NCBI GenBank assembly: GCA_023267215.1 | Contig: JAHFNS010000002.1 | Coordinates: forward strand, 128,892-192,891 | Origin: Candidatus Nomurabacteria bacterium | Lineage (GTDB): Bacteria; Patescibacteriota; Minisyncoccia; Phycocordibacterales; UBA9973 | Direction: 5' to 3' | DNA: 64,000 nt | Shown: positions 1 through 64,000 of the stretch, one piece after another | How the letters are laid out: every line of letters begins with the position of its first letter | How positions within the stretch are numbered: position 1 is the stretch's first letter | Program-made: the position numbers and the translations under genes | Notes under the pieces: model-generated | The model's input: the letters and a program-made list of their open reading frames with translations, nothing else | Databases searched by the model: none | What the model was told of the DNA's origin: nothing

Positions 1-59
1 TAATTTTTTGTCCCTAAGCTGGGCTTAGGGGATTCCTTAAGCCCAGCTTAGGGTCTATA

Positions 60-731
60 TTATCCTCTTGATTCTAAAAATTTAACACTTTCTTCAGGAT
101 TTTCTATTAAAAGATACTGATATTTCAAAACATCCAATGGATTCAAATTCTTAACGAAAACTATTTCAAGCTGTGGCAAGTTTCTGAAACTTTTTTCTGT
201 TTTTTCGCTTCGACCACTTAAGGCAACTAAAATTCTAGGCTTTTTTGAAGCTGCAAGTGGTTTAAATCCAGAAGCTTTTGAAAGATTCTTCATGACTTCT
301 ACTGCCTTCTTTGTTTTATTATCGGACATAGAAAGTGAATCAACAAAAAGTATTTCATTATCTTTCAATTTCTTTGAAAGAACAGAGAAAAGGGCTTGCG
401 CGCGCATTTTCTTTGAAATTTTTCTTTTATAATTCTTTTCGGCTAATGGTCCATGTGTGACGCCTCCACCAACCCAAATAGGAGAACGGGTAGATCCATG
501 ACGAGCTCGTCCTGTTCCCTTTTGTTTCCATGGCTTCTTTCCTCCTCCACGTACCTCTCCGCGATCTTTCGTATCTGCAGTTCCGGCACGTTTATTTGAA
601 CGCATCCCTTCAACAACTTGATGCACTAGATCAGCACGCCATTTAGCAGCAAAAACTTTCGCTGGCAATGTTATTTTGCCTGCTTCCGCTCCTTTCTGAT
701 TATAAATTTTTGCTTCTGTTTTTGTTTCCAT
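60..731 (-). CDS. rplD: 50S ribosomal protein L4
   Basis: 223-aa ORF with conserved L4 core (GRARHGS, PIWVGGGV, KxWKQKGTG); lies downstream of rplC as in the S10 operon. Confidence 0.9.
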   Translation of the reverse strand: METKTEAKIYNQKGAEAGKITLPAKVFAAKWRADLVHQVVEGMRSNKRAGTADTKDRGEVRGGGKKPWKQKGTGRARHGSTRSPIWVGGGVTHGPLAEKNYKRKISKKMRAQALFSVLSKKLKDNEILFVDSLSMSDNKTKKAVEVMKNLSKASGFKPLAASKKPRILVALSGRSEKTEKSFRNLPQLEIVFVKNLNPLDVLKYQYLLIENPEESVKFLESRG

Positions 732-732
732 A

Positions 733-1347
733 TTATCTTGAAATTATTTCAACTAAAGTTCCACGCTTCCCAGCTATCGCTCCTTTCACGAGCATTGTAT
801 TATTTTCTTTATCAATAAATATAACTTTCAAGTTTTTCTGTGTGATACGATCTCCCCCCATTCTTCCTGCCATTCTCATTCCTTTCGGAACGTGAGTACG
901 AAGTCCTCCACCGATAGAACCTGGCTCTCTTTCAGAATGTTTCTGACCGTGTGAACGTGGACCTCCTCCGAAACCATGACGCTTTACGACACCTTGAAAA
1001 CCTTTACCTTTGGAAATACTGGAAACTTGAAGTTTATCTCCTACTACAAAAGTTGAGATATCAATAATGTCACCTTCCTTAGCATCATTCTTATCAGTTG
1101 GTTTTAATTTAAATTCTTTTAATTCTTTATAAAAAGCACCTTTCATTGCTCCACGACTACCCTTTGAAATTCTATGCTCTTTTTGGGTCCCAAAACCTAT
1201 CTGAATAGCATTATATCCATCTTTTGTCTTTTCAAAAACTCTAGTCACCGTCACTGGTTCTGCTTTAACGATAGTCACAGGAAAAACCTGTCCCTCGGGG
1301 GAAAAATATTCTGTCATATTTTCTTTTTTTCCTAATATGAATTTCAT
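733..1347 (-). CDS. rplC: 50S ribosomal protein L3
   Basis: 204-aa ORF starting MKFILGKK..MTEYF, with GKGFQGVVKRHGFGGGP and the Gly-rich C-terminus typical of L3; follows rpsJ. Confidence 0.9.
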   Translation of the reverse strand: MKFILGKKENMTEYFSPEGQVFPVTIVKAEPVTVTRVFEKTKDGYNAIQIGFGTQKEHRISKGSRGAMKGAFYKELKEFKLKPTDKNDAKEGDIIDISTFVVGDKLQVSSISKGKGFQGVVKRHGFGGGPRSHGQKHSEREPGSIGGGLRTHVPKGMRMAGRMGGDRITQKNLKVIFIDKENNTMLVKGAIAGKRGTLVEIISR

Positions 1348-1385
1348 TGTTTTTTTACTCCTAAGCTTAACTTAGGGGCTTTACC

Positions 1386-1805
1386 TTACAGCATTCTTAC
1401 GTCAATATCAACTCCCGAAGGAAGAGAAAGATTAGTAAGTGCTTCAACTGTTTTTCCATTTGGATTTATAATGTCAATCAATCTCTTATGTACTCTTATT
1501 TCAAATTGTTCTCGAGTGTTTTTGTAAATAAAAGATGCACGGTTAACTGTATATTTTTTAATTTCTGTTGGTAATGGAATTGGTCCAATAATAATTGCGT
1601 CATAACGCATGGCTGTATCTATAATTTGTTTAACTGACGCATCCAATATCTTGCTCTCGTAAGCACGAACTCTGATACGTAAAACCACTTTTCCCTCTTC
1701 TTTTTTTGCTCCAATTGTAGAGCGAACTTTTTTAGGAGAAGTTTTTCTAGGCTTTTTCTCAATTAAAACTTTTGGTTTTTTTATTTTTAATTCTTTGGTT
1801 GCCAT
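1386..1805 (-). CDS. rpsJ: 30S ribosomal protein S10 with lysine-rich N-terminal extension
   Basis: C-terminal 100 aa match S10 (LRIRVRAYE...IDIINPNGKTVEAL...LPSGVDIDV); preceded by a roughly 40-aa K-rich extension. An internal GTG near 1690 could be an alternative start. Confidence 0.85.
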   Translation of the reverse strand: MATKELKIKKPKVLIEKKPRKTSPKKVRSTIGAKKEEGKVVLRIRVRAYESKILDASVKQIIDTAMRYDAIIIGPIPLPTEIKKYTVNRASFIYKNTREQFEIRVHKRLIDIINPNGKTVEALTNLSLPSGVDIDVRML

Positions 1806-1811
1806 GGCATA

Positions 1812-3005
1812 TTAACCCAATATTTTTGTGACCACTCCTGCACCTACTGTTTTACCTCCTTCGCGAATAGCAAATCTCTGCGCTTCTTCAAGGGCAACTG
1901 GAGTAACTAATTTAACTGTGATCTTTACTGTATCTCCAGGCATAACCATTTCTACTCCTTCAGCGAGAGTTACATCTCCAGTAACATCTGTCGTACGAAT
2001 ATAGAATTGAGGTTTGTAACCTTTAAAGAATGGGGTGTGACGTCCACCTTCCTCTTTTTTCAAAACATAAATCTCACAAGTAAAATTATCATGTGGAGTA
2101 ACTGTACCTGGCTTTGCAAGGACCTGTCCACGAGTAATATCTTCTTTCTTTAATCCACGAAGCAATACTCCGGCATTGTCTCCAGCCATACCTTCTTGTA
2201 AGTTTTTGTTAAACATTTCAATACCAGTAACGGTTGTTTTTTGAGTAGGTTTAATTCCAACAATTTCTACTTCCTCACCAACCTTTACTACTCCTCTTTC
2301 TATTTTACCAGTAACAACTGTTCCACGGCCTTCGATTGAAAATATATCTTCAACAGGCATAAGGAAAGGTTTGGTAACATCTCTTACTGGAATAGGAATA
2401 TAAGTATCAAGAGCATCGGTTAATTCAAGAATTTTCTTTGCCCATTCATCGTTCAAATCTTTTGCTTCAAGAGCTTTCAAGGCAGAACCTCGAATGATAG
2501 GTGCATTTACACCATCAAAGCCTTGTTTAGTTAGAAGTTCACGAATTTCTTCTTCCACTAAATCAAGCATATCTTTATCATCAACCATATCGCATTTGTT
2601 TAAGAAAACGATCATTTTTGGAACACCAACTTGTTTTGCAAGAAGAACGTGTTCACGGGTTTGTGGCATAGCACCATCTGTAGCGGCAACCACCAAAATA
2701 GCACCGTCCATCTGAGCGGCACCTGTAATCATGTTTTTAATGTAGTCAGCGTGACCTGGAGCATCAATGTGCGCATAGTGACGAGCGTCAGTAGCATATT
2801 CATTGTGTGAAATGTTAATAGTGATTCCACGAGCTTTTTCTTCTGGGGCATTGTCGATTTGGTCAACACCACGAAGTCTGACTGTTTTACCAGCCATATT
2901 AAGCACATGCAAAATTGCCGCAGTTAAGGTTGTCTTACCATGGTCAACGTGACCAATGGTGCCGACGTTAATATGCGGTTTATCTCTTTTAAATTCTTCT
3001 GCCAT
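1812..3005 (-). CDS. tuf: Elongation factor Tu
   Basis: 397 aa with [23 protein letters not shown]-motifs and full EF-Tu domain II/III similarity. Confidence 0.95.
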
Positions 3006-3118
3006 AATATTTTTTTAATAATGAGAACTCAGTGTACGAGAACCAGTCACTAAGGCCTTATTACTAACTTGTCCGCCTCTGGCGGGCTTAATTAAACTAA
3101 TAATTTTAATGCTTTTAT

Positions 3119-3151
3119 AAAAAAACCAACAGAAAAACTGCAAAAGTGCAG
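3119..3151 (-). terminator. Rho-independent terminator downstream of pyrF
   Basis: Hairpin CTGCAAAAGTGCAG (3138..3151); on the minus strand it is followed by a T-rich run (A-run 3119..3137 on +). Confidence 0.5.
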
Positions 3152-3190
3152 TTGTTAGTATAGTAGCAAATTGATAAAAAATGTCAAATC

Positions 3191-4000
3191 TTATGACAGT
3201 GCCCTATATTTTTTAATTTCTTCAAAAAGTTTTCTAGCTTCCTCTTTTGGATTATCTGCAAAAATGATACCCCTAGAAGAATTTATTATTAATCCTAATC
3301 CTTCTTTATTTAATCCTGATTCAATGACTGATTTAACATCCCCTCCTTGTGCCCCTATCCCCGGAACAAGGAAAGTCATATCAGGGACGAATGAGCGAAT
3401 CTTTTTCATTTCTTCTGGATAAGTCGCCCCAACCACTAACATACAATTATTATTTTTATTCCAAATATTTGAAACTTTTTCCGCCACAATTTGCCAAAGT
3501 TTTTTATCTTCAATTTCTAAATCTTGGAATTCTCCTGCTCCAGAATTTGAGGTCCTACAGAGAATTATAGAAGTTTTATCTTTTCTATCTAAAAAAGGTT
3601 TCAGAGCTTCCTCCCCTAAATACGGATGCAAAGTTATCGCATCAAAATTTAACCAATCAAAAGCCATATACACATAGCCATTATTAGTATTACCAATGTC
3701 CGCACGTTTCGCATCTAGGATAGTAAAAATATCTGGATATTTTTGTTGTAAATATTCCATAGTCATTTTTAACTCTTTTAGGCCTTGGTCTCCTCTAGCT
3801 TCGTAAAAAGCAATATTTGGTTTATAAGCAGCCACATATTCATTTGTTTCTTCTATAATATATTTATTAAATTCAAATTGTGGAAATTCTAATTTTAAAA
3901 ATCTTTCAGGAATTTTAGAAAAATCTGCGTCTAAACCTACGCATAAAAGTGAATTAATTTTCTTTGCTCTTTCGTTGTATTTTTCTAAACTATTCATCAT
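3191..4000 (-). CDS. pyrF: Orotidine 5'-phosphate decarboxylase (long/type 2 form)
   Basis: LCVGLDAD, DAKRADIGNT and VPGIGAQGG motifs; last gene of the pyr operon. Confidence 0.85.
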   Translation of the reverse strand: MMNSLEKYNERAKKINSLLCVGLDADFSKIPERFLKLEFPQFEFNKYIIEETNEYVAAYKPNIAFYEARGDQGLKELKMTMEYLQQKYPDIFTILDAKRADIGNTNNGYVYMAFDWLNFDAITLHPYLGEEALKPFLDRKDKTSIILCRTSNSGAGEFQDLEIEDKKLWQIVAEKVSNIWNKNNNCMLVVGATYPEEMKKIRSFVPDMTFLVPGIGAQGGDVKSVIESGLNKEGLGLIINSSRGIIFADNPKEEARKLFEEIKKYRALS

Positions 4001-4004
4001 AAAT

Positions 4005-4676
4005 TTACCTCACCCCTTTGCCCCTCTCCTTATTAAGGAGAGGGGTTGGGGAGAGGTTCTTCTCTATTAAATACTTTTTTCCATGACCAACAGTAATATT
4101 TATCGGCACACCTGCTTTACACAAAGGACAATCCTCGGCAGAATATGTCGGTATGTAAAGATCAGAAAGTGCCCCAAAAGGCACTTTAAAAATATCTATA
4201 TCCAAATCTTTATTTTTATTTACCAAAGCACAAGCTCCAATAATGTTTCCACCAGCATTTTTTACCGCTTCTATAACTTTCAAAACAGACCCACCAGTAG
4301 TGACAATATCTTCAACTATCAAAATATTTTTATTATCTTCTACATATTTTTCATATCCACGAGTAAAAATTTGTTTACCCTCAAGACTTTTTTCAGTATA
4401 TATTCCTAAAACTTCCTTACCATACATTTCACTTAAATGCCCTGCGACATATTGAGAAAGAATAATTCCACCCAAAGCAGGACCCACAACCACTTCAATA
4501 TTTTTATCTTTATATTTTTCTGCTAATATTTTACATATTTCAGAAGTTTCTTTTGTATGTGGATATAAAAAATCTTTATTTACATAAGTGTCAAAATGTA
4601 ATCCTGAAGTACCCACAAAATGCCCCTTCGGTAATATCGCTCCAACTTTATTTAAAATATCAAGAATTTCATTCAT
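4005..4676 (-). CDS. pyrE: Orotate phosphoribosyltransferase
   Basis: PRTase PRPP-binding motif ILIVEDIVTTGGS. The C-terminal 17 aa are encoded by a palindromic repeat element (see repeat copy A). Confidence 0.85.
   Translation of the reverse strand: MNEILDILNKVGAILPKGHFVGTSGLHFDTYVNKDFLYPHTKETSEICKILAEKYKDKNIEVVVGPALGGIILSQYVAGHLSEMYGKEVLGIYTEKSLEGKQIFTRGYEKYVEDNKNILIVEDIVTTGGSVLKVIEAVKNAGGNIIGACALVNKNKDLDIDIFKVPFGALSDLYIPTYSAEDCPLCKAGVPINITVGHGKKYLIEKNLSPTPLLNKERGKGVR
4007..4058. repeat. Palindromic repeat element copy A (CCTCACCCC box + CCCCTCTCCTT/AAGGAGAGGGG hairpin)
   Basis: ACCTCACCCCTTTGCCCCTCTCCTTATTAAGGAGAGGGGTTGGGGAGAGG. It overlaps the pyrE 3' coding end and supplies a GGTGAGG SD-like sequence 8 nt before the pyrF ATG. 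Confidence 0.7.
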
Positions 4677-4680
4677 AATT

Positions 4681-5766
4681 TTATATTAACTTTTCTTTTA
4701 TCTCTCTTGCAAGATATGGGTTCCACATTGCCCCCGTAGCAGACATTACGAAATCTGCTCCTGCTTTTCTGTATTCAAAAAAATCTTCTGGTGTCATCAC
4801 TCCTCCAACACCAATAATTGTAAAATTAAATCCAAATTCTTTTCTTAATTCCTTTAACCTTTTCACCATATAAAGTCCTGCCCATTTTATCGCATGTCCA
4901 CAGATTCCACTACGAAGTCTCCCCTTACCGGGTAATGCTTGGTTCCCATTTTCATCTACAACTTCTGCAGCAATGGTATTAATAGCAGATATTCCCTGCA
5001 CAATATTACCAATCTTTTTCACAAAATTCTTTAATTCCTCAATGTCAGCAAAATATCCAATTTTTATAATTAATGGAATATTTCCAATCACTTCCTTAAT
5101 AGCTTGTGCTACTAATACTGAACGATCAGTATCATAACAAAGTAAATTATTTGTACCTTCATTGGGACAACTTAAATTTACTTCCATCACTTGCACACCT
5201 GTATCTTTTAAAAACTTGGCAGTGATACGATAATCATTAATATATTCTTCTACACTCTGTCCATTTTTCTTGGTCCCTTGAAATGCACCAACTACAATTT
5301 GTCCTGATTTCGCATATTTTATTACTTCTATTAAATCTTTCTGCCAAAAAGTTGGTTCAAAAGAAGGAACTCCAAATGAATTAGTTATAGAGAAAGGTTC
5401 CTGATAATCCCTATTCGCAACTAATTTACTTTGTGCTTTTTCTATTGTTAAATCCCCATTAATTTTTACTGATAAAATATTGGGCCATAAGTGACAAGGA
5501 TATTTCTCACTTCTAACAGTTTTATAAGTAACAATATCAAAACCCTTATCAAGTGCTGCTTTTACAAAATTACCATTAATAAGCGGACCAGCTGGAATAC
5601 CAAAGGGTGAATTTATTTTAAAACCTAAAAAATCATAAAGACGGGAAGGGCTCTCCTTCCCATTCTGGGAAGAAAAGTCCTTCCCGTCAGCAAATGCACC
5701 AAAAGGTCCATTTTTTAAATTTTCTTCATAAGATTTTTCTGGATCATAAAATGGAGTGTAAAGCAT
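4681..5766 (-). CDS. pyrD: Dihydroorotate dehydrogenase (class 1-like)
   Basis: GIPAGPLING, NLSCPN and flavin-binding C-terminal motifs (GVGGV); sits between pyrB and pyrE. Confidence 0.85.
   Translation of the reverse strand: MLYTPFYDPEKSYEENLKNGPFGAFADGKDFSSQNGKESPSRLYDFLGFKINSPFGIPAGPLINGNFVKAALDKGFDIVTYKTVRSEKYPCHLWPNILSVKINGDLTIEKAQSKLVANRDYQEPFSITNSFGVPSFEPTFWQKDLIEVIKYAKSGQIVVGAFQGTKKNGQSVEEYINDYRITAKFLKDTGVQVMEVNLSCPNEGTNNLLCYDTDRSVLVAQAIKEVIGNIPLIIKIGYFADIEELKNFVKKIGNIVQGISAINTIAAEVVDENGNQALPGKGRLRSGICGHAIKWAGLYMVKRLKELRKEFGFNFTIIGVGGVMTPEDFFEYRKAGADFVMSATGAMWNPYLAREIKEKLI
5640..5688. repeat. GC-rich nested palindrome inserted in frame in the pyrD 5' region
   Basis: 10-bp inverted repeat GACGGGAAGG/CCTTCCCGTC flanking an inner CTTCCC..GGGAAG palindrome; encodes DGKDFSSQNGKESPSR in the pyrD N-terminal region. 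Confidence 0.5.
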
Positions 5767-5780
5767 ATTATTATATTTAA

Positions 5781-6698
5781 TTATACCTCAAAAAGATATT
5801 GAAATAATGCCATACGAACATAAAGACCGTTCTCTGCTTGACGAAAATAAGCCGCACGCGAATCTTGGTCTATCTCTTGCTCAATCTCATTTACTCTAGG
5901 CAGGGCATGCATGATGATGGCTTCTTTTTTTAATTTTTCTAAATGTTTCATTTTGAGCAAAAAAGTATCTTTGACTTTTTCATAATCTTTCATATTAACA
6001 AAACGTTCTTTTTGCACACGTGTCATATATAGAACGTCAACTTTAGACAAAACTTCTTCCAAGTTTTTTATTTTTTTGAAAGAAATATTTTTTTTCTTAA
6101 AATAATCAATGTATTCTTTAGGTAATTCTAATTCTTTTGGTGAAACAAAATAAAAAGTATTTTTAGAATATAAATTCAATAGAGGGATAAGAGAATGAAG
6201 TGGTCGGCTATTTAATAAATCTCCGACAAAAGCAAAAGATAAATTGTTAAGTCGCCCATGTTCTTTTTTTATAGTATAAAGATCAAGCAAAGCCTGTGAA
6301 GGGTGTTGATTGTTTCCATCACCAGCATTTATAATCGGCTTACTTGAAACTTTAGCCGCAGCCTCTGCTGTACCCGTTTTGGAATGGCGCATTACTATCA
6401 GGTCCGCATAGGAACAAAGCATTCGTGTCGTATCTTCTATAGATTCTCCTTTATAAGCTGAGGAATTGCTTGTTGCATTCTCTACTGAAATGACACTGGC
6501 TCCCAATTTTAACGCCGCTGTTTCAAAAGACAAACGTGTTCTAGTGGAAGGTTCAAAAAAAACACAAGCAACCACTTTATCTTTTAAAACTTTTTGTACT
6601 TTTCCAGTCTTACATTCTTTCTCCATTTTTTCTGCATTTTTCAAAATTCTTTCAACATCTATCTTCGATAATTGTTTCGTATTTAAAATATGATGCAT
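5781..6698 (-). CDS. pyrB: Aspartate carbamoyltransferase catalytic subunit
   Basis: FFEPSTRTRLSFE carbamoyl-phosphate-binding motif and HPSQALLDL. Confidence 0.9.
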   Translation of the reverse strand: MHHILNTKQLSKIDVERILKNAEKMEKECKTGKVQKVLKDKVVACVFFEPSTRTRLSFETAALKLGASVISVENATSNSSAYKGESIEDTTRMLCSYADLIVMRHSKTGTAEAAAKVSSKPIINAGDGNNQHPSQALLDLYTIKKEHGRLNNLSFAFVGDLLNSRPLHSLIPLLNLYSKNTFYFVSPKELELPKEYIDYFKKKNISFKKIKNLEEVLSKVDVLYMTRVQKERFVNMKDYEKVKDTFLLKMKHLEKLKKEAIIMHALPRVNEIEQEIDQDSRAAYFRQAENGLYVRMALFQYLFEV

Positions 6699-6713
6699 AA
6701 GTTTATTTTTATA

Positions 6714-9700
6714 TTAATTTTGTAAATATTCTTTATACGACTTAATTTCCAAATCTGAAATCTTGTAATGCCCAAGAGCTTTGATAAAAGCCCTAGCTAA
6801 ATGCAAATCAGTAAATAATGGAATCTGATTATCTACTGTGGCTCTCCTTATACGGAATCCATCTGTAATACTATTTAATTTAATCTTACTCTCCAATTTG
6901 TTTTTACTCAAATTCACCACAAAGGCTACCTTCTTACTTATGATAATATCAAGAGCATTTGGGGATTGCTCAAAAGCTTTCCGCACAACCATGCAATCTA
7001 TATTGTGACTTTTTAAAAATTCTGCAGTTGTATCAGTAGCAAAAATTTTATAACCAATATTTATTAATGTATTAACCGCTTCTAAAAATTTAGCTTTATT
7101 GAGACTTCCCCCTAAAGAAAGAAGGACAGTTTTTTTATCAACATCAAACTTATTAGTACTAAAAATTGATTTTAATAACGCTTCATCATAATCTTTACCG
7201 AAACAAGCCACTTCCCCAGTAGAAGACATTTCTACTCTTAACACTGGATCAGCACCAAGCAATCGAGCAAAAGAAAATTGTGGTGATTTCACAATTACAT
7301 TTTTGGGATATATAAATTTATGTGCCAAAGCTTTGCCAAAAAAAGCATCTACTGCTATTTCAGGAAAATTCGCATCCATCGCTTTGGATAAAAGTGGAAA
7401 AGTACGGCTAGCACGCAAATTGACCTCAATAACAGATGGTCGATTGTCTTTAACTAAAAATTGAATATTAAATGGCCCGGTAATATTAAGTTCTTTAGCA
7501 ATTTTTTGAGAAATTTCTCGTAACTGAAATTCTGTAGAAGCATAAACTCTCTGGGTCGGATACACAATAGTAGCATCACCAGAATGGACACCAGCATTCT
7601 CTACATGTTCGGAAATACCATAAATCATAATCTGACCTCCTTGTGCTACTGCATCAAATTCAAGTTCTTTGGCATTTTCTATGTATTGTGAAATAGTAAT
7701 AGGATATTCCCCACTTAATACTACGGCTTTACTTACAAAATTCCGCAATTCATTTTTGTTATAACATACACTCATTGCAGAACCAGAGAGAACATACGAT
7801 GGACGTACTAAAACTGGGAAACCTTCAATCTCTATAAATTTCAAAGCTTTTTGCATGTTAGTGAAACTCTGCCATTTAGGTTGTGTAATGTTTAATTTAT
7901 CTAAAAGAGCAGAAAATAAATTTCGATCTTCGGCTCGATCAATATCAGAAGCACTGGTACCTAAAATGTGAAATCCCTCGGTAGAAAGTTTCTTAGCTAG
8001 ATTATTAGGACGTTGACCACCGACAGATATTATAAGTCCATACGCACATTCGAATTCAAAAATATCAGCTACGGTTTCAAAAGACAAATTCTCAAAATAA
8101 AGACGATCTGACATATCATAATCAGTAGAAACAGTTTCTGGGTTACAATTTATAATAATAGACTTTTTTTTGTGTCTTTTAAGCGCCATAGCCGTATAAA
8201 CACAAGACCAGTCAAATTCAACACTTGAACCAATATGATAGGGGCCACTACCAAGTACTGCAATCGCTTTATCTCCTAGTGGTAATACATCGTTATGATT
8301 ACCATGATATGTCAGATACAAATAATTCGTCTTGGAAGGCACTTCCCCAGCAAGAGTATCAATAGCAAATATGCTTGGTTTAATACCAAAACTTTTTCTT
8401 AATTTACGAATTTGAAATTCTGTCTTTCCACAGAGTATGCCAATTTTCTTATCAGAAAAACCAGTCTGTTTTAATTCAAGCATTTCTTCTTTTTTTATTT
8501 CTTTTTTTTGTTTATGAGTCTTTAACAATTCTTTTTCTACTCGTACAATATTCTCTAATCTAGACAAAAACCAAGGGTTTACACCTGTTATGTTGTAGAG
8601 ATTTTTTACTGTCATCCCCTTCATTAATCCAGCTGTCAAAGCAAAAAGACGTTTTGGTGTAGGAATAGTTAAAAATTTTTTTAATTCTTTTTCATCTTTA
8701 AATCCATTATCAGTCACACCTTCTATGAGACCTGATTGCATGCGTACTGCTTTCTGTAAAGCTTCTTCAAAACTCCTACCAATAGCCATAACTTCCCCCA
8801 CTGATTTCATAGCACTAGTGATTTGTTCTTCTGCGCCTTTAAATTTTTCCAAATCCCATCTCGGCATTTTAATAGCTACATAATCAAGGGCAGGTTCAAA
8901 AAAACTTTGCGTTACTTTTGTAATTTTATTTTTTATTTCAATTAAACTTTTACCCAAAGCAAGTTTAGCTGCCACATAAGCAAGCGGATAACCAGTCGCT
9001 TTCGATGCAAGTGCACTAGAACGAGAAAGACGTGCGTTAACTTCAATAACAAAATAATCTACTTTCCCATCCACAGTAGAAGCAGATGGATTAAGAGCAA
9101 ATTGTACGTTACATTCGCCAACTATCTTGAGACTTTGCACAATTTTTATACTTGCTTCTCTTAAACTATAATACTCTCGATTTGATAATGTTTGACTAGG
9201 TGCAATAACTATAGAATCACCTGTATGAATACCCAATGGGTCAAAATTTTCCATATTACATACGGTTACTATATTATTAAATTCATCTCTAACGACTTCA
9301 TATTCTATTTCTTTAAAGAAATGCAAATATTTTTCTATTAGGACTTGTGGACTTATCGCAAGAGCTCCCTCAACAATTTCTTCCAATTCTTTTTCATTTG
9401 TAGCTACTCCAGATTTCTGTCCACCCAAGGCAAAAGCTGCACGAATCATAAGTGGAAAACCTATTTCTTTTGCAATTTTTTGTGCTCCTTTTAGATTAAC
9501 AGCTGAACCGGAAGGTGGAATGGGAATATCAATACTTTTTAAATGATCAGCAAAAAGTTGCCGATCTTCTGTGAGTTTAATAGATTCTGTGGAAGTTCCT
9601 AAAACTTTTATATTATATTTCTTAAATACACCTTTTGCTTCTAAGTTCAAACCGCAATTGAGTGCAGTCTGTCCACCAAATGAAAGCATAATACCATCTG

Positions 9701-9944
9701 GTTTTTCTTTGGCTATAACTTTTTCCACAAAGTAATCATTAATCGGCAAGAAATAAACTTCATCTGCTAAAGATTTTGATGTCTGAAAAGTGGCAATATT
9801 TGGATTTACTAAAATAACTTTTATTTTTTCTTCCTTCAAGGCTTTTATCGCCTGACTACCGCTATAATCAAATTCACCTGCTTCACCTATTTTTAACGCG
9901 CCAGATCCCAACACTAATATTTTTTTAAATTTTTTCTTATTCAT
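6714..9944 (-). CDS. carB: Carbamoyl-phosphate synthase large subunit
   Basis: 1076 aa with duplicated ATP-grasp halves and an MGS-like C-terminal domain; overlaps the carA stop by 4 nt. Confidence 0.95.
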   Translation of the reverse strand: MNKKKFKKILVLGSGALKIGEAGEFDYSGSQAIKALKEEKIKVILVNPNIATFQTSKSLADEVYFLPINDYFVEKVIAKEKPDGIMLSFGGQTALNCGLNLEAKGVFKKYNIKVLGTSTESIKLTEDRQLFADHLKSIDIPIPPSGSAVNLKGAQKIAKEIGFPLMIRAAFALGGQKSGVATNEKELEEIVEGALAISPQVLIEKYLHFFKEIEYEVVRDEFNNIVTVCNMENFDPLGIHTGDSIVIAPSQTLSNREYYSLREASIKIVQSLKIVGECNVQFALNPSASTVDGKVDYFVIEVNARLSRSSALASKATGYPLAYVAAKLALGKSLIEIKNKITKVTQSFFEPALDYVAIKMPRWDLEKFKGAEEQITSAMKSVGEVMAIGRSFEEALQKAVRMQSGLIEGVTDNGFKDEKELKKFLTIPTPKRLFALTAGLMKGMTVKNLYNITGVNPWFLSRLENIVRVEKELLKTHKQKKEIKKEEMLELKQTGFSDKKIGILCGKTEFQIRKLRKSFGIKPSIFAIDTLAGEVPSKTNYLYLTYHGNHNDVLPLGDKAIAVLGSGPYHIGSSVEFDWSCVYTAMALKRHKKKSIIINCNPETVSTDYDMSDRLYFENLSFETVADIFEFECAYGLIISVGGQRPNNLAKKLSTEGFHILGTSASDIDRAEDRNLFSALLDKLNITQPKWQSFTNMQKALKFIEIEGFPVLVRPSYVLSGSAMSVCYNKNELRNFVSKAVVLSGEYPITISQYIENAKELEFDAVAQGGQIMIYGISEHVENAGVHSGDATIVYPTQRVYASTEFQLREISQKIAKELNITGPFNIQFLVKDNRPSVIEVNLRASRTFPLLSKAMDANFPEIAVDAFFGKALAHKFIYPKNVIVKSPQFSFARLLGADPVLRVEMSSTGEVACFGKDYDEALLKSIFSTNKFDVDKKTVLLSLGGSLNKAKFLEAVNTLINIGYKIFATDTTAEFLKSHNIDCMVVRKAFEQSPNALDIIISKKVAFVVNLSKNKLESKIKLNSITDGFRIRRATVDNQIPLFTDLHLARAFIKALGHYKISDLEIKSYKEYLQN

Positions 9945-11047
9945 TTTATTTTATCCTTTTTATTTATTAAACCAGCTTTTTCTAAAAAGAAATCAAATAT
10001 CCAATCAGTATCAAGTGGCCCTGGAGAACTTTCTGGGTGGAACTGTACAGACATAAAAGGCAATTTTTTATGAATAATCCCTTCATTGGTATTATCGTTA
10101 GCATTATAAAACCATTCTCTAAATCCAGTCGGTATCTTTTTGACAGAAAATCCGTGATTCTGCGTTGTAAGATAACATCGTTTTGTATCATTTTGTACAC
10201 AAGGTTGATTTTGACTACGATGCCCAAATTTAAGTTTGTAAGTAGTACCACCAGAAGCAAGAGCTAAAATTTGATTCCCCAAACAAATACCTAAAATAGG
10301 AATTTTTTGTTTAATAATTTTTTTAACATTTTTTATTGTTGCTTTCGCTTTCATTGGGTCCCCTGGACCATTGGAAATTACCACACCCCTAAATGGAAAA
10401 TCAAGTTTTGTGACATCTGTATCCCAGGGAACTACAACGATTTTAAATCCTCGAGCAACCATCCTCCTCAATATATTAAATTTCATTCCACAGTCTATAA
10501 CTACAATCGTCTCTCTCCCGATACCAAATTCTTTTATTTTTTTTGTAGAAACTTCAGCTGGTAAATTTCTCAAATTTGGATCTACAAAGGAAATTTTTTC
10601 ATTGTTTTTTTTCTGATCAAATTGAATCTTGCCTAACATTACTCCCTCTGTTCTTAATTTTTGAGTAAGTCTTCTGGTATCTTTTATTTCCAATGCTGGG
10701 ATATTTTGTTCTTTCAACCAAGCTCCAAGAGACATTTGAGATGCATGGTGAAACGGTGTATCAATATAATTACAAACTATTAATCCTGATATTTGTATTT
10801 TTTCAGATTCCCATAATTCCTTTCTGGGCACACCATAATTACCAACTAGAGGATATGTTAAAACCAAAATTTGACCTCTAAAAGATGGGTCTGTTAAAGC
10901 TTCTGGGTAACCTACCATACCGGTTGCAAAAACTACTTCACCAGAAATAGATTTTAGAGAAGAAATATTAGCACCAAAACTTTTACCTTCATAGGAACTT
11001 CCGTCTTTTAATATCAATTTAACTTTTTTATTATTTTTACTTCTCAT
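9941..11047 (-). CDS. carA: Carbamoyl-phosphate synthase small (glutamine amidotransferase) subunit
   Basis: GICLGNQILA catalytic-Cys motif and class I GATase His (FHPES). Confidence 0.9.
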   Translation of the reverse strand: MRSKNNKKVKLILKDGSSYEGKSFGANISSLKSISGEVVFATGMVGYPEALTDPSFRGQILVLTYPLVGNYGVPRKELWESEKIQISGLIVCNYIDTPFHHASQMSLGAWLKEQNIPALEIKDTRRLTQKLRTEGVMLGKIQFDQKKNNEKISFVDPNLRNLPAEVSTKKIKEFGIGRETIVVIDCGMKFNILRRMVARGFKIVVVPWDTDVTKLDFPFRGVVISNGPGDPMKAKATIKNVKKIIKQKIPILGICLGNQILALASGGTTYKLKFGHRSQNQPCVQNDTKRCYLTTQNHGFSVKKIPTGFREWFYNANDNTNEGIIHKKLPFMSVQFHPESSPGPLDTDWIFDFFLEKAGLINKKDKIK

Positions 11048-12284
11048 ATATTTTACCTTTTACTATAGTCATAATTACACTCCCCGGAAAAGTCATCCCC
11101 TCAAATGGGGACCATTTGCATTTTGTTTTCAATATTTCTTTTGTAATAAGAACTGGTTTATTCATATCAATTACCGTCAAAGATCCTATATATCCCTCTT
11201 TTACTTCTCCATATTTATTTTTTGTAAATTGATTGATAAATTTAGCTCCATTATAACTGCAAACTCTAACAATTTCTTTTTCTGTAAAATTATGTTCCTT
11301 CATAAGCCAAGTGGCGAAAGGTCCGTAAGTATCTAAATGTGGTATACCAGAAATCCCTTTTTCCTTTTCGGTCATTGTGTGTGGAGCATGATCAGTGGCT
11401 AAATAATCAATATCTCCATTTTTTAAAGCATTAATCAAATAAAAACTTTCCTCTGTCCCGCGAATAGGTGGATTAACTTGAAGCATCTTTTCTCTATTTT
11501 TATCTAAGGCAAATCCATCTTGGTTAGAGAAAAATAAATGATGAGGTGTTATCTCTACCGTTACATTTATTCCACGTGTTTTTGCATCTATTATTTTTTT
11601 AATTCCTTCTATGGTGGAACAATGACAAATTTTCCCAATGAGTTTGTATTTTTCTATTAAATAAAGCGCAAAATCTACAGCAGAGATTTCTGCTTCAGGT
11701 GGTCTTTGCAGTTCGTGAGTCGATTGACCTTTATTCATTTCCAAAATTTCAAAATCTTCACAGTGAAAACTTACATATTGTCCTTCATATAATTTTATAG
11801 TATTTTCTAATTCTTTTTTAGAGCTAAAAAATAATTCTCCTATAGAAGGACCCATAAAAACTTTATAAGGTACAAATTTTGAAAGAGGTTTTGTGTAGAG
11901 TCCAATGCCAGCATAGAGTAATATTTCTATGGAAGACTTTCTAGTTAATTCTTTTTTTTGTTCATAGTTTTCATCATTTGTTGGAGGGACGGGATTATTA
12001 GGCATTTCCGCTATCGCTACCACTCCGCCATTTATAGCAGCCTCCCCAACTGTTTTGAAGTCTTCTTTATAGTCTTGTTTATGACTTATATCTTCTCTTG
12101 CATGAACGTGTATATCTATAAAACCCGGGAAAATTAATTCATCTTTAAAAACAAAATCTGCGGAACCTGTCGGCTCGTTTACTTTAGTAATCAATCCACT
12201 TTCTTGATCAATCTCGATTCTACGACGAATTTGTTCAGTGTTGTTTATAACAACACCTTCTATTGTAAGAATATTATTAGGCAT
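11037..12284 (-). CDS. pyrC: Dihydroorotase (amidohydrolase family)
   Basis: DIHVHARED metal-binding motif and DHAPH motif; first gene of the pyr operon. Confidence 0.8.
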   Translation of the reverse strand: MPNNILTIEGVVINNTEQIRRRIEIDQESGLITKVNEPTGSADFVFKDELIFPGFIDIHVHAREDISHKQDYKEDFKTVGEAAINGGVVAIAEMPNNPVPPTNDENYEQKKELTRKSSIEILLYAGIGLYTKPLSKFVPYKVFMGPSIGELFFSSKKELENTIKLYEGQYVSFHCEDFEILEMNKGQSTHELQRPPEAEISAVDFALYLIEKYKLIGKICHCSTIEGIKKIIDAKTRGINVTVEITPHHLFFSNQDGFALDKNREKMLQVNPPIRGTEESFYLINALKNGDIDYLATDHAPHTMTEKEKGISGIPHLDTYGPFATWLMKEHNFTEKEIVRVCSYNGAKFINQFTKNKYGEVKEGYIGSLTVIDMNKPVLITKEILKTKCKWSPFEGMTFPGSVIMTIVKGKIYEK

Positions 12285-12304
12285 ATAGTTTATTCTTTAT
12301 TAGA

Positions 12305-12332
12305 CAAAAAAATAACCCCACGACAGGGGCTG
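12305..12332 (-). terminator. Weak terminator-like hairpin downstream of the hypothetical gene
   Basis: CCCCACGACAGGGG hairpin followed on the minus strand by a T-run. Confidence 0.35.
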
Positions 12333-12453
12333 TTTTAATAGAAAATATAAAAGAGAGAAAAGTGCGAATATGGGGTCGATTCTTAAGAATTAATTGCATT
12401 CTAAACATTAGGTAGAATAATACACCTTTTTAAAAAGTGAACAAGTGGAAAAC

Positions 12454-13143
12454 TTATTTACTTTTTTCTGTTAATAGTGATAAGGCTTTCTTTACAATTT
12501 TTGTTAACTTTTTAACTACTTCTATCTTCCCCTTATCGTTTAATACATGATAGATAACCGCATCCTTGTCTTTCTCTATAGAATGAATAATATACTCATT
12601 GTCCGCTAACTCTTTACTAGTAAATTCTAATGGTATTTCTTTTCTTAGAAGAACTAGTTTATCTTTTATTTCTGAATTTTTTATATCTTCAGATAAAATA
12701 TCCAAAAAATTTAAAACCGACTGACAAGAATTTACCCTTAAACGATTAGTTTTAAAATAATTAAAAACATCACCTCCCATTGATTCAATAATTTTAATCT
12801 CATTTTCATCTTCCCAGTTATTTCTTTCTTTCTGATTTTCATGAAAACTGTCGGTAAAAATTGGACCCTTTAAAAAACTTTTAAAAGACTCTACTCCCTC
12901 AATAACTTCCTCTTTTTCCAAATCACTTAAATCTTCAAAAACCTCCCCCTCCTTAATTTTTGTATTTTTTATTAGTTCTGAATCTTTCTCTAATCCATAA
13001 TCCACAAAATCTAAAGAGTTATCACTTTCTTCACAAAAAGTAGATAGCTCCTTAACAATCTCAGCTTTTTTTTCACTAATTTTATTTAAAATATTCTCTT
13101 TTTGAGAAACTACAAAATTTCCATCTGGGTTAAAGTCCATCAA
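12454..13143 (-). CDS. Hypothetical acidic protein
   Basis: 229-aa ORF with no recognisable motifs. TATAAT lies 7 nt upstream of the ATG, so the mRNA may be leaderless. Confidence 0.5.
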   Translation of the reverse strand: MMDFNPDGNFVVSQKENILNKISEKKAEIVKELSTFCEESDNSLDFVDYGLEKDSELIKNTKIKEGEVFEDLSDLEKEEVIEGVESFKSFLKGPIFTDSFHENQKERNNWEDENEIKIIESMGGDVFNYFKTNRLRVNSCQSVLNFLDILSEDIKNSEIKDKLVLLRKEIPLEFTSKELADNEYIIHSIEKDKDAVIYHVLNDKGKIEVVKKLTKIVKKALSLLTEKSK

Positions 13144-13187
13144 GTAATTATAACAAATTTTTTATTTTCTTACTGCAATGATAAGTT

Positions 13188-13382
13188 TTATCTTTTCTTA
13201 ATTATTGGCACACCTAGATCTTCACAAATCTTTTTTCCTATATGAGTGTTAATTTCATTATGCCTAGGAATAGTAGATGTCCTACCTGTAAAAGTATTAC
13301 ACCAAACACTATGAGAACCACCTTCCCTCAGAAAAACACACCCATATTTACGAATGTGTTTTATAAGATCAATTTGCTTCAT
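13188..13382 (-). CDS. hicA: HicA-family toxin (mRNA interferase)
   Basis: 64 aa: KELIKxLxKxGxxFxRxGGSH..TIPRHxEIN pattern typical of HicA/YcfA. Confidence 0.75.
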   Translation of the reverse strand: MKQIDLIKHIRKYGCVFLREGGSHSVWCNTFTGRTSTIPRHNEINTHIGKKICEDLGVPIIKKR

Positions 13383-13388
13383 AAGAAA

Positions 13389-13616
13389 TTAAGCACAAAC
13401 AGCAAGATTTTCTCGTGTAATAATAGATCGTCCTTCAGATTTTTTTGATAAAAGACGATTACTTTCAAGTATAAGCAAAAGTGCTTCTTTTAGATTTCTT
13501 TTGGTTTCAGACAAAGTTTTACCTTGAGTATTGACCCCTGGAATTTCCTCTATCCAGCCAGAATACCATTTGCCAGATTTTTTATATAAAGCTGTAAATT
13601 GTCGTGATTGTTTCAT
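13389..13616 (-). CDS. hicB: HicB-family antitoxin (short form)
   Basis: 75 aa with a WYSGWIEEIPGVNTQGKTLSE..L.EAL core resembling the HicB N-terminal domain; 6 nt upstream of hicA. Confidence 0.65.
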   Translation of the reverse strand: MKQSRQFTALYKKSGKWYSGWIEEIPGVNTQGKTLSETKRNLKEALLLILESNRLLSKKSEGRSIITRENLAVCA

Positions 13617-13655
13617 AAGTAAAATATACTAAAAAACCAATCAAAAATCAACAAA

Positions 13656-14648
13656 CTATTTCCTCGTTGCAATGATAGTGCCTGTTATATTATGTCCTTT
13701 ACAATGAGAAAGAACTCCTAAATAAGAATCTATTGATCCTTTTGATAAATTTTCCTTCGCTTTTCGTAATAACCTTTTTTTAGTACTAGTGCGTAAAACT
13801 CTATAATGTGGAAGAATAACATAACCAAGAAAATCTATTCCTTGAGATAATTTTCTAATTTCAACCTTTCTGGGGTGTAATTTTAATTCGAGTTCTGTTT
13901 TTAAAAATTCAAAAATTTTAGGAATGATGGATTCAAGAAATTTTTTTTCCTGAGAAACAATTACAAAATCATCACAATAACGAACATAATATTTTATTTT
14001 CAATTTATGTTTAATATATTGATCAAAAATATTCATATAGACATTAGCAAAAAGTTGGCTTGTCACATTGCCGAGGGGTAATCCTTTCCCTTTAGTTTTT
14101 TCAAAACTTTTTATAATATTATTTAATAACCATTTTGTTTCTGGACATTTAATTTTTGAAAAAAGAATATCTTTTAAAATTTCATGATCTATCGAATCAA
14201 AAAATTTTGAAATATCACACTTCAAAACCCAAACATTGCGAGTATAGTTTTGTGTTTCTTTTCGTAAAAATCTTTCTAATTGATTAACTCCCGAGTGAGT
14301 TCCTTTATTAAATCGACAAGCATATGAATCATATATAAAAGATGAGTCAAAGACCTTATAAAGTTGGCGAAAAATAGCTTGATGCACTACCCTGTCCCGC
14401 ACTTCTGCTTTGTGAATATGTCTGCGTTTTGGGTCATAAACGTAAAATGGTACATACGGTTCATTTATATATGTTTTTCGTCGAAGAGAAAAGTGAATGT
14501 CTAAAATATTTTTTTCTAAATTAAACTCAAATTTTTGTATATCTGGTTTTTTATTTTTTCCACACCGAAATTCTCGCCAAGCGGAAAGAAGATTGGAAGT
14601 TGAAATTATATGATAGAATAAATCACTATGAGTACCCCCCCCCAACAT
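13656..14648 (-). CDS. Diversity-generating retroelement reverse transcriptase
   Basis: RT motifs 2-5 (RDRVVHQAI; LKCDISKFFDSIDHEIL; GLPLGNVTSQLFANVYMN, i.e. the DGR-type [LIV]GxxxSQ; YVRYCDDFVIV). No maturase/endonuclease domains. Cognate TR/VR pair sits 400-900 bp upstream. Confidence 0.85.
   Translation of the reverse strand: MLGGGTHSDLFYHIISTSNLLSAWREFRCGKNKKPDIQKFEFNLEKNILDIHFSLRRKTYINEPYVPFYVYDPKRRHIHKAEVRDRVVHQAIFRQLYKVFDSSFIYDSYACRFNKGTHSGVNQLERFLRKETQNYTRNVWVLKCDISKFFDSIDHEILKDILFSKIKCPETKWLLNNIIKSFEKTKGKGLPLGNVTSQLFANVYMNIFDQYIKHKLKIKYYVRYCDDFVIVSQEKKFLESIIPKIFEFLKTELELKLHPRKVEIRKLSQGIDFLGYVILPHYRVLRTSTKKRLLRKAKENLSKGSIDSYLGVLSHCKGHNITGTIIATRK
14635..14643 (-). repeat. G9 homopolymeric tract (C9 on + strand) in codons 3-5 of the RT gene
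   Basis: ATG TTG GGG GGG GGT (M L G G G); the only G/C run of 7 or more in the window. Candidate slipped-strand phase-variation switch. Confidence 0.6.
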
Positions 14649-14727
14649 CTCCAGTAATATTATTGAGCTCCCCGTTATCCTCCATATAAAGAGATTATAT
14701 AAAATAATATATCAATTAGAAACAAAA

Positions 14728-15015
14728 ATGCCGAAACAAAATAAACTCGGCATTCATAAAAAAGTAGAAGAATATGTTCTACGAATTTTAACTCTTTTGA
14801 TAGATTCTGCACTTCGAAGTAAACAAGACAAAATACAGACCCTAAATCAAGCACGTCGAGATATTGAAGTACTAAAACATCTTATTCGTTTAGAATATGA
14901 ACTTAATATAATAAAAGAAAAACAATATATTATTCTCGCACAAATACTTGAAAAAATATCTATGATGACAACAGGTTGGATAAAATCTTTTGGAACACAA
15001 AAGCCCTTATATTGA
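14728..15015 (+). CDS. Putative Avd-like accessory variability determinant (four-helix-bundle family)
   Basis: 95 aa. The C-terminal half (IEVLKHLIRLEYELNIIKEKQYIILAQILEKISMMTTGWIKSF) resembles the four-helix-bundle Avd family. It lies between TR and RT but on the opposite strand, and the SD is weak, so the call is uncertain. Confidence 0.4.
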   Translation: MPKQNKLGIHKKVEEYVLRILTLLIDSALRSKQDKIQTLNQARRDIEVLKHLIRLEYELNIIKEKQYIILAQILEKISMMTTGWIKSFGTQKPLY

Positions 15016-15027
15016 AGGGCTTTTGCC
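15001..15027. promoter_or_regulatory. Perfect 8-bp stem hairpin immediately 3' of the TR
   Basis: AAGCCCTT-ATATTG-AAGGGCTT followed by TTTTG; overlaps the stop of the Avd-like ORF. Could be a bidirectional terminator and/or the TR-flanking structure used for cDNA priming. Confidence 0.45.
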
Positions 15028-15037
15028 TAGAAACTTC

Positions 15038-15148
15038 TGACGGAGGCCGTTGTCGGGATTACGGTTATCACGATTGTCGTTGCTCACGTTGAACTGACCA
15101 TCGTTATTGCGGTTCATGTTCATGGCATTGCCATCCGAATCAAGGGCC
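15038..15148 (-). repeat. DGR template repeat (TR)
   Basis: 111 nt matching VR 15407..15517 except at 11 positions. All 11 are TR adenines (coding strand). Encodes Asn-rich NAMNMNRNNDGQFNVSNDNRDNRNPDNGLRQ; invariant by inference. Confidence 0.8.
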
Positions 15149-15342
15149 CTTTCTGTGAGAGTCCATCCATACCACCACATGTCTTTAAAAAAAACATATT
15201 GAGTTGTTCCGGCTCTAAAGCCGTCTCTGTTTGGAATCTTTATATTCCCTAGACTCCCACAGGCAGTTTCTATATTATGGCAAACTGTCATCCATTTTAA
15301 AATGGATCAGCTTAACAGCCAAATTATTTATATCATAAAAAA

Positions 15343-15365
15343 AGTCCTCAACATAGTTGAGGACT
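15343..15365 (-). terminator. Strong hairpin and T7 run downstream of the DGR target gene
   Basis: AGTCCTCAAC-ATAG-GTTGAGGACT (10-bp stem); on the minus strand followed by TTTTTTT. Confidence 0.55.
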
Positions 15366-15367
15366 TA

Positions 15368-15389
15368 GGTAACAAGTTAAAAAGTTACC
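15368..15389 (-). promoter_or_regulatory. Small hairpin abutting the 3' end of VR
   Basis: GGTAAC-N10-GTTACC, 4 nt after the target stop codon; position matches the VR-flanking hairpin needed for homing in characterised DGRs. Confidence 0.35.
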
Positions 15390-15393
15390 AGTT

Positions 15394-16146
15394 TTAGAAA
15401 TCTACTTGACGGAGGCCGTGGTCGGGATAACGGTAATCACGATAGTCGTAGCTCACGTCGAACTGACCATCGTTATTGCGGCTCATGCTCATGGCACCGC
15501 CAACCGAATCAAGGGCCGCAAAACGAGTAAGCCCTTTGACGTCGTACATTTTATTAGTTTCAGTACGATATCGGAAAGCAGAGATAATACCTTCTTTTGG
15601 AATCATGAATTTTATATTTTCATTAATTCCATCATCATAACTTTTGTTAAGCAAATCCGGTTCATCCCCACCGACATGACATGTTGCGTAATCACTCGTG
15701 GGACGTACCTGCTGTTCCTTAATGGATTCGGCAATGTTGTCATAATATTTCCAAACCGCATTATTGCCAAATTTTTTTGCATAGGCTTCAAAATATTGAT
15801 CTTCAGTAATATCAGTAAAGATATATTCCAGCCGTTTCATTTTTTCGTTCCATGCAGGAAGCACTATTTTTGACCAATCAATAGTACGACTGAAGAATTT
15901 TTTGTAAAAAACTTCAATTCGTCTTTTTTCTTCAATCCATGGGTCAATTTCAATTCCAAAAATTTCTTTGCAAAAATTTTCGGTAAGTTTTTCAACTTCA
16001 TGATCTGGACTTAAAACAAAGTGATTGGCACTTTCAAATGAAAGCTTTCCACTATCTCCCAAAACACGAGTGATTGTTCCGGCAATTTTAAAGCCGATTG
16101 CAACTAACTGACCTGAGGTGGCAGGTGTAATAACTTGATTTGTCAT
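15394..16146 (-). CDS. DGR variable target protein (C-terminal VR, probable C-type-lectin-like fold)
   Basis: 250 aa. The last 37 residues (GAMSMSRNNDGQFDVSYDYRDYRYPDHGLRQVDF) are encoded by VR; Tyr/Ser/His/Asp replace the TR Asn codons. No signal peptide seen. Confidence 0.8.
   Translation of the reverse strand: MTNQVITPATSGQLVAIGFKIAGTITRVLGDSGKLSFESANHFVLSPDHEVEKLTENFCKEIFGIEIDPWIEEKRRIEVFYKKFFSRTIDWSKIVLPAWNEKMKRLEYIFTDITEDQYFEAYAKKFGNNAVWKYYDNIAESIKEQQVRPTSDYATCHVGGDEPDLLNKSYDDGINENIKFMIPKEGIISAFRYRTETNKMYDVKGLTRFAALDSVGGAMSMSRNNDGQFDVSYDYRDYRYPDHGLRQVDF
15407..15517 (-). repeat. DGR variable repeat (VR)
   Basis: See TR. The 3' (IMH-like) end is GC-rich: CGGCCTCCGTCA. Confidence 0.8.
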
Positions 16147-16171
16147 TTTAGACTCCTCTTTAATTGATTAA

Positions 16172-16185
16172 GAACAATATTGTTC
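16172..16185. promoter_or_regulatory. 14-bp perfect palindrome upstream of the DGR target gene
   Basis: GAACAATATTGTTC, about 15 nt upstream of the AAAGAGGAG SD of the target gene; candidate operator. Confidence 0.3.
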
Positions 16186-16255
16186 CTATTTAGTAGGCTA
16201 GCATATTTACGGTAAAAAGTCAAGCAAAAACCAATAAAAAGGCTCTAAAATAAGT

Positions 16256-18409
16256 TTATTTACGAGACGAGATTATTACTTCAGCCACGTTTTGTGGGAC
16301 TATGTCATAACGTAAAAATTCCATAGTGAAAGATGCACGTCCTTCAGTCATTGAACGAAGACCTGTCATGTATCCGAACATTTCAGAAAGAGGAACAACG
16401 GCACGAAGCGCTTTATTCATTCCGCGATCTTCCATACCTTCAATAATTCCACGCTTGGAAGAAAGATTACCTGTGATGTCTCCCATGAATTTTTCTGGAG
16501 TAACGACTTCCACTTTCATCATTGGTTCAAGAATAACTGGTTTTGCGCGCTTACAAGCATCTTGTACAGCCATAGAAGCTGCGATTTTAAAAGCCATTTC
16601 ATTGGAGTCCACTTCATGGAAAGAACCATCCCAAAGTTCAACAGAAACATTAACCATTTTGAATCCCGCAAGTACTCCGCGATCAAGACCTTCTTTAAAT
16701 CCTTTTTCGCAGGGAGCAATATATTCTTGTGGAATAGCACCTCCTTTAATCGTATTTATAAATTCAAAACCATTCGCTCTTTTTGTATTTTTTGGTAAAT
16801 CTTCCACTTCTTCTTTTGTAAGAGGCGTCATTGGTTTAACTTTAATTTTAACGTGACCGTAGTTTCCACGTCCACCAGATTGTTTTATGTATTTACCTTC
16901 TGCATCTGCATTATTGGTAATGGTCTCACGGTAAGCCACTTGTGGTTTACCTACATTAGCTTCAACAGTAAATTCTCTTTTCATGCGGTCTACAATAATT
17001 TCCAGATGAAGTTCTCCCATTCCAGCAATAATTGTCTCCCCTGTTTCTTGATCAGTACTAACTCGGAAAGTAGGATCTTCTTGTGCGAGACGATTGAGTG
17101 CCATACCCATTTTTTCTTGGTCTGCTTTTGTCTTTGGTTCAATACGAAGTTGAATAACAGGCTCAGGGAAAATTATTCTATCTAACTCAATTGGGTGTTC
17201 TTCGTCACAAATAGTATCAGAAGTGATAGTGTCTTTAAGTCCAACAGCCGCCGCGATTTCTCCAGCAAAAACTTTTTTCATTTCTTCTCGGTCATTCGCA
17301 TGCATACGAAGTATTCGTCCTATACGTTCTTTGTTGCGAGTACGAGGATTATAGATATAAGAACCAGCGGAAAGAGTTCCGGAATAAACTCTAAAGAAAA
17401 TAAGTTGCCCAACAAACGGATCCGTGGCAACCTTAAAGGCTAAAGCAGAAAAAGGCTCTTCGTCCGAAGCATGTCTCATAATAGGTTCATCATTATTGTC
17501 TGGATCTGTCCCCCCAATAGGTGGAATATCAAGCGGAGAAGGAAGATAGTCTACAACACCGTCGAGCACTAGCTGAACTCCTTTATTTTTTAAAGCGGAT
17601 CCAGCATAAACTGGGAAAATTTCATTAGCGATAACTCCTTTTCTTAAAAGTTTTTTCAAAACAACAGCATCAGGAATTTTTCCTTCGAAATAATCATTCA
17701 TGACAGCATCATCTTGTTCTACAATCTTTTCAATAAGTTCATGATGATATTTTTCTGCATCTGCCTTCATATCTTCTGGAATCTCTTTTTCGATAACTTT
17801 ATTACCCATTTCTCCCTCAAAGTAATAAGCTTTCATTGTGAATAAGTCCACAACACCTTCATGTTTTTCTTCAAGACCAATAGGAATTTGCATGCGAACA
17901 GCTTTCTTGGTTAGACGATCTAAAATAGTTGCATATGAATGTTCAAAAGATGCACCTATTCTGTCTAATTTATTTATAAAACAAATACGAGGAACTTTCG
18001 CTTCATCAGCATAACGCCAGTTTGTTTCTGATTGAGGTTCAACTCCAGCCACTCCGTCAAAAACAACAACAGCGCCGTCTAGTACACGAAGAGATCTTTT
18101 CACTTCTACGGTAAAATCTATGTGCCCAGGTGTATCAATAATATTAAAACGGTGTTTTTTACTTTTGTCTGTTGGGGAAGCATAAGTAGGCGTCCAGAAA
18201 CAAGTGACAGCAGCAGAAGTGATAGTGATACCTCTTTCTCTTTCTTGTTCCATCCAGTCTGTGGTAGTCTCTCCATCATGAACCTCTCCTATTTTATGAG
18301 AAACGCCAGTATAAAAAAGCACACGTTCTGTCGTAGTTGTTTTACCAGCATCGATGTGTGCAATAATTCCAATATTTCTAACTTTTTCTAGTGGATAGTC
18401 TCGTTCCAT
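16256..18409 (-). CDS. fusA: Elongation factor G
   Basis: 717 aa; [24 protein letters not shown] and EF-G domains IV/V. Confidence 0.95.
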
Positions 18410-18418
18410 ATATTTATA

Positions 18419-18889
18419 TTACCAAGCGAAATGAGCAAAAGCCTTGTTGGCTTCAGCCATCTTGTGAGTATCTTCTCTTTTCTTGATAGCAGAACCTTCA
18501 TTCTTAGAAGCAGCAATAAGCTCGTCAGCAAGTTTTAAGTGCATTTCACGTCCTTTACCTTTACGAGCAGCATCACGAATCCATCTCATAGCTAGAGCGA
18601 GTCTTCTTTCAGGACGTACTTCTCTTGGCACCTGGTAGTTCGCACCACCAATACGCTTTGAACGAACTTCTGTAAGTGGTCCTGCATTTTTCATTGCTAA
18701 GTCGAAAATCTCAAGAGGATTTGGATTGCCTGTTTTTTCTTTTATAACATCAAAAGCTTTATATACTATCTTTCTTGAAGTTTCTTTTTTACCAGACCAC
18801 ATAACGTAGTTGATAAATTTCTCCAATTTTTGAGAATTATAATTGAAATCTGGCTTAACTATATTTCGATTGTTTATTTTACGTCGCAT
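18419..18889 (-). CDS. rpsG: 30S ribosomal protein S7
   Basis: 156 aa; S7 signature region (RRLALAMRWIRDAAR, AHFAW C-terminus). Confidence 0.9.
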   Translation of the reverse strand: MRRKINNRNIVKPDFNYNSQKLEKFINYVMWSGKKETSRKIVYKAFDVIKEKTGNPNPLEIFDLAMKNAGPLTEVRSKRIGGANYQVPREVRPERRLALAMRWIRDAARKGKGREMHLKLADELIAASKNEGSAIKKREDTHKMAEANKAFAHFAW

Positions 18890-18894
18890 AATTT

Positions 18895-19317
18895 TTATTT
18901 TTTAACTACTTTTGGTCTCTTGTTTCCATAAAGAGATCTACCTTGTCTCCTCTTCTCAACTCCTTGAGTATCGAGTACTCCTCGAACAATGTGATATCTT
19001 ACTCCAATCAAGTCTTTCACACGTCCCCCACGAAGCATCACAACAGAGTGTTCTTGTAGGTTGTGTCCTTCACCAGGGATATAAGCTGTCACTTCCATGC
19101 CATTGGTTAAACGAACTCTAGCAATCTTTCGGAGAGCAGAGTTTGGTTTTTTAGGAGTAGTAGTCGAAACTTTTGTACAGACACCTCTTTTAAAGGGTGC
19201 AGGAAAAAACACTGGTCTATTTTTCAAAACATTAAATCCTCGCGCCAAAGCAACCGTTTTTGACTTGGCTTTGGTTTTAACTCTATTCTTTTTAATTAAT
19301 TGATTTACTGTTGGCAT
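18895..19317 (-). CDS. rpsL: 30S ribosomal protein S12
   Basis: [20 protein letters not shown] core. The ORF-track start at 19338 adds 7 spurious residues; the true start is probably the MPTVNQ Met. Confidence 0.9.
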
Positions 19318-19371
19318 AATTAAACAAAATAGCCCCATAGGACTATTAGAAATAATATACTATTAAAAAAT

Positions 19372-19995
19372 TTAAATTGCAAGCCCGGTAATAAGCTGAT
19401 ATAAATTAGATATTATTGGATATAAGCTGTCAGCAAAGAAAAAAATAAAAACAATTATCAAAATAAGAGAGTATTGTTCTAAAAAAGTAATAATAGAATA
19501 CAAGGAGTTAGGAAGAAGAGAAAAAAGTATTTTAGAACCATCAAGGGGAGGGATAGGAACAAGATTAAAAATAGCCAAACCAAGATTAACTAAAATAATA
19601 GAAGAAATTATAAAACCAAGTCTAACAAACACTCCACTATCTACTCCGCTATTCACAATAAAACGTAAAATGAGTCCAAAAAAAACAGCAATAAAAAGAT
19701 TAGCGATGATACCAGCGGCAGCCACAGCTACTGTCCCCCATTTTTTGTTTGTCAGGTTTAGTGGATTGTATGGTACTGGTTTTGCCCAACCAAACATAAA
19801 TGGAGAATGAGATAAAATGAGGAGCCCTGGTAAAACTATAGAACCAAACATGTCTAAGTGTTTGAGTGGGTTTAGAGTAAGACGCCCTGCATAAAGAGCT
19901 GTCTTGTCACCAAAACGCAACGCAACAAAACCATGAGAAACCTCATGAATAACAACTGACATTATAAGTATGGCTATGAAAAAAATTGTATCCAT
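19372..19995 (-). CDS. Site-2 protease family zinc metalloprotease (peptidase M50)
   Basis: HEVSHG (HExxH) in TM1 and LDG motif in a later TM; polytopic membrane protein. Confidence 0.7.
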   Translation of the reverse strand: MDTIFFIAILIMSVVIHEVSHGFVALRFGDKTALYAGRLTLNPLKHLDMFGSIVLPGLLILSHSPFMFGWAKPVPYNPLNLTNKKWGTVAVAAAGIIANLFIAVFFGLILRFIVNSGVDSGVFVRLGFIISSIILVNLGLAIFNLVPIPPLDGSKILFSLLPNSLYSIITFLEQYSLILIIVFIFFFADSLYPIISNLYQLITGLAI

Positions 19996-20061
19996 TTTAG
20001 CTAAAGCCTAGGGCCTAGTTGCCTAAAGCCTAGTTCTATGATAGCATACAGAAACTACATT

Positions 20062-20310
20062 ATGAAAACATGTGCAATATCAAAAAAAGGTTCATTGGTT
20101 GGAGGCGGGTACTCAAATAGGACTCGTGCCACAAAATTCAACCCAACCGGCAAGAAAAGGAAATATCCAAATCTTCAAAAAAAGAAGGTTTTTGTGCCTG
20201 AATTAAATAAAACTATAAAGATAGAAGTTTCAACTCGAGGCATGAGAACAATCAAGAAAAACGGTATATATAAGACTCTCCTAAAAGCAGGACTCGTAAA
20301 AGCAAAATAA
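20062..20310 (+). CDS. rpmB: 50S ribosomal protein L28
   Basis: CxxxxK..GNNxSHSNRxTKxxxxPNLQ...VSTRGMRTIKKNG pattern of L28; start probably the Met at 20062. Confidence 0.7.
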   Translation: MKTCAISKKGSLVGGGYSNRTRATKFNPTGKKRKYPNLQKKKVFVPELNKTIKIEVSTRGMRTIKKNGIYKTLLKAGLVKAK

Positions 20311-20317
20311 AACTAAA

Positions 20318-20349
20318 ACAAAAAATCCCCAAGTGGGGATTTTTTGTTT
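20318..20349. terminator. Bidirectional rho-independent terminator (rpmB / DEAD-box helicase)
   Basis: ATCCCC-AAGT-GGGGAT hairpin (20325..20340) flanked by an A-run and a T-run. Confidence 0.6.
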
Positions 20350-21622
20350 ATACAAATGTAAGAGCTATTCCTTTCTTACCAGAGCGGCCAGTACGGCCTA
20401 TTCTATGCACATAAGTTTCATAAGTTTGCGGAATATCATAGTTGATGACATGAGTCACATCTGGGATATCAAGGCCGCGGGCTGCGACGTCTGTCGCAAT
20501 TAATATATTTATTTGATCTTTTTTAAATTGTTCTAGGGTACGGATACGCTCACGACTTCTTTTGTCACCGTGAATACAACCTACCTTGAATCCCATATGT
20601 GAAAGCTCTTTAGTAAGAGTATCTACGCTGTGTTTCATCTCTCTAAAAATCAAAACTTTATCTGAACCATCTCTTTTTAATATTTCATGTAATTTTTCTA
20701 ATTTCTCTTCTTTGCTTCTTGTATGGACGACGTCTTGATCGATATTCTTTGCAGTCTCGCCAGATATGACAGAAATGAAAACAGGATCAACTAAAAACTC
20801 TGTTGTTAATTTTTTAACTTCAGGTGAAAGCGTAGCTGAAAAGAAAAGAGTTTGACGATTTTCTTTTGGAACTTTACTAAGGATAAAAACCATATCATCC
20901 CGGAATCCCATATCGAGCATTCTATCTGCCTCGTCGAGAACCACAGAATGACAAGTTGATAAATCTAAGACTTTTCTCATAATCAAATCTTTTATTCTTC
21001 CTGGTGTACCAATGACGAAAGAAACTCCTCTTTTTATTTCTGTTATCTGTTTCATTATCGGAAGTCCACCAACACAAGAGACAGAGAAAATTCCCAAACC
21101 AAAAGATAACATTCTAAAATCAGAATCTATTTGCATAGCGAGCTCTCTTGTTGGAGCCATAATCAAAATAGTTTCCCTTTTATTTTGTCCTTTCGTTTTC
21201 ACAATCTTTTCAATTAAAGGAAGAATAAAAGCTGCTGTTTTCCCTGTTCCGGTATTAGCCATACCGAAAACATCTTTACCTAAAAGAACCGAAGGAATAG
21301 CTTGATCTTGAATAGGTCTCGGATTTATAAATCCTGCTCTCGCTATATTTTTATGAATTTGGGTATCAAAAGGAAAATCAATAAAAGTGTGTTTAGAAAC
21401 ATAAGACTTCTCTTCTACCCGCTCCCCTTTTTTAATAAAACGAGAAAAATCTATGCGCTCAGAAAAACCTCTCTTTTTAGGACGGTTGTTGCTTCTCTTG
21501 AAATTACTGCCAGCAAATTTGTGGACAGGTTTACTAGAAAATTTATGGGCAGGCTTTGATTTTAAACCAAATTTAGAATGCCCGAATTTCTTCGGTTTTG
21601 ATGTAATATTATTTTTGTACAT
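20348..21622 (-). CDS. DEAD-box ATP-dependent RNA helicase with basic N-terminal extension
   Basis: Q-motif, Walker A (MANTGTGKTAAF), DEAD, SAT and HRIGRTGR motifs. Confidence 0.85.
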   Translation of the reverse strand: MYKNNITSKPKKFGHSKFGLKSKPAHKFSSKPVHKFAGSNFKRSNNRPKKRGFSERIDFSRFIKKGERVEEKSYVSKHTFIDFPFDTQIHKNIARAGFINPRPIQDQAIPSVLLGKDVFGMANTGTGKTAAFILPLIEKIVKTKGQNKRETILIMAPTRELAMQIDSDFRMLSFGLGIFSVSCVGGLPIMKQITEIKRGVSFVIGTPGRIKDLIMRKVLDLSTCHSVVLDEADRMLDMGFRDDMVFILSKVPKENRQTLFFSATLSPEVKKLTTEFLVDPVFISVISGETAKNIDQDVVHTRSKEEKLEKLHEILKRDGSDKVLIFREMKHSVDTLTKELSHMGFKVGCIHGDKRSRERIRTLEQFKKDQINILIATDVAARGLDIPDVTHVINYDIPQTYETYVHRIGRTGRSGKKGIALTFV

Positions 21623-21678
21623 AATGGGTCACTCCCAATATGTTATTAGTCGAGAATGATGTTTAAAGAATAGCATTT

Positions 21679-22194
21679 CTATTCTTTTTTGTCAAATTGT
21701 CTACCAACTACATTGTTTGAATCTTTTTTATTGAAAAGCACTTCACTATTTTCAAGTAAATAAACATTTTTTATACCAGCAGAAATCATTGTATTCCAAC
21801 AGGGCTTGCAACACCACCAATGTCCCCACAGATAAAGATCTGCTTCTTTAATATCAAACCCATGATCTAGAGCATCCTTAATCGCACGAGCCTCGCCATG
21901 GTTCCTGGGATGACACCCTTCACAAAGTTCATAACCCTCCCCTGTTGGTATGTGTTGCTTAACCCGTTCACATTCATGTGTCTCATGATAAGTACTACCA
22001 TTTGCACCACGACCAATGACTTTTTCATTTTTCACTATCAAACTAGTATTTGGCATTTCTTTGTCTAAAGAATTCTCTTTTGCATATTCTTTAGCCTCAA
22101 TCATATATTTGTTCGTCATGGGCATATATAAAATACTACGTCCTTCAGGAATATATGGAACTTCAATTTTAGGTTTTTTTGTATAACTTTCCAT
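21679..22194 (-). CDS. dCMP deaminase (cytidine/deoxycytidylate deaminase family)
   Basis: H(G)EARAI zinc-ligand motif and PCxxC (CKPCWNTMISAGI). Confidence 0.7.
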   Translation of the reverse strand: MESYTKKPKIEVPYIPEGRSILYMPMTNKYMIEAKEYAKENSLDKEMPNTSLIVKNEKVIGRGANGSTYHETHECERVKQHIPTGEGYELCEGCHPRNHGEARAIKDALDHGFDIKEADLYLWGHWWCCKPCWNTMISAGIKNVYLLENSEVLFNKKDSNNVVGRQFDKKE

Positions 22195-22223
22195 AAAGTT
22201 TTAATTCTTATATAATACACTAT

Positions 22224-23075
22224 ATGACAACTTTTGACACAATCTATCAGGGGCTTATTAAAAGAATAATGACAGAAGGTATTGATGAAGTAATTGAGAG
22301 AACGGGTCATACTTCAAAAGCATTACCCGGACTTTCATTTTCTATAGATATTGAAAAGGACGGTTTTCCTATCCTTACCTTACGTAAAAATCCTATAAAA
22401 TCACCTATAGCTGAACAAATATGGTTTATTCAAGGAGAAAAAGACGCAACGTTTTTAAGAAAATTTACAAAGATCTGGGACGCATTTATGGAAACAGATG
22501 GGACAATTTCATCTGCTTATGGATGGCGTTGGCGACATCATTTTGGAAGAGACCAACTAGGAAAAACTATAGAACTTTTAGAAAAAGAACCAGTCTCCCG
22601 ACATGGAGTGATAATTACTTGGGACCCAAAAGACGACGGATACGGAGGAACACCTAAAAAAAACGTGCCTTGCCCTTTCGCTTTTACGATAAATATACTT
22701 GGCGGTCGTTTAAATATGCATAATATAGTTCGTTCCAATGATATGATGCTCGGCTGTCCTTTTGATGTATTTGGCTTTGCTCTTTTGCAATGTATGATTG
22801 CACAACGTCTCGACTTACGCCCTGGAATATATACTCATTCAATATCAAATGCTCATATTTATGACACTCATTACGAAGGAGCTAAAGAACTTATCTCAAG
22901 AACAAACAACCATCCGAAGGTAGACCTACATTTACCAAAAGATGCATTTCGTAGAGCTGAACAAAAAGACGAAAATCTAATTGCAGAAATTTTAACAGAT
23001 TTGCAAGCTCAATATAATCCACTTCCTCCAATAAATGGTCTAGAAATTATTCCACAATATCCAGATGTAAAATAA
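22224..23075 (+). CDS. thyA: Thymidylate synthase
   Basis: Catalytic PCPFAF (PCH/PC-like) region and RSNDMMLGCPFDVFGFALLQCMIAQ, aligning with the ThyA active-site segment. Confidence 0.85.
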   Translation: MTTFDTIYQGLIKRIMTEGIDEVIERTGHTSKALPGLSFSIDIEKDGFPILTLRKNPIKSPIAEQIWFIQGEKDATFLRKFTKIWDAFMETDGTISSAYGWRWRHHFGRDQLGKTIELLEKEPVSRHGVIITWDPKDDGYGGTPKKNVPCPFAFTINILGGRLNMHNIVRSNDMMLGCPFDVFGFALLQCMIAQRLDLRPGIYTHSISNAHIYDTHYEGAKELISRTNNHPKVDLHLPKDAFRRAEQKDENLIAEILTDLQAQYNPLPPINGLEIIPQYPDVK

Positions 23076-23105
23076 TGAGTATTATAATATAAAAATAAAA
23101 TTTTT

Positions 23106-23882
23106 ATGTCAGGAATTGAAAAATTTATTAAAACAAAAGAAGATTTTAAAAAATCTTATGAGGGATTAAAAAACGAATCTAGACTCATTACTTTTGATGG
23201 AGTAGATGGAGCAGGAAAAACAGAAATCTTAAAAAGAGTGATTGAAAAATTAAAAGAAAGGTTTAAAAATGAAGGGAAAAATCCAGATGATATTGTTTAT
23301 TTAAAATGCACCAGTTTGAGAGATACAAACAGTCAAAAAAATATAAGTGAAACCATTAACAAATGTAGAGATGAAAACAATTTTTGGGACAAAAATAAAA
23401 TCGACTATATTTTAAATCTCTGGTCAGCAAAATTAAATAGGTCTTATGGTGATCATATTCTTCCTTTAACTAGAAAGGGTAAAACTGTTATCCTTGATAG
23501 ATCTGAAATTGATATATTTCGGGCAGGTATAGAGTGGGGAAACAAAGAACTGGTAGATAAAATAAAAGAATATATGGAAAATGGGACATTAACCCACGGG
23601 ATAACTGCTGCTAATAGAATATTTGTCTCTAGTGAAACAAACGACGCTTATAAAAACTTAACTGAGCGATCTAAATCATTATCTAAAAATGATCCAAGAT
23701 CACTTGATGAAATGAAAAGTCGCGTTAAAAATGAAGAAGAGGCTGAAAAACTAATAGTTGAAATACAAAAAGAAAAACCAAATGTAATAAAAGTTGAAAA
23801 CAAACGAATTGAAAATGAAAAGGAAAGAAATGTGCAGTTTGAAAAAATTGCAGAAAAAATTATCAGCAATTTAAAATTATAA
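23106..23882 (+). CDS. Thymidylate kinase-like P-loop nucleotide kinase with K/E-rich C-terminal tail
   Basis: Walker A ITFDGVDGAGKT and LPLTRKGKTVILDRSEIDIFRAG, resembling the TMK LID/DR(Y/F) region; assignment to tmk versus dNK uncertain. Confidence 0.5.
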   Translation: MSGIEKFIKTKEDFKKSYEGLKNESRLITFDGVDGAGKTEILKRVIEKLKERFKNEGKNPDDIVYLKCTSLRDTNSQKNISETINKCRDENNFWDKNKIDYILNLWSAKLNRSYGDHILPLTRKGKTVILDRSEIDIFRAGIEWGNKELVDKIKEYMENGTLTHGITAANRIFVSSETNDAYKNLTERSKSLSKNDPRSLDEMKSRVKNEEEAEKLIVEIQKEKPNVIKVENKRIENEKERNVQFEKIAEKIISNLKL

Positions 23883-23899
23883 TATTAATACATACAAAT

Positions 23900-24424
23900 A
23901 TGATTCTATCTATAATAGCTGCCATTGGTAAAAATAATGAGATAGGAAAAAAGAATGAGCTTCTTTGGAATTTACCTGCGGATATGAAACATTTTAAAGA
24001 AGCAACCTCAGGCCACACAGTTATAATGGGACAAAAGACTTTTGAATCCATTGGCCATCCTCTTCCAAATAGAAGAAACATTGTTTTAACTCAAGATAAT
24101 TTATTTCAAAGAGAAGGAATAGAAATAGTCCACTCTCTAGAAGAACTTGATGCTTTGCTTAAGACCTCACCCCAACTCTCTCCAGGAAAGGAAGAAAAAG
24201 ATGAGGAGGTTTTTGTAATTGGAGGTGGACAAATATATAAATTATTTATAGATAAAGCAGATAAACTTTACATCACTCACGTCAATGCATCTTTCCCTGA
24301 CGCTGACGCATTTTTCCCAGAAATTATTCCAATAGTCTTTCTAGAAACTTCTAGAGAAGAACATAAAAAAGACGAAAAAAACGCATATGACTATGCGTTT
24401 ACTACATATACTAGATTTCAATAA
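23900..24424 (+). CDS. folA: Dihydrofolate reductase
   Basis: ILSIIAAIGKNNEIGKKNELLWNLPADMKHFKEATSGHTVIMGQKTFESIG N-terminal DHFR signature. Contains an in-frame degenerate repeat copy (24164..24200). Confidence 0.8.
   Translation: MILSIIAAIGKNNEIGKKNELLWNLPADMKHFKEATSGHTVIMGQKTFESIGHPLPNRRNIVLTQDNLFQREGIEIVHSLEELDALLKTSPQLSPGKEEKDEEVFVIGGGQIYKLFIDKADKLYITHVNASFPDADAFFPEIIPIVFLETSREEHKKDEKNAYDYAFTTYTRFQ
24164..24200. repeat. Degenerate palindromic repeat copy E inside folA (in frame)
   Basis: ACCTCACCCCAACTCTCTCCAGGAAAGGAAG encodes TSPQLSPGKEEK. The same frame and peptide theme as the RluA insert (TSPPSSPSKGEG). Confidence 0.4.
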
Positions 24425-24427
24425 ATT

Positions 24428-24757
24428 TTAAGGGTCTTCATCTGTCTTTACTCTAATCAATACTTCTCTACCATCAGGAGTTTTCTCTTTTTTATAAACT
24501 CTTTTTGTATTTATTTCAACTTTTCTTACAAGTTCTTTTTCTAAATCGTAGCCAAGGATTTCACACATTCCAAGTAAAAAAATAGCTACATCTGCAAGTT
24601 CTTCTGATACACCTTCCTGTCCGCGATTATGTTTTGAAAAAGCTTCAGAAAGTTCTTCGTGTGCACGACAAAATTCAAGGGCAATGTCTGTGGTATTAAA
24701 ACCATGTCTTACCTTATTTGCCATCACTTCTTCTTGTAATTTCTTTAAATCAACCAT
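24428..24757 (-). CDS. MazG-like nucleotide pyrophosphohydrolase (small all-alpha NTP-PPase)
   Basis: 109 aa with an EELSEA....EELADVAIFLL pattern of the MazG/NTP-PPase family. Confidence 0.6.
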   Translation of the reverse strand: MVDLKKLQEEVMANKVRHGFNTTDIALEFCRAHEELSEAFSKHNRGQEGVSEELADVAIFLLGMCEILGYDLEKELVRKVEINTKRVYKKEKTPDGREVLIRVKTDEDP

Positions 24758-24839
24758 AATATAAATATACTCTTTCGATAATAAAAAGGCAAAAAGTATA
24801 AAAATGAAAACCGCCCTCCGAACGATTTTCGAAAAGCGG

Positions 24840-25421
24840 TTAAATAGTTATTTTTTTTAGAATTTCATTCCAATTAAAAACCCTTACCACACCCTTGGGT
24901 AAAATATCTCTATTCCAAGGATTATCATAAGCTAAAACTTTTATGCCATTTAAGGAACAATCTTTGATATGCATCAGATCATCCTCAACTATTATTTGGG
25001 CATTCAATTCTAGACAAACCTTTGATTTCTTGATTCTTTCTCCTTCTGGATGATAGGAATTTGTGTGATGAATATCTGAAAACATCCCCCCAAAATTTTT
25101 ACTAACCCATTCTCTAGTTTCTTGGATTAAAGAATATTTTCTACCAGTTACTATAAAAAAATTATATCCTAATTCTTTTAATGAAGAAATAGTTTCAACA
25201 GAACCAGAGACAGGAATAATTTCCTTAAAATAATCAGACATATAAAAATTATCAATTCTATATCTAGTTTCTTGTTCTGAAACACCCAAAATCATGGGAT
25301 ACTGATAAGAAAAGAAATCTTTTTTTTCTAATTTTGTCCCATATTTATTATTATGGAACAAAATAAAATTACTGGTAAAATCACCCAGTACATCATCAAT
25401 GTCTACAGCGATATTGTCCAT
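24840..25421 (-). CDS. 5'(3')-deoxyribonucleotidase (HAD superfamily, NT5C-like)
   Basis: N-terminal HAD motif VDIDDVLGDF (DxDxV) and overall NT5C-like length. Confidence 0.6.
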   Translation of the reverse strand: MDNIAVDIDDVLGDFTSNFILFHNNKYGTKLEKKDFFSYQYPMILGVSEQETRYRIDNFYMSDYFKEIIPVSGSVETISSLKELGYNFFIVTGRKYSLIQETREWVSKNFGGMFSDIHHTNSYHPEGERIKKSKVCLELNAQIIVEDDLMHIKDCSLNGIKVLAYDNPWNRDILPKGVVRVFNWNEILKKITI

Positions 25422-25521
25422 TTTTTGTTCCTCTAATAATTTAATTTAAAAAAGAATTATTTTTCTTTAAACTACCCCAAAACACCCTAAAAGTAAAGTA
25501 TCTGGAGATTGAGATGCTTTA

Positions 25522-26238
25522 CTAGCTCTTTTTTATTTTTTGGAAAAGTGGCAAATACAAATCCTCTTTTGGATCGATAAGGAGTTCTTTTTTATTTACT
25601 TTTTCTATAAATTCTACTGGTGCGTCTGTTATAAGGGCAAGGGGTTGCTGTTCTTTCCCTTCTCCCATACAAAGCACGGCAGCGGTAGCAAGACTATCTG
25701 CTATATCAGTTTTAGACATTTTTAAAACTCTACCAAAAATATCTTTTTTACCTATATAATTTTTTATCCCTTTAAATCCTGAATAACCAAGAGCTACTCC
25801 AACAACCCCTGCTCGCAGTGGAAAAATTCTACTATCAGTAATTAAAACACCTAAATTTTTTATTTTAAATTTTTTCTTTAGTTCTTTTCTAATAAAATCT
25901 GAAGATCGAAAACTATCTTTGGGCAAAAGAACAAACTTTCCTTTTGCATTAGATTCATCTATTCCAGCTGAAGCCATGACCATTCCATCTTTAATGGTAA
26001 GCCAAACAAGCTTAGTTTTGATAGCAAAACTGCTTTCTTTTTTTATAAGTTTTATTTTCTGAGTATTTTTTTCTTTCTTATTTTCAAATTCAACTGTTCT
26101 GTCTTCCGAAAGAGAAACAATTTTAGAAGTGATAACTAAAACAGATTTTTCTGGAATCTTTTTTATATATTTTTGAATGAATTTTATTAAATCTTCATTC
26201 TCTTTAAATATTCTGGTTCTGATTGGAATAATTTTCAT
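25522..26238 (-). CDS. CofE-like protein (F420-0:gamma-glutamyl ligase family homolog)
   Basis: VLVITSKIVSLSEDR, SAGIDESNAKG..LLPKD, GVLITDSR..RAGVVGVALGYSGF...YIGKKDIFGR and LCMGEGKE align with conserved CofE blocks as recalled from memory. Confidence 0.65.
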   Translation of the reverse strand: MKIIPIRTRIFKENEDLIKFIQKYIKKIPEKSVLVITSKIVSLSEDRTVEFENKKEKNTQKIKLIKKESSFAIKTKLVWLTIKDGMVMASAGIDESNAKGKFVLLPKDSFRSSDFIRKELKKKFKIKNLGVLITDSRIFPLRAGVVGVALGYSGFKGIKNYIGKKDIFGRVLKMSKTDIADSLATAAVLCMGEGKEQQPLALITDAPVEFIEKVNKKELLIDPKEDLYLPLFQKIKKS

Positions 26239-26878
26239 TGTTATTTTTGCCTCTTAATAAACGAATCCCTAAATACGAAAGTGGAGTATAAAGAAAACCC
26301 ATAAATATTTTATAGGTCCACCATGGAATAATAATCAACAAGATAGTTTTTACGGGTAAGATACCAAGATAAGCAATAAACATAAAAATAGCAGAGTCAA
26401 AAAATTCTGACCAAATATTGGACAAATTTGAACGTAGCCAGAATTTCTTTTCACCTATACGTTTCTTTAAAAAGAAAAAAGAAAAAACATCCTGATATTG
26501 ACCAATAGCGAAAGCGACAAGTGAAGCTATAGAAAAACGAACTGAAAGTCCAAAAATCTGATTATACCCTTCTTTTACCCAAAGACCTTCATAAGCCCAA
26601 GGCATCACATTAGAGACCAAAGAATACAACAAAAATAAAGCAATACTTACAACACCAGCAAAAACAAAATTATTTGCCATTTTCTTTCCATACACTTCCC
26701 CAATGATATCCGTCATACAAAACACAATAGGAAAAGAAAAAACTGCCACAGAAAGATGTGTACCAAAAAGAAAAGGCATCAATTTTATTCCTAAAGTATT
26801 CGCAGCAAAAAGAGAACTTATGTAAAGCGTTAAACAGATAAGAATTTTCTTGTAATCCCTTTCAGTTAGTGTTTGCAT
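26204..26878 (-). CDS. YhhQ/Vut_1-family membrane protein (queuosine precursor transporter family)
   Basis: 6-TM protein; SFPIVFCMTDIIGEVYG and WLRSNLSNIWSEFFDSAIFMFIAYLG blocks resemble YhhQ. Confidence 0.6.
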   Translation of the reverse strand: MQTLTERDYKKILICLTLYISSLFAANTLGIKLMPFLFGTHLSVAVFSFPIVFCMTDIIGEVYGKKMANNFVFAGVVSIALFLLYSLVSNVMPWAYEGLWVKEGYNQIFGLSVRFSIASLVAFAIGQYQDVFSFFFLKKRIGEKKFWLRSNLSNIWSEFFDSAIFMFIAYLGILPVKTILLIIIPWWTYKIFMGFLYTPLSYLGIRLLRGKNNNENYSNQNQNI

Positions 26879-26914
26879 TATAATTTTTACTAGAACCTAT
26901 CAACTAGAACCTAA

Positions 26915-27337
26915 TTAAATTACATCTATACCCATACTTCGAGCAGATCCAGCAATAATATTTATAGCCCCTTCGTCATCTTTTGCATTTAAATCTTTCA
27001 TTTTTTTCTTTGCTATCTCTAGCGCCTGAGCGCGAGTGATCTTTCCAGCTTTAGTAGTGATATTTTTACCTGATCCTTTCTCTACACCAGCAGCTTTCAA
27101 AATAAGCCCTGTAGCTGGAGGAGTCTTTACAACGAAATCATAACTTCTATCTTCATAAACAGTGATATTAACAGACACCTTGTCTCCCGCCATTTTAGAA
27201 GTAGCAGCATTAAATTTAGTGACAAAATCTCCAATATTTATCCCTGCTTGACCAAGTGCAGGTCCAAGCGGTGGAGCAGGAGTTGCTTTTGCTGCTTCTA
27301 TTTGTAATTTTATTTTTTTTGTTATTTTTTTTGCCAT
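26915..27337 (-). CDS. rplK: 50S ribosomal protein L11
   Basis: [16 protein letters not shown] signature. Confidence 0.9.
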
Positions 27338-27393
27338 AATTTTATTTATTCTTTCCTTTATAACTTTTTAAACCTTATGAACTTTATATTAAT

Positions 27394-27939
27394 CTATGTT
27401 TTCTTAACTTGCAAGAAATCAAGTTCGACTGGAGTCTCACGACCAAACATTGACACAAGTACTTTTATTTTACCACGTTCTTGATCTATTGAATTTACTT
27501 TTCCCTCTAGATCCTTAAATGGGCCATCAACAATTCGAACTGTCTCATCTATTGCAAGATCGATATTGTGTTTAGCCACTCCGGTATCCATTTTCTTAAA
27601 CAGATATTCTACTTCTTCGTTTTTTAATGGAACCGGATTTACTCCAGCGCCAACGAACCCAGTGACTCTCGGAGTATTGCGAACAACGTACCAAGAATCA
27701 TCTGTAACAATCATATCAACTAAAACATAACCAGGATAAATCTTTTCTTCCACTTCTACTCGTTTCCCTCCTTTTATTTTTATCTTTTTTTCAATTGGCA
27801 CTATAACATTAAAAATTTTCTCATTCATACCCAATGAATCAATACGCTGTTTTAGATTACGTAAAACTACGTTTTCATATCCAGCATAAGTATGAATAGC
27901 ATACCAATTTCTTACTCCCTCTGTTTCTTGTTTAGACAT
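27394..27939 (-). CDS. nusG: Transcription termination/antitermination factor NusG
   Basis: NGN domain (WYAIHTYAGYENVV) and C-terminal KOW (GPFKDLEGKV). Confidence 0.9.
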   Translation of the reverse strand: MSKQETEGVRNWYAIHTYAGYENVVLRNLKQRIDSLGMNEKIFNVIVPIEKKIKIKGGKRVEVEEKIYPGYVLVDMIVTDDSWYVVRNTPRVTGFVGAGVNPVPLKNEEVEYLFKKMDTGVAKHNIDLAIDETVRIVDGPFKDLEGKVNSIDQERGKIKVLVSMFGRETPVELDFLQVKKT

Positions 27940-27943
27940 TGTT

Positions 27944-28129
27944 TTAGAAAGAAATTATTTTTTGCAAACCTTGTAAGAAAATGAAATCAAAAATACCTAA
28001 AAGATAAGCTATCAAGACAGAAAGAATGACTACTATTAATGTATAAAAAAGAGTCTGATTTTTAGTAGGCCAAATTACGTGTTTTAACTCTATTTTTGTT
28101 TCTTTAAAATATTCAATAATTTTTGACAT
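27944..28129 (-). CDS. secE: Preprotein translocase subunit SecE
   Basis: 61-aa single-TM protein, with VIWPTKNQTL followed by a TM helix; immediately upstream of nusG. Confidence 0.75.
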   Translation of the reverse strand: MSKIIEYFKETKIELKHVIWPTKNQTLFYTLIVVILSVLIAYLLGIFDFIFLQGLQKIISF

Positions 28130-28149
28130 ATTTTTATTTTCTAAATCTT

Positions 28150-28175
28150 TTAAAAAAGCCCCTTTTCAAGGGCTC
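28150..28175 (-). terminator. Terminator-like hairpin downstream of the SIMPL gene / upstream of secE
   Basis: AGCCCC-TTTTCAA-GGGCT with a T-run on the minus strand. Confidence 0.45.
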
Positions 28176-28228
28176 TTTTATATTACTCTTTTATTCCAAA
28201 ATAGTCAAATTCAAATTGATGAAATTTT

Positions 28229-29065
28229 TTATCTTATTTCATAAGTAATAGAGACATCTGAGGTTATGGTATTTTCTCCTTTTGGCAATAAGGCTTGAGC
28301 AGCTGAACCAGAAGCACTATCCATCATGACTGCCTTGGCAGAATACATTGGTGTAGGGTAATTTCCTCCCTCATTAAAAGAGGTTATTTTACCTAAGTGA
28401 ATTCCTAAATCTTTTGCCAAAACTTCTGCTTTGGATTTTGCATCATCAATTGCTTTTTTGCGAGCCTGTGCTTTTAACCCATCTTCGTTATCAATCGCGA
28501 AATTAGGACCACTTAGATCAGAAACACCTAATGTTCCAAGTCCTTGCATTATTTTCCCTACATCATCAGTATTTCTAACTTTCACAGTTATACTTTCTGA
28601 TGCAGTATATCCAGTGATTACTTGTTTACTAGGAGGACAATAATAAGCCGAGGAAGTACTTATAGTGGTTCCTGCTGTACCAGCACCCATAGGAATAGGC
28701 GGACAAACTGCTTGTTTATATTCGTATTTTGGATAAAAAGAAGCATTAGCTGTCTTTATATCTTTTTCAAGAACACCATCTGTCTTTAAAAGATCTAGGG
28801 AACTTTTTTCAATTCCTGCAACGAGAATTTGCGCTTCCTTTACAGTTTTAGCATCTTTGCTAATAGAAAAATAAACATTGGCAATATCAGGTACTGCATT
28901 TACTTCTCCATGCCCAGAAAAAGTTATATTATTTTCTGGTTTATTATTCTCGCTACGAATAGATTCAGTCAAAAGACTAACACCAACAGCTATCAAAAAA
29001 ACAACAAGAAAAATTCTTAAACCTTTATACAATCTCATTTTTTGTTCTGGTAATATATTTATCAT
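28229..29065 (-). CDS. SIMPL-domain (DUF541/YggE-like) membrane-anchored protein
   Basis: N-terminal signal anchor, then a domain with a YxxxxSISxD / ITSDVSITYEI pattern typical of SIMPL proteins. Confidence 0.55.
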   Translation of the reverse strand: MINILPEQKMRLYKGLRIFLVVFLIAVGVSLLTESIRSENNKPENNITFSGHGEVNAVPDIANVYFSISKDAKTVKEAQILVAGIEKSSLDLLKTDGVLEKDIKTANASFYPKYEYKQAVCPPIPMGAGTAGTTISTSSAYYCPPSKQVITGYTASESITVKVRNTDDVGKIMQGLGTLGVSDLSGPNFAIDNEDGLKAQARKKAIDDAKSKAEVLAKDLGIHLGKITSFNEGGNYPTPMYSAKAVMMDSASGSAAQALLPKGENTITSDVSITYEIR

Positions 29066-29070
29066 AAAAA

Positions 29071-29508
29071 TTATTTTTCTTTAATTCCTAATAATTCGAC
29101 TTCAAAATTAATAGTGGCATTTGCAGGTATAACTCCAGGAACTCCGGTCGGCCCATAAGCATCTTCTGGAGGTATTTTAAGAAACTTCTTTTCACCTATT
29201 TTCATTCCGACTATTCCTTTATCCCAACCAGGGATAACTTGTTGTGCTCCCAAGGTAAATTCAAACGGTTTTACGTGATTAAATTTTGGATCAACATTAG
29301 AATCAAATGGAGTACCATCTTCTAACGTGCCTGTGTAATTCATAGAAACAGTGTCACCTATTTTAGCAATTTTTTCTTCTGGCATTGTATTCTTATTATT
29401 AATTGTAATAAAAACTAAAACTCCTATAACAACGATTACTATTAAAAACCACCAAATAATATTTTTTTTCATGAGTTCTAAAAAATTTAATGTTTGATAA
29501 TAGAACAA
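29071..29508 (-). CDS. FKBP-type peptidyl-prolyl cis-trans isomerase (membrane anchored)
   Basis: GDTVSMNYTGTLEDGTPFDS...FEFTLGAQQVIPGWDKGIVGMKIGEKK FKBP core. Confidence 0.8.
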   Translation of the reverse strand: MFYYQTLNFLELMKKNIIWWFLIVIVVIGVLVFITINNKNTMPEEKIAKIGDTVSMNYTGTLEDGTPFDSNVDPKFNHVKPFEFTLGAQQVIPGWDKGIVGMKIGEKKFLKIPPEDAYGPTGVPGVIPANATINFEVELLGIKEK

Positions 29509-29526
29509 TTATACACCCAAGGAACA

Positions 29527-30540
29527 CTAAATCAAATTGACTTCTCTTTCTAGTTTCAAGCCAAATTTATCTTCAACAGAGTTTATAACTTGTAGAGAAA
29601 AATTCTCTATTTCTTTTCCCGTTGCTCCGCCATAGTTTACGAGTATTAATGCTTGTTTTTCGTGCATACCGACATTGCCGACTCTCTTCCCCTTCCATCC
29701 ACATTGCTCTATAAGCCAACCAGCTGGAATTTTAATAAGATCATCTTCTTTAAAATAAGGAATATCGGGGTATCTTTTCTGTAAATCTTCTAATTTTTCT
29801 TCAGTGATAAAAATATTTTTAAAGAAACTTCCTGTATTTCCTAAAACTTTTGGATTTGGTAATTTACTCTGACGTATAAAAACAATGGCATCACTTATAT
29901 CTCTAGAACTTTTTATTTCAATTTTATTTTCTGTTAAATATTCTTGCAAAACTTTATAATTAATATTTTTTTTCTCTTTTCTGCTTAATTTCACAGTTAT
30001 GGCAGAAATAAAATATTTTCCTTTTAATTTATTTTTAAAAATACTTTCTCGATAACCAAATTCACATTCTTTATTTGAAAAAACTTTTTTTTCTCCCGTT
30101 TCAATATTATAAGCTTCAACATTTTCTAATGTATCTTTTAATTCAGCTCCATACGCTCCTATATTCTGCATCGGCGATGCTCCAACTGTTCCTGGGATAA
30201 AAGATAAATTCTCAAGACCCCAAAATCCTTGGTTAACTGAGAAAAGTACTAAATCATGCCATTTTTCTCCTCCCATAGATCTCACTAAAACAAAATCAGA
30301 ATTATTTTCTATGATTTCAATCCCCTTTAATTTATTAAAAATAACAATACCGTCAAAATCTTTTGTAAATAAAACATTACTTCCCCCACCAAAAAATAAT
30401 TTTTGATTGTTTTTAAATTCAACAGACGTTAAGAGTTCTTTTAAATCTGTCTCTTTGTTTATTTCAACAAAAAATTTTGCATGCACGGTTATTCCGAAAG
30501 TATTCAATCTGGTTAAATTATAATTTTTGGAAATTTTCAT
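29527..30540 (-). CDS. murB: UDP-N-acetylenolpyruvoylglucosamine reductase
   Basis: FAD-binding N-terminal domain (FFGGGSNVLF) and GAYGAE motif; MurB C-terminal domain. Confidence 0.8.
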   Translation of the reverse strand: MKISKNYNLTRLNTFGITVHAKFFVEINKETDLKELLTSVEFKNNQKLFFGGGSNVLFTKDFDGIVIFNKLKGIEIIENNSDFVLVRSMGGEKWHDLVLFSVNQGFWGLENLSFIPGTVGASPMQNIGAYGAELKDTLENVEAYNIETGEKKVFSNKECEFGYRESIFKNKLKGKYFISAITVKLSRKEKKNINYKVLQEYLTENKIEIKSSRDISDAIVFIRQSKLPNPKVLGNTGSFFKNIFITEEKLEDLQKRYPDIPYFKEDDLIKIPAGWLIEQCGWKGKRVGNVGMHEKQALILVNYGGATGKEIENFSLQVINSVEDKFGLKLEREVNLI

Positions 30541-30550
30541 CTTATATTGA

Positions 30551-31924
30551 TTAACTAAAAAGAAAAATTATTGTACCAATACTCACGATAAATAACAAAA
30601 AAACTGTAAACCAACCTAGGGCATTGGTGCTTTTTTTATTTTTGAAATTTCCCATTATCTCTTCACTTGCACTTATTTTCACAATAAAATACAAGATCAC
30701 AGGTGAAATGATGCCATTGAAAACAGCTGAATAAATAAGGGTTTTTATAGGGTCAAGGCCAATAAAATTCAAGATTATACCTAAAATCATCGCTACGATT
30801 ATCACTCCATAAAAAGAAGAAGCTTGTTTCAATTTTCTATAAAGTCCAGACTTCCAATTAAAAGTTTCAGATAAAGCGTAAGAAGCTGATCCTGCAAGTA
30901 TTGGGATAGCTAAAAGCCCAACACCTAAAATTCCAATTGCAAATAATATAAATGCAAAGTTTCCAGCAAAAGGTTTTAAGGCAAGTGCTGCATCAGCTGC
31001 TGTACCTATGTTTGTAATTCCATTTTGAAATAAAGTTGCCGCACAAGTCGCTATTATGAAAAACATAATAAGATTGGAAAACAACATTCCGGACCAACTA
31101 TCTATTCTCATTTTATGAATATCTTCCACGGTATTGAGAGCTCGCCTTGATTCTTCTGTCTTTTCTCCTTTCAATATTTGTTCTTCCACTTCCTGACTCG
31201 TCTGCCAGAAAAACAAATAAGGACTTATGGTTGTACCGAAAGCGGCACAGATTAAAATTATTTCCTCTTTTGAAAAAGTGATTGTCGGAATAACTAAATG
31301 TTTAAAGACATCTCCCCAATTGATCTGTACTGAAAAAGCAGAAAACACATAAGCAAATAAAACTAAGGCCAAATATTTTAAATATTTTGAATATTTTTTA
31401 TATGAAACAAATATTTGTAGAGCCAAGGAAAGAATAGCAAAGCCAAAAATTAAAAAAGCAAAACTCACATATGGGAAAATAAGTTGAGTGCCTTTAGCCA
31501 TTGCTCCCAAGTCTGCTCCGATGTTGAAGACATTTGCAAAAAGTAAGAGCACCGTACAAAAATATAAAAGTTTTTTTGAAAAATGCCTTTTGATGTTCGT
31601 TGCGAGACCAACGCCTGTCGTGAGCCCAATACGAGCACACATTTCTTGAATGACACCCATTAAAGGAAAAGAAAAAAGAGAAAGCCAAATCAAATTAAAA
31701 CCTCTGGACGCTCCCATTTGTGAATATGTGGCAATACCCGAAGGGTCATCATCCGCAGCGCCAGTCGTGAGACCAGGACCTAAAGTTTTCCAATATTCTT
31801 TCGCTTCTTTAATCGGTTGCTCGTTTTCTATGTCGTGCTTTATTTCTCGCTCTAATTCTACGCTTTTTTCCAAGACTTCTGCTGGGGCACTAAATATTTT
31901 TTCCAAAAGGCTTTTCTTTGACAT
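30551..31924 (-). CDS. NRAMP-family divalent metal (Mn/Fe) transporter
   Basis: GPGLTTGAADDDPSGIATYSQMGASRGFNLIW...MGVIQEMCARIGLTTG matches the Nramp consensus; about 11 TM. Confidence 0.75.
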   Translation of the reverse strand: MSKKSLLEKIFSAPAEVLEKSVELEREIKHDIENEQPIKEAKEYWKTLGPGLTTGAADDDPSGIATYSQMGASRGFNLIWLSLFSFPLMGVIQEMCARIGLTTGVGLATNIKRHFSKKLLYFCTVLLLFANVFNIGADLGAMAKGTQLIFPYVSFAFLIFGFAILSLALQIFVSYKKYSKYLKYLALVLFAYVFSAFSVQINWGDVFKHLVIPTITFSKEEIILICAAFGTTISPYLFFWQTSQEVEEQILKGEKTEESRRALNTVEDIHKMRIDSWSGMLFSNLIMFFIIATCAATLFQNGITNIGTAADAALALKPFAGNFAFILFAIGILGVGLLAIPILAGSASYALSETFNWKSGLYRKLKQASSFYGVIIVAMILGIILNFIGLDPIKTLIYSAVFNGIISPVILYFIVKISASEEIMGNFKNKKSTNALGWFTVFLLFIVSIGTIIFLFS

Positions 31925-32000
31925 ATATTATAAGGTCATTGTAGCTTATAAAATACAAAAATAAAAGGCTCAAAGGATAAAAATTCCTCTGAGCCAAAAA

Positions 32001-32711
32001 CTATTCCATATTATTTCCCATCCACGGTATCACGACATGATGAGGGTTTCGCGTACAATTGAAGATATTATCACCCATGGACGCAAGATTGTATCTACTT
32101 ATTTCAAAATTACCATAATCATAATTATGAATTATTATTATGAAATATCCACAATCATATTTAGAAATAAAAGACATAATAGCTGGGCAATTACTATTGA
32201 CTATTTTTTGAGGGATTTTCCCCGAGTTTTTTTTCAAAAAGTTTTCTATCTCTCTTTCGGACAAACAAAGACTGTCTAAATCAGAAGAAACAGAAAGAAA
32301 TATTTCGGTATAAGTCCTGTCGGAACATAGCTCATACCTTTCTACTGTGATCGGATTATTTCTAGTCACAACATCATTACCTTCTTTCCATTGTTCTTTA
32401 ATATCAAAACAACGATCTTCATTTCCCCTAAATTGCCCTATATTGTGAGAAATTTCAGTCAATGATTTTTCTTCTTCAGAACCATCTATAACAATTGGTT
32501 CTTCTTTGATTAGTCGTAGAATTTTTTGTGACTTAAGTCTCTGGATTGCATTTTTTGCCATGAAATCGATGAACCCAGAATCCAGAATGGCATTTGATGA
32601 AATTTGATCATTACCATTATAAAACTTCACTCTTTCTCTAAAATCAGAAAAAAACTGTTGGCAAAAACCTATCTCAGATATTATACTTTTTATTCTTAAA
32701 TCTCGTGACAT
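32001..32711 (-). CDS. Hypothetical protein
   Basis: 236-aa ORF with a strong AAGGAGGTG SD; no recognisable motifs. Confidence 0.5.
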   Translation of the reverse strand: MSRDLRIKSIISEIGFCQQFFSDFRERVKFYNGNDQISSNAILDSGFIDFMAKNAIQRLKSQKILRLIKEEPIVIDGSEEEKSLTEISHNIGQFRGNEDRCFDIKEQWKEGNDVVTRNNPITVERYELCSDRTYTEIFLSVSSDLDSLCLSEREIENFLKKNSGKIPQKIVNSNCPAIMSFISKYDCGYFIIIIHNYDYGNFEISRYNLASMGDNIFNCTRNPHHVVIPWMGNNME

Positions 32712-32875
32712 GAGCCACCTCCTTTTTTAATGAACACTCATCACCCCCTACGTTTTTTCAGAGGCACCAAGATATTCTCTTTAGAGATTACATTGGATAT
32801 CGTGCAGTGTCAATAGCAACCGGTAATGTGTACACTCCTTCCCCATATACGCCATGGCTGATATGAGGGAATTTA

Positions 32876-32900
32876 ACAGGCAAGGCCTGTTTATTTTTTA
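32876..32900 (+). terminator. Plus-strand-oriented hairpin and T-run in the 186-nt gap (possible end of a small + strand transcript)
   Basis: ACAGGC-AAG-GCCTGT followed by TTATTTTTT. The orientation is wrong for terminating the flanking minus-strand genes. Confidence 0.35.
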
Positions 32901-33473
32901 CTCTCGAAGCACAAGGATAGAACCATCATTATTTAATTTGATTAGTTTGGAAGCTTTTGCTTCAATCTCCCCTCCGTCTATATAAAGATCCACTTTCTCA
33001 CCAAAGTATTTTTTCGCTTCTTCAATATTTTTAGCCGGAGGCAACGCCTCCGTATTTGCAGAAGGAGCAATAAGTGGGCCAGTTTTTAAAAGAAGATTTC
33101 TAAGTGATTTGGGAAAAGGCAATCTGAAAGCAAAAGGATCCAAAACAACACTTACTGGACCTGGCCAATAATTTTCTAAAATTTTCTTTTTTTCTTCTGA
33201 TAAAATAATTTCAAATTTTTCGAGTTCTTTAATATCCCCAATCAAAATAATACACGGTTTATTTGAATTTCTTTTTTTTATTTCATAAATCCTTTCTACT
33301 GTATTTTCTTCCAAAGCTTTCCCCACTATTCCATAAATAGTATCCGTCGGCATGACAACCACTCCATCTTTTTTTAATACTTTTATCAAATTTTGATTAT
33401 TCCAAATATTTTCTTGCATATTATTTAAATTTAAAATTCCTATGACCATTATCTTTGCTAGAAATTTGAACAA
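32898..33473 (-). CDS. tsaC: L-threonylcarbamoyladenylate synthase (YrdC/Sua5 family)
   Basis: VVMPTDTIYGIVG motif and YrdC fold length; overlaps the tsaE 3' end. Confidence 0.75.
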   Translation of the reverse strand: MFKFLAKIMVIGILNLNNMQENIWNNQNLIKVLKKDGVVVMPTDTIYGIVGKALEENTVERIYEIKKRNSNKPCIILIGDIKELEKFEIILSEEKKKILENYWPGPVSVVLDPFAFRLPFPKSLRNLLLKTGPLIAPSANTEALPPAKNIEEAKKYFGEKVDLYIDGGEIEAKASKLIKLNNDGSILVLRE

Positions 33474-33888
33474 ATTTAGAATGTTTCGGCATAGCCTTTG
33501 AAATATTTTCTGGCCATTCGATAAAAACTAAATGCTCGTCGTTACCTATAATTTCTTCCCAACCTAAATGTAATAATTCCTTTTCACTTTCTAGACGATA
33601 CGCATCTATGTGAAAGAAAAATTTATAATTAGACCCCCTCGCCCTTTGGGCACTCCCCCGACGCCTCGCGAGAGAGTACTTTTTCATAATGACATAAGTC
33701 GGGCTAAAGACTCTCTCTTTTATTCCCAGATGTTTAGTAACTAATTTTGTGAAAGCTGTTTTGCCAGCACCTAAGTCTCCAGAAAGACCAACAACCAAAG
33801 CACCTTTGTGCTTTTTCTTGCCTTTCAATATCTTATCCAAAAATGTTTTCGCAATCTTTTCAGTTTCTTTTATATTTTTTGAAAGCAT
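33421..33888 (-). CDS. tsaE: tRNA t6A biosynthesis ATPase TsaE (YjeE)
   Basis: LSGDLGAGKT Walker A, SPTY and HIDAYRL motifs. Contains an in-frame GC-rich insert (33633..33680). Confidence 0.7.
   Translation of the reverse strand: MLSKNIKETEKIAKTFLDKILKGKKKHKGALVVGLSGDLGAGKTAFTKLVTKHLGIKERVFSPTYVIMKKYSLARRRGSAQRARGSNYKFFFHIDAYRLESEKELLHLGWEEIIGNDEHLVFIEWPENISKAMPKHSKFVQISSKDNGHRNFKFK
33633..33680. repeat. GC-rich palindromic in-frame insert within tsaE
   Basis: ACCCCCTCGCCCTTTGGGCACTCCCCCGACGCCTCGCGAGAGAGTAC encodes SLARRRGSAQRARGSNYK between the conserved SPTY and HIDAYRL blocks; contains the CTCGCGAG palindrome. Confidence 0.45.
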
Positions 33889-33903
33889 CTTTATGTATTA
33901 AAA

Positions 33904-34869
33904 TTATAAAATCCAATTAAATAAATACCCAGTAAAAATAATACCAACTCCAACGATACTTGCAAATATCAAAATAAGCTTTGTTTTCATTACTTTTTTT
34001 AGAATCATAAACTCTGGCAGGGATAATGCTGTGACGGCCATCATAAAAGAAAGTGTCGTCCCTATAGCCACGCCTTTTTCTGTTAAAGCACTGACAAGAG
34101 GAATGATACCAGCAGCATTAGAATAAAGAGGGATACCGATGATTACAGCAAGGGGTACGGCATACCATTTATCTGCACTTGCATATTGTGCCAAGAAATC
34201 TGTCGGTATATAGCCATGGATCCATGCTCCGACTCCTATTCCAATTACAACAAACAACCAAACTCTATCTAAAATATCCAAAGTATAATTTTTCGCATAA
34301 ACAATTCTCTCTCTATTGGACATTCTAGAAAAACCATCACCTCCATTTATTTTATTTTCATAAACAAAAGATTCTACTAGATTTTCTACTTTCATTTTAC
34401 CAATAATAATTCCAGCAAAAAAAGAAATAAAGAGTCCGCTTATTATATATATGAATGCAATTTTGAAGCCAAACATTCCTAAAAGTAAGACAAGGGCTAC
34501 TTCATTTATCATAGGTGAGGCAACCAAAAAAGAAAAAGTTGTACCCAATGGAACTCCAGCTTGTATAAAACCTAAAAATAATGGTATAGCCGAACAAGAA
34601 CAAAAAGGAGTGATAATGCCAAGCAAAGAAGCTAAAACGTTTCCTATATATTTATTTTTATGCGACAAAATTGCTCGAATTCTTTCTGGTGGTAAATATG
34701 ATCTAATTATTGAAACAACAAAAATAATAACCGAAAGTAAAATAAATATTTTTATAGTGTCATAGATAAAAAAATTAACCGTATTCGCCGGTAGTGTTTC
34801 AGGAATGAAATTTAAAACTTTATAAGTAAGCCAATCTGCCAATAATTGTATAGGGTAAAAAATGTTCAT
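33904..34869 (-). CDS. DUF318/ArsP-like permease
   Basis: Polytopic membrane protein with an ITPFCSCSAIP motif typical of the predicted-permease (ArsP-like) family. Confidence 0.5.
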   Translation of the reverse strand: MNIFYPIQLLADWLTYKVLNFIPETLPANTVNFFIYDTIKIFILLSVIIFVVSIIRSYLPPERIRAILSHKNKYIGNVLASLLGIITPFCSCSAIPLFLGFIQAGVPLGTTFSFLVASPMINEVALVLLLGMFGFKIAFIYIISGLFISFFAGIIIGKMKVENLVESFVYENKINGGDGFSRMSNRERIVYAKNYTLDILDRVWLFVVIGIGVGAWIHGYIPTDFLAQYASADKWYAVPLAVIIGIPLYSNAAGIIPLVSALTEKGVAIGTTLSFMMAVTALSLPEFMILKKVMKTKLILIFASIVGVGIIFTGYLFNWIL

Positions 34870-34988
34870 AATTGGGTGCCTATTCGGTTATGCTCCGAAT
34901 CTGAGGGTTCCACAAACCCTAGTGCTGCTATTACACCATAGGCACCATGTAATGCTAGTTATAACATACTTTCTTTATTTTTTAAAAT

Positions 34989-35600
34989 TTACTTATAGTC
35001 TGGGCTTTCCTCCGTTATACCTGCCCTAAAATTAGATAATCTAGCAAAAGCGTATAAAACGCTTGAGAGACGATTGAGATAAGCCTTGGTAGATGCTTTT
35101 ATTTCTACTTTCCCTTCCTTGTCCTTCGAAACCTCGGCAGAGTAAGAATCAGCTACTGCAATCACTCTCCTCTCTGCCCTGCGAGAAATAGTACGAGCAA
35201 CATCAAAGAGCGAAGCAAGTTCTGTCCCCCCAGAAATGAAAAATGATTTTATAGGTGGAAGTTCTTTTTCTATGGTATCAACTATATTTTCTATTTCTTT
35301 TAATTTTTCCTCATCAATAGACATCGAAGCCCCTGCAAGCTCTGCTTGAATGATAAATAAATTTTTCTGAATATCATGAACTATTTCATCAACTGCCAAG
35401 GCCTCGCCTTTTTGAGGACTTAAGGCAAGGCCTTTTAAATCTAATTTTTCTTTTTTTGCTTTCACTTTGCAAAGCCCGAGAAAAGAATTTATTTCATCTA
35501 AAGAACCAAGTGCTTCAGCAATAATAGAACTTTTTGAGATGCGTTGATCACAACTAAATGTTTTTGTTGTTCCATTGTCCCCTTTTCTTGTATAAAGCAT
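34989..35600 (-). CDS. ATP:cob(I)alamin adenosyltransferase, PduO type
   Basis: N-terminal LYTRKGDNGTT...AEALGSLDEINSFLG signature of PduO/MMAB-type adenosyltransferases. Confidence 0.7.
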   Translation of the reverse strand: MLYTRKGDNGTTKTFSCDQRISKSSIIAEALGSLDEINSFLGLCKVKAKKEKLDLKGLALSPQKGEALAVDEIVHDIQKNLFIIQAELAGASMSIDEEKLKEIENIVDTIEKELPPIKSFFISGGTELASLFDVARTISRRAERRVIAVADSYSAEVSKDKEGKVEIKASTKAYLNRLSSVLYAFARLSNFRAGITEESPDYK

Positions 35601-35608
35601 ATTTTTAT

Positions 35609-36283
35609 CTAACGTTTTATAATTAATTCCTCTTCCAGAGTTTCTTTTTTTAAATTTTCTACAATTTTTTCTGCCACAAATTCTGGTTCCATATAATTTT
35701 TATAATCTACTGGTTTTGTTTTCCCAAAAAAATCTGTTTGCATGCCTGCTGGATATGCTGCAATTACAGAAATATTTTCCATACTTAAAGTCTTGCGAAG
35801 CAATTCTGTAAACCCTCGTACTGCCCACTTGCTCGATGAATAAATAGAAGAAAGAGGGCTCGGATCAAAAGCTCTTGAGGAAATTATATTTAAGATAGTT
35901 CCAAATTTTTGTTTCTTCATATATTTAATTACTGAACGAGAACCAAAAAAAGTTCCAAAAAAATTAACCTCCATAACCTCATGTGCTAAAACAGAATCAA
36001 TTTCTTCAATAGACACATGCTCCATACCAATACCAGCATTATTAATCCAAATATCTATTCTGCCAAATTGAGTAACTACTTTTTCTGCCAAACTTTGTAA
36101 TTCATTCTCTTTCGTCACATCTACCTTTATTCCTAAAATACCTTCCTCTAAATTTATGAATTCACTTTCATCTCGTGAGCAGACAATAACTTTCGAACCC
36201 TCTTTTAAAAAACAAGAAGCCATAGCTTTCCCTAAGCCCTTTGACCCTCCTGTAATAACTACTATTTTATCTTTTAGTTGCAT
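35609..36283 (-). CDS. Short-chain dehydrogenase/reductase (SDR)
   Basis: VVITGGSKGLGKA Rossmann motif, NNAG, and a YxxxK catalytic region. Confidence 0.8.
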   Translation of the reverse strand: MQLKDKIVVITGGSKGLGKAMASCFLKEGSKVIVCSRDESEFINLEEGILGIKVDVTKENELQSLAEKVVTQFGRIDIWINNAGIGMEHVSIEEIDSVLAHEVMEVNFFGTFFGSRSVIKYMKKQKFGTILNIISSRAFDPSPLSSIYSSSKWAVRGFTELLRKTLSMENISVIAAYPAGMQTDFFGKTKPVDYKNYMEPEFVAEKIVENLKKETLEEELIIKR

Positions 36284-36302
36284 AATTTGATTTTAGCATT
36301 TT

Positions 36303-37112
36303 TTAACCTCTTTGCCTGTTAATTTCAGAAACAACAATAGAGGTAGCCACGGCGACATTGAGCGAACTAGCTGAACCTTGTATTGGTATTTTGACCATAT
36401 CATCTGCCAAATCTTTATATCCAGCACTCAAACCCCATTTTTCATTTCCTGCTAAAAGAATAACGGGGGCTTTAAAATTATATTCATAGATAGAATATTT
36501 TCCATTCTCATCGGTACCAACAACTTTTAATTCTGGATATCTTATTTTCATTTCTTTTATCCAAGGCTCAAGTTCTTTTTGAGAAGGAAGCCGTACAATG
36601 GGCAGTGAGAATAAAGAGCCCGTCGTAGCACTTATTGTTTCTGGGTCATAAAGGTCCACAGCATGACCCGTAATGATTAGTCCATCAACCCCCAGAGCAT
36701 CACAAGATCGAACAATTGTCCCAAGATTGCCTGGACTTGAAGGTCTGTCAAAAACAACTATCAGTGGAATATTTTTAATTTTTATTTTATTTAAACCATC
36801 TTTAGGTATTTCCGATAGTGCAAGCAATTCAGAAGGTTCTTCTTTATTGCTTAACTTTTTTAAAAGTTCGATAGAAAGATCATAATGTGTTTCGGCCTTT
36901 GAATTCTTTAAAATATTTTTTGCCCAATCAGATAAACCTTTCTCTGATGAATAAAAGAAGGATTTGATTTCCCAATTATATTTAAGAGCATTATTTACAT
37001 TACGAACACCTTCAAAAATAAAACCTTCATGATTTCTCTTTTCTCTGTTTGTTTTCAATGCATTCAAAATCTGAAATTGTGCATTTTCTTTTCCGATTTT
37101 TACTACTTTCAT
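36303..37112 (-). CDS. SpoU/TrmH-family RNA 2'-O-methyltransferase
   Basis: PGNLGTIVRSCDALGVDGLII and SLNVAVA motifs of the SPOUT class. Confidence 0.75.
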   Translation of the reverse strand: MKVVKIGKENAQFQILNALKTNREKRNHEGFIFEGVRNVNNALKYNWEIKSFFYSSEKGLSDWAKNILKNSKAETHYDLSIELLKKLSNKEEPSELLALSEIPKDGLNKIKIKNIPLIVVFDRPSSPGNLGTIVRSCDALGVDGLIITGHAVDLYDPETISATTGSLFSLPIVRLPSQKELEPWIKEMKIRYPELKVVGTDENGKYSIYEYNFKAPVILLAGNEKWGLSAGYKDLADDMVKIPIQGSASSLNVAVATSIVVSEINRQRG

Positions 37113-37138
37113 AAAATTTAAATAAACATTACCTCAAG

Positions 37139-37223
37139 TGCGCGGGAGAGGATTCGAACCTCCATGCCCTTGCGGGCGCTACCACCTCAAGGTAGTACGT
37201 CTGACCAGTTTCGCCACCCGCGC
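37139..37223 (-). tRNA. tRNA-Leu (anticodon GAG), class II with long variable arm
   Basis: Hand fold: acceptor GCGCGGG/CCCGCGC, anticodon stem CTACC/GGTAG, loop TTGAGGT, variable-arm hairpin GCCC-GCAA-GGGC, T-arm GGAGG-TTCGAAT-CCTCT. No encoded CCA. Confidence 0.8.
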
Positions 37224-37224
37224 A

Positions 37225-37905
37225 TTATTTTGTCAAATATTTCCTTTGTTGTTTCTTTTCTATCTCTAAAGCTCTTTGTATTTTGAGCTTCTTTCTTGAT
37301 AAACAAACAACTTTCTGATTATAGTACATTTTCTTTATTACTTCCATCGCTTCTTTTTTGCCATATTTCAACTGAAAAGTACGTCCCCTGCCGTCTTTCC
37401 CAATATGACCAAAAACACCAACTCTACTTTCTAATTCTTCTCTTAGCCAATCAATATGTTTTTTACTCGCAGAAACAAATTCTAAATAAAACATATGACT
37501 TGAACGCCACCTTGGATCCCAATATGAATAAAAACATCCATCTCCGTCAAAACACCCCCTTAAAAAATCAAAAAAATATTTACTAGGAATTTTTAACTTT
37601 CCCATTGTCAATGACTTTTTAGGAGTTAAACCAATAGACAAAAGAAAATCATAAAATATTCTATTCTTAAATTGAATCCTCAAACATTCATCCCCTTTTA
37701 AATTCCATTTATTTCCTATCTTAAAGTTTACCCCTACACACTTGGAAAAATTTAGTAATTGCTCCCTGTCCTTCGAGGTTAAATCGACTAGCAGGCCATC
37801 ACTTGATAAACATCCATCTGTAGCAATTAAACCTATTGCATAGGCTAAATTCCCATTCCAGGTTTCATTTATAATTCTTTTTGGTTCTGGTCCTCTCTTC
37901 CCCAT
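37225..37905 (-). CDS. LAGLIDADG homing endonuclease (double-motif), free-standing, abutting tRNA-Leu
   Basis: Two dodecapeptide motifs: LAYAIGLIATDGCL and FLRGCFDGDGCF. The stop codon is 1 nt from the tRNA 5' end. Confidence 0.75.
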   Translation of the reverse strand: MGKRGPEPKRIINETWNGNLAYAIGLIATDGCLSSDGLLVDLTSKDREQLLNFSKCVGVNFKIGNKWNLKGDECLRIQFKNRIFYDFLLSIGLTPKKSLTMGKLKIPSKYFFDFLRGCFDGDGCFYSYWDPRWRSSHMFYLEFVSASKKHIDWLREELESRVGVFGHIGKDGRGRTFQLKYGKKEAMEVIKKMYYNQKVVCLSRKKLKIQRALEIEKKQQRKYLTK

Positions 37906-37954
37906 ATGAATATTATATCACCTCAAGTACATAGCGTCTACTAATTATTACCAA

Positions 37955-37986
37955 CATAAAAATCCACCGAGAGAGTGGATTTTTAT
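37955..37986. terminator. Bidirectional terminator hairpin (rplS side)
   Basis: ATCCAC-CGAGAGA-GTGGAT flanked by an A-run and a T-run. Confidence 0.55.
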
Positions 37987-38007
37987 GTTTTGCTTTTTAT
38001 AATTTTT

Positions 38008-38409
38008 TTATTTTTCTGTTTTTTCCACTTCTACCTCCTCGTCAGCAACTGAGACAACAGAACGTAATTTTCGGCGGACATCTTTTACTGCTTTAACTCG
38101 TACATAATATAGTTTTGATTTACGAGCTCGAGATTTCTTAGTTATTTCAATTTTATCAACAGCTGGAGAATAAAGTGGAAAGATTCTTTCTACGCCTACA
38201 CCTGAAGCTATTCTGCGAACGGTGAAAGTCGCACCGATTTCTGTACCATGTTTGCGAGCAAGAACGATACCTTCAAAAGCCTGCAGACGTGTCTTCCCTT
38301 TTTCATCTAAGACTTTGGACCAAACACGAATAGTATCTCCTGAATTGAAATCAAGCTTCCCTCTGTCTTCAACATTTACTGAAGTAAGTTTTGTTTTATC
38401 TATTTTCAT
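38008..38409 (-). CDS. rplS: 50S ribosomal protein L19 with C-terminal extension
   Basis: SGDTIRV...RLQAFEGIV...GVERIFPLYSP core. The ORF track extends to a TTG at 38448, but the MKIDKTK Met at 38409 fits the L19 N-terminus. Confidence 0.85.
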   Translation of the reverse strand: MKIDKTKLTSVNVEDRGKLDFNSGDTIRVWSKVLDEKGKTRLQAFEGIVLARKHGTEIGATFTVRRIASGVGVERIFPLYSPAVDKIEITKKSRARKSKLYYVRVKAVKDVRRKLRSVVSVADEEVEVEKTEK

Positions 38410-38452
38410 AACAGTTTTTAATCTAACATAAACCAATTCTAAAGGCAAATTA

Positions 38453-38496
38453 ACTCACCTCACCCCTAAGCCCCTCTCCTTGTAAAGTAGAGGGGT
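38453..38496. repeat. Palindromic repeat element copy B (intergenic)
   Basis: ACTCACCTCACCCCTAAGCCCCTCTCCTTGTAAAGTAGAGGGGT. Confidence 0.65.
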
Positions 38497-38504
38497 ATTA
38501 AAGA

Positions 38505-40208
38505 CTAGGCAAATTCCTGTTGATAGCATTTCACACAATAAACTATCTCTGGTCCATCTGGGGCATAAGGTGTATAAATGTTTATATTACATTTTGCACA
38601 GGTTCTATGATACATTTTAGGTTTTGTCATTCTCTCAAATCTTTCATTTTCTCTGCATTTAGGACATTCATGTGGGACTGGTAAATTCATCTTACGAAGT
38701 AAATCTAATTCTCCTTTTACTATTTTGTATCCATTTTTACATTTTTCACATTCAATTATCTCATCCAAAACTTTTTCATCTATATCTTTTATTGTATCTG
38801 GCAAAGAATCTGTTTTCTTTGTAGTTTTATAAATTGTGCCTTCTCTGTCTTCCCAAAAATAACCCTCTTCTAAAACTTCTCCCTTTGTTTTTGGAAAAAA
38901 TTTAATTGCATTTGATTTATTGTATGGGAACTTACTAAATTCCGGTGGAAAAAATTCTCCATAGTAAAATTTCCGTCCAAGCTTGTCTATGTATGGATTC
39001 TTTTTCATATCTTCAATAATTTTATCTCTGAGTTTTTCATATTCCTCTTTTGTATACTCTTTATTTAAAATACAGTATTTTTTTCTTTTTAAATTTACAC
39101 AACCAAAATTATTTTTACCAGTGATATTCCATGAACAGTATTGCAAATCCAAACTCTCTGACCAACAATAATTGGAGAATAATATTAGATTGGTGCCCTC
39201 TCCTACTCCCGTACTTTCATAAATTTGGCTTACATTGTTTCCCCAACCAGAATAATCCCAGCAATCTTTAGCTGACGGGACAGTAATAAATTGAGTCCAT
39301 TTACAATCTTCGGCACCACCAACCATATAAACTTCCTTTGAATTTTTAGAACTGTAAACATCTTCACCTGTCACATTTAAATTTTTTGAGTTTCCATTAT
39401 ACTCTCTATATGGCAAGGTATTCCAAAACTCATGTACTTTCTCTTTAAGAGACTGTAACGACATCCAAGAATCAAGTTTCAACTCTTTGACTTTTTCTTG
39501 ATATTCTTCTTTTGTGTACTTAATATTAAAAATATAATAAGAAGCACCTCGCAGATTTACACATCCAATACAATTAGTGCAACTTGAACAATTGCGAGAA
39601 AACCATACATTCACACAATCACGACATTCATATGAGAAAAAAGTTTGATAACTTTTATTAACCCCAACACATTCATAACATAATTCTGAATAAAACCCTC
39701 GTAAACAATCTAAACTCGATTTTAGATTATTTAATAATGAGGAATAGTAGACATTCTCACAATAATCTGCCCAAAAAGTTAAATAGCAATCTTTAGACCA
39801 CCCTATACCATTAGAATATTCGGAATTCTTTATAGTTAAATGATCTGCTTCAAGAAGAGCAAAAGGAGTTTTATCAAAAAGTTTTTTTAATTGTTCTAAA
39901 AAGGGTTTGCTTGGATCATAATCCATTGCGTATTCTGTCCCATCCCAACTATCTCCCCACCAACAAGTCGGGCAATAACCTATCACTTCTTTATCTGGTG
40001 GATAAACAGAAACAGATCTAGCTCCACATTTATCACAATTGCGCCAATATAGATTCCAAGTATTCTGAAAAGAGATACGTCTAATAAATCGACATTCCGG
40101 ACACCAAGTCGGAGGAGGCACCTTCATTTTTTCATAAAAATTAAAATCCTCCGGCTCAATTGTGAAGTCTTGCTTACAGTTCTGGCAATTTCTAACTTCA
40201 GTTTGCAT
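38505..40208 (-). CDS. Cysteine-rich protein with multiple CxxC zinc-ribbon-like motifs and an internal duplicated module
   Basis: 567 aa. There are 4 CxxC pairs at each terminus and two internal repeats ending ..C.NL(R/K)...Y.I.N..YTKEEY(Q/E)K. Function unknown. Confidence 0.5.
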   Translation of the reverse strand: MQTEVRNCQNCKQDFTIEPEDFNFYEKMKVPPPTWCPECRFIRRISFQNTWNLYWRNCDKCGARSVSVYPPDKEVIGYCPTCWWGDSWDGTEYAMDYDPSKPFLEQLKKLFDKTPFALLEADHLTIKNSEYSNGIGWSKDCYLTFWADYCENVYYSSLLNNLKSSLDCLRGFYSELCYECVGVNKSYQTFFSYECRDCVNVWFSRNCSSCTNCIGCVNLRGASYYIFNIKYTKEEYQEKVKELKLDSWMSLQSLKEKVHEFWNTLPYREYNGNSKNLNVTGEDVYSSKNSKEVYMVGGAEDCKWTQFITVPSAKDCWDYSGWGNNVSQIYESTGVGEGTNLILFSNYCWSESLDLQYCSWNITGKNNFGCVNLKRKKYCILNKEYTKEEYEKLRDKIIEDMKKNPYIDKLGRKFYYGEFFPPEFSKFPYNKSNAIKFFPKTKGEVLEEGYFWEDREGTIYKTTKKTDSLPDTIKDIDEKVLDEIIECEKCKNGYKIVKGELDLLRKMNLPVPHECPKCRENERFERMTKPKMYHRTCAKCNINIYTPYAPDGPEIVYCVKCYQQEFA

Positions 40209-40212
40209 AGTA

Positions 40213-40965
40213 TTATTTTAACACCTCTATAAACTCTTTGGGTAGTGGTGATTCAACTTTTATTATTTTTCCTTTCAAATCTTTAAAGACAATAGATTTA
40301 GCATGTAGGGCCAATCTATCTATACCTTTAGGAGAGGGGTGCCCTCCATTATAAAGTGAATCACAAACTACTGGATGATTTATAAATTTCATATGCACTC
40401 GAATCTGATGTGTACGACCCGTTTTCGGACGCACTTCTAAATAAGTAAATTTAGCCCCCTCTCCTTTAGAAGGAGAGGACGGGGGTGAGGTAAATCTTTT
40501 CAAAACAGTATATTCAGTGATAGCTTCTCGAAGTTCCCCTCTCGCCCCACGTCCTGCTAACCTTTTACGAAAATCATTTCCACTTCGTCCAATTGGTTTT
40601 CTTATAGTTCCTCTATCATTTTTCATAGAACCTAAAACAATTGCATTATAAACTTTTTTTATTTCTCTTCCTTTAAATTGTTCTTTCAAAAATTCATAAG
40701 CTTTTTGATTCTTTGCTAAAAGTAAAACACCAGAAGTATCTTTATCTAGGCGATGTACTATACCTGGACGAGGAAGAAGCTCAAAAAATTTATCGTCATT
40801 TTTTATCTTAATTGGTTCTCCAACATTTTTTGTTTTAGGATAATTTTTTAAAAACCAATCAGAAATTGTTTTTTCTTTACTTCTACCATCTGGATGCACC
40901 GAAACACCAGAGGGTTTATCTATGGCTAAAATATTCGAATCTTCATAAAGTATTTTAATTTTCAT
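40213..40965 (-). CDS. RluA-family pseudouridine synthase carrying an in-frame repeat insertion
   Basis: NILAIDKPSGVSVHP and HRLDKDTSGVLLLAKN catalytic motifs; TGRTHQIRVH. A 14-aa TSPPSSPSKGEGAK segment is encoded by repeat copy D. Confidence 0.8.
   Translation of the reverse strand: MKIKILYEDSNILAIDKPSGVSVHPDGRSKEKTISDWFLKNYPKTKNVGEPIKIKNDDKFFELLPRPGIVHRLDKDTSGVLLLAKNQKAYEFLKEQFKGREIKKVYNAIVLGSMKNDRGTIRKPIGRSGNDFRKRLAGRGARGELREAITEYTVLKRFTSPPSSPSKGEGAKFTYLEVRPKTGRTHQIRVHMKFINHPVVCDSLYNGGHPSPKGIDRLALHAKSIVFKDLKGKIIKVESPLPKEFIEVLK
40453..40494. repeat. Palindromic repeat element copy D (reverse orientation, in frame inside the RluA-family gene)
   Basis: GCCCCCTCTCCTTTAGAAGGAGAGGACGGGGGTGAGGTAAAT is the reverse complement of the family consensus. 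Confidence 0.65.
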
Positions 40966-41705
40966 ATAATTAATTCTTTAAGTCTTTCCATCCAACCTAA
41001 AATCGTAAGAAATAATTTGGTATCATTAACTGACACATCTAATGTACCATATGGTAAAGTATTTCTCTTGTTTTTACTAGCGTTGCTTCTTTTTATATAT
41101 GTTTTATAAAATTGATTTATTGGAATCTGTGATACTTCAGACCAATATTTTTCAGAATTTTTCACATTGGTTTGAGAAAATGTATGTATATGACCACGAA
41201 ATTTTTCTTCTGGGACCAAACATATTTCTCTAAAAAATTTCATTATAATTTTAATTATATCTGGGTCGCTGTTTGTAAGACGTGCAATTCCTCTTTTTGT
41301 TTTTCCTCCTTCACCTAAATATAGAGCAATCCCTATCATTTTTAAGTCATTTTGAGAGATATTACTAATTTCTTTTTTAGCACCATTAATAATGAGATCA
41401 CTTCTCTTTTTTGTATTTGCAATTCGACTTACTCTTCTTTTTTCAATAGAGTTTACACTACGTCCATTCTGAGATAACAAACTTTTTTGTTTTTCATTTA
41501 GAACAACATCTCGTACCCATAAACTTACACTTGCTTTTGATACATTAAGAACATTTTTTATTTCATTTATAGATTTTCCTTGTCTACGTAAAATTATAGC
41601 TCTCCTTTTTTCATTAACTTTCATATATAGAGTATACCGTATGTATAGTATTATATCAAGGTTTAATAAAGAAACTATTGAAATAAACCCGAAAATACTA
41701 TACAC
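40962..41705 (-). CDS. Putative HTH plus LAGLIDADG-like endonuclease
   Basis: N-terminal HTH (RRQGKSINEIKNVLNVSKASVSLWVRDV); central MIGIALYLGEGG...DPDIIKIIMKFF resembles a single LAGLIDADG motif. Flanked by tRNA-Val and tRNA-Arg. Confidence 0.45.
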   Translation of the reverse strand: MYSIFGFISIVSLLNLDIILYIRYTLYMKVNEKRRAIILRRQGKSINEIKNVLNVSKASVSLWVRDVVLNEKQKSLLSQNGRSVNSIEKRRVSRIANTKKRSDLIINGAKKEISNISQNDLKMIGIALYLGEGGKTKRGIARLTNSDPDIIKIIMKFFREICLVPEEKFRGHIHTFSQTNVKNSEKYWSEVSQIPINQFYKTYIKRSNASKNKRNTLPYGTLDVSVNDTKLFLTILGWMERLKELII

Positions 41706-41722
41706 TTCCCTTGTGTGTATCT

Positions 41723-41798
41723 GCGCGCTTAGCTCAGTTGGTAGAGCAACTCATTTACACTGAGAAGGTCGGGGGTTCGAGTCCCTCAGCGCGCACCA
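41723..41798 (+). tRNA. tRNA-Val (anticodon TAC), CCA encoded
   Basis: Acceptor GCGCGCT/AGCGCGC, D-arm GCTC-AGTTGGTA-GAGC, anticodon loop TTTACAC, T-arm GGGGG-TTCGAGT-CCCTC, then ACCA. Confidence 0.8.
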
Positions 41799-41799
41799 G

Positions 41800-41871
41800 G
41801 CCTTCGTAGTTCAATGGATAGAACGAAAGGTTTCTAACCTTTTAATGTAGGTCCGATTCCTACCGAAGGCA
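41800..41871 (+). tRNA. tRNA-Arg (anticodon TCT)
   Basis: Acceptor GCCTTCG/CGAAGGC, anticodon stem AAAGG/CCTTT, loop TTTCTAA, T-arm GTAGG-TCCGATT-CCTAC. Starts 1 nt after tRNA-Val. Confidence 0.75.
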
Positions 41872-41875
41872 CATT

Positions 41876-42547
41876 TTATTTAAATCTCTCAAGAGCGATT
41901 GCAATAGCTCCTGCATATTTGAAAGATTCCTCACGGGTCATTTCAGGAATATCTTTACTTGTATCTAAAATATTTGTCCAAACATTAGCTAATTCTACTT
42001 TTGTTTTCAAACCTAAAGAAAAATATTCAGCTAATTTTTCCAAATTATCATTATCACCACATAAAATTATTTTTTTAATTGGAGGTTTTATTTTTGTCTC
42101 TATATCTTTATATGTATGCCAATATATAAAATGTTTCATTAATGCATCACGCAAATCTGGAATTTCTACTCCTCTTATATTTAAAATAATTGAAGACATT
42201 ACAATATTATTAGAAACAATAAAAACTCCAACACTTTTATTTCCTAAATCTACAATCATATATGTCTCTTTATCCCCTCTTTTTATTAAAACATTCGCAA
42301 TAGTCTCTGCTTTATGTTCTATCGACGAAAAAGTATAAACAGACTCCACTTTAAATTCTTTTTTAAAAGAATTTAAAGTTTCTTTCATCTTTTCTTTATC
42401 TCCTTCCAAAATCCCTTCTTCAATTTTTTTTTCTCCATAACGATTCACCTTAAAACTATTTCCTATTTTAATAAGTTCTATAAATTTAATAGATTCATCT
42501 CCAATATCTGCTCCATGAGAAATTGATTTAAATAAATTTTTAAACAT
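41876..42547 (-). CDS. PilM-like (actin-fold) type IV pilus assembly protein, short form
   Basis: N-terminal ADIGDESIKFIEL and C-terminal YAGAIAIALERF resemble the PilM termini. It is shorter than canonical PilM. Confidence 0.4.
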   Translation of the reverse strand: MFKNLFKSISHGADIGDESIKFIELIKIGNSFKVNRYGEKKIEEGILEGDKEKMKETLNSFKKEFKVESVYTFSSIEHKAETIANVLIKRGDKETYMIVDLGNKSVGVFIVSNNIVMSSIILNIRGVEIPDLRDALMKHFIYWHTYKDIETKIKPPIKKIILCGDNDNLEKLAEYFSLGLKTKVELANVWTNILDTSKDIPEMTREESFKYAGAIAIALERFK

Positions 42548-42562
42548 TGAAATATTATAACA

Positions 42563-42895
42563 CTATCTTGCTCTTGTCCCGACAGTAACATCATTATTTG
42601 GTTCTAAAAGAGAAAATTTTCCATCTTCAGTTGAAACAGCTAATATCATTCCCTGACTCTCTATTCCACGAATTGTTTTCGGCTCTAAATTGGCAATAAA
42701 CATACATTTTTTGCCAACTAATACAGTATAATCCGGAAAATATAAGGAGATACCTGAAACTATTTGTCTCGAAGTCTCTTCTCCTAGGTCAACAGACAAT
42801 TTTAGTAATTTGTCAGTATCCGGAACTTTCTCTGCCGATAAAATTTTCCCAACGACAATATCTATTTTTTTAAAATCTTCTAATGTAATTATCAT
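42563..42895 (-). CDS. tRNA-binding domain protein (CsaA/Trbp111/EMAP-like)
   Basis: 110 aa; an IVVGKILSAEKVPDTDKLLKLSVDLGEE..RQIVSGI OB-fold signature. Confidence 0.7.
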   Translation of the reverse strand: MIITLEDFKKIDIVVGKILSAEKVPDTDKLLKLSVDLGEETSRQIVSGISLYFPDYTVLVGKKCMFIANLEPKTIRGIESQGMILAVSTEDGKFSLLEPNNDVTVGTRAR

Positions 42896-43329
42896 TTGTT
42901 TATTTTATCTAAATATCTTTGTAATATCAAAGCAGCCGCAGAAGCATCTATCCTTCCACTTTTGATTTGTTTCACCTTACTATGCACCTGAGACTGATTT
43001 AAACTTTTTTTAGTGTCAGTTCCCTTGCGAGCTTCAACAGATGTTAAAAATTCTTTTTCTTTATGAACTGGTAAATTAAATTTTTCTTTAAGTTCTGAAA
43101 TAAAGACCTCAATCCTTGCAGACAATGTATTTAATTTTCCAGAAAAATCTACTGATTCTCCTATCACTATTTGGGTAACATTTTCTGTTTTTATTATTTC
43201 TTTAAGCCTATCAAAAGTATCCACATTATTAAGTATGATTTCCTTTGGGAAAGCTAAAACACCATCTTCGTCTGAAATAGCTACACCTATCCTCTTTGTC
43301 CCGTAATCTATACCCAAAAATCTTTTCAT
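42892..43329 (-). CDS. ruvX: Holliday-junction resolvase-like protein YqgF/RuvX
   Basis: LGIDYGTKRIGVAISD N-terminal motif. Confidence 0.8.
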   Translation of the reverse strand: MKRFLGIDYGTKRIGVAISDEDGVLAFPKEIILNNVDTFDRLKEIIKTENVTQIVIGESVDFSGKLNTLSARIEVFISELKEKFNLPVHKEKEFLTSVEARKGTDTKKSLNQSQVHSKVKQIKSGRIDASAAALILQRYLDKINK

Positions 43330-43375
43330 ATTTAAGATATTAGCACAAAAATTTTACTTCTGGTATAATATAAAA

Positions 43376-43645
43376 ATGATGGATCAATTTTATACACAAT
43401 CGTTTTTTCCTATTAATAATAACTGGGCAATTCTTGGTTTTATAGTATTAGGTCTTTGGATCTTGTTTTGGAAAGGTTGTTCGTTGTGGATAGCTACTAA
43501 AAATGACAAGAAGTTGTGGTTTGCGATACTTCTTATTTTTAATACTATTGGTATTTTAGAAATTATCTTCATTTTCTTTGTTGCAAAAAAGAAATGGAGT
43601 GACATAAAAGAAATATTTTCTAAAACAAAACAAACTGAATTATAA
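43376..43645 (+). CDS. Small membrane protein (2 TM), hypothetical
   Basis: 89-aa ORF with two hydrophobic helices, followed by a strong terminator. Confidence 0.4.
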   Translation: MMDQFYTQSFFPINNNWAILGFIVLGLWILFWKGCSLWIATKNDKKLWFAILLIFNTIGILEIIFIFFVAKKKWSDIKEIFSKTKQTEL

Positions 43646-43670
43646 TTTTTAATTAAAAAACATTATTTAA

Positions 43671-43708
43671 AATACCCAGCTACTAGCGAGTAGCTGGGTA
43701 TTTTATTT
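43671..43708 (+). terminator. Rho-independent terminator (14-bp stem)
   Basis: AATACCCAGCTACT-AGCG-AGTAGCTGGGTATT followed by TTATTTTA. Confidence 0.6.
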
Positions 43709-43727
43709 TAAAGATTTAAATATTTAT

Positions 43728-44252
43728 TTGTGGTATACTAGATTAGTGGAACAGTATGAAAGAAATCCAAATACTTTTTGCATTATCTGTAAAAAAGCAA
43801 TTTACAGAAAACCAAGCCAAATAAAAAGAAATAAAAGTGGAGTTTTTTGTAGTATGGATTGCTATGGCATTAGTCAAAGAAAAGAAAAACCATGTATAGT
43901 TTGTGGAAAAATGATCATGTCAAAATTTAACAAAAAGACTTGTAGCAGAAGTTGTGCAAATATACATAGAGCTGGAATAAAATATAAGATTGGAAGTCCA
44001 CGAAGTAAAGTAAAATCTCAACAAGCTGTAAAGATAAAGCTGCTTAAAGAAAGAGGAAAAAAATGTGAAAAATGTGATTATAATAAATATGAGATATTAC
44101 AAGTTCATCATAAAGATAGAAATAAAAATCATAATGATTTAGAAAATCTTGAATTAATTTGTCCAAACTGTCATTATGAAGAACATTTCTTAAAAAAGAG
44201 TTGGTTGAGAAATAAGATTGAAAAAGAAGAAAAAAAGGATATACTAGATTAA
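43728..44252 (+). CDS. HNH endonuclease with N-terminal Cys-rich zinc-ribbon region
   Basis: CEKCDYNKYEILQVHHKDRNKNHNDLENLELICPNCH is an HNH motif; several CxxC pairs lie upstream. It ends 14 nt before tRNA-Ser. Confidence 0.65.
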   Translation: MWYTRLVEQYERNPNTFCIICKKAIYRKPSQIKRNKSGVFCSMDCYGISQRKEKPCIVCGKMIMSKFNKKTCSRSCANIHRAGIKYKIGSPRSKVKSQQAVKIKLLKERGKKCEKCDYNKYEILQVHHKDRNKNHNDLENLELICPNCHYEEHFLKKSWLRNKIEKEEKKDILD

Positions 44253-44266
44253 CTAACAAAAAACAA

Positions 44267-44349
44267 GGAGGGTTGCGCCGAATGGTAAGGCACTTGTCTT
44301 GAAAACAAGCGGGCGAAAGCCCTTAGAGGTTCGAGTCCTCTACCCTCCG
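44267..44349 (+). tRNA. tRNA-Ser (anticodon TGA), class II
   Basis: Acceptor GGAGGGT/ACCCTCC, anticodon stem CTTGT/ACAAG, loop CTTGAAA, variable-arm hairpin GGGC-GAAA-GCCC, T-arm AGAGG-TTCGAGT-CCTCT. Confidence 0.75.
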
Positions 44350-44374
44350 CAGGAAAAACTTGTTATCGGCAGAC

Positions 44375-44394
44375 CCACAGTCATATGACTGTGG
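44375..44394. promoter_or_regulatory. 20-nt perfect palindrome upstream of the 44449 gene
   Basis: CCACAGTCATATGACTGTGG, about 55 nt upstream of the start codon; candidate operator. Confidence 0.35.
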
Positions 44395-44448
44395 TGCGAC
44401 CCGACGGCATGATTACCTAAAAGAGTAATTTTAAGCTAAAATAAGAAT

Positions 44449-45414
44449 ATGGAAGGACAAAATTTTGGGTTAAAAAGCAATAATTTAGACTTAGAAAAAT
44501 CTTCGGCTCAGAATGATTTAGACTCTTTGCTAAGAGAAAAAGGTGTTGAAAATGTTCCTAAAATTGAAACCAATTTCTTTTTTCATAAACACTCAACAGC
44601 AGAAGACGGACAAGCGGTGGGTGAACGTCTAAAAAATGCAGATATTCTTATTCAGGAAAACGCTGGTTGGGATTCTGCTCGACTTGATATTTTCAACGAC
44701 GTATCGAATGGTATCCTGACCCCTGAACAAGCGATGGATATGGAAAAGCATAATGGAAAGCCATTTTTGTGGAAAGACTTCTATGCTTCGTTACTCGACG
44801 GTTTGTATAAATCAGACAAGAGAGTAATGCTTGTGGACGTTCCGAATGATAATGTTGTCTTTAAAAACCTTATGGGCCTATATGCGTCCAATGGTGCCTA
44901 CAATAACCTCATTAACAAGTCCTTACCTTACGAGGAAGCGCTAAGGAGAATTGGTAATGTCTCAAAATTTGAATCTGACATGCAGAAGGCTCGCGAAGAT
45001 TATATTTTAGAAAAACTTCCAGAAGCTCTAGCTGAAACATTGAAGCAGAATCCTGATCTCCAGAAAAAAGAAAACTTGAAAATACTTTTCTCAATGGGAG
45101 GTTTTCACACTCGCCTATATCACGAGATGAAAAAATTAGGGAATGATGTAAGTCGAGAATTCTCAAACATGCCATACAGTTTTGATCCTCGAATGTCTGC
45201 TGAGCGCAGTATTCATTTCAAGGGAATGGAGGAGTCAAAATATTTGTTGCCTAAAATAGCCCTCTATCTTATCCTAAAGAAAGAGCTACCAAACCTAGAG
45301 ATAACACATGACGTTATATCTGTTTTCTCGGATGAGGAAATTAAAAGCCTTTATGAAAAATACCAGACAGCTTCTTCGGAAGAGTTTAAAGAATACTTCG
45401 AGTCGATATTATAG
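44449..45414 (+). CDS. Hypothetical protein (locally GC-elevated gene)
   Basis: 321-aa ORF with no recognisable motifs; its base composition is visibly more GC-rich than its neighbours. Confidence 0.5.
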   Translation: MEGQNFGLKSNNLDLEKSSAQNDLDSLLREKGVENVPKIETNFFFHKHSTAEDGQAVGERLKNADILIQENAGWDSARLDIFNDVSNGILTPEQAMDMEKHNGKPFLWKDFYASLLDGLYKSDKRVMLVDVPNDNVVFKNLMGLYASNGAYNNLINKSLPYEEALRRIGNVSKFESDMQKAREDYILEKLPEALAETLKQNPDLQKKENLKILFSMGGFHTRLYHEMKKLGNDVSREFSNMPYSFDPRMSAERSIHFKGMEESKYLLPKIALYLILKKELPNLEITHDVISVFSDEEIKSLYEKYQTASSEEFKEYFESIL

Positions 45415-45475
45415 ACTCCGACCCACATGCCTCGCACTGGAAATAATATCTTAATAATTTTGATATAATATAAAT

Positions 45476-46120
45476 ATGAAAATCAGTAAGATAACACAAT
45501 CTCTTTTATTAATGTCTCTCGTGGTTGTTGTCTTTAATATTGCTCGTCTTGATATGTGGGGTACGACCAATCTTTTGTATTTAATTTGGAATCTTTTTTT
45601 GGCCTGGATACCATATATCATTTCTTCATGTTTTATAAAAAAAGAGACATCTGTAAATTATTTCATTCCAATTTTTGTCGTCTGGATTTTGTTTTTTCCT
45701 AATGCACCATATTTAGTAACAGATGTTTTACATATAGCCTCAAGTTTATCAATATCATTATGGTATGACAGTTTGCTGTTCTTCTTTTTCGGATGGATAG
45801 GTTTACTTTTAAGTATATTATCACTCTCCCATGTTTATAATTATTTAAAAGTTCATTTAAGTTATTTAACTTCAGAAATTATTATTTTTGTTATCTGTTT
45901 AATATCAAGTTTTGGAATATATTTAGGTAGATTCGAACGATGGAATAGTTGGGATATATTCGTTGATCCATTACATTTAATAAAAGACTCTCTTTATATT
46001 TCGACCAACCTAATATACGTAAAAACACCCTTATTATTTATAGGTGTTTTTACGATATTTATGTATTTTACTTACAAAACAATAACTGTTTTAGTAACCA
46101 AACAAATGTGCAAAGAATGA
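45476..46120 (+). CDS. Integral membrane protein, hypothetical (DUF1361-like?)
   Basis: 214 aa with about 6 TM helices; family assignment is a guess. Confidence 0.45.
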   Translation: MKISKITQSLLLMSLVVVVFNIARLDMWGTTNLLYLIWNLFLAWIPYIISSCFIKKETSVNYFIPIFVVWILFFPNAPYLVTDVLHIASSLSISLWYDSLLFFFFGWIGLLLSILSLSHVYNYLKVHLSYLTSEIIIFVICLISSFGIYLGRFERWNSWDIFVDPLHLIKDSLYISTNLIYVKTPLLFIGVFTIFMYFTYKTITVLVTKQMCKE

Positions 46121-46909
46121 ACCAATACCACCAAAGAATCCCCTACTGGGTTGCTTGTTTGTTCCTGTTGTTATTGGTTGTGCTTGATCAATAACAGTCG
46201 AAGCAACAACTGCATTACCATTCACTGTGCCTTGTGCAATTATATTATCTCCGACAACCACGTTGGAAATCAATATGGTGTTTGATCCTTTCATTATTTT
46301 TGCATTAGTTGTATCTATGGTATAAGTCACATTACTTTTGTTTGTAATAGTTAACGTTACTCCATTAATTAGAGAAACGGTACCAGCGACAATTGGTTGT
46401 CCATTACCTGCAAACAATGGATTATTTTGTGCATCTTTGTTTTCCATCTTTTTTACATCACCATTTACACCACGTCCTAAGAATCCATCACGGATATTTA
46501 TAGCAACAACGTTAGTACCAGTCACAGTGCCTTGTATGGAGACATTGTCCCCGACAAGAATACTTGTAATAGTACCAGCAACATTATTTTTCATAATTTT
46601 TGCATTTGTTGCATCTACTGTATATGTAACAGTTGTAGATGTAGTGTTTGTAGAATCTGTTTTGATAAATTGTTTGCTAACAACAGCAATAGTATTACCA
46701 TTAATAGCTGAAACTGTACCGAAAACTCCCCCTTTCATCATTCCCCAATTTCCTTTACCTACATTATCTCCACGATTACGCATCATGCTACCAATACCAT
46801 TATTAGATTGATTAACAATTGTATTATCAGCTAAAACAGGCAAAGCTCCTGCTAAAACTGTTAAAACAGCAAAGACTATAAATGTATAGATATATTTTGT
46901 ATTTTTCAT
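46091..46909 (-). CDS. Secreted protein with internally duplicated roughly 75-aa domain
   Basis: Signal peptide begins at the MKNTKYIYTF Met (46909). Two repeats (TVTYTVDATNAKIMKNNVAGTITSILVGDNVSIQGTVTGTNVVA and VTYTIDTTNAKIMKGSNTILISNVVVGDNIIAQGTVNGNAVVA). The ORF-track start at 46993 is probably spurious. Confidence 0.5.
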   Translation of the reverse strand: MKNTKYIYTFIVFAVLTVLAGALPVLADNTIVNQSNNGIGSMMRNRGDNVGKGNWGMMKGGVFGTVSAINGNTIAVVSKQFIKTDSTNTTSTTVTYTVDATNAKIMKNNVAGTITSILVGDNVSIQGTVTGTNVVAINIRDGFLGRGVNGDVKKMENKDAQNNPLFAGNGQPIVAGTVSLINGVTLTITNKSNVTYTIDTTNAKIMKGSNTILISNVVVGDNIIAQGTVNGNAVVASTVIDQAQPITTGTNKQPSRGFFGGIGSFFAHLFGY

Positions 46910-47051
46910 ATGTAATTTTTTTATTAATAATTTACAGAATACGACATAATCTGTATATAGATGTATACGTCTTGTAAAAATGAAATGGTGCATTAAATTT
47001 AATACCTATTTTAGATAGACTTAAAATAACTGTGGGGGTATAATTGTATTA

Positions 47052-47519
47052 ATGAATGAAAATAAAGAAATAGAATGGTCTGCTTTAGAATACGAAAAAA
47101 AAGAGCGAAGTAATGATTGGTTTTGGGCTCTTGGTGTTATTGTCGTAGCTTCCTCCGTTGCTTCTTTTATTTACGGTAATTTCTTTTTTGGTTTACTTTT
47201 AATAATAGGCGGAGTATTACTTGGTTTTTTTGCAGTTAAAAAACCGGACTTGGTTTTTTACGAAATAAATAAAAATGGATTAAAAATAAGAAGTCGTCTT
47301 TATCCTTATAAAAATATAAAATCTTTTTGGATAAAAAAGGAAAGAGAAAACCCTACTCTTTTTATAAAATCAGGAAGAATTTTTATGCCAATAATTTCAA
47401 TGCCAGTAAAGAGAGAAATAGTAGAAGATATAAAAAAAATGATGCTTGAAAATGATGTTTTAGAAGAAGAGATGAAAGAACATGTCTCTGAAAAAATAAT
47501 GGATTCTTTGGGATTCTAG
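47052..47519 (+). CDS. Membrane-anchored bacterial PH-like (DUF304/YdbS-like) protein
   Basis: Two N-terminal TM helices followed by a roughly 80-aa domain with a bPH_2-like pattern. Confidence 0.4.
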   Translation: MNENKEIEWSALEYEKKERSNDWFWALGVIVVASSVASFIYGNFFFGLLLIIGGVLLGFFAVKKPDLVFYEINKNGLKIRSRLYPYKNIKSFWIKKERENPTLFIKSGRIFMPIISMPVKREIVEDIKKMMLENDVLEEEMKEHVSEKIMDSLGF

Positions 47520-47567
47520 TTATTGAAAAGTGGATTTTTAAACTTAAAATTGTTAATCTAACAATAT

Positions 47568-47639
47568 CCTCTCGTCGTTCAATGGATAGGACGTAACTTT
47601 GCGGAAGTTATGATGCAGGTTCGATTCCTGCCGAGAGGA
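47568..47639 (+). tRNA. tRNA-Arg (anticodon GCG by hand fold)
   Basis: Acceptor CCTCTCG/CGAGAGG, D-arm GTTC-AATGGATA-GGAC, anticodon stem TAACT/AGTTA, loop TTGCGGA, T-arm GCAGG-TTCGATT-CCTGC. Confidence 0.7.
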
Positions 47640-47665
47640 CAAGAATTTATGCTACACTTGTTATT

Positions 47666-48226
47666 ATGCATTCCGAAGAAACTGACGAGCAAATAATCAT
47701 TTTATTTAAAACTGGAAATGAAGAAGTATTTAAGATTTTAATAGATCGATATACACCCATCCTTTATAATTTTGTCGCGCGTTTAACAGATAAAGATAAT
47801 GCTAGCGATATTCTTCAAGAAACTTTCATAAAAGTTTGGAAAAATCTAAAAAAATTTGACGAAGAAAAAGCCAGTTTCAAAACTTGGATTTTTACGATTG
47901 CTAAAAATACGACTACTGATTTTTTAAGAAAGAAAAAAAGTTTAATTTTTTCTGATTTTGGAAAAGATGAAGAAGAGAATTCTTTTGAAAACAACATACC
48001 TGATGAAGATTTATTACCAGATGAAATCTTACAAAGAACACAAGATTTTGAGTTACTTAATAAAACATTAGAAAAACTCACAATAAATTACAGAACAATT
48101 TTAATACTTCACTACCAAGAAGATATGACTTTTAAAGAAATAGGAGAAATTTTAGATAAACCTTTAAACACCATTAAAAATCAACACTACAGAGCTATCT
48201 TCGAATTACGAAAAATGTTAACATAA
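47666..48226 (+). CDS. RNA polymerase sigma factor, ECF (sigma-70 region 2/4) family
   Basis: Region 2 (ILQETFIKVWKNL..F..WIFTIAKN) and region 4 HTH at the C-terminus. Confidence 0.8.
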   Translation: MHSEETDEQIIILFKTGNEEVFKILIDRYTPILYNFVARLTDKDNASDILQETFIKVWKNLKKFDEEKASFKTWIFTIAKNTTTDFLRKKKSLIFSDFGKDEEENSFENNIPDEDLLPDEILQRTQDFELLNKTLEKLTINYRTILILHYQEDMTFKEIGEILDKPLNTIKNQHYRAIFELRKMLT

Positions 48227-48285
48227 GCACCAAAAATAATTATTTAACGTATGTATAGTATAATGAACTAGTTTTAGTAAATTTT

Positions 48286-48885
48286 ATGTCATTTGATTCA
48301 CTCATCCCCAATTTTTTATTTTTAGTAACTAGTTACAAATATCTACTTCTGTTTATGAGTATTGTTATAGAGGGGCCCATTTTAATGGTCGCTTCTGGTT
48401 TCCTTATTCTTTTAGGATTTTTTGAACCAATTCCGACGTTCCTTGTAATTATCTCTGGTGATTTATTAGGAGATATTATTTGGTATTATATCGGCTATTT
48501 TTTTGCTCCACCATTTATAAGAAAATATGGAAAATTCTTCAAAATAACCCCAGAAATATTTGAAAAAGCAAAGATTCTCTTTCATAAAAATCAAAACAAG
48601 ATATTATTGATTTCTAAGGTAACCATTGGATTTGGAATGTCATTAGCGACACTCATGGCAGCTGGTGCTTCTCACATTTCCTTAAAGAGATATGCCCTAC
48701 TAAACTTTTTAGGGGAATTGTTTTTAGTAAGTGTTCTTTTGACTATCGGATATTTTTTTGGGCAAATGTATGTTTCTATATCTGGCATGATGAAAATTTA
48801 TTTTCTGATAGGAACTATTATTGCGATAATTATTTTTATTTTTTATTTCAGTAAATATATTAAAAATACCGTCATAAAAATTTAA
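48286..48885 (+). CDS. DedA/SNARE-associated family membrane protein
   Basis: A membrane protein with a G..L...YY.GY........K...I......K .........KVTIGFG DedA signature. Confidence 0.7.
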   Translation: MSFDSLIPNFLFLVTSYKYLLLFMSIVIEGPILMVASGFLILLGFFEPIPTFLVIISGDLLGDIIWYYIGYFFAPPFIRKYGKFFKITPEIFEKAKILFHKNQNKILLISKVTIGFGMSLATLMAAGASHISLKRYALLNFLGELFLVSVLLTIGYFFGQMYVSISGMMKIYFLIGTIIAIIIFIFYFSKYIKNTVIKI

Positions 48886-48901
48886 ATTTTATTAGAATTA
48901 A

Positions 48902-49636
48902 ATGCAAAATATGAAACTTTCAATTATCATTCCCACTTTAGAAGAAGAAAAAATTCTTGAAAAGATGTTAATTTCTTTAAAAGAATTAAACAAAATAGAT
49001 TATGAAGTGATAGTTTCTGATGGACATTCAAAAGATAAAACAGTAGAAATCGCAAAAAAATATGCAAATAAAGTGATAGAACATGACGGACTCACTCGCC
49101 AAACAATAGCCGCTGGCAGAAATGCTGGAGCCAATATCGCACAAGGAGATTTTTTGGTATTTTTAGATGCAGACGTTTTTATTCCAGAAATAAATACTTT
49201 TTTTACAAAAGCGATTTCAAAATTTGAAAAAGAAAAAAGGTTGGTTGCTCTTGTCCCCTATTTAAAAACATTACCTGAATATGAAAAATGGAGTGATTAT
49301 ATCTCTCTAATTATTTTAAATTCTATTTACTATTTTATGAATAATATTTTACAAAAAGGTTCGGCTGGTGGTGAATTTCAAATGTTTCGTAGAGAAACAT
49401 TTGAAAAAATAGGAGGCTATAATAAAAATATGGTAGTTTGTGAAGACATCGAAATGCTTATGCGAATGTCTAAAATAGGGAAAACTAGACTCGATACCTC
49501 TCTTATTGTAATGCATACCTCACGTAGAGCCCATAATGAAGGTTGGATTTCTCTTTGGAGAAAATGGATTTTCAATGCTATTTCAAATATTATTTTCAAA
49601 AAACCAGCTGTTGGGGAATGGAATGTATCTCGCTAA
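48902..49636 (+). CDS. Family 2 glycosyltransferase
   Basis: LSIIIPTLEEE...YEVIVSDGHSKDKT and DAD motifs of GT-A fold GT2 enzymes. Confidence 0.75.
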   Translation: MQNMKLSIIIPTLEEEKILEKMLISLKELNKIDYEVIVSDGHSKDKTVEIAKKYANKVIEHDGLTRQTIAAGRNAGANIAQGDFLVFLDADVFIPEINTFFTKAISKFEKEKRLVALVPYLKTLPEYEKWSDYISLIILNSIYYFMNNILQKGSAGGEFQMFRRETFEKIGGYNKNMVVCEDIEMLMRMSKIGKTRLDTSLIVMHTSRRAHNEGWISLWRKWIFNAISNIIFKKPAVGEWNVSR

Positions 49637-49680
49637 AAGAAACGCACCAAAATTTATTATTAAACGTATATAAAAGAAAC

Positions 49681-50097
49681 ATGGAAAAAGAACTAAAAAA
49701 AGCGTTCCAAAAAGCTAAATTTGAAGAAAATTCTAATTTAGCTTCAAATATTTGGCAAAATATAATTATTCGCAACAGACGTATCGCTCGCTTAAAGTTG
49801 TGGACTTTTTCTTTGACTGGATTGATTTCACTGTCAGGTATCATTCCTGCTTGGAAAGCATTACTAAGCGACTTGGCCCAATCTGGTTTTTATGAATATC
49901 TATCTTTGATCTTTTCTAATGATGGATCTTTCTTTCACTATTCGAAAGAAATAATGCTCTCTATCGCCGAATCAATACCAACCATGAGTATCATAATGTC
50001 CTTATCTTTAGTCTTTGTCCTTTTCCTTTCACTCAAACATGTAACAAAACAAATTATTAATAATAACCAAATATTTTCACAGGCCTCCCCTGTATAA
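49681..50097 (+). CDS. Membrane protein, hypothetical (anti-sigma-like topology)
   Basis: Probable start at the MEKELKK Met: a cytoplasmic N-terminal segment followed by TM helices. The ORF-track start at 49543 overlaps the GT2 gene and is unlikely. Confidence 0.4.
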   Translation: MEKELKKAFQKAKFEENSNLASNIWQNIIIRNRRIARLKLWTFSLTGLISLSGIIPAWKALLSDLAQSGFYEYLSLIFSNDGSFFHYSKEIMLSIAESIPTMSIIMSLSLVFVLFLSLKHVTKQIINNNQIFSQASPV

Positions 50098-50114
50098 TTA
50101 CACAAGGAAACCCT

Positions 50115-50657
50115 GTGGTTTTTAAATTTATGAAAAAAACATACGAAGACATAAAGAGTTTTTTGAAAAAGGTTTTTGAGTCAAAAATTTTAGTCAAATT
50201 TTTATACGTGATCGGAATTATTATAATAGCCATACTTATATTTTCAGCTGGAATTTCTATTGGTTTTCATAAAGCAGGTTTTGGTAGAGATTGGGGAGAA
50301 AATTATGAACGTAATTTTGGTATGAGACCTGATCGTATGATGTTTGGTGGAAATAATTTTCCAAATGCTCATGGAGCAACAGGTAAAATAATAAAAATAG
50401 AATTACCAACAATAATAGTGCAAGACAAATACAATACTGAAAAAGTAATTTTAATAAAAGATGACACACAAATACAAGAAACAATGCAAAATATTAAAAT
50501 GAGTAATCTTGCTGTTGATGATTATATAATTGTTATTGGCACCCCAAACGAACAAGGACAAATAGAAGCAAAATTTATTAGAGTAATGCCATTTGGCATG
50601 CCTGGTACAATCCTACCTCCACAAACACCAGCAATACCACCAACACCTATAAAATAA
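50115..50657 (+). CDS. Membrane-anchored hypothetical protein with Pro-rich C-terminus
   Basis: 180 aa with a single N-terminal TM helix. Confidence 0.4.
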   Translation: MVFKFMKKTYEDIKSFLKKVFESKILVKFLYVIGIIIIAILIFSAGISIGFHKAGFGRDWGENYERNFGMRPDRMMFGGNNFPNAHGATGKIIKIELPTIIVQDKYNTEKVILIKDDTQIQETMQNIKMSNLAVDDYIIVIGTPNEQGQIEAKFIRVMPFGMPGTILPPQTPAIPPTPIK

Positions 50658-50661
50658 ACAT

Positions 50662-52350
50662 ATGAGAAATTATTTCACAAAAATTAAAGCTTATGTCGTT
50701 AAGCATAAAATCATTAGCATCATCATTTTAATCATAATATTACTAATCATTTATTGGGGATACGGGAAACTCACAAGCACTGGAGGAGAAACACAATACA
50801 TAACAACTACAGTACAAAAAGGAACAATCGTTTCATCTATCACAGCTTCTGGTCAAATAGAAAGTTCTAGCCAAATAGATTTGAAAGCAAATACTTCTGG
50901 CACCATTACTTATGTCGGGGTAAAACCTGGAGACAAAGTTTTAAAAGGTAAAACACTTTTCTCAATTGATAATAAAGATGCACAAAAAGTTATCCGCGAT
51001 GCAGAAATAAGTTTGCAATCCGCACAAATCGCTTTGGATAAACTAAAAATACAAAACTCAAATGATAATATGAATGCTGACTTAGCAAAATCATATGATG
51101 ATGGATTTAATACTGTTTCTAATACATTTCTTGATCTACCAGGAATCATGACAGGTCTTGATAGTATGTTCTTTAAAAGCACTATTAGTGGAGGAACAGG
51201 TCAATTAAATATAGATTGGTATGAAGGGCAAGCTTCAAGCGAAGATCAAGATAAAGTAAAATCTTACAAAAAAAGTTTTGTAGATTCTTACAATCTTGCT
51301 CTAGCAGCCTACAACACCAGTTCTGATAACTATAAAACAGTCTCACGAACTTCAGACAATACAACCATCGAGAGACTCATATCTCAAACTTATGACACTA
51401 GTAAATTAATATCTGATGCCATAAAAAATGCTAATAACTATCTTGATATTATCAATGATTCAATGCAAAGACATAATTTTAACATCCCCACAATAATTAA
51501 TACAAATAAAACAAGCTTGAGTAGTTATACTTCTAAAACCAACACTGCTTTATTAAATTTGCTTTCAATAAAAACAAGTATAAAAGGATATAAGGATGCT
51601 TTTCCTAATTCTAGTTTAGATTTACAATCATCTGAATTATCTATAAAACAAAAAGAAAATACTTTACAGGATGCGAAAGATAAACTATCAGATTATTATG
51701 TTGTCGCTCCATTTAATGGAACAATAGCAAGTGTTGTAGCAAAAGTTGGAGATATCTCATCTGGAATTCTTGGTTCAATAATCACAAACCAACAGATAGC
51801 ATTACTTTCTATGAACGAAGTAGATGTATCGAAAATAAAATTGGGACAAAAAGCAACTGTAACTTTTGATGCAATAGATAATTTGTCTATAACTGGTACT
51901 GTCGCCGAAATTGATACACTTGGTACAGTTTCTCAAGGTGTCGTATCATATAGTGTAAAAATTGCATTAGATACCGAAGACGTACGTGTAAAACCAGGAA
52001 TGAGTATTTCTGCATCAATTATTACTGATTCAAAAACAGATGTACTGATAGTGCCGACAAGTGCAATAAAAACACAAGGTAATATAAAATATGTACAAAT
52101 GTTTGGCTCTCCTCTATCTACTCCTCTTGCAGGATCACAAGGGACACCTTCAACAATAGCACCAAATCAAATTACTGTTGAAACAGGACTAACTGATGAC
52201 ACTAATACAGAAATTATTTCTGGAGTTAAAGAAGGAGATCAAATAGTGTCGCGTACCATTACAAGCACAACTACAAAAACTCCAACAGCCACCTCCCTTC
52301 TAGGAGGAAACACTCGTGGTCTTAGTGGAGGGGGAAATTTTGGAAGATAA
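50662..52350 (+). CDS. Periplasmic adaptor (HlyD/MacA-like membrane fusion protein), extended
   Basis: N-terminal TM helix; a biotinyl-lipoyl-like hairpin (GTITYVGVKPGDKVLKGKTLFSID), a long coiled coil and a beta-barrel (VVAPFNGTIASV). Gly-rich C-terminus. Confidence 0.7.
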   Translation: MRNYFTKIKAYVVKHKIISIIILIIILLIIYWGYGKLTSTGGETQYITTTVQKGTIVSSITASGQIESSSQIDLKANTSGTITYVGVKPGDKVLKGKTLFSIDNKDAQKVIRDAEISLQSAQIALDKLKIQNSNDNMNADLAKSYDDGFNTVSNTFLDLPGIMTGLDSMFFKSTISGGTGQLNIDWYEGQASSEDQDKVKSYKKSFVDSYNLALAAYNTSSDNYKTVSRTSDNTTIERLISQTYDTSKLISDAIKNANNYLDIINDSMQRHNFNIPTIINTNKTSLSSYTSKTNTALLNLLSIKTSIKGYKDAFPNSSLDLQSSELSIKQKENTLQDAKDKLSDYYVVAPFNGTIASVVAKVGDISSGILGSIITNQQIALLSMNEVDVSKIKLGQKATVTFDAIDNLSITGTVAEIDTLGTVSQGVVSYSVKIALDTEDVRVKPGMSISASIITDSKTDVLIVPTSAIKTQGNIKYVQMFGSPLSTPLAGSQGTPSTIAPNQITVETGLTDDTNTEIISGVKEGDQIVSRTITSTTTKTPTATSLLGGNTRGLSGGGNFGR

Positions 52351-52356
52351 AAGAGA

Positions 52357-53037
52357 ATGATAGAAATAAAAGACATTACAAAGGTATATAAAAGTAGTGT
52401 GGAAGATTTTCAGGCCTTAAAAGGTATCAGCTTCACAATTTCCGATGGAGAATATGTTGCTATTATGGGTCCTTCTGGTTCTGGTAAATCAACTCTCATG
52501 CACATACTAGGAGCGTTAGACAGTCCAACTTCTGGTACATATTTTTTAGACGGGAAAGATGTCTCAAAATTATCTGATGATGAACTAGCTGATATTCGCA
52601 GAGACAAAATTGGTTTCGTTTTTCAAGCTTTCAATCTTTTACCTCGTACTACAGTCTTGCAAAATGTTTCTCTTCCTCTTGTCTATGAAGGAATCCATGG
52701 CAGAGAACGAGACGAACGCGCAAAAAAAGCACTTATAGATGCAGGATTAGAAGAAAGTCATTTTGGACATCTTTCTAATCAACTTTCTGGGGGTCAAATC
52801 CAACGTGTGGCCATAGCTCGTGCATTAGTAAACAATCCGACACTTATTTTAGCTGACGAACCGACAGGCAACCTTGATACTAAGACAGGAGAAATAGTTT
52901 TGGATACTTTTCAAAAGTTAAATCGTAATTTTGGACGCACTATAATATTAATCACCCACGAACAAGACGTGGCAGATCATGCCGATAGAATTATTCATAT
53001 AAAAGATGGAATAATCTTAAGCGACATTAAAAAATAA
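52357..53037 (+). CDS. ABC transporter ATP-binding protein (MacB/LolD-like)
   Basis: Walker [11 protein letters not shown], signature LSGGQ, Walker [12 protein letters not shown]. Confidence 0.9.
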
Positions 53038-53047
53038 AACAAAAAAA

Positions 53048-54271
53048 ATGAAATTGAAAGATATTTTAGAAGAAACATATAGTGCTCTCTCTTCAAATAA
53101 AATCCGCTCTGGACTTACAATGCTTGGTATTGTAATTGGTATCAGTTCTGTTATAGCTATGACAGCTATAGGTAATGGCGCACAAAGTTCTATTACTGAT
53201 TCTATTCAATCTATTGGCTCCAACCTTATTACTGTCCGTCCTGGGGCAGCACGTGGAGTAGGTATACAAGTAAGTGCTGGACGAGGTTCAGCAAAATCTC
53301 TTACCTTAGCAGACTCAAGTGCAATCATGACAAGTGTTTCATCAGTAAAAAATGTCGCAGCAGAAGTTTCTGGACGTTATCAAGTGACAGCTAAAGGTAC
53401 AAACACAAATACAACAGTGGACGGTATCACTTCAAGTTATGCCTATGTACATAATATAGAGATGGTAGAAGGATCATTCATTACAGATCAAAATGTTGAG
53501 AGTGGGGCAAAAGTCGCAGTGGTCGGACCTACTGTACAGTCAGATTTATTTGGTGGAGATGGGAGTGCTCTGGGACAGACGATTCGTATAAAAAATATGC
53601 AATTTAAAGTTGTGGGTATTACACAATCAAAAGGTGGAACAGGATTTAATAATTCCGATGAAATGATTTTCATTCCGATTACCACAGCACAAAGATATTT
53701 CTCTGGAGACCAATATGTCACTTCTATCAGTGTCGGAGCGACAAACGCAGATACAACCTCACAAGTACAGGCAGATGTTACTACTCTTTTTTTAAACAGA
53801 CATCATATAACTGACCCTGCACTTGCAGACTTTTCTACGCTCAATCAAGCAGACATTATAGCTACAGCTTCTTCTATCACTAGCACTTTCACTACTTTGC
53901 TCGCAGCCATTGCTGGTATTTCTCTACTTGTTGGAGGTATTGGCATAATGAACATGATGTTGACGACCGTCACAGAAAGAACACGCGAAATCGGACTCCG
54001 AAAAGCGATTGGTGCAAAGAGAAAAGATATCAGTAGTCAATTTTTATTAGAAGCAGTGATGCTCACTTTCCTTGGTGGAATCATCGGTGTACTTTTAGGT
54101 TGGTTCATTTCTTTTATCATAACCAAGTTAGGAATAATCACAACAAAAGTTTCCATTGGTTCAGTTTTCTTGGCCTTCGGTGTTTCAGCTTTTATTGGAA
54201 TCGTCTTTGGATATTATCCAGCGACAAGAGCATCAAAATTAAATCCAATTGACGCTTTGAGGTTTGAGTAA
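53048..54271 (+). CDS. ABC transporter permease (FtsX/MacB-like, 4 TM with large periplasmic domain)
   Basis: MacB-type topology with a C-terminal FtsX domain (RTREIGLRKAIGA motif). Confidence 0.85.
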   Translation: MKLKDILEETYSALSSNKIRSGLTMLGIVIGISSVIAMTAIGNGAQSSITDSIQSIGSNLITVRPGAARGVGIQVSAGRGSAKSLTLADSSAIMTSVSSVKNVAAEVSGRYQVTAKGTNTNTTVDGITSSYAYVHNIEMVEGSFITDQNVESGAKVAVVGPTVQSDLFGGDGSALGQTIRIKNMQFKVVGITQSKGGTGFNNSDEMIFIPITTAQRYFSGDQYVTSISVGATNADTTSQVQADVTTLFLNRHHITDPALADFSTLNQADIIATASSITSTFTTLLAAIAGISLLVGGIGIMNMMLTTVTERTREIGLRKAIGAKRKDISSQFLLEAVMLTFLGGIIGVLLGWFISFIITKLGIITTKVSIGSVFLAFGVSAFIGIVFGYYPATRASKLNPIDALRFE

Positions 54272-54279
54272 AAAAACAT

Positions 54280-54726
54280 ATGAATAAAAATAAAAAAATT
54301 ATTTTTGGAGTAATAGGAGTTGTAATTTTAGCAGGAGTATTTTATGGAGGAATGATTTATGGAAAAAACCAAACTTCCACAGGAGGAATTAACGCAAATA
54401 TGCAAAATCGTGTAGGACAATTTGGTGCTGGTAATAGAAATAATAGAACAACAGGAGGAGGATTTGTCTCTGGAGAAATTATTTCAAAAGATGATAAAAG
54501 TATCACAGTTAAAATTATGAATAATGATCCATCAGCAACTAATACAAATACTGGATCAAAAATTATTTTCTTTGATACGAGTACAACAATCTCAAAAATG
54601 GCTGCTGGGTCTTTAAATGATTTGGTAGCAGGCACACAAGTTTCAATCACAGGATCTGCAAATACTGACGGTAGTGTGACGGCAAAAACTATCCAAATAA
54701 GGCCACAGACAAAACTCAATAAATAA
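54280..54726 (+). CDS. Secreted/membrane-anchored hypothetical protein
   Basis: 148 aa with an N-terminal TM/signal and a Gly/Asn-rich low-complexity segment. Confidence 0.45.
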   Translation: MNKNKKIIFGVIGVVILAGVFYGGMIYGKNQTSTGGINANMQNRVGQFGAGNRNNRTTGGGFVSGEIISKDDKSITVKIMNNDPSATNTNTGSKIIFFDTSTTISKMAAGSLNDLVAGTQVSITGSANTDGSVTAKTIQIRPQTKLNK

Positions 54727-54728
54727 AT

Positions 54729-54767
54729 TCACCTCACCCCTACCCCTCTCCTTAATAAGGAGAGGGG
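54729..54767. repeat. Palindromic repeat element copy C (intergenic)
   Basis: TCACCTCACCCCTACCCCTCTCCTTAATAAGGAGAGGGG, immediately after the 54280 gene stop. Confidence 0.65.
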
Positions 54768-54906
54768 TTTTGTCTTCTGTAATAATTTTATTTTTAACAC
54801 GTCAACACTAAAGGATGATAGTCCATACCTTGACTTTATTGGTAAAGGTGATATACTACAAGTTAACAAATCTGTACAAAAATTGAAAACTAAATAGAGG
54901 TATAAA

Positions 54907-55641
54907 GTGAAAAAAATAATTATTTTTCTTGTTGTCCTATTGGGGACAACTTTAGCCCAAAAAGAATCACTGGAAACAAAAATGTTTTTCCCAACGAGAG
55001 AAGCAGCGGAAAAAGCATTTTATTCGGGTGATTTCCGATATTATTTATCGGACCCTAAAAACATAAAAAGCTATCCACCATTTTCTGCAAAAGGTCTTCC
55101 AAGATCTTATGTAGTTCTGGAGGTTGTTAGAGAAAATTCTGGAAAGTCGCCTGCATGGGTATTACTCGCCCCAGGTACACCATCAGTATTTAATTTCCAC
55201 GGAGTACCAATTCAAGATGGACGGTGTTGGAATAAAATTCTTGAAGCTTATCCCGTTCTACTTAATGGACGAGATGGTAAGGACGGAATTAATGGAAAAG
55301 ATGGACAAAATGGTAAAGATGGACCTCCTGGGAAAGATGGAGAAATAGTAATCATTCCATCAGAAGACAATACTCCTTCCAACTGGACAATTTGGAAAAC
55401 TCTTACCACTGGAGGAGCAGGAATTGGAGGATATTTTATTGGTCATAATAATTTTAAAAAAACGATCACTAATATAACAAGAATTCCACCGGTCGCAGTA
55501 CAAACCGGCAACGGGACAATAATCTATGGTCCTGAACGTGTAAATGTTAGTACTAGTAATGAATTTAATGAACCTATAGCAATAATGTGTGGTTTATTAA
55601 GTGCAGGAGTTACTTTCCTGCTAAATTGGTTCGTGTTTTAA
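54907..55641 (+). CDS. Collagen-like (GXY)9 repeat protein with signal peptide and C-terminal hydrophobic anchor
   Basis: GRDGKDGINGKDGQNGKDGPPGKDGE run of GXY triplets. N-terminal signal peptide; C-terminal TM. Confidence 0.6.
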   Translation: MKKIIIFLVVLLGTTLAQKESLETKMFFPTREAAEKAFYSGDFRYYLSDPKNIKSYPPFSAKGLPRSYVVLEVVRENSGKSPAWVLLAPGTPSVFNFHGVPIQDGRCWNKILEAYPVLLNGRDGKDGINGKDGQNGKDGPPGKDGEIVIIPSEDNTPSNWTIWKTLTTGGAGIGGYFIGHNNFKKTITNITRIPPVAVQTGNGTIIYGPERVNVSTSNEFNEPIAIMCGLLSAGVTFLLNWFVF

Positions 55642-55777
55642 ATCATTTAGTGTGGAGGTTTTATTCTTTTTTAAGATTAACTCTTCCACAGCTTTTCAAA
55701 GTTATTGATATTTTTAGATAAATGTGGATAATTTTGAAGAGCTAAAAAACTCTTTTAAAATAGTAATAATAAAAATT

Positions 55778-58759
55778 ATGAATAAAAAAATAAAACTGAC
55801 AATATTAGGTATCTTAACTCTCGTTGGGCTTTTTACTAGTATAAATATAACTTCTGCTGGTAGAACTCCAATAGTTACTTGCAACAGTGCTACTATTTAT
55901 GGAACTGTCTGGCCAAACAATACTACAGTGAGTGCTTGGTTTGAATGGGGAAATAACATATCAACAGTTCAAAATGGAGGTGGAACTAAAATTGGATTTC
56001 AACAAGTTAATAATACCACTGAACTCAGTGCAAATTTGTCAGGACTAAATCAAAATACAACTTATTATTACAGATTGGTTGTTCAAAGTGGTAGTGATTA
56101 CATTCCTGCCACAACCGAATCCTTTTCTACTACTACTTGCCAAATTGTAAACCCTCCCGTCAATGGTGGCTGGAGTGACTGGAGTTCAAAAGATAATTCT
56201 TGTGGTGTTTCCGGAGTTCAAACTCGCTCTTGTACAAACCCTACTCCAGCTAATGGTGGAGCATATTGTTCCGGTCCTTCTACTCAAACATATACAAATC
56301 CACAATGTCCTATTATAAATACTCCCGTCAATGGAGGATGGAGTGACTGGAGTTCAAAAGATAATTCCTGTGGTATTTCCGGAGTTCAAACTCGTAGTTG
56401 TAATAACCCAACTCCAGCTTACGGAGGAGCATATTGCTCAGGCCCTTCTTATCAATCATATACAAATCCAGTATGTCCTAATTTAATTTTACCTCCTGTT
56501 GTTTCATTAACAGCAACTCCGACATCAGTATCTTACGGTGGTTCTTCTACTTTATCTTGGAACTCAACAAACAATCCATCATGTATCGCCAATGGTGGTT
56601 GGTCAGGGCAAAAAGCAATGAGGGGCAATGAGTCAACTGGCGCTTTGAATTTCAATACTACTTATAATATTACATGTACAAACAGTGCAGGCTCAGACAG
56701 TAAATCAGTCACAGTGAGTGTTTTACAACAACCGGTTATTCAAAATCCAAGTGGAACAATCTATGCCTCTTCTTGTTTTATACAACTTAATCAATCTACT
56801 TGTGAATCAAAAGTTTCTTGGAATACTTATAATTTAACTCCCGGAGCCTTGACAGCTGTCACCAGAAGCAATCCACCCGTAACAGTATTTACCACGACAT
56901 CCGGAAATAATTTAAGTGATTATATAAATTATGGAAACAGTATTTATTTCTTATATCACAATCAGCAACAGTTGGCATCCGCCCCAGTAAATGCCTCTTG
57001 TGTCTCTGGCACTACTTATATTGGAGGTATTTGTATAGCTCCTGTTGTAAATTATCCTGTAAATGGTGGTTGGGGACCTTGGAGTTCTAAAGATAATTCT
57101 TGTGGAGCGTCTGGAATCCAAATCCGTAGTTGTAATAATCCTAGCCCAGCAAATGGTGGACTAGATTGTTCTGGTTTATCTTCTCAATCATATACAAATC
57201 CGGCTTGTCCTATTACCCAAACTCCCGTCAACGGTGGTTGGGGAGCTTGGAGTTCTAAAGATAATTCTTGTGGTATTTCCGGAGTTCAAACTCGTAGTTG
57301 TAATAATCCTTATCCAGCAAATGGCGGACTAGATTGTTTAGGTACCTCTTCTCGAACTTATACAAATCCACAATGCCCTATCACTCAAACTCCCGTAAAC
57401 GGTGGTTGGGGAGCTTGGAGTACAAAAGATAATTCTTGTGGAGCTTCTGGGATTCAAACTCGTAGTTGTAATAATCCTAGTCCATCAAATGGTGGGCTAG
57501 ATTGTTCAGGAGCTTCTACTCAAACATACGTAAATCCTCAATGTTCTTATCCTGTTTACACTTGCCAAGATTATTCCGCTACAAATTATGGAGGTTCTTT
57601 ACCTTGTAATTATTATCAAGCTCCTTTAGTTTGCCAAGATCCAAGTGCTACCAACTACAGAGGTGGTTTACCTTGTAATTATTACAATAATTATATTCAA
57701 ACCTGCCAGGATCCTTCTGCAACAAATTATCGTGGGACATTGCCTTGTAATTATTATTACCAACCTATTTTAACTTGCCAAGATCCTTCTGCCTTAAATT
57801 ACAGAGGAACACTTCCTTGCACGTATAATACATATATTAACAATAAACCAACTGTAAATATTTCTACAGATCAAAGTACTGTATCCTTTAATGGAACTAC
57901 TTTTGTTCGTTGGTATACAACCAATGCAACCTCTTGTTATGCAAGTGATGGATCTATCGGTTGGGCAGGAGCAAAAAGCATTGGACCAGGAAGTTTTTAC
58001 ACAGGATCATTAACTTCTGGTAAAACTTACACTATTACTTGTACAAACAGTTTTGGGTCTGCGACTGATAGCACAAATGTATCTGTTCGTTCTCAAACCA
58101 CAACAACAATCACAACCAGACGTGCTCCAACTTCTCTCGTACTTATTACCTCTTCTGTAGATCGTAATCAACCAATAGTGCCTACCATAGACAATACTAG
58201 ACCAAAACCAGGAGATGAAATCAATTACACCGTAAATTATCAAAATATCGGCACAGGATCTATCACTAGTCTCAATCTAAGAGTAGACCTCCCTTACGAA
58301 GTAAATTACATATTGTCTAATCCAAACAATCCAACCATTTCTGGTAATACTTTAATTTTCAATTTAGGAACCCTAAAAGCAAACGGACAAGGCACGGTGA
58401 CAATAAGAGTGCGAGTACGAGAAAACATACCAGCCGGAACAAATTTAAATTTCCCTGCTACTTTGAGTTATGTTGACCCAGGAGGTCAACCACAATCAGT
58501 AATGGCTAATGTCTCTGCTCAAGTTTGGAGTGAACCACCAATAACACAACTGGTAAATCCAAACGACAAAGAAACAGTACAATTAGGAGCACTCGCTTTC
58601 CTGTTTGGTAACAGTTTTGTTCCAAGCACACTAATAGGATGGCTTCTTATTATTCTATTAATTACTCTGGTTGTTTTAGCCGTAAGAAAAGCGTACTACG
58701 GACCAAATGCAATTTTTGTTCCACAAACTTTAGAAAAAAGTAAAAAAATAAATGGATAA
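55778..58759 (+). CDS. Large surface protein with 5 thrombospondin type-1-like repeats, Cys-rich 24-aa repeats, Ig-like domains, a DUF11-like domain and a C-terminal TM anchor
   Basis: Five repeats of VNGGW(S/G)xWSSKDNSCG.SG.QTRSCNNP.PANGG..CSG.S.Q.YTNP.CP (WSxWS and CS.TCG-like core). Four repeats of CQDPSATNYRG.LPCNYY. DUF11-like segment (INYTVNYQNIGTGS...GTVTIRVRV). The start is probably the Met at 55778. Confidence 0.7.
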   Translation: MNKKIKLTILGILTLVGLFTSINITSAGRTPIVTCNSATIYGTVWPNNTTVSAWFEWGNNISTVQNGGGTKIGFQQVNNTTELSANLSGLNQNTTYYYRLVVQSGSDYIPATTESFSTTTCQIVNPPVNGGWSDWSSKDNSCGVSGVQTRSCTNPTPANGGAYCSGPSTQTYTNPQCPIINTPVNGGWSDWSSKDNSCGISGVQTRSCNNPTPAYGGAYCSGPSYQSYTNPVCPNLILPPVVSLTATPTSVSYGGSSTLSWNSTNNPSCIANGGWSGQKAMRGNESTGALNFNTTYNITCTNSAGSDSKSVTVSVLQQPVIQNPSGTIYASSCFIQLNQSTCESKVSWNTYNLTPGALTAVTRSNPPVTVFTTTSGNNLSDYINYGNSIYFLYHNQQQLASAPVNASCVSGTTYIGGICIAPVVNYPVNGGWGPWSSKDNSCGASGIQIRSCNNPSPANGGLDCSGLSSQSYTNPACPITQTPVNGGWGAWSSKDNSCGISGVQTRSCNNPYPANGGLDCLGTSSRTYTNPQCPITQTPVNGGWGAWSTKDNSCGASGIQTRSCNNPSPSNGGLDCSGASTQTYVNPQCSYPVYTCQDYSATNYGGSLPCNYYQAPLVCQDPSATNYRGGLPCNYYNNYIQTCQDPSATNYRGTLPCNYYYQPILTCQDPSALNYRGTLPCTYNTYINNKPTVNISTDQSTVSFNGTTFVRWYTTNATSCYASDGSIGWAGAKSIGPGSFYTGSLTSGKTYTITCTNSFGSATDSTNVSVRSQTTTTITTRRAPTSLVLITSSVDRNQPIVPTIDNTRPKPGDEINYTVNYQNIGTGSITSLNLRVDLPYEVNYILSNPNNPTISGNTLIFNLGTLKANGQGTVTIRVRVRENIPAGTNLNFPATLSYVDPGGQPQSVMANVSAQVWSEPPITQLVNPNDKETVQLGALAFLFGNSFVPSTLIGWLLIILLITLVVLAVRKAYYGPNAIFVPQTLEKSKKING

Positions 58760-59417
58760 AGTTAGTATACGGATAAATAAATATTTAGCTTTAAAAAAAA
58801 TCTCCACAAGAAAAGGGGCTGATGAACTAGTGAAAAAAAAGAAAGTTTTTATAAATGGTAAATTGGCCGTACTTGGTAGTCAAGTAAATGAAAACGATAA
58901 AGTAGAAGTAAAAGGTGTAGAAAAAAAAGAATATCTTTACTTCGCCTATAATAAACCAACAGATGTGGAAACAAATTCTCCTAAAAAAGACCTCTTCCCT
59001 TTAGGGAGACTGGATAAAAATTCGCATGGACTCATAATTCTTACTAATGATGGAAGAATTACAGATCAACTATTAAATCCAAAGTTTTCTCATGAAAAAG
59101 AATATTTAGTAAAAACAAAAGAAAAATTACGCTCAAGTTTTAAACAAAAAATGGAAGCTGGGGTTAATATTGAAGGATATGTCACTAAAAAATGTGCTGT
59201 AAAAATAATAAATGAAAATACTTTTAAAGTGATATTAACTGAAGGAAAAAAACATCAAATCAGGAGAATGTGCGCAAATCTTTTCCAAGAAGTGGCTGAC
59301 CTAAAAAGAGAAAGAATTATGAATATTAAACTCGGAAGCCTCAAATCGGGGGCTTTTAGAGAGATAAAAGGTGAAGAATTAGTGGTATTCCTAGATAAAG
59401 TGCTTAAACAAGCTTAA
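58752..59417 (+). CDS. Pseudouridine synthase, RsuA/RluB family (S4 domain + catalytic domain)
   Basis: An S4-like N-terminal (INKYLA...) and an RLDKNSHGLIILTNDG catalytic Asp motif. Confidence 0.8.
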   Translation: MDKVSIRINKYLALKKISTRKGADELVKKKKVFINGKLAVLGSQVNENDKVEVKGVEKKEYLYFAYNKPTDVETNSPKKDLFPLGRLDKNSHGLIILTNDGRITDQLLNPKFSHEKEYLVKTKEKLRSSFKQKMEAGVNIEGYVTKKCAVKIINENTFKVILTEGKKHQIRRMCANLFQEVADLKRERIMNIKLGSLKSGAFREIKGEELVVFLDKVLKQA

Positions 59418-59531
59418 AAAACCTTGACAAATAACTTCTAATATACTATACTTAATAAACAAATAGGTGCGAAAAGAGTCGATTTCTAAAGCAATCTTAC
59501 TTTGTATTTAACAATCTAATCAAAAAAATCA

Positions 59532-59729
59532 ATGACTGGTACAATAAAAAGACTCACTGATAAAGGTTTCGGTTTCATCACAGGAGAAGGACTACAGAAA
59601 GATTTATTCTTTCATAGTAATTCTCTAGTTGGTGTAAGCTTCGACGAACTTCATGAAGGTGATACTGTTTCTTTTGAAACAGAGGAATCTCCAAAAGGTT
59701 TGAATGCTACAAACGTACAACGTGCGTAA
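59532..59729 (+). CDS. Cold-shock protein (CspA family)
   Basis: GTIKRLTDKGFGFITGEG...FFH RNP1/RNP2 motifs. Confidence 0.85.
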   Translation: MTGTIKRLTDKGFGFITGEGLQKDLFFHSNSLVGVSFDELHEGDTVSFETEESPKGLNATNVQRA

Positions 59730-59745
59730 TATTCACTTTATCTAA

Positions 59746-59777
59746 ATAAAAAAAGCCCCACTTGGGGCTTTTTTTAT
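59746..59777. terminator. Bidirectional rho-independent terminator (csp / rpsT)
   Basis: AGCCCCA-CTT-GGGGCT flanked by A7 and T7 runs. Confidence 0.65.
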
Positions 59778-59784
59778 TGTAAAT

Positions 59785-60036
59785 TTATTTAACTAATTTT
59801 GATAAACGAGATTTCTTACGAGCAGCATTATTCTTTTTTATAACACCCTTTTTTGCTGTCTTATCTATAATAGCAAAAGCAGAACTTAACAACTTCCCTG
59901 CTTCCTTCTTATCTGTCTTCGCAGTTTTCTCAATCTTTTTAATTACGTCTTTCATGGCATGCTTTTGACGATCGTTAAAAGCCTTCTTGCGAAGTGACCC
60001 ACGAATTGCTTTTTTAGCTGATTTTATGATTGGCAT
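59785..60036 (-). CDS. rpsT: 30S ribosomal protein S20
   Basis: MPIIKSAKKAIRGSLRKKAFNDRQKHAMK... S20 pattern. The ORF-track start at 60072 adds 12 residues that overlap ruvA upstream; the Met at 60036 is more likely. Confidence 0.8.
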   Translation of the reverse strand: MPIIKSAKKAIRGSLRKKAFNDRQKHAMKDVIKKIEKTAKTDKKEAGKLLSSAFAIIDKTAKKGVIKKNNAARKKSRLSKLVK

Positions 60037-60100
60037 ATATGCTAATCTAACAGAAAACTCCCCAAAATGCAAACCTCTATATAAATGCTATAATAAAGCT

Positions 60101-60679
60101 ATGATTGGAAGCATAAAAGGGAAAATAATCTTAAAAACTGACAAGTTTTTGATAGTGGAAACAGGTGGCGTTGGTTATAAAACAAACGTCTCACCAGATA
60201 CTTTATCTAAATTAAAAAATCCAAAAGATGACGTGTTTTTCTTCATACATACTCACGTAAGAGAAGATGCTCTTGATCTTTATGGGTTTTTAAATCAAGA
60301 AGAATTAGAATTTTTTGAAATGCTTATAAATGTCTCCGGCATCGGACCAAAAGGCGCACTAGGTATTTTAGGAATCGCTTCTATCGAAACATTAAAAAGA
60401 GCAATAGGCACAGGAGACACAGCATACCTCACAAAAATTTCTGGCATCGGTAGAAAAACTGCAGAAAAAATAGTTATTGAACTTCGAGACAAAATGCAAA
60501 ATAAAAATACAGAAGAAAAAGGTGGCACTTCCCTTCGAGATGAGCTCGATGCTCTAGAAGCATTGAAATCTCTCGGCTATTCTCAAAACGAAGCCCGTGA
60601 TGCTCTAAAAAAAATTTCTCCCGACGCAAATACGAATACAAAAATCCGTGAGGCTCTAAAAATTTTAGCTAATAAATAA
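60101..60679 (+). CDS. ruvA: Holliday junction DNA helicase RuvA
   Basis: MIGSIKGKI...VETGGVGY OB domain, two HhH motifs (GIGPKGA, GIGRKTA) and a C-terminal domain III. The internal Met at 60101 is taken as the start. Confidence 0.8.
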   Translation: MIGSIKGKIILKTDKFLIVETGGVGYKTNVSPDTLSKLKNPKDDVFFFIHTHVREDALDLYGFLNQEELEFFEMLINVSGIGPKGALGILGIASIETLKRAIGTGDTAYLTKISGIGRKTAEKIVIELRDKMQNKNTEEKGGTSLRDELDALEALKSLGYSQNEARDALKKISPDANTNTKIREALKILANK

Positions 60680-60775
60680 AAGATAAAATAATGCTTTTTT
60701 CGGCATACGCAATATTAATTTCGTAAACCATTGTCAGGTTCGAGTGCGAGCCGTGAAAAAGTATTATTTTATCTT

Positions 60776-61618
60776 TTATTTCCCAAAAAAATAATTTTTC
60801 AAACCACTAAAAGTAAGATTAGCCATATTGGTATACATTTGGTGACGTGCGAGACTGTTACCAAATCTATAAATATAACCATATTCTATAAGTACAGATT
60901 TTACACTCTTTAAAAGAGTGCCGTTAGAACCTAAAGCGATCAAACTCTGGTCAGGGGTCAACCCTTCTAATTCTTTTTCATAAGTACTTGGAATATACTT
61001 TTTTGAAATTTGTGAAAAAATGCTTTTCGCTAATTTTGTACTCTCTTTAGAATTAACCATCTGTTCTTCTGGCATATAAACAGTAAAACCTTTATAAATA
61101 CCTTTAGCCCATGTATTCTCACGTGGATAATCATTAAAATGAATATGTATGACAGCATCTATTTTATTTTCATCTGCCCATTTATTTATGCCATACAACC
61201 TAAGAGCAACATCTTCGGTAGCTTTATTGTGTACCACTTCTATTTTTTTAACAAAACTTCCATTATTAATTTTATCTTGCATATTTTTTTTAGCATTTTC
61301 TTCAAAAGAAATAATCTCTGGTTGATGAAAAGAAAAATAATTAGTAAATTCTGTCGTATAACCAAGAACATCGCGAGTAATATAAACTTTAAATCTTTTA
61401 TCCTTTTTGAGGATATTATAAATTTTTGTTGCCAATACTAAATTCATATCTGCTTCTTTTAGGTTTCCATATTGTGAACCCCATATTTCATCATCATGTC
61501 CAGGAACTAAGAGAATTTTAATAGTATCTTTTTGTGTTGAGACAACAGCAAAAACATCATGTGGTACAAGAAAAATTAAGACAAAAAATATGAACAATGT
61601 GATGAAAATCTTTTTCAT
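60776..61618 (-). CDS. N-acetylmuramoyl-L-alanine amidase (Amidase_3/CwlD-like)
   Basis: Signal peptide, then ILLVPGHD...E..NL.LA..I...L......VYITRD and IHFN motifs of zinc amidase_3. Confidence 0.7.
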   Translation of the reverse strand: MKKIFITLFIFFVLIFLVPHDVFAVVSTQKDTIKILLVPGHDDEIWGSQYGNLKEADMNLVLATKIYNILKKDKRFKVYITRDVLGYTTEFTNYFSFHQPEIISFEENAKKNMQDKINNGSFVKKIEVVHNKATEDVALRLYGINKWADENKIDAVIHIHFNDYPRENTWAKGIYKGFTVYMPEEQMVNSKESTKLAKSIFSQISKKYIPSTYEKELEGLTPDQSLIALGSNGTLLKSVKSVLIEYGYIYRFGNSLARHQMYTNMANLTFSGLKNYFFGK

Positions 61619-61632
61619 TGTATAATCATAAC

Positions 61633-62499
61633 ATGCCAGAGCTACCAGAAGTAGAAACCACAGTTAGGGGATTAAAAAAGAAAATAATAGATCTTACTAT
61701 AAAAGACGTCTGGACAGACCTTGCCACAAAAGACAAACGTCAGCATGATGCGGTTGCAAATCCGAAGTATTTTTTGCTATTCAAAAAAGAAATTTTGAAT
61801 AAAAAAATTATCTCAGTAGAAAGACGAGCAAAAAATATTTTAATAAATCTGTCTGGTGGCCCCGCCAAGGACGGGGTAAAAAAAACAATATTGATTCATT
61901 TAAAAATGACTGGGCATTTACTTTTTAATAACAAAGATAAATTTATACATCTTCTTTTTACCCTCTCTGGTAAAAATTATTTAGCTTTTTCTGATATTCG
62001 TAAGTTTGGCAAAATAACTTTACTTGATACAAAAACTGCTCATGATACAAGACATTTAAACAATATTGGCCCAGAACCCTTGGATAAAAATTTTACTTGG
62101 CAAAAATTAAAAGAAAGATTAATTAAAAAGCCACAGGGTAAAATAAAGACCGTTTTAATGGATCAATCTCTCCTCTCGGGTATCGGTAATATTTATTCTG
62201 ATGAAATACTTTGGCAGGCAGGAATCCATCCGGAAAGAAAAATAAAAGATATAAAAGATGAAGAATTTAAAAAAATATTTACTGCAATGCAAACTATTTT
62301 AAAGAAAAGTATTAGCTTGGGTGGAGATTCAATGTCTGATTATATAAATCTATTTGGCAAAAAAGGTAAATTCCAGCTTTGCCATAATGCCTACAGACGC
62401 ACAGGAGAAAAATGTGGAAAGAAAAACTGTAAAGGCATTATTCTAAGAAAAATAATAAATGGTCGCAGCGCACATTTTTGCTCAGTGCATCAAAAATAA
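61633..62499 (+). CDS. mutM: Formamidopyrimidine-DNA glycosylase
   Basis: N-terminal MPELPEVE catalytic Pro, H2TH motif, and a C-terminal zinc finger CxxC...CxxC. Confidence 0.85.
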   Translation: MPELPEVETTVRGLKKKIIDLTIKDVWTDLATKDKRQHDAVANPKYFLLFKKEILNKKIISVERRAKNILINLSGGPAKDGVKKTILIHLKMTGHLLFNNKDKFIHLLFTLSGKNYLAFSDIRKFGKITLLDTKTAHDTRHLNNIGPEPLDKNFTWQKLKERLIKKPQGKIKTVLMDQSLLSGIGNIYSDEILWQAGIHPERKIKDIKDEEFKKIFTAMQTILKKSISLGGDSMSDYINLFGKKGKFQLCHNAYRRTGEKCGKKNCKGIILRKIINGRSAHFCSVHQK

Positions 62500-62540
62500 A
62501 TTCATTATGAAAATAAATTTAAAAAAGGTAATATATTAAT

Positions 62541-63392
62541 ATGTTAGTATTTTTTAGTTATATATTTTATTTCATCGCTGCAAGTGCTTCCCCTCTCCAG
62601 AGACGTTGGCTTGCAACAAAGAAAAATGCGGACAACAAAGGCCAAATTCATTTTGCATTTCAAGTAACTTTTATTACTATCGTTTTAAGTTTAGTCTTGC
62701 CATTTTTTAGTACTTTCTATTTAGAAGGAAATCCTCTTTATCTGGTCGGACTTTCATTAGTTTGTGGAATCTTTGGTGCTGGATATTTTATTAGCTCATA
62801 CACAGCACAAAAACACGTAGAAGCAGGCGTTTCAACACTCGTAAGTAATATTTATACACCAATCACAATAGTTTTAGCCATGCTATTTTTAAACGAAAGT
62901 TTAACAACTATCCAAATTTTTGGAACAGTACTTTTGCTTGTTGGTATGGCCATTGTTTCAAAAAAACACAGAATAGGAAAATTTAAATTCGATAAATACT
63001 TTATGCTGATGATTCTCTCCGGCGTAATGCTTGGTGTTTCTCTCACAGCTGAACGAGCTCTAATGAAAATGACTGGATTTTCGGCTGGTACAATGCTTTC
63101 TTGGTGGGCACAATGTGCTTTCTTGGGAATAGCTACTATTGTCACAAAAAATAAAAGTGAGTATTCAAAAAAAGATATTACAATAACGGGAGTTTTACGA
63201 TTTCTTCAATCACTTTCATGGGTAATATTATTATTTGTTGTAGGAAATTTGAGTCTAGTGTCTGCAATTACTACATTTAAGGTTGTGATTATTTTTATAG
63301 CAGCAGCTTTGTTTCTTAAGGAACGTGAAGATCTTCTATTAAAAATTGCTGGTAGTATCATTGCTTTAACTGGTTTACTTTTAATGAAATAG
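62541..63392 (+). CDS. EamA/DMT-superfamily-like 10-TM permease
   Basis: Two repeated 5-TM halves, each ending in an EamA-like ..FLNE(S/R)L.....G..L...G motif. Confidence 0.5.
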   Translation: MLVFFSYIFYFIAASASPLQRRWLATKKNADNKGQIHFAFQVTFITIVLSLVLPFFSTFYLEGNPLYLVGLSLVCGIFGAGYFISSYTAQKHVEAGVSTLVSNIYTPITIVLAMLFLNESLTTIQIFGTVLLLVGMAIVSKKHRIGKFKFDKYFMLMILSGVMLGVSLTAERALMKMTGFSAGTMLSWWAQCAFLGIATIVTKNKSEYSKKDITITGVLRFLQSLSWVILLFVVGNLSLVSAITTFKVVIIFIAAALFLKEREDLLLKIAGSIIALTGLLLMK

Positions 63393-63555
63393 GGTTTTTA
63401 TATAAAATAAAGAAACATAAAATTTAGAAAGCCTTGCGCAGGAGCTTAGAAAATAAAGGAGGTATTCCGACTATTATTTTCTTGAGCGACGAGAAGTTCG
63501 CTGGCTAAGCAACGCCCAGATAGATTGCTTTATAAATTTTGATATTTCTTTATTT

Positions 63556-64000
63556 TTATATCTTCAATATCCCAAAAAGAGCAATTCCGCAAGCGACGGA
63601 GACGTTGAGCGACTCTTTTTTGCCTCGCATTGGAATTTCGGCAATTATGTCACATTTTGCAAGTATATTTTTTGGAATTCCCGTTACTTCTGCCCCCACA
63701 ATAAAAACATTTTTCTTTTGTAATTTCACTTTTTTATAATCAATAGATTTTTTATCTTGTTCTATGCCTATTATTAAATAATTCTCTTCTTTTAATTTTT
63801 TAAGTAGAGGTAGAATATTTTTTTTATACTCCCAAAATACAAATTCCTCAGCACCCAAAGATGATTTTGCTAAATCCCCCCTCTTCCTACCAAAACGGTC
63901 AAGTGGTGTGGGGGTGTAACCTGTTAAATAAATTTTATTAATACCAGCTGCATCAGCAGTCCGAAACATAGCGCCAACATTTGTGACACTCCTAATATCA
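63556..64000 (-). CDS. SpoU/TrmH-family RNA methyltransferase (5' end runs off the window)
   Basis: In-frame translation upstream of the listed Met continues as ..NVGAMFRTADAAG, the N.GAI.RTA motif, to the window edge. A C-terminal SLNVSVACGI motif is present. Confidence 0.65.
   Translation of the reverse strand, partial: DIRSVTNVGAMFRTADAAGINKIYLTGYTPTPLDRFGRKRGDLAKSSLGAEEFVFWEYKKNILPLLKKLKEENYLIIGIEQDKKSIDYKKVKLQKKNVFIVGAEVTGIPKNILAKCDIIAEIPMRGKKESLNVSVACGIALFGILKI

Follow-up and report, generated by a model that had tools for sequence, protein, structure and literature searches.

Within the window, by which we mean the whole stretch of 64,000 nucleotides of Candidatus Nomurabacteria DNA analysed here, a 38-nt repeat (copy D) lies in frame in a gene for an RluA-family pseudouridine synthase. 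Copy D is very probably a BoxC/TM-type repeat which became fixed in the beta-hairpin turn of this RluD-like gene, with the DNA element persisting and the loop acting as a hot spot. BoxC/PIT/TM elements have been enigmatic repeats since the 1990s; they have been reported as intergenic and have no known function or means of spread.

Table 1 Coordinates of the host gene, the repeat copies and the parts of copy D within the window.
Feature	Position	Strand	Remarks
Copy A, full nested palindrome (tag-hairpin-inverted tag)	4007..4057	+	−19.3 kcal/mol, z = −6.1; relaxed TM pattern
Decayed copy, in frame in DHFR gene (23900..24424)	24164..24196	+	Encodes TSPQLSPGKEE, in the reading frame of copy D
Related GC-rich insert, in frame in TsaE gene (33421..33888)	33632..33679	-	Encodes SLARRRGSAQRARGS
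Copy B, intergenic, one stem mismatch	38457..38496	+	ORFs 38008..38448 and 38505..40208, 56 nt apart, lie on either side
RluA-family (RluD-like, catalytic domain only) pseudouridine synthase, 250 aa	40213..40965	-	ORF and Pfam; hosts copy D
Copy D, BoxC/TM-type repeat, 38 nt, in frame in RluA gene	40454..40491	-	Encodes TSPPSSPSKGEG(A); aligned to empty site of L003
Copy D hairpin: arms CCTCTCCTT (40458-40466) and AAGGAGAGG (40470-40478), loop TAG	40458..40478	.	Sequence, folding
Copy D third block, purine-rich GGGGGTGAGG	40481..40490	+	Coding strand is the ACCTCACCCC tag; layout as in TMECO consensus (PMC4666352)
Copy C, intergenic, right after stop of ORF 54280..54726	54731..54767	+	−13.0 kcal/mol, z = −5.6; relaxed TM pattern

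Host gene

The host ORF contains a PseudoU_synth_2 domain (PF00849, E = 2e−31), the catalytic Asp in HRLD, the KTGRxHQIR motif and an RluD-like fold, which places it in the RluA family. Its best solved relative by sequence was RluD (1prz, E = 2e−28), as was its best Foldseek match (2ist, E = 4e−19, TM 0.70). The motifs of the protein run in the order ...EYTVLKRF-TSPPSSPSKGEGA-KFTYLEVRPKTGRTHQIRVH. The first-pass annotation had placed the insert between the EYTVLKRF and KFTYLEVRPKTGRTHQIRVH blocks, with the frame maintained and the catalytic motifs intact, and the translation agrees: the ORF is unbroken, and both HRLD(K)DTSG and KTGRTHQIRVH fall in invariant columns of a 70-sequence alignment (invariant residues H71, R72, L73, D74 and P180 to H191).

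Short GC-rich palindromes can confuse assemblers and the window comes from a metagenome-assembled genome, which could suggest a chimeric join, a repeat-induced mis-assembly or a binning error. However, four contigs from separate sources (NCBI, ENA and two separate Logan runs) encode an identical 250-aa protein, indicating that the insert does not stem from assembly; neither the frame nor either flank is broken, and the same arrangement was found in six other metagenomic loci. The probability of an artefact is vanishingly small.

The upstream 247-aa ORF (40962-41705) was considered as a homing endonuclease. This was not supported: Pfam gave only a weak match to HTH_23 (E = 0.04) and a PDB sequence search gave 0 matches.

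Copy D and related repeats in the window

On the coding (minus) strand copy D reads ACCTCACCCC-CGT-CCTCTCCTT-CTA-AAGGAGAGG-GGGC, and on the plus strand CCTCTCC(TT)-TAG-(AA)GGAGAGG-AC-GGGGGTGAGG. It is predicted to form a DNA hairpin (−10.1 kcal/mol, z = −3.25). The third block repeats the GGAGAGG arm in mirror form and could serve as the third strand of an intrastrand triplex; GGTGAGG of copy D, read backwards, equals GGAGAGG apart from one T opposite A. The reverse orientation first described for copy D was correct, copies A, B and C all being on the plus strand. Its originally given limits, 40453-40494, were offset by 3 nt: they translate to FTSPPSSPSKGEGA, the peptide quoted for them, TSPPSSPSKGEGAK, corresponds to 40450-40491, and the repeat proper starts at 40454. 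The insert itself was confirmed.

The pattern CCTCTCC-N7-GGAGAGG (≤ 2 mismatches) occurred 4 times in the window against 0.06 expected from shuffles, and the tag ACCTCACCCC (≤ 1 mismatch) 7 times against 1.07 expected, so that the element is dispersed and multi-copy. Copies A to C share the three-block layout of copy D. On the minus strand, a phosphoribosyltransferase-like ORF (4005..4676) takes its last 17 codons and its stop codon from copy A. The junction which holds copy B is syntenic in locus L003, where it is element-free and only 7 nt long (genes end at 12486 and start at 12494). Copy C has a perfect 12-bp stem followed by TTTTG. A terminator role was rejected, as a T-run follows copy C only and PIT elements have no terminator activity in E. 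coli (PMC4666352).

Two further housekeeping genes in the window carry inserts. The DHFR copy has lost its hairpin (no fold, z = +1.3), and solved DHFRs show an 11-residue gap opposite it. The TsaE insert has 27 nt in common with the “type 3” insert of the RluA orthologue L132, read in another frame, and T. maritima TsaE (6n9a_E) has a 14-residue gap opposite it.

Empty site and predicted structure

It had been proposed that aligning RluA orthologues would reveal a 14-aa indel. The alignment did show an indel: in E. coli RluD a 12-residue gap coincides exactly with the inserted segment, the closest orthologue (P0002) has ENKKI at the insert site, and the loop has ≤ 7 residues in 77 of 120 homologues. 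Together with three copies at intergenic or gene-end positions, this bears out the in-frame insertion of a dispersed palindrome into a conserved gene. The length did not stand, since the net gain relative to the nearest orthologue is 8 residues (13 replace 5).

At the DNA level, the empty site of P0002/L003 reads AAAAGATTT-GAAAATAAAAAAAT-TAAATTT in place of the 38-nt element of the window, 14 nt being replaced by 38 nt with no duplicated flank. In the window we found no target-site duplication at copy D, no transposase and no DUF559 gene.

AlphaFold2 models with and without the insert agreed with the earlier suggestion of a surface loop: the insert forms a beta-hairpin turn and the fold is unchanged. 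Strands 149-159 and 172-179 of the window protein are joined by the insert in its model, and the same two strands are joined by a 2-residue turn in that of the insert-free orthologue, with equal confidence (pLDDT 86.0 and pTM 0.82 with the insert, 86.2 and 0.83 without). By topology, the strand ends adjoin active-site elements, namely a disordered basic loop upstream and KTGRTHQIRVH downstream, which would leave the hairpin tip distal and may be why the enzyme tolerates the insert.

Copy D belongs to a small family of GC-rich repeats in which a pyrimidine tag is combined with a polypyrimidine/polypurine hairpin, and in some copies with an inverted tag as well. We propose that a copy was fixed in the turn-coding stretch, where about 5 loop codons would have been replaced by 13. 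As its sequence keeps the frame and has no stop codon, the insert would be translated as a Pro/Ser/Gly-rich surface loop and would be neutral. Insertion probably took place via repair or recombination at a hairpin- or triplex-prone site, or by mobilisation in trans. In dense AT-rich CPR genomes such elements would survive only in intergenic gaps and permissive loops, and several element families would have struck or overwritten the RluD-like loop time and again.

Inserts at the RluD-like loop of homologues

An insert of some kind was present at the loop in 43 of 120 proteins and approximately 36 of 80 loci (about 36-45% of Paceibacteria orthologues). These inserts belong to at least 5 element families in both orientations, and include TM-type, double TM-type and ~95-nt palindromes, the latter in either orientation. 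As over a third of related genomes carry other palindromic inserts here, the loop is a recurrent insertion hot spot. The reading frame is kept through the insert in 82 of 82 orthologous loci.

The element of copy D (T1) was found in identical position, orientation and frame in ~8% of homologues, which are not clustered in a neighbour-joining tree (226 columns, no bootstrap support). T1 is absent from the 12 nearest neighbours of the window protein, and the proteins that do carry it are only 73-78% identical to the window protein. The loop state also differs between close relatives: P0035, with an insert, and P0080, with none, are 96.9% identical elsewhere, and their clade also holds a type-2 insert (P0116) at 92%. 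Such differences between 92-97% identical proteins provide a natural system for estimating rates of gain and loss.

The first-pass annotation had named orthologues from unrelated taxa with the same segment as evidence against an insertion. Orthologues with the segment do exist, as TSPxPSPYKGEG occurs in other Paceibacteria, yet the carriers are scattered, orthologues with no insert resemble the window protein more closely than they do, and the insertion stands. This scatter, taken with synonymous-site conservation, points to recurrent gain or allele transfer rather than an ancestral loop; a single early insertion followed by many losses may be an alternative.

A further reading is that the segment is an old, vertically inherited loop under protein-level selection, such as a docking or linker peptide, and that its repeat likeness is secondary. 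The recurrence of the peptide in several orthologues and the constantly kept frame are in line with this. However, third-codon positions are 92% identical inside the element and 53% in the flanks (synonymous-site identity of 0.92 against 0.53 in 80 flanking codons, from six T1-bearing loci), and copy D uses GC-rich codons in a 33% GC genome. The nearest relatives lack the segment, unrelated sequences replace the loop in sister lineages, and the same DNA is intergenic elsewhere in the window and read in another frame in the Dus gene of L090. Protein-level selection is largely refuted by these observations and appears highly improbable; the DNA, not the peptide, is what is conserved.

The route of acquisition is a separate matter. 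The window lineage could have received an insert-bearing RluA patch from other Paceibacteria by homologous recombination (allele transfer or homing-like gene conversion) with no de novo insertion, a course which we consider possible though unlikely. The non-clustered distribution of T1 at an identical codon is consistent with such transfer, and the highly conserved VLKRF and KFTYLEVRPKTGRTHQIRVH flanks could support recombination. Between L132 and L206, which concern the type-3 insert, mismatches cluster beside the insert (14/60 left, 18/40 right, none from −168 to −51) in a co-conversion-like manner. In contrast, the flanks of copy D are identical to those of insert-free L003 for 9 nt on the left and 21 nt on the right, mismatches between the window and L003 are not raised nearby (10/60 left, 10/74 right), and the nearest relatives (~78% amino acid identity) are too divergent for a tract to be visible. 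Patch transfer is compatible with fixation of a BoxC/TM-type repeat in the turn, as it concerns only how the repeat was acquired, and we infer that at least some of the spread took place by homologous replacement of a gene patch.

The insert might also be retained for a role in RNA or DNA: as a pause or Shine-Dalgarno-like site (AAGGAGAGG), as an mRNA-stabilising hairpin or as a recombination or replication signal. Its sequence and stable hairpin are conserved beyond the needs of the peptide, and the unrelated ~95-nt palindromes at the loop keep their stems by compensatory changes, both partners having changed in 20 of 31 pairs. Stem upkeep can, however, be explained without selection, since template switching within quasi-palindromes can maintain stems. 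In addition, 64% of orthologues have no insert at all, the site is filled by unrelated sequences in both orientations, the copy in DHFR is a decayed one, and an Rfam scan of seven insert-bearing loci gave no match beyond tRNAs and sub-threshold miRNA-like hairpins. PIT/TM elements also lack promoter and terminator activity in E. coli (PMC4666352). Overall, a role of this kind is improbable.

The outer arms of the ~95-nt palindromes may have been copied from host flanks: the pair L126/L207 hints at this, whereas L209/L208 gives no such hint. A search of the type-2 peptide against 1.84 billion representatives returned one truncated RluA (P0121) and three translated CRISPR arrays; as one member represents each 50% cluster, this search cannot show RluA-specificity. 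The proteins with YPRVRGGT, SPRARGN and IPACAGEP were rejected as type-2 relatives, being translated CRISPR arrays with a chance peptide resemblance. A word-index search with element peptides gave 0 matches, even for a query near-identical to the P0042 peptide, so that its negatives carry no weight.

Relation to BoxC, PIT and TM elements

Judged by sequence pattern, the family of copy D is neither new nor lineage-specific, and conforms to the BoxC/PIT/TM triplex motif, which has long been known and is pan-bacterial. A search pattern based on the window copies had matches in at least 120 stretches, which came from most bacterial phyla. BoxC and PIT (potential intrastrand triplex) elements were reportedly treated in earlier literature by Bergler (1992) and by Hoyne and Maher (2000).

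The TM consensus is CCCTCNCCC-N3-6-GGGNGAGGG-N3-GGGNGAGGG (PMC4666352). Copy D has the same three consecutive blocks, in which C-rich CCCTCNCCC is followed by its complement as a hairpin and then by a mirror-repeat purine block, and the blocks are nearly the same (CCTCACCCC / CCCTCTCC / GGAGAGGG). The fit is a degenerate one, with 1+2+1 mismatches to the strict consensus and a 1-nt second loop. Strict TMECO had 0 matches both in the window and across 822 kb of Paceibacteria loci, and 82 matches in 59 of 120 loci of other phyla among the matches listed; one strict match adjoins E. coli fabI. When each block was permitted ≤ 1 mismatch and the second loop could be 1-6 nt long, copies A and C were recovered, as were those in the RluA genes of L133, L162, L165, L169 and L174.

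Further likenesses are a length of 35-50 nt, dispersed multi-copy occurrence, palindromic double forms (copy A in the window), the lack of a known associated transposase and a link to local sequence turnover. There are also differences. TM motifs of E. coli K-12 are reported as always intergenic (Holder 2015, PMC4666352), whereas in the window only copies B and C are intergenic: copy D lies in the RluA ORF in frame, a relic lies in the DHFR gene and copy A overlaps the 3' end of an ORF, forming the C-terminus of one gene. The window copies are AT-extended (stem CCTCTCCTT/AAGGAGAGG) and match only a relaxed consensus, copy D matching worse. Their host is a Patescibacteria genome of 33% GC, and Holder et al. 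2015 (PMC4666352) name Proteobacteria and Cyanobacteria as hosts. The fold that characterises BoxC/PIT/TM elements is an intrastrand triplex of the single strand, as assayed by CD/NMR in vitro; for copies A and D the hairpin part of such a fold is predicted. As triplex formation in vivo was not detected even in E. coli (PMC4666352), the label “triplex” describes sequence architecture only.

Comparison with other mobile and repetitive elements

The insert had been described as analogous to Rickettsia palindromic elements (RPEs) in a different lineage. The analogy holds, as an in-frame palindrome lies in a conserved gene with the ORF kept and a surface loop formed, and the same is seen in DHFR and TsaE; the idea of a lineage-specific element does not, given its presence in most bacterial phyla. 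Both systems comprise dispersed palindromes in frame in unrelated housekeeping genes of small, dense, AT-rich genomes, with surface-located, fold-compatible inserts and no encoded transposase. Each RPE family, however, encodes a conserved peptide, whereas DNA of the window type is read in different frames in different genes. To our knowledge, RPEs have not been described as occupying a single loop again and again with several families and in both orientations. RPEs are ~100-150 bp long, comprise ten families and are Rickettsia-specific (Ogata et al. 2000, 2002, summarised in PMC10969869), whereas the window element is 38-51 nt and pan-bacterial. Judged by length (38 nt against ~150 bp, PMC10969869) and by its non-Rickettsia host, the element is an analogue of RPEs only and not a member.

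REP/BIME repeats, which are associated with RAYTs (IS200/IS605-like Y1 transposases), resemble the element in being GC-rich imperfect palindromes of 20-40 nt with a tag at one end, a high copy number and a mostly extragenic location. They are species-specific, whereas the window tag ACCTCACCCC is conserved across phyla. This reading was rejected, because the tag of REPs is GTAG or CGTC (PMC3733652) and that of all copies here is ACCTCACCCC; no RAYT was seen among the part of the window proteins that was scanned. MITEs (intragenic ERIC, Correia and cyanobacterial; PMC10969869) are likewise small non-autonomous repeats which can enter coding sequence and be translated, but copy D is much shorter and has neither IS terminal inverted repeats nor a target-site duplication. 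A classical MITE was rejected on the latter ground and because the flanks of copies A-D have no common direct repeat.

Free-standing or intein-like homing endonucleases share with copy D a fixed point in a conserved gene, a patchy distribution and a co-conversion-like tract (L132/L206). Copy D, however, encodes no enzyme and has no splicing motifs, and we know of no endonuclease that cuts the empty RluA site.

Implications and a candidate mobility mechanism

If the copies are translated, as their sequences suggest, their presence in housekeeping enzymes (RluD-like, DHFR and TsaE in one window) would mean that “protein-coding palindromes” are no Rickettsia peculiarity. In practical terms, such inserts make proteins of CPR genomes look more novel than they are and can lead alignment and annotation astray. 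The RluD-like loop may also serve to ask how proteins absorb selfish DNA and to test DUF559 as a candidate mobility mechanism.

On this last point, BoxC/TM elements could tentatively be viewed as the inverted-repeat ends, or non-autonomous derivatives, of a selfish DUF559 (Vsr-like PD-(D/E)XK) element spread by nicking or cleavage and gene conversion, although we consider this doubtful. In dense CPR genomes such derivatives and other palindromes would “home” into permissive loops of conserved genes, and the RluD-like hairpin loop would be a recurrent homing site exchanged between lineages. If true, this would supply a mobility mechanism for the 30-year-old BoxC/PIT repeats and define a pan-bacterial class of in-frame “protein-coding palindromes”. 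No link between DUF559/ycjD and BoxC was found in the literature searched.

In-frame copies of the motif were also found in a Nomurabacteria Dus gene (L090), in Polaromonas YgiQ, in a Chloroflexota PMT_2 protein and in the IcmF linker of an Acidobacteriota genome; the Dus copy is the same DNA in a different frame through the hairpin. DUF559 endonuclease genes adjoin TM motifs in five genomes, and in L019 a whole TM-DUF559-TM cassette lies in frame in the MetRS gene.

In-frame insertion of copy D in an RluA-family gene

The repeat proper of copy D, one of the dispersed GC-rich repeats of this window, reads ACCTCACCCC-CGT-CCTCTCCTT-CTA-AAGGAGAGG-GGGC on the coding strand of an RluA-family gene, and the encoded protein reads ...REAITEYTVLKRF-TSPPSSPSKGEGA-KFTYLEVRPKTGRTHQIRVH... 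around the insert. The first-pass annotation had described an in-frame insertion at 40453-40494; these coordinates are one codon off (they translate to FTSPPSSPSKGEGA, and 40450-40491 gives TSPPSSPSKGEGAK), but the insertion itself was borne out by alignment with orthologues. The closest solved structures are, in order, RluD, RluC and RluA, and the copy D segment lines up exactly with a gap of 12 residues in E. coli RluD. Most homologues have a short loop here: among the best 120 homologous proteins, all Patescibacteria/Paceibacteria with 64-78% identity, 77 have 2-7 residues (e.g. EDKNNK). The closest of them, P0002 from a Nomurabacteria genome, is encoded in a locus (L003) which is syntenic with the window (RluA, then a 578-aa zinc-finger protein, then L19). 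The flanks directly beside copy D are identical in the two loci, with AAAAGATTT-GAAAATAAAAAAAT-TAAATTT in L003 vs AAAAGATTT-(38-nt element)-TAAATTT in the window; 13 codons therefore substitute for 5, and no target-site duplication was found when the window was aligned with this insert-free locus. An assembly artefact is excluded because the identical 250-aa protein is encoded on four contigs from separate sources (NCBI, ENA and two Logan runs).

AlphaFold2 models with the insert (window protein: mean pLDDT 86.0, pTM 0.82) and without it (P0002: mean pLDDT 86.2, pTM 0.83) kept both strands of a hairpin at near-equal confidence, in agreement with the surface loop proposed earlier. In these predicted models copy D is located in the hairpin turn: strands 149-159 and 172-179 of the window protein are joined by the insert (mean pLDDT 76 over residues 161-170), and strands 141-155 and 158-167 of P0002 by a 2-residue turn. 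The top Foldseek match of the window model was RluD (2ist, E = 4e−19, TM 0.70). As strand 1 comes after a low-confidence basic loop and strand 2 leads into the KTGRTHQIRVH motif, the hairpin tip probably faces away from the catalytic cleft.

The start of the RluA gene has a 4-nt overlap with a 247-aa ORF. This ORF could be assigned to no family, with a weak Pfam match to HTH_23 alone (E = 0.04) and no match in the PDB. Of the ~85 related loci searched, only nine have a homologue of it next to RluA, five of these nine having a loop insert; it is a sporadically present neighbour of RluA.

Coordinates of repeats and genes in the window and in compared loci (L numbers)
Feature	Sequence	Coordinates	Strand	Remark
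RluA-family ORF, 250 aa	window	40213..40965	−	PseudoU_synth_2, PF00849, E = 2e−31
Copy D, repeat proper	window	40454-40491	−	coding strand
247-aa ORF	window	40962-41705	−	
Copy A	window	4007-4057	+	nested palindrome ACCTCACCCC-TTTG-CCCCTCTCCTT-ATT-AAGGAGAGGGG-TT-GGGGAGAGGT
Phosphoribosyltransferase-like ORF	window	4005..4676	−	
Gene next to copy A	window	3191..4000		
Copy B	window	38457-38496	+	repeat copy
Copy C	window	54731-54767	+	repeat copy
DHFR gene	window	23900..24424		
Decayed copy in DHFR gene	window	24164-24196	+	in frame
TsaE gene	window	33421..33888		
48-nt GC island in TsaE gene	window	33632-33679	−	in frame, reads SLARRRGSAQRARGS
Palindrome, 19-nt arms	window	12-53		CCCTAAGCTGGGCTTAGGG / CCTTAAGCCCAGCTTAGGG
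Perfect palindrome, 17-nt arms	window	43668-43705		TAAAATACCCAGCTACT / AGTAGCTGGGTATTTTA
TM element in Dus gene	L090	5258-5292		in frame
DUF559	L016 (Acinetobacter)	899-1468		inverted TM pair
DUF559	L019 (uncultured betaproteobacterium)	2111-2649		inverted TM pair
MetRS ORF with cassette	L019	1777-4515	−	in frame
DUF559	L044 (Beijerinckiaceae)	5548-6025		inverted TM pair
DUF559	L005 (Gemmataceae)	6128-6774		directly flanked by TM
DUF559 gene ycjD	L205 (E. coli K-12)	5203-5761		

Related copies within the window

Copy D belongs to a repeat family, of which the hairpin pattern occurs 4 times in the window (0.06 expected) and the tag 7 times (1.07 expected). The C-terminal 17 residues (NLSPTPLLNKERGKGVR) of a phosphoribosyltransferase-like ORF, together with its stop codon, are encoded by copy A, a full nested palindrome which ends 7 nt before the next gene starts. 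The decayed copy in the plus-strand DHFR gene (ACCTCACCCCAACTCTCTCCAGGAAAGGAAGAA) encodes TSPQLSPGKEE, in frame in dihydrofolate reductase (KTSPQLSPGKEEKDE), and faces an 11-residue gap in solved DHFRs; its tag is intact, its hairpin is lost (z = +1.3) and it has drifted to AT-rich codons. The GC island in the minus-strand TsaE gene faces a 14-residue gap in T. maritima TsaE, and has 27 nt (GGGGGAGTGCCCAAAGGGCGAGGGGGT) in common with the type-3 RluA insert of locus L132, where they are read in a different frame (..GECPKGEGV). The window also contains two other strong palindromes, at its start and at 43668-43705, which have a CCCAGC/GCTGGG core in common.

Relationship to BoxC/PIT/TM repeats

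We scanned one genome per GTDB species for the pattern CCTCACCCC-N2-7-CCTCTCC-N5-9-GGAGAGG and found at least 120 matching stretches, against a rough estimate of at most a few by chance. The matches listed include Pseudomonas, Xanthomonas, Enterobacter, Klebsiella, Acinetobacter and Alpha- and Betaproteobacteria, as well as Chloroflexota, Planctomycetota, Cyanobacteria, Acidobacteriota, Bacteroidota, Verrucomicrobiota, Bifidobacterium, Omnitrophota and one Nomurabacterium. In the literature this repeat corresponds to BoxC of E. coli, which was described anew under the name PIT (potential intrastrand triplex) elements and, after that, as the "TM/TMECO" motif. The consensus of the motif is CCCTCNCCC-N3-6-GGGNGAGGG-N3-GGGNGAGGG, and 3610 copies are reported across 262 genomes of proteobacteria (Holder et al. 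2015, PMC4666352). G/C-rich triplex motifs, a class in which TMECO is one pattern, abound in cyanobacteria. In E. coli K-12 the motif is "always located intergenically"; its triplex formed in vitro but went undetected in vivo, and the motif lacks promoter or terminator activity and is tied to local genomic instability with no connection to known mobile elements (PMC4666352).

The strict consensus matched 82 times in 59 of the 120 scan loci listed, plus once beside E. coli fabI. With ≤ 1 mismatch per block it fitted window copies A and C, together with the copies in the RluA genes of five further loci; copy D required 1 + 2 + 1 mismatches. The repeats of the window are therefore an AT-extended variant of the known BoxC/PIT/TM kind, copy D being degenerate. 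REP/RAYT was ruled out by the wrong tag and a classical MITE by the lack of a target-site duplication. The architecture is shared with BoxC/PIT/TM; however, the in-gene copies found here are unlike the strictly intergenic habit reported. Outside the candidate phyla radiation, a Pfam domain spans a solo TM in Polaromonas YgiQ and in a Chloroflexota PMT_2 protein, and one TM lies in a linker of acidobacterial IcmF.

The suggested analogy with Rickettsia palindromic elements holds in the way the elements work, as both are selfish palindromes of a reduced genome, inserted in frame and located on the protein surface (PMC10969869), but the window element is outside that family, whose members are ~150 bp and Rickettsia-specific (PMC10969869). 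We infer that the insert segment is translated and roughly neutral; selection against disruption would restrict the copies that survive to the gaps between genes and to permissive loops. The first point of significance is that a repeat known as "intergenic" is encoded in frame, and presumably translated, in housekeeping enzymes.

The RluA-family loop as an insertion hot spot

The TM-type element at the RluA loop (T1) shares its codon position, orientation and frame among six orthologous loci: the window, L133, L162, L165, L174 and L191 (decayed). Counting only codons with the same amino acid, third-position identity among these six was 0.92 within the element vs 0.53 over 80 flanking codons, and the conserved element codons are GC-rich in a genome of 33% GC. 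The conserved unit is the DNA, not the peptide. The same TM element is found in frame in a Dus gene of Ca. Nomurabacteria RIFCSPLOWO2_01_FULL_39_18, directly after the GNPWLF motif (TSPPTPLLDKERGAKGEVRS) and spanned by the Pfam Dus domain; its start is in the frame of the RluA copies (TSP...), and a different linker length shifts the frame of the hairpin, which reads PLLDKERG vs PSPYKGEG in the RluA copies.

Inserts of some kind were present at the loop in 43 of the 120 best homologous proteins and in ~36 of 80 orthologous metagenomic loci (hand count), making this loop a recurrent insertion hot spot, the second point of significance. The inserts fall into five groups: T1; other TM-like variants (CCCTCCCCC-tag-CCCCCTCCCTT-atc-AAGGAGGGGG); paired inverted TM-like motifs (type 3); a ~95-nt palindrome with the core TTTTTCCTCCTGCGCCCTTCCCCGAGTACGGGGTGGGACCCTCGGAGATAAAAA (type 2); and other long palindromes (L145, L196). 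Type 2 occurred in L126, L129, L136, L138, L140, L144, L153, L161, L164, L168, L173, L184, L190, L195 and L202, in frame in every case, in both orientations (reversed in L140, L153 and L168) and also at a second site of the RluA gene (L129, L136). Its invariant core is laid out as ..CCTGCGCCCTTCC..GAGTAC..GGGACCCTCG.. and its stems carry compensatory substitutions, both partners having changed in 20 of 31 pairs. It has no Rfam family and was not seen outside RluA genes in 822 kb, ~130 kb of which came from genomes carrying type 2. The "proteins" P0122-P0124 in public collections, which matched the palindrome peptide, are three-frame translations of CRISPR arrays (repeating YPRVRGGT / SPRARGN / IPACAGEP), a chance resemblance.

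The reading frame was retained in 82 of 82 orthologous loci, and inserts turn over rapidly: proteins with and without one were 96.9% (P0035, type 3, vs P0080), 96.5% (P0102 vs P0095), 96.0% (P0009 vs P0006) and 92% (P0116, type 2, vs P0080) identical outside the loop. None of the 12 proteins closest to the window protein (80-86% identity) had T1, and the T1 carriers, only 73-78% identical to the window protein, were scattered in an NJ tree built with the loop left out of the alignment and without support values. Loci L132 and L206, whose RluA proteins are 97% identical, differed at 14 of 60 nucleotides to the left of the insert and 18 of 40 to the right, the differences being concentrated in the ~50 nt on each side, with zero differences further upstream from −168 to −51 (117 nt). 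This clustering beside the insert resembles patch replacement through co-conversion-like recombination, and suggests that insert-bearing segments may move between lineages in this way.

DUF559 endonuclease genes beside TM repeats

Neither a transposase nor a DUF559 gene was found in the 64-kb window. Among the 120 loci with TMs listed by the scan, an HMM search found four genes for DUF559 (PF04480, Vsr-like endonuclease; E ~1e−33), all four directly flanked by TMs. In E. coli K-12 a TM-like hairpin covers the stop codon of the DUF559 gene ycjD, and the ycjD-fabI spacer contains a strict TMECO ~165 nt from that stop. BoxC was first described beside envM (= fabI). Our literature search found no paper linking DUF559/ycjD with BoxC. 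DUF559 is a possible mobility partner of BoxC/TM repeats, and this lead is the third point of significance. In the betaproteobacterial locus the whole TM-DUF559-TM cassette lies in frame in the ORF of methionyl-tRNA synthetase (MetRS), between the anticodon-binding domain and the C-terminal tRNA_bind domain, an arrangement which may be likened to an intein-like insertion.

Follow-up and report, generated by a model that had tools for sequence, protein, structure and literature searches.

A Sec-exported, membrane-anchored Paceibacteria protein with four-cysteine thrombospondin type-1 repeats and a reshuffled middle region is a putative fibrillar adhesin

Thrombospondin type-1 repeats (TSRs) are characteristic of eukaryotic adhesion and extracellular matrix proteins, and the canonical repeat contains six conserved cysteines that form three disulfides. 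A gene in a 64,000-nucleotide stretch of DNA (the window) was predicted from the sequence alone to encode five such repeats in a bacterium. This raises the questions whether the repeats are genuine, whether they belong to a bacterial genome, and what function the protein might have.

The gene and its conserved locus

The gene spans positions 55778-58759 of the window, stop codon included (this and all other features described here are on the + strand). It encodes a modular surface protein of 993 amino acids, which is large, but not "giant" as first described. The open reading frame is real. Protein P0001 is 100% identical, and the same 993-aa product was also called on a 99.7-kb ENA metagenome contig, with only one contig recording the protein. 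The start at ATG 55778 agrees with the N-termini of homologs (MNKKIKL...), whereas an upstream GTG at 55724 does not. Upstream of the ATG, two promoter matches of sigma-70-like type overlap (55705-55761; TTGATA-16-GATAAT and TTGAAG-16-TAAAAT); these are weak evidence, and promoter-like sites across the region were not in excess (23 compared with 20 +/- 4 in shuffles). The downstream gene for an RluB-like pseudouridine synthase (58752-59417) begins within the last codons of the adhesin gene, overlapping these and the stop by 8 nt, and no terminator was found between the two genes. The adhesin gene appears to be co-transcribed with housekeeping genes, which is uninformative on regulation by host contact.

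The gene order at the locus is conserved: MacAB, DUF5666, a collagen-like gene, the adhesin gene, RluB, S20 and RuvA. In the Paceibacterota metagenome-assembled genomes (MAGs) L001, L002 and L007, this order is kept and the flanking genes are 63-92% identical; in L006, L017, L018 and L020, synteny matches on the downstream side. Synteny and flanking-gene identity identify the source organism as a Paceibacteria (CPR/Patescibacteria) bacterium. No further genes with TSRs or with the mini-repeats described below were found in the 64-kb window.

Five thrombospondin type-1 repeats with four cysteines

The original prediction placed five units in a single array, each with WSxWS, a CG.SG.QTRSC core, an NP.PANGG-type stretch and a terminal cysteine. 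All of these landmarks were found in all units, in the general form GGW[SG]xWS, CGxSGxQ[TI]RSC, NPxPxxGG..C.G and terminal Cys, and each unit is exactly 56 aa (168 nt) long with the frame intact. Instead of a single array, however, there are two blocks. The first (56153-56488) contains TSR1 (aa 126-181; 56153-56320) and TSR2 (aa 182-237; 56321-56488), and the second (57053-57556) contains TSR3 (aa 426-481; 57053-57220), TSR4 (aa 482-537; 57221-57388) and TSR5 (aa 538-593; 57389-57556). The gap of 564 nt (188 aa) between them corresponds to two beta-sandwich domains.

Profile scans and structure prediction of a repeat, proposed along with the original prediction, both support the identification. 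Pfam TSP_1 (PF00090) scored 47.1 bits (cutoff 21.6; E = 2.7e-12) over five stretches, the best of which (aa 431-470) falls in TSR3; the cutoff was passed only by the summed score, each single unit giving a faint match. A phmmer search of PDB returned thrombospondin-1 TSR2-3 as the best match (E = 8e-15), followed by UNC5, properdin, C8 and ADAMTS13, and TSR3 aligned to thrombospondin-1 TSR2 in 3r6b. An AlphaFold (AF2) tandem model of TSR1-2 (pLDDT 92.5) contained two short beta-strands per unit, and all 12 Foldseek matches of this model at E <= 0.001 were TSR structures. The top matches were the thrombospondin-1 TSRs 7yyk, 3r6b and 1lsl (E = 1e-7, 38-39% identity), with properdin, C6/C8, ADAMTS13 and UNC5 next. 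Inter-domain angles kept the two-domain TM-scores against known TSRs at only 0.32-0.41; single domains matched with an rmsd of about 3 A over 54-59 columns. Judged by profile, similarity to solved structures and predicted fold, the five units are genuine TSRs of a derived type that has four cysteines.

Six cysteines per unit had been expected, but we counted four (e.g. C142, C152, C164 and C177). In alignments of the units, canonical C1 is replaced by lysine, and one cysteine is left at the C-terminal end, which one alignment places at C6 and others place at C5. We infer that the C1-C5 disulfide was lost together with its cysteines, and that two disulfides remain per unit, C2 to the terminal cysteine and C3 to C4. 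The four-cysteine TSR is a variant of the TSP_1 family and not excluded from it, given the profile match and the fold. A Paceibacterota protein, P0112, has both six- and four-cysteine units; the eukaryotic matches have six. Without C1, the units lack the POFUT2 O-fucosylation consensus (C-x-x-S/T-C-x-x-G).

A tryptophan ladder was present in 5/5 units (GGWSDWS, GGWGPWS or GGWGAWS), with two tryptophans rather than three, and W9 and W12 were invariant across 25 aligned tandem units. The R-x-R position reads Q-T-R (Q-I-R in TSR3), so that one arginine is kept and the other aligns to glutamine. With a net charge of 0 to +1 per unit and a single arginine in the ladder, the TSRs do not obviously present the classical heparin/glycosaminoglycan-binding face of animal TSRs.

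The repeats are also less alike than the description "nearly identical at nucleotide level" suggested. Pairwise nucleotide identity is 70-85% (85% between TSR1 and TSR2, which are 82% identical in amino acids), no exact match between units exceeds 38 nt, dS is 0.33-1.55, and dN/dS between repeats, as a measure of selection, is 0.14-0.37. The dS values of up to about 1.5 indicate that the duplications are old, and frequent homologous recombination or assembly collapse is disfavoured because the present copies are too diverged. In a neighbour-joining tree, built from units of ~50 aa without support values and used for grouping within the family only, not for domain origin, TSR3-5 formed one cluster sharing WGxW and GGLDC, and TSR2 grouped with TSR1 and the first TSR of P0003 and P0058. 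TSR3-5 look like a lineage-specific triplication.

Remaining modules, anchor and relatives at the same position

From the N- to the C-terminus, the protein consists of a signal peptide, an FN3-like domain, two TSRs, an Ig-like domain, a beta-sandwich, three TSRs, four CxDxxAxNY mini-repeats, a second Ig-like domain, a CLIPPER/DUF11 domain and a transmembrane (TM) helix. The Sec-type signal peptide (aa 1-27, MNKKIKLTILGILTLVGLFTSINITSA; 55778-55858) has its hydropathy peak at aa 4-27 and a model helix at aa 4-17; the family consensus ends in ASA, and the cleavage site is a predicted one. Module occurrence across 119 matches was counted by per-domain searches, and unfiltered BLAST coverage, which was inflated by long gapped alignments, was discarded. 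The FN3-like beta-sandwich at the distal tip (aa 30-121; 55865-56140) was modelled with seven strands at pLDDT 91-97 and was present in 44/119 matches. Its Pfam matches (Pur_ac_phosph_N at 24.1 bits, PhoD_N and fn3) were weak and all below cutoff. Ig-like domain A (aa 240-318; 56495-56731; Cys pair C269, C300; pLDDT 87-95) belongs to a module found in 1-12 copies in 83/119 matches. Ig-like domain B (aa 690-772; 57845-58093; Cys pair C720, C755; pLDDT 88-96) is of the same module family and up to 82% identical in homologs. The second beta-sandwich, or mid domain (aa 326-421; 56753-57040), has four cysteines (333, 342, 408 and 419), was modelled as all beta at pLDDT 52-88, and occurred in 12/119 matches, P0112 among them. 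The two Ig-like modules named in the original prediction are therefore both present; the FN3-like domain and the third beta-sandwich (the mid domain) had been missed.

The four predicted CQDPSATNYRG-type repeats were recovered as mini-repeats of 23-24 aa (aa 596-684; 57563-57829) with two cysteines each, 65-80% nucleotide identity and the consensus C-Q-D-x-S-A-x-N-Y-x-G-x-L-P-C-x-Y; C-Q-D-[PY]-S-A-[TL]-N-Y-[GR]-G-x-L-P-C begins at aa 596, 619, 643 and 667. They also occur in 27 other proteins of the similarity search, with 1-7 copies each. A search of a 5.8-billion-protein set with the mini-repeat region gave one short match, and the mini-repeat was seen only within the adhesin family. The Pfam scan found no match for Ig-like A, the mid domain or the mini-repeats. 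All ectodomain cysteines (38/38) fall in even numbers within modules. The full-length model was poor for TSR4-5 and the mini-repeats (pLDDT 25-38), and its Foldseek comparison with PDB returned generic multi-Ig/FN3 chains only (TM about 0.1), describing a string of beta-sandwiches and nothing more.

The predicted DUF11-like domain and TM anchor were likewise borne out. The membrane-proximal CLIPPER/DUF11 domain (aa 786-916; 58133-58525) matched PF01345 with 39.4 bits against a cutoff of 24.6 (aa 800-887), and TIGR01451 just under its cutoff (21.1 versus 24 bits). The fold of the CLIPPER family is a CnaA-like Ig beta-sandwich; here, residues 810-915 were modelled as all-beta with pLDDT about 90, and sequence similarity to 9IFR was weak (E = 0.076). 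In the alignment, Lys715 of 9IFR corresponds to Pro802. Among 39 family members, there is no conserved lysine in aa 786-806, Asn891 is conserved, and Asp837 is variable (D in 17, N in 10, T in 5 of 39 sequences). An isopeptide-stabilised CLIPPER domain was therefore rejected. The isopeptide lysine provides mechanical strength in characterised adhesin stalks; judged by these alignments, the domain here apparently lacks it, which counts against the adhesin reading. Some DUF11 domains do lack the Lys-Asn isopeptide bond, and CLIPPER domains typically form the stalks of fibrillar adhesins (Costa et al. 2025, PMC12617251).

Only two hydrophobic segments were found, the N-terminal signal and the C-terminal TM helix (~aa 945-973), which is followed by RK stop-transfer residues. 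The conserved pre-membrane motif (LGALAFLFGNSFVPSTLIGW) and TM helix together occupy aa 936-973 (58583-58696), with the hydropathy maximum at aa 945-970 and a model helix at aa 952-973. Across the family, conservation is complete or almost complete at G937, A938, F947, P949, G954, W955 and L956, and the family-specific motif F[LFV]PxxLxGWLL is conserved at the anchor. A short basic cytoplasmic tail (aa 974-993, 20 aa; 58697-58756) begins after the RK and varies across the family. A C-terminal sorting signal of the sortase (LPXTG) or exosortase/archaeosortase kind was considered and rejected, as there was no LPxT[GAS] motif, no NCBIfam CTERM model at E <= 1, and a 20-aa tail after the TM helix. 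The protein has the architecture of fibrillar adhesins: an N-terminal signal is followed by 14 modules, each beta-rich or disulfide-bearing, and these by the C-terminal TM helix.

Proteins at the same chromosomal position in related genomes (P0058 in L002, P0003 in L001 and P0005 in L007) share with it the signal peptide, the FN3-like tip, the following four-cysteine TSR and the C-terminal TM motif. In P0003 and P0005, the Ig-CLIPPER region is up to 84-88% identical to that of the protein here; the CLIPPER domain of P0058 is only 25% identical. NCBI already names P0058 (Ca. Paceibacterota) a "thrombospondin type-1 domain-containing protein". The relatives differ in the number and order of middle modules: F-T-T-I-M-T-T-T-Q-I-C-t in the window compares with F-T-I-I-M-I-Q-I-I-C-t, F-T-I-I-F-F-C-t and F-T-T-I-M-T-I-I-I-I-C-t. 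Only the protein here has the TSR3-5 block with WGxW/GGLDC. Across related genomes, the ends (FN3-like tip; Ig-CLIPPER-TM) are thus constant and the middle is shuffled. P0058, P0003 and P0005 have 1, 1 and 3 TSRs, respectively, compared with 5 here. The original suggestion that copy number varies by recombination therefore applies on an evolutionary scale only, and not in the sense of frequent present-day recombination.

Proposed function and known systems

The locus probably encodes a Sec-exported, TM-anchored Paceibacteria protein of beads-on-a-string type, a putative fibrillar adhesin with constant ends and a reshuffled middle. Adhesion is a plausible reading of an architecture that combines a signal peptide, a row of small modules rich in beta-strands, a CLIPPER domain and a TM anchor. 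After Sec export, the C-terminal helix would hold the protein in the cell membrane. From the membrane outwards, the order would then be CLIPPER/DUF11, Ig-like domain, four disulfide-closed mini-repeats, three TSRs, two beta-sandwiches, two TSRs and the FN3-like tip, and from the presumed length and overall shape the protein might reach some tens of nanometres beyond the cell. A fibrillar adhesin is the most likely function, in which the TSRs, the mini-repeats and the tip may hold a partner cell or a polymer surface as ligand. The gene keeps its fixed place on the chromosome, and the middle is reshuffled across related species by module duplication, loss and exchange. Constant ends with a shuffled middle are the pattern expected of a specificity-determining surface protein.

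Three other explanations have to be weighed against this reading. We consider it extremely improbable that the TSR region is foreign, as mis-binned or chimeric eukaryotic DNA or as DNA acquired very recently from an animal or protist. Eukaryotes are where TSRs are best known, many matches are cnidarian or mollusc (43-73% identity per unit), and the GC content at 56001-58000 (38.8%) is slightly above that of most of the remaining window (28-38%). The TSRs nevertheless lie in frame in one intact ORF, between bacterial-type modules and with a bacterial signal peptide and anchor, and several Paceibacterota MAGs, independent of one another, have the same gene with TSRs in syntenic position, which effectively refutes eukaryotic contamination or a chimera. 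The old duplications also speak against it, as does the four-cysteine type, which was found only in the most similar Paceibacteria-like loci (L001-L021), most other prokaryotic loci and the eukaryotic matches having six cysteines. TSP_1 is moreover present on a complete 4.5-Mb gammaproteobacterial chromosome and a 1.8-Mb Bacteriovoracaceae contig. It is also very improbable that the numbers of TSRs (2 + 3) and mini-repeats (4) are artefacts of assembly, produced by collapse or expansion of near-identical repeats. The divergence between units, the exact length of the TSRs in an intact frame, and the T-T ... T layout also seen in the L007 protein at the same position argue against it, even though this is a short-read metagenome assembly with one contig on record, in which tandem repeats are error-prone.

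The explanation that deserves more weight, if still an unlikely one, is that the protein is a structural part of the envelope (a surface coat, a spacer or an S-layer-associated fibril) or a phage decoy, with the shuffling as escape from phages or grazers. CLIPPER/DUF11 domains also occur in archaeal S-layer-associated porins and cell-aggregate proteins (PMC12617251). The middle changes quickly while the position stays fixed, which resembles phage-receptor or antigenic loci, and both the missing basic binding face of the TSRs and the apparent co-transcription with housekeeping genes would suit such a role. On the other hand, the gene is single-copy with a single TM anchor, profile searches found no self-assembly or S-layer homology domain, and TSR, FN3 and Ig domains typically serve for binding or as stalks. 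That the distal FN3-like tip is conserved suggests that an interaction is conserved too, and not that the protein is variable throughout.

The original prediction called TSP1 repeats rare in bacteria, which was overstated. A restricted pattern scan of species-representative prokaryotic genomes confirmed TSRs at 193 places, mostly in Patescibacteria, but also in several phyla and in DPANN archaea. Among them are type-IV-pilin-like N_methyl+TSP_1 proteins and a VWA+TSP_1 protein in the Pacearchaeota MAG L079. Among the papers covered by our literature search, none dealt with type-1 repeats in prokaryotes; "thrombospondin" in a CPR/Omnitrophota paper refers to type-3 repeats, and TSP1 is described as an animal domain in a review from 2012. 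In CPR, DPANN, Bdellovibrio-like and Omnitrophota groups, TSRs occur on membrane anchors, pilin-like proteins and TRAP-like VWA+TSR proteins. A bolder proposal, which we regard as doubtful, is that the four-cysteine TSR proteins at this locus are determinants of host or substrate specificity in a Paceibacteria lineage, and that ultrasmall episymbionts and predators in these groups recurrently use TSRs for attachment. If so, the TSR would not be an animal invention, and parasite-type TSR adhesion would have arisen or spread among prokaryotes.

The protein does not represent a new principle, since Pfam and NCBI annotation already flag the domain in these genomes. It is a member of an unstudied family of putative adhesins that recurs in related genomes. 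Outside the Saccharibacteria, little is known about how CPR bacteria recognise their partners and hold on to them, and there are few candidate proteins for attachment. The protein offers a concrete, well-delimited candidate: an anchored family with constant ends and a shuffled middle, at a fixed and easily found locus, with a domain that has been well studied, both in structure and in binding modes, in animals and apicomplexan parasites. A further point is the added evidence that prokaryotic surface proteins regularly, if infrequently, contain TSRs, and the simplified TSR, with its two putative disulfides, could serve folding studies.

Among known systems, human thrombospondin-1 TSR2-3 (1LSL, 3R6B, 7YYK) resembles the repeats in profile, in identity over two repeats and in the elongated fold, which consists of two beta-strands plus an irregular one; the repeats here keep all of the landmarks W-x-x-W, CG, R-x-C, NPxP and GG-x-x-C. 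Unlike in thrombospondin-1, there are four cysteines rather than six (C1 replaced by lysine, C5 or C6 absent), one ladder arginine is replaced by glutamine, the net charge is neutral, and the organism is bacterial. CLIPPER (DUF11) fibrillar adhesins (Costa et al. 2025, PMC12617251; 9IFR) are similarly long, with a signal peptide, repeated Ig-like modules, CLIPPER domains and a C-terminal anchor. The protein here differs from them in having one membrane-proximal CLIPPER copy rather than a tandem stalk, in the absent isopeptide lysine and non-conserved catalytic Asp, and in its anchor, which is a TM helix and not LPXTG or an outer-membrane domain. In comparison with apicomplexan TSR adhesins (TRAP/MIC2, CSP), it has no vWA domain (no VWA match in Pfam), no gliding-motor link and no known rhomboid cleavage site, but it shares with them the TSRs, the single-pass anchor and an organism that must attach to another cell. 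The CSP TSR has two disulfides only, the number also predicted for the repeats here.

Thrombospondin type-1 repeats of a four-cysteine type

The region under study corresponds exactly to one open reading frame on the plus strand, running from an ATG at 55778 to the stop codon at 58759 and encoding 993 amino acids. A start at an alternative GTG in the same frame (55724) would lengthen the product by 18 residues; homologs begin with MNKKIKL or MKKIK, and an identical protein on a 99.7-kb ENA metagenome contig was also called as 993 residues. The original prediction of thrombospondin type-1 repeats (TSRs) in this bacterial protein was correct, with Pfam, phmmer searches of the PDB, AlphaFold2 and Foldseek in agreement. 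The Pfam profile TSP_1 (PF00090) matched significantly in five stretches (47.1 bits, gathering cutoff 21.6, E = 2.7e-12). Individual units matched only faintly, as is usual for short repeats. The best phmmer match among all PDB sequences was human thrombospondin-1 TSR2-3 (3r6b, E = 8e-15), followed by UNC5, properdin, complement C8/C7 and ADAMTS13/5, all via their TSRs. An AlphaFold2 model of TSR1-2, computed from 25 aligned rows of tandem units, had a mean pLDDT of 92.5, and its Foldseek matches in the PDB at E <= 0.001 were exclusively TSR structures, headed by 7yyk, 3r6b and 1lsl (38-39% identity). Two-domain TM-scores were low (0.32-0.41, rmsd about 9 Å), which is attributed to inter-repeat angles, because single-domain matches had an rmsd of about 3 Å across 54-59 columns.

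The repeats had been described as a single run of five nearly identical copies between 56150 and 57540. Instead, Tandem Repeats Finder detected two separate arrays with a period of 168 nt, at 56154-56480 (1.9 copies, 86% matches) and 57055-57543 (2.9 copies, 82% matches). When the arrays are divided in register, the 56-residue units are TSR1 (aa 126-181) and TSR2 (aa 182-237), then TSR3 (aa 426-481), TSR4 (aa 482-537) and TSR5 (aa 538-593). Pairwise identities among the five were 70-85% for nucleotides and 66-82% for amino acids, and the longest exact run common to any pair was 38 nt. Together with dS values of 0.33-1.55 and dN/dS ratios of 0.14-0.37, this divergence identifies the TSRs as old duplicates under purifying selection.

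Every unit contains four cysteines (for example at positions 142, 152, 164 and 177), not six as originally counted. The first cysteine of the CSVTCG motif is aligned to a lysine, and only one C-terminal cysteine is left, whose MAFFT counterpart is C5 for the first repeat and C6 for the second. Tan et al. reportedly found in 2002 that the thrombospondin-1 disulfides pair C1-C5, C2-C6 and C3-C4. In the light of this pairing, the simplest reading of the alignment is that the partners C1 and C5 were lost together, which would leave C2-C6 and C3-C4. The window TSRs also differ from the thrombospondin-1 ladder in having a glutamine for one of two arginines (QTR versus RIR). The four-cysteine form is lineage-specific: loci L001-L021, from close Paceibacteria-like relatives, had TSRs of this type only, and six-cysteine units were present in most other prokaryotic loci and in the eukaryotic matches. 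Two Paceibacterota proteins, P0112 with canonical six-cysteine and derived four-cysteine TSRs in one chain and P0108 with units containing just two cysteines, suggest that disulfides may have been lost stepwise within the CPR (Patescibacteria including Paceibacteria).

Constant ends and a shuffled middle

The protein combines an export signal, a C-terminal membrane anchor and, in a chain, 14 small modules that are rich in beta structure or closed by disulfides; five of these are TSRs. A full-length AlphaFold2 model (mean pLDDT 66) contained five confident regions: an FN3-like sandwich (aa 30-121, pLDDT 91-97), Ig-like sandwiches A (aa 240-318, 87-95) and B (aa 690-772, 88-96), a further, middle beta-sandwich (aa 326-421, 52-88), and a membrane-proximal DUF11 domain (about aa 810-915, about 90). 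TSR4-5 and the mini-repeats were poorly modeled (pLDDT 25-38). These mini-repeats are the four predicted CQDPSATNYRG.LPCNYY-like units, and they were recovered as C-Q-D-[PY]-S-A-[TL]-N-Y-x-G-x-L-P-C at aa 596, 619, 643 and 667, with 65-80% nucleotide identity to one another. In Pfam, the FN3-like domain had sub-threshold matches only (Pur_ac_phosph_N and fn3), and no family was matched by either Ig-like domain, by the middle sandwich or by the mini-repeats.

The expected DUF11-like domain was confirmed by PF01345 (39.4 bits, cutoff 24.6). DUF11 has been renamed CLIPPER, and crystallography revealed a CnaA-like domain, often with a stabilizing Lys-Asn isopeptide bond; such domains commonly build the stalks of fibrillar adhesins, and a bond-less subset is mentioned (PMC12617251). 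The window domain most likely belongs to this subset, because the isopeptide lysine of 9IFR aligned to Pro802, no conserved lysine was found in the first CLIPPER strands of 39 family members, and the putative catalytic residue Asp837 was variable across the same 39.

Only two hydrophobic segments were present, the N-terminal signal (aa 4-27, ending in TSA) and a C-terminal helix (about aa 945-973), which bears out the predicted transmembrane anchor and is followed by RK and a 20-residue tail. Neither an LPXTG motif nor a match to the NCBIfam sorting-signal models was found in the protein. A family-wide motif, LGA[LN][AV]F-x(3-6)-F[LFV]PxxL[LFI]GWLL, enters the transmembrane helix (window 58583-58696, and the C-termini of the related proteins P0002-P0058) and continues into [RK][KY] after the helix, with a tail of 15-25 residues that is often Thr-rich; the role of the motif could be that of a signal, specific to the lineage, for anchoring or processing. 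The ectodomain has 38 cysteines, with an even number in each module, which suggests up to 19 disulfides and would imply an extracytoplasmic oxidative folding system in a reduced genome.

Per-domain BLAST against the 119 other database matches of the protein found the Ig-like module in 83 (1-12 copies), the TSR in 56 (about half of them eukaryotic), CLIPPER in 49, the FN3-like tip in 44, the mini-repeat in 19 and the C-terminal tail in 14. By a separate motif search, 27 of these proteins contain the mini-repeat, in 1-7 copies each. With F for FN3-like, T for TSR, I for Ig-like, M for the middle sandwich, Q for the mini-repeat block, C for CLIPPER and t for the tail, the window protein reads F-T-T-I-M-T-T-T-Q-I-C-t. 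Proteins at the syntenic position read F-T-I-I-M-I-Q-I-I-C-t in locus L001, F-T-I-I-F-F-C-t in L002 and F-T-T-I-M-T-I-I-I-I-C-t in L007. Thus, in this CPR lineage both ends are kept and the middle is shuffled at a fixed position. In a neighbor-joining tree (no support values), TSR1 and TSR2 clustered with the first TSRs of P0003 and P0058, the L001 and L002 proteins. TSR3-5 formed their own cluster and have WGxW and GGLDC in common, so that they look like a triplication in the window lineage. The suggestion that repeat number may vary by recombination therefore holds in part: the syntenic architectures indicate copy number changes over evolutionary time, but frequent recombination is unlikely, since the copies are too diverged.

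Genomic setting and possible function

The gene lies among bacterial housekeeping genes in a window of 28-39% GC. Its last codons and stop overlap by 8 nt (58752-58759) with the ATG of an RluB-like pseudouridine synthase gene, followed by genes for CspA-like, S20, RuvA, amidase and Fpg proteins. Because of this overlap, and because no terminator was found between the TSR and RluB-like genes, the TSR gene appears to share a transcript with the housekeeping genes that follow it, from RluB through CspA-like and S20 to RuvA. Directly upstream (54907-55641, plus strand), a gene encodes a 244-residue collagen-like membrane protein with a signal peptide, a C-terminal hydrophobic helix and about a dozen G-X-Y triplets (GRDGKDGINGKDGQNGKDGPPGKDGE; Tandem Repeats Finder period 36 at 55265-55345). 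Its Pfam Collagen match was below the cutoff (19.9 bits), and L002 has a 47%-identical counterpart in the corresponding place. The TSR protein is thus accompanied by a second surface protein that is "extracellular-matrix-like". Further upstream (50662-54768, plus strand), a MacAB-like ABC system (MacB ATPase and MacB permease, with an HlyD-type membrane-fusion protein as partner) is accompanied by a small, secreted DUF5666-like protein, whose gene is followed by a strong terminator with a 12-bp stem (54742-54768). This set is tripartite-efflux-like, in a CPR bacterium presumed to be without an outer membrane. On the minus strand at 6714-9944, the window also encodes a full-length carbamoyl-phosphate synthase large subunit of 1076 aa with strong Pfam matches; the enzyme is biosynthetic, and the genome is from a group whose biosynthetic capacity is known to be minimal.

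The Candidatus Paceibacterota MAGs with L001, L002 and L007 share this gene order, and their flanking proteins are 63-92% identical; L006, L017, L018 and L020 are syntenic on the downstream side. L007 (JAMPXW010000001.1, a 276,871-bp contig) is labeled Burkholderiales; this MAG is mislabeled or the contig mis-binned, because its GC content is 33.7% and its gene order is that of Paceibacteria, with proteins 70-88% identical. Eukaryotic contamination or a chimeric contig is ruled out by the bacterial neighbors and the synteny. The same conserved order makes it extremely improbable that the TSR region is foreign DNA. That the TSR and mini-repeat structure arose as an assembly artefact is slightly less remote but still very improbable, since the TSR copies are not near-identical and collapse is therefore unlikely.

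On balance, we favor the interpretation that the protein is a fibrillar adhesin. The Sec-type signal and transmembrane helix would place it at the cell surface, reaching some tens of nanometers outward, if each TSR contributes roughly 5 nm and each sandwich 3.5-4 nm, as in known structures. The TSR, mini-repeat and tip modules would hold a partner cell or polymer, and shuffling of the middle modules would tune binding specificity. The main rival, a non-adhesive envelope fibril or coat with variability due to phage or grazer pressure, appears considerably less likely. For the favored adhesin, animal TSRs give no guide to the ligand, since their basic face seems to be missing (calculated net charge of 0 to +1 per window unit).

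Occurrence across prokaryotes

Two peptide patterns derived from the four-cysteine profile were scanned against 185,579 GTDB species, each represented by a single genome, and 193 TSR places were confirmed by tblastn. Among the 80 listed, which were ranked in favor of query relatives, assigned by record title and are not an unbiased census, about 48 belonged to Patescibacteria (Paceibacterota, Nomura-, Kaiser-, Moran-, Yanofsky-, Staskawicz-, Magasanik- and Woesebacteria, WWE3 and Minisyncoccia). The others were from Gammaproteobacteria (7), Alphaproteobacteria (5, including 3 Rickettsiales), Planctomycetales (4), Bdellovibrionota (2), Omnitrophota (2), DPANN archaea (2), Thermodesulfovibrionia (1), a Clostridia-type MAG (1) and unclassified sources (8). 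Predicted TSRs thus recur in many prokaryotic lineages. TSP_1 is already recognized in related genomes by Pfam and PGAP, and P0058, at the same position in L002, is named "thrombospondin type-1 domain-containing protein" by NCBI. A literature search for type-1 repeats in prokaryotes found no paper in the collection searched; one match concerned type-3 repeats. Four descriptive findings are new: the TSR type with four cysteines in the Paceibacteria lineage, a mini-repeat (CxDxxAxNY) that has no name yet, a protein family at a conserved position whose ends are constant and whose middle varies, and what looks like a concentration of prokaryotic TSRs in Patescibacteria, with sporadic cases among DPANN archaea and among bacteria that are predatory or depend on a host.

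In architecture, the window protein is a standard modular surface protein. Elsewhere, Pfam confirmed TSP_1 on a complete 4.5-Mb gammaproteobacterial chromosome (L073, 68% GC, 75 bits) and about seven canonical TSRs in the L041 protein. In a Bacteriovoracaceae MAG (L061:5122-6549, 1.78-Mb contig) and a gammaproteobacterial MAG (L022:4870-6789), TSRs are predicted to be displayed on type-IV-pilin-like proteins, because the proteins begin with the prokaryotic N-terminal methylation motif (Pfam N_methyl). In a MAG of Pacearchaeota, which are DPANN archaea, Pfam places a von Willebrand A domain and a TSP_1 repeat in one protein (L079:4144-6498), an arrangement that resembles apicomplexan TRAP, whose family of adhesins is defined by this pair of domains.
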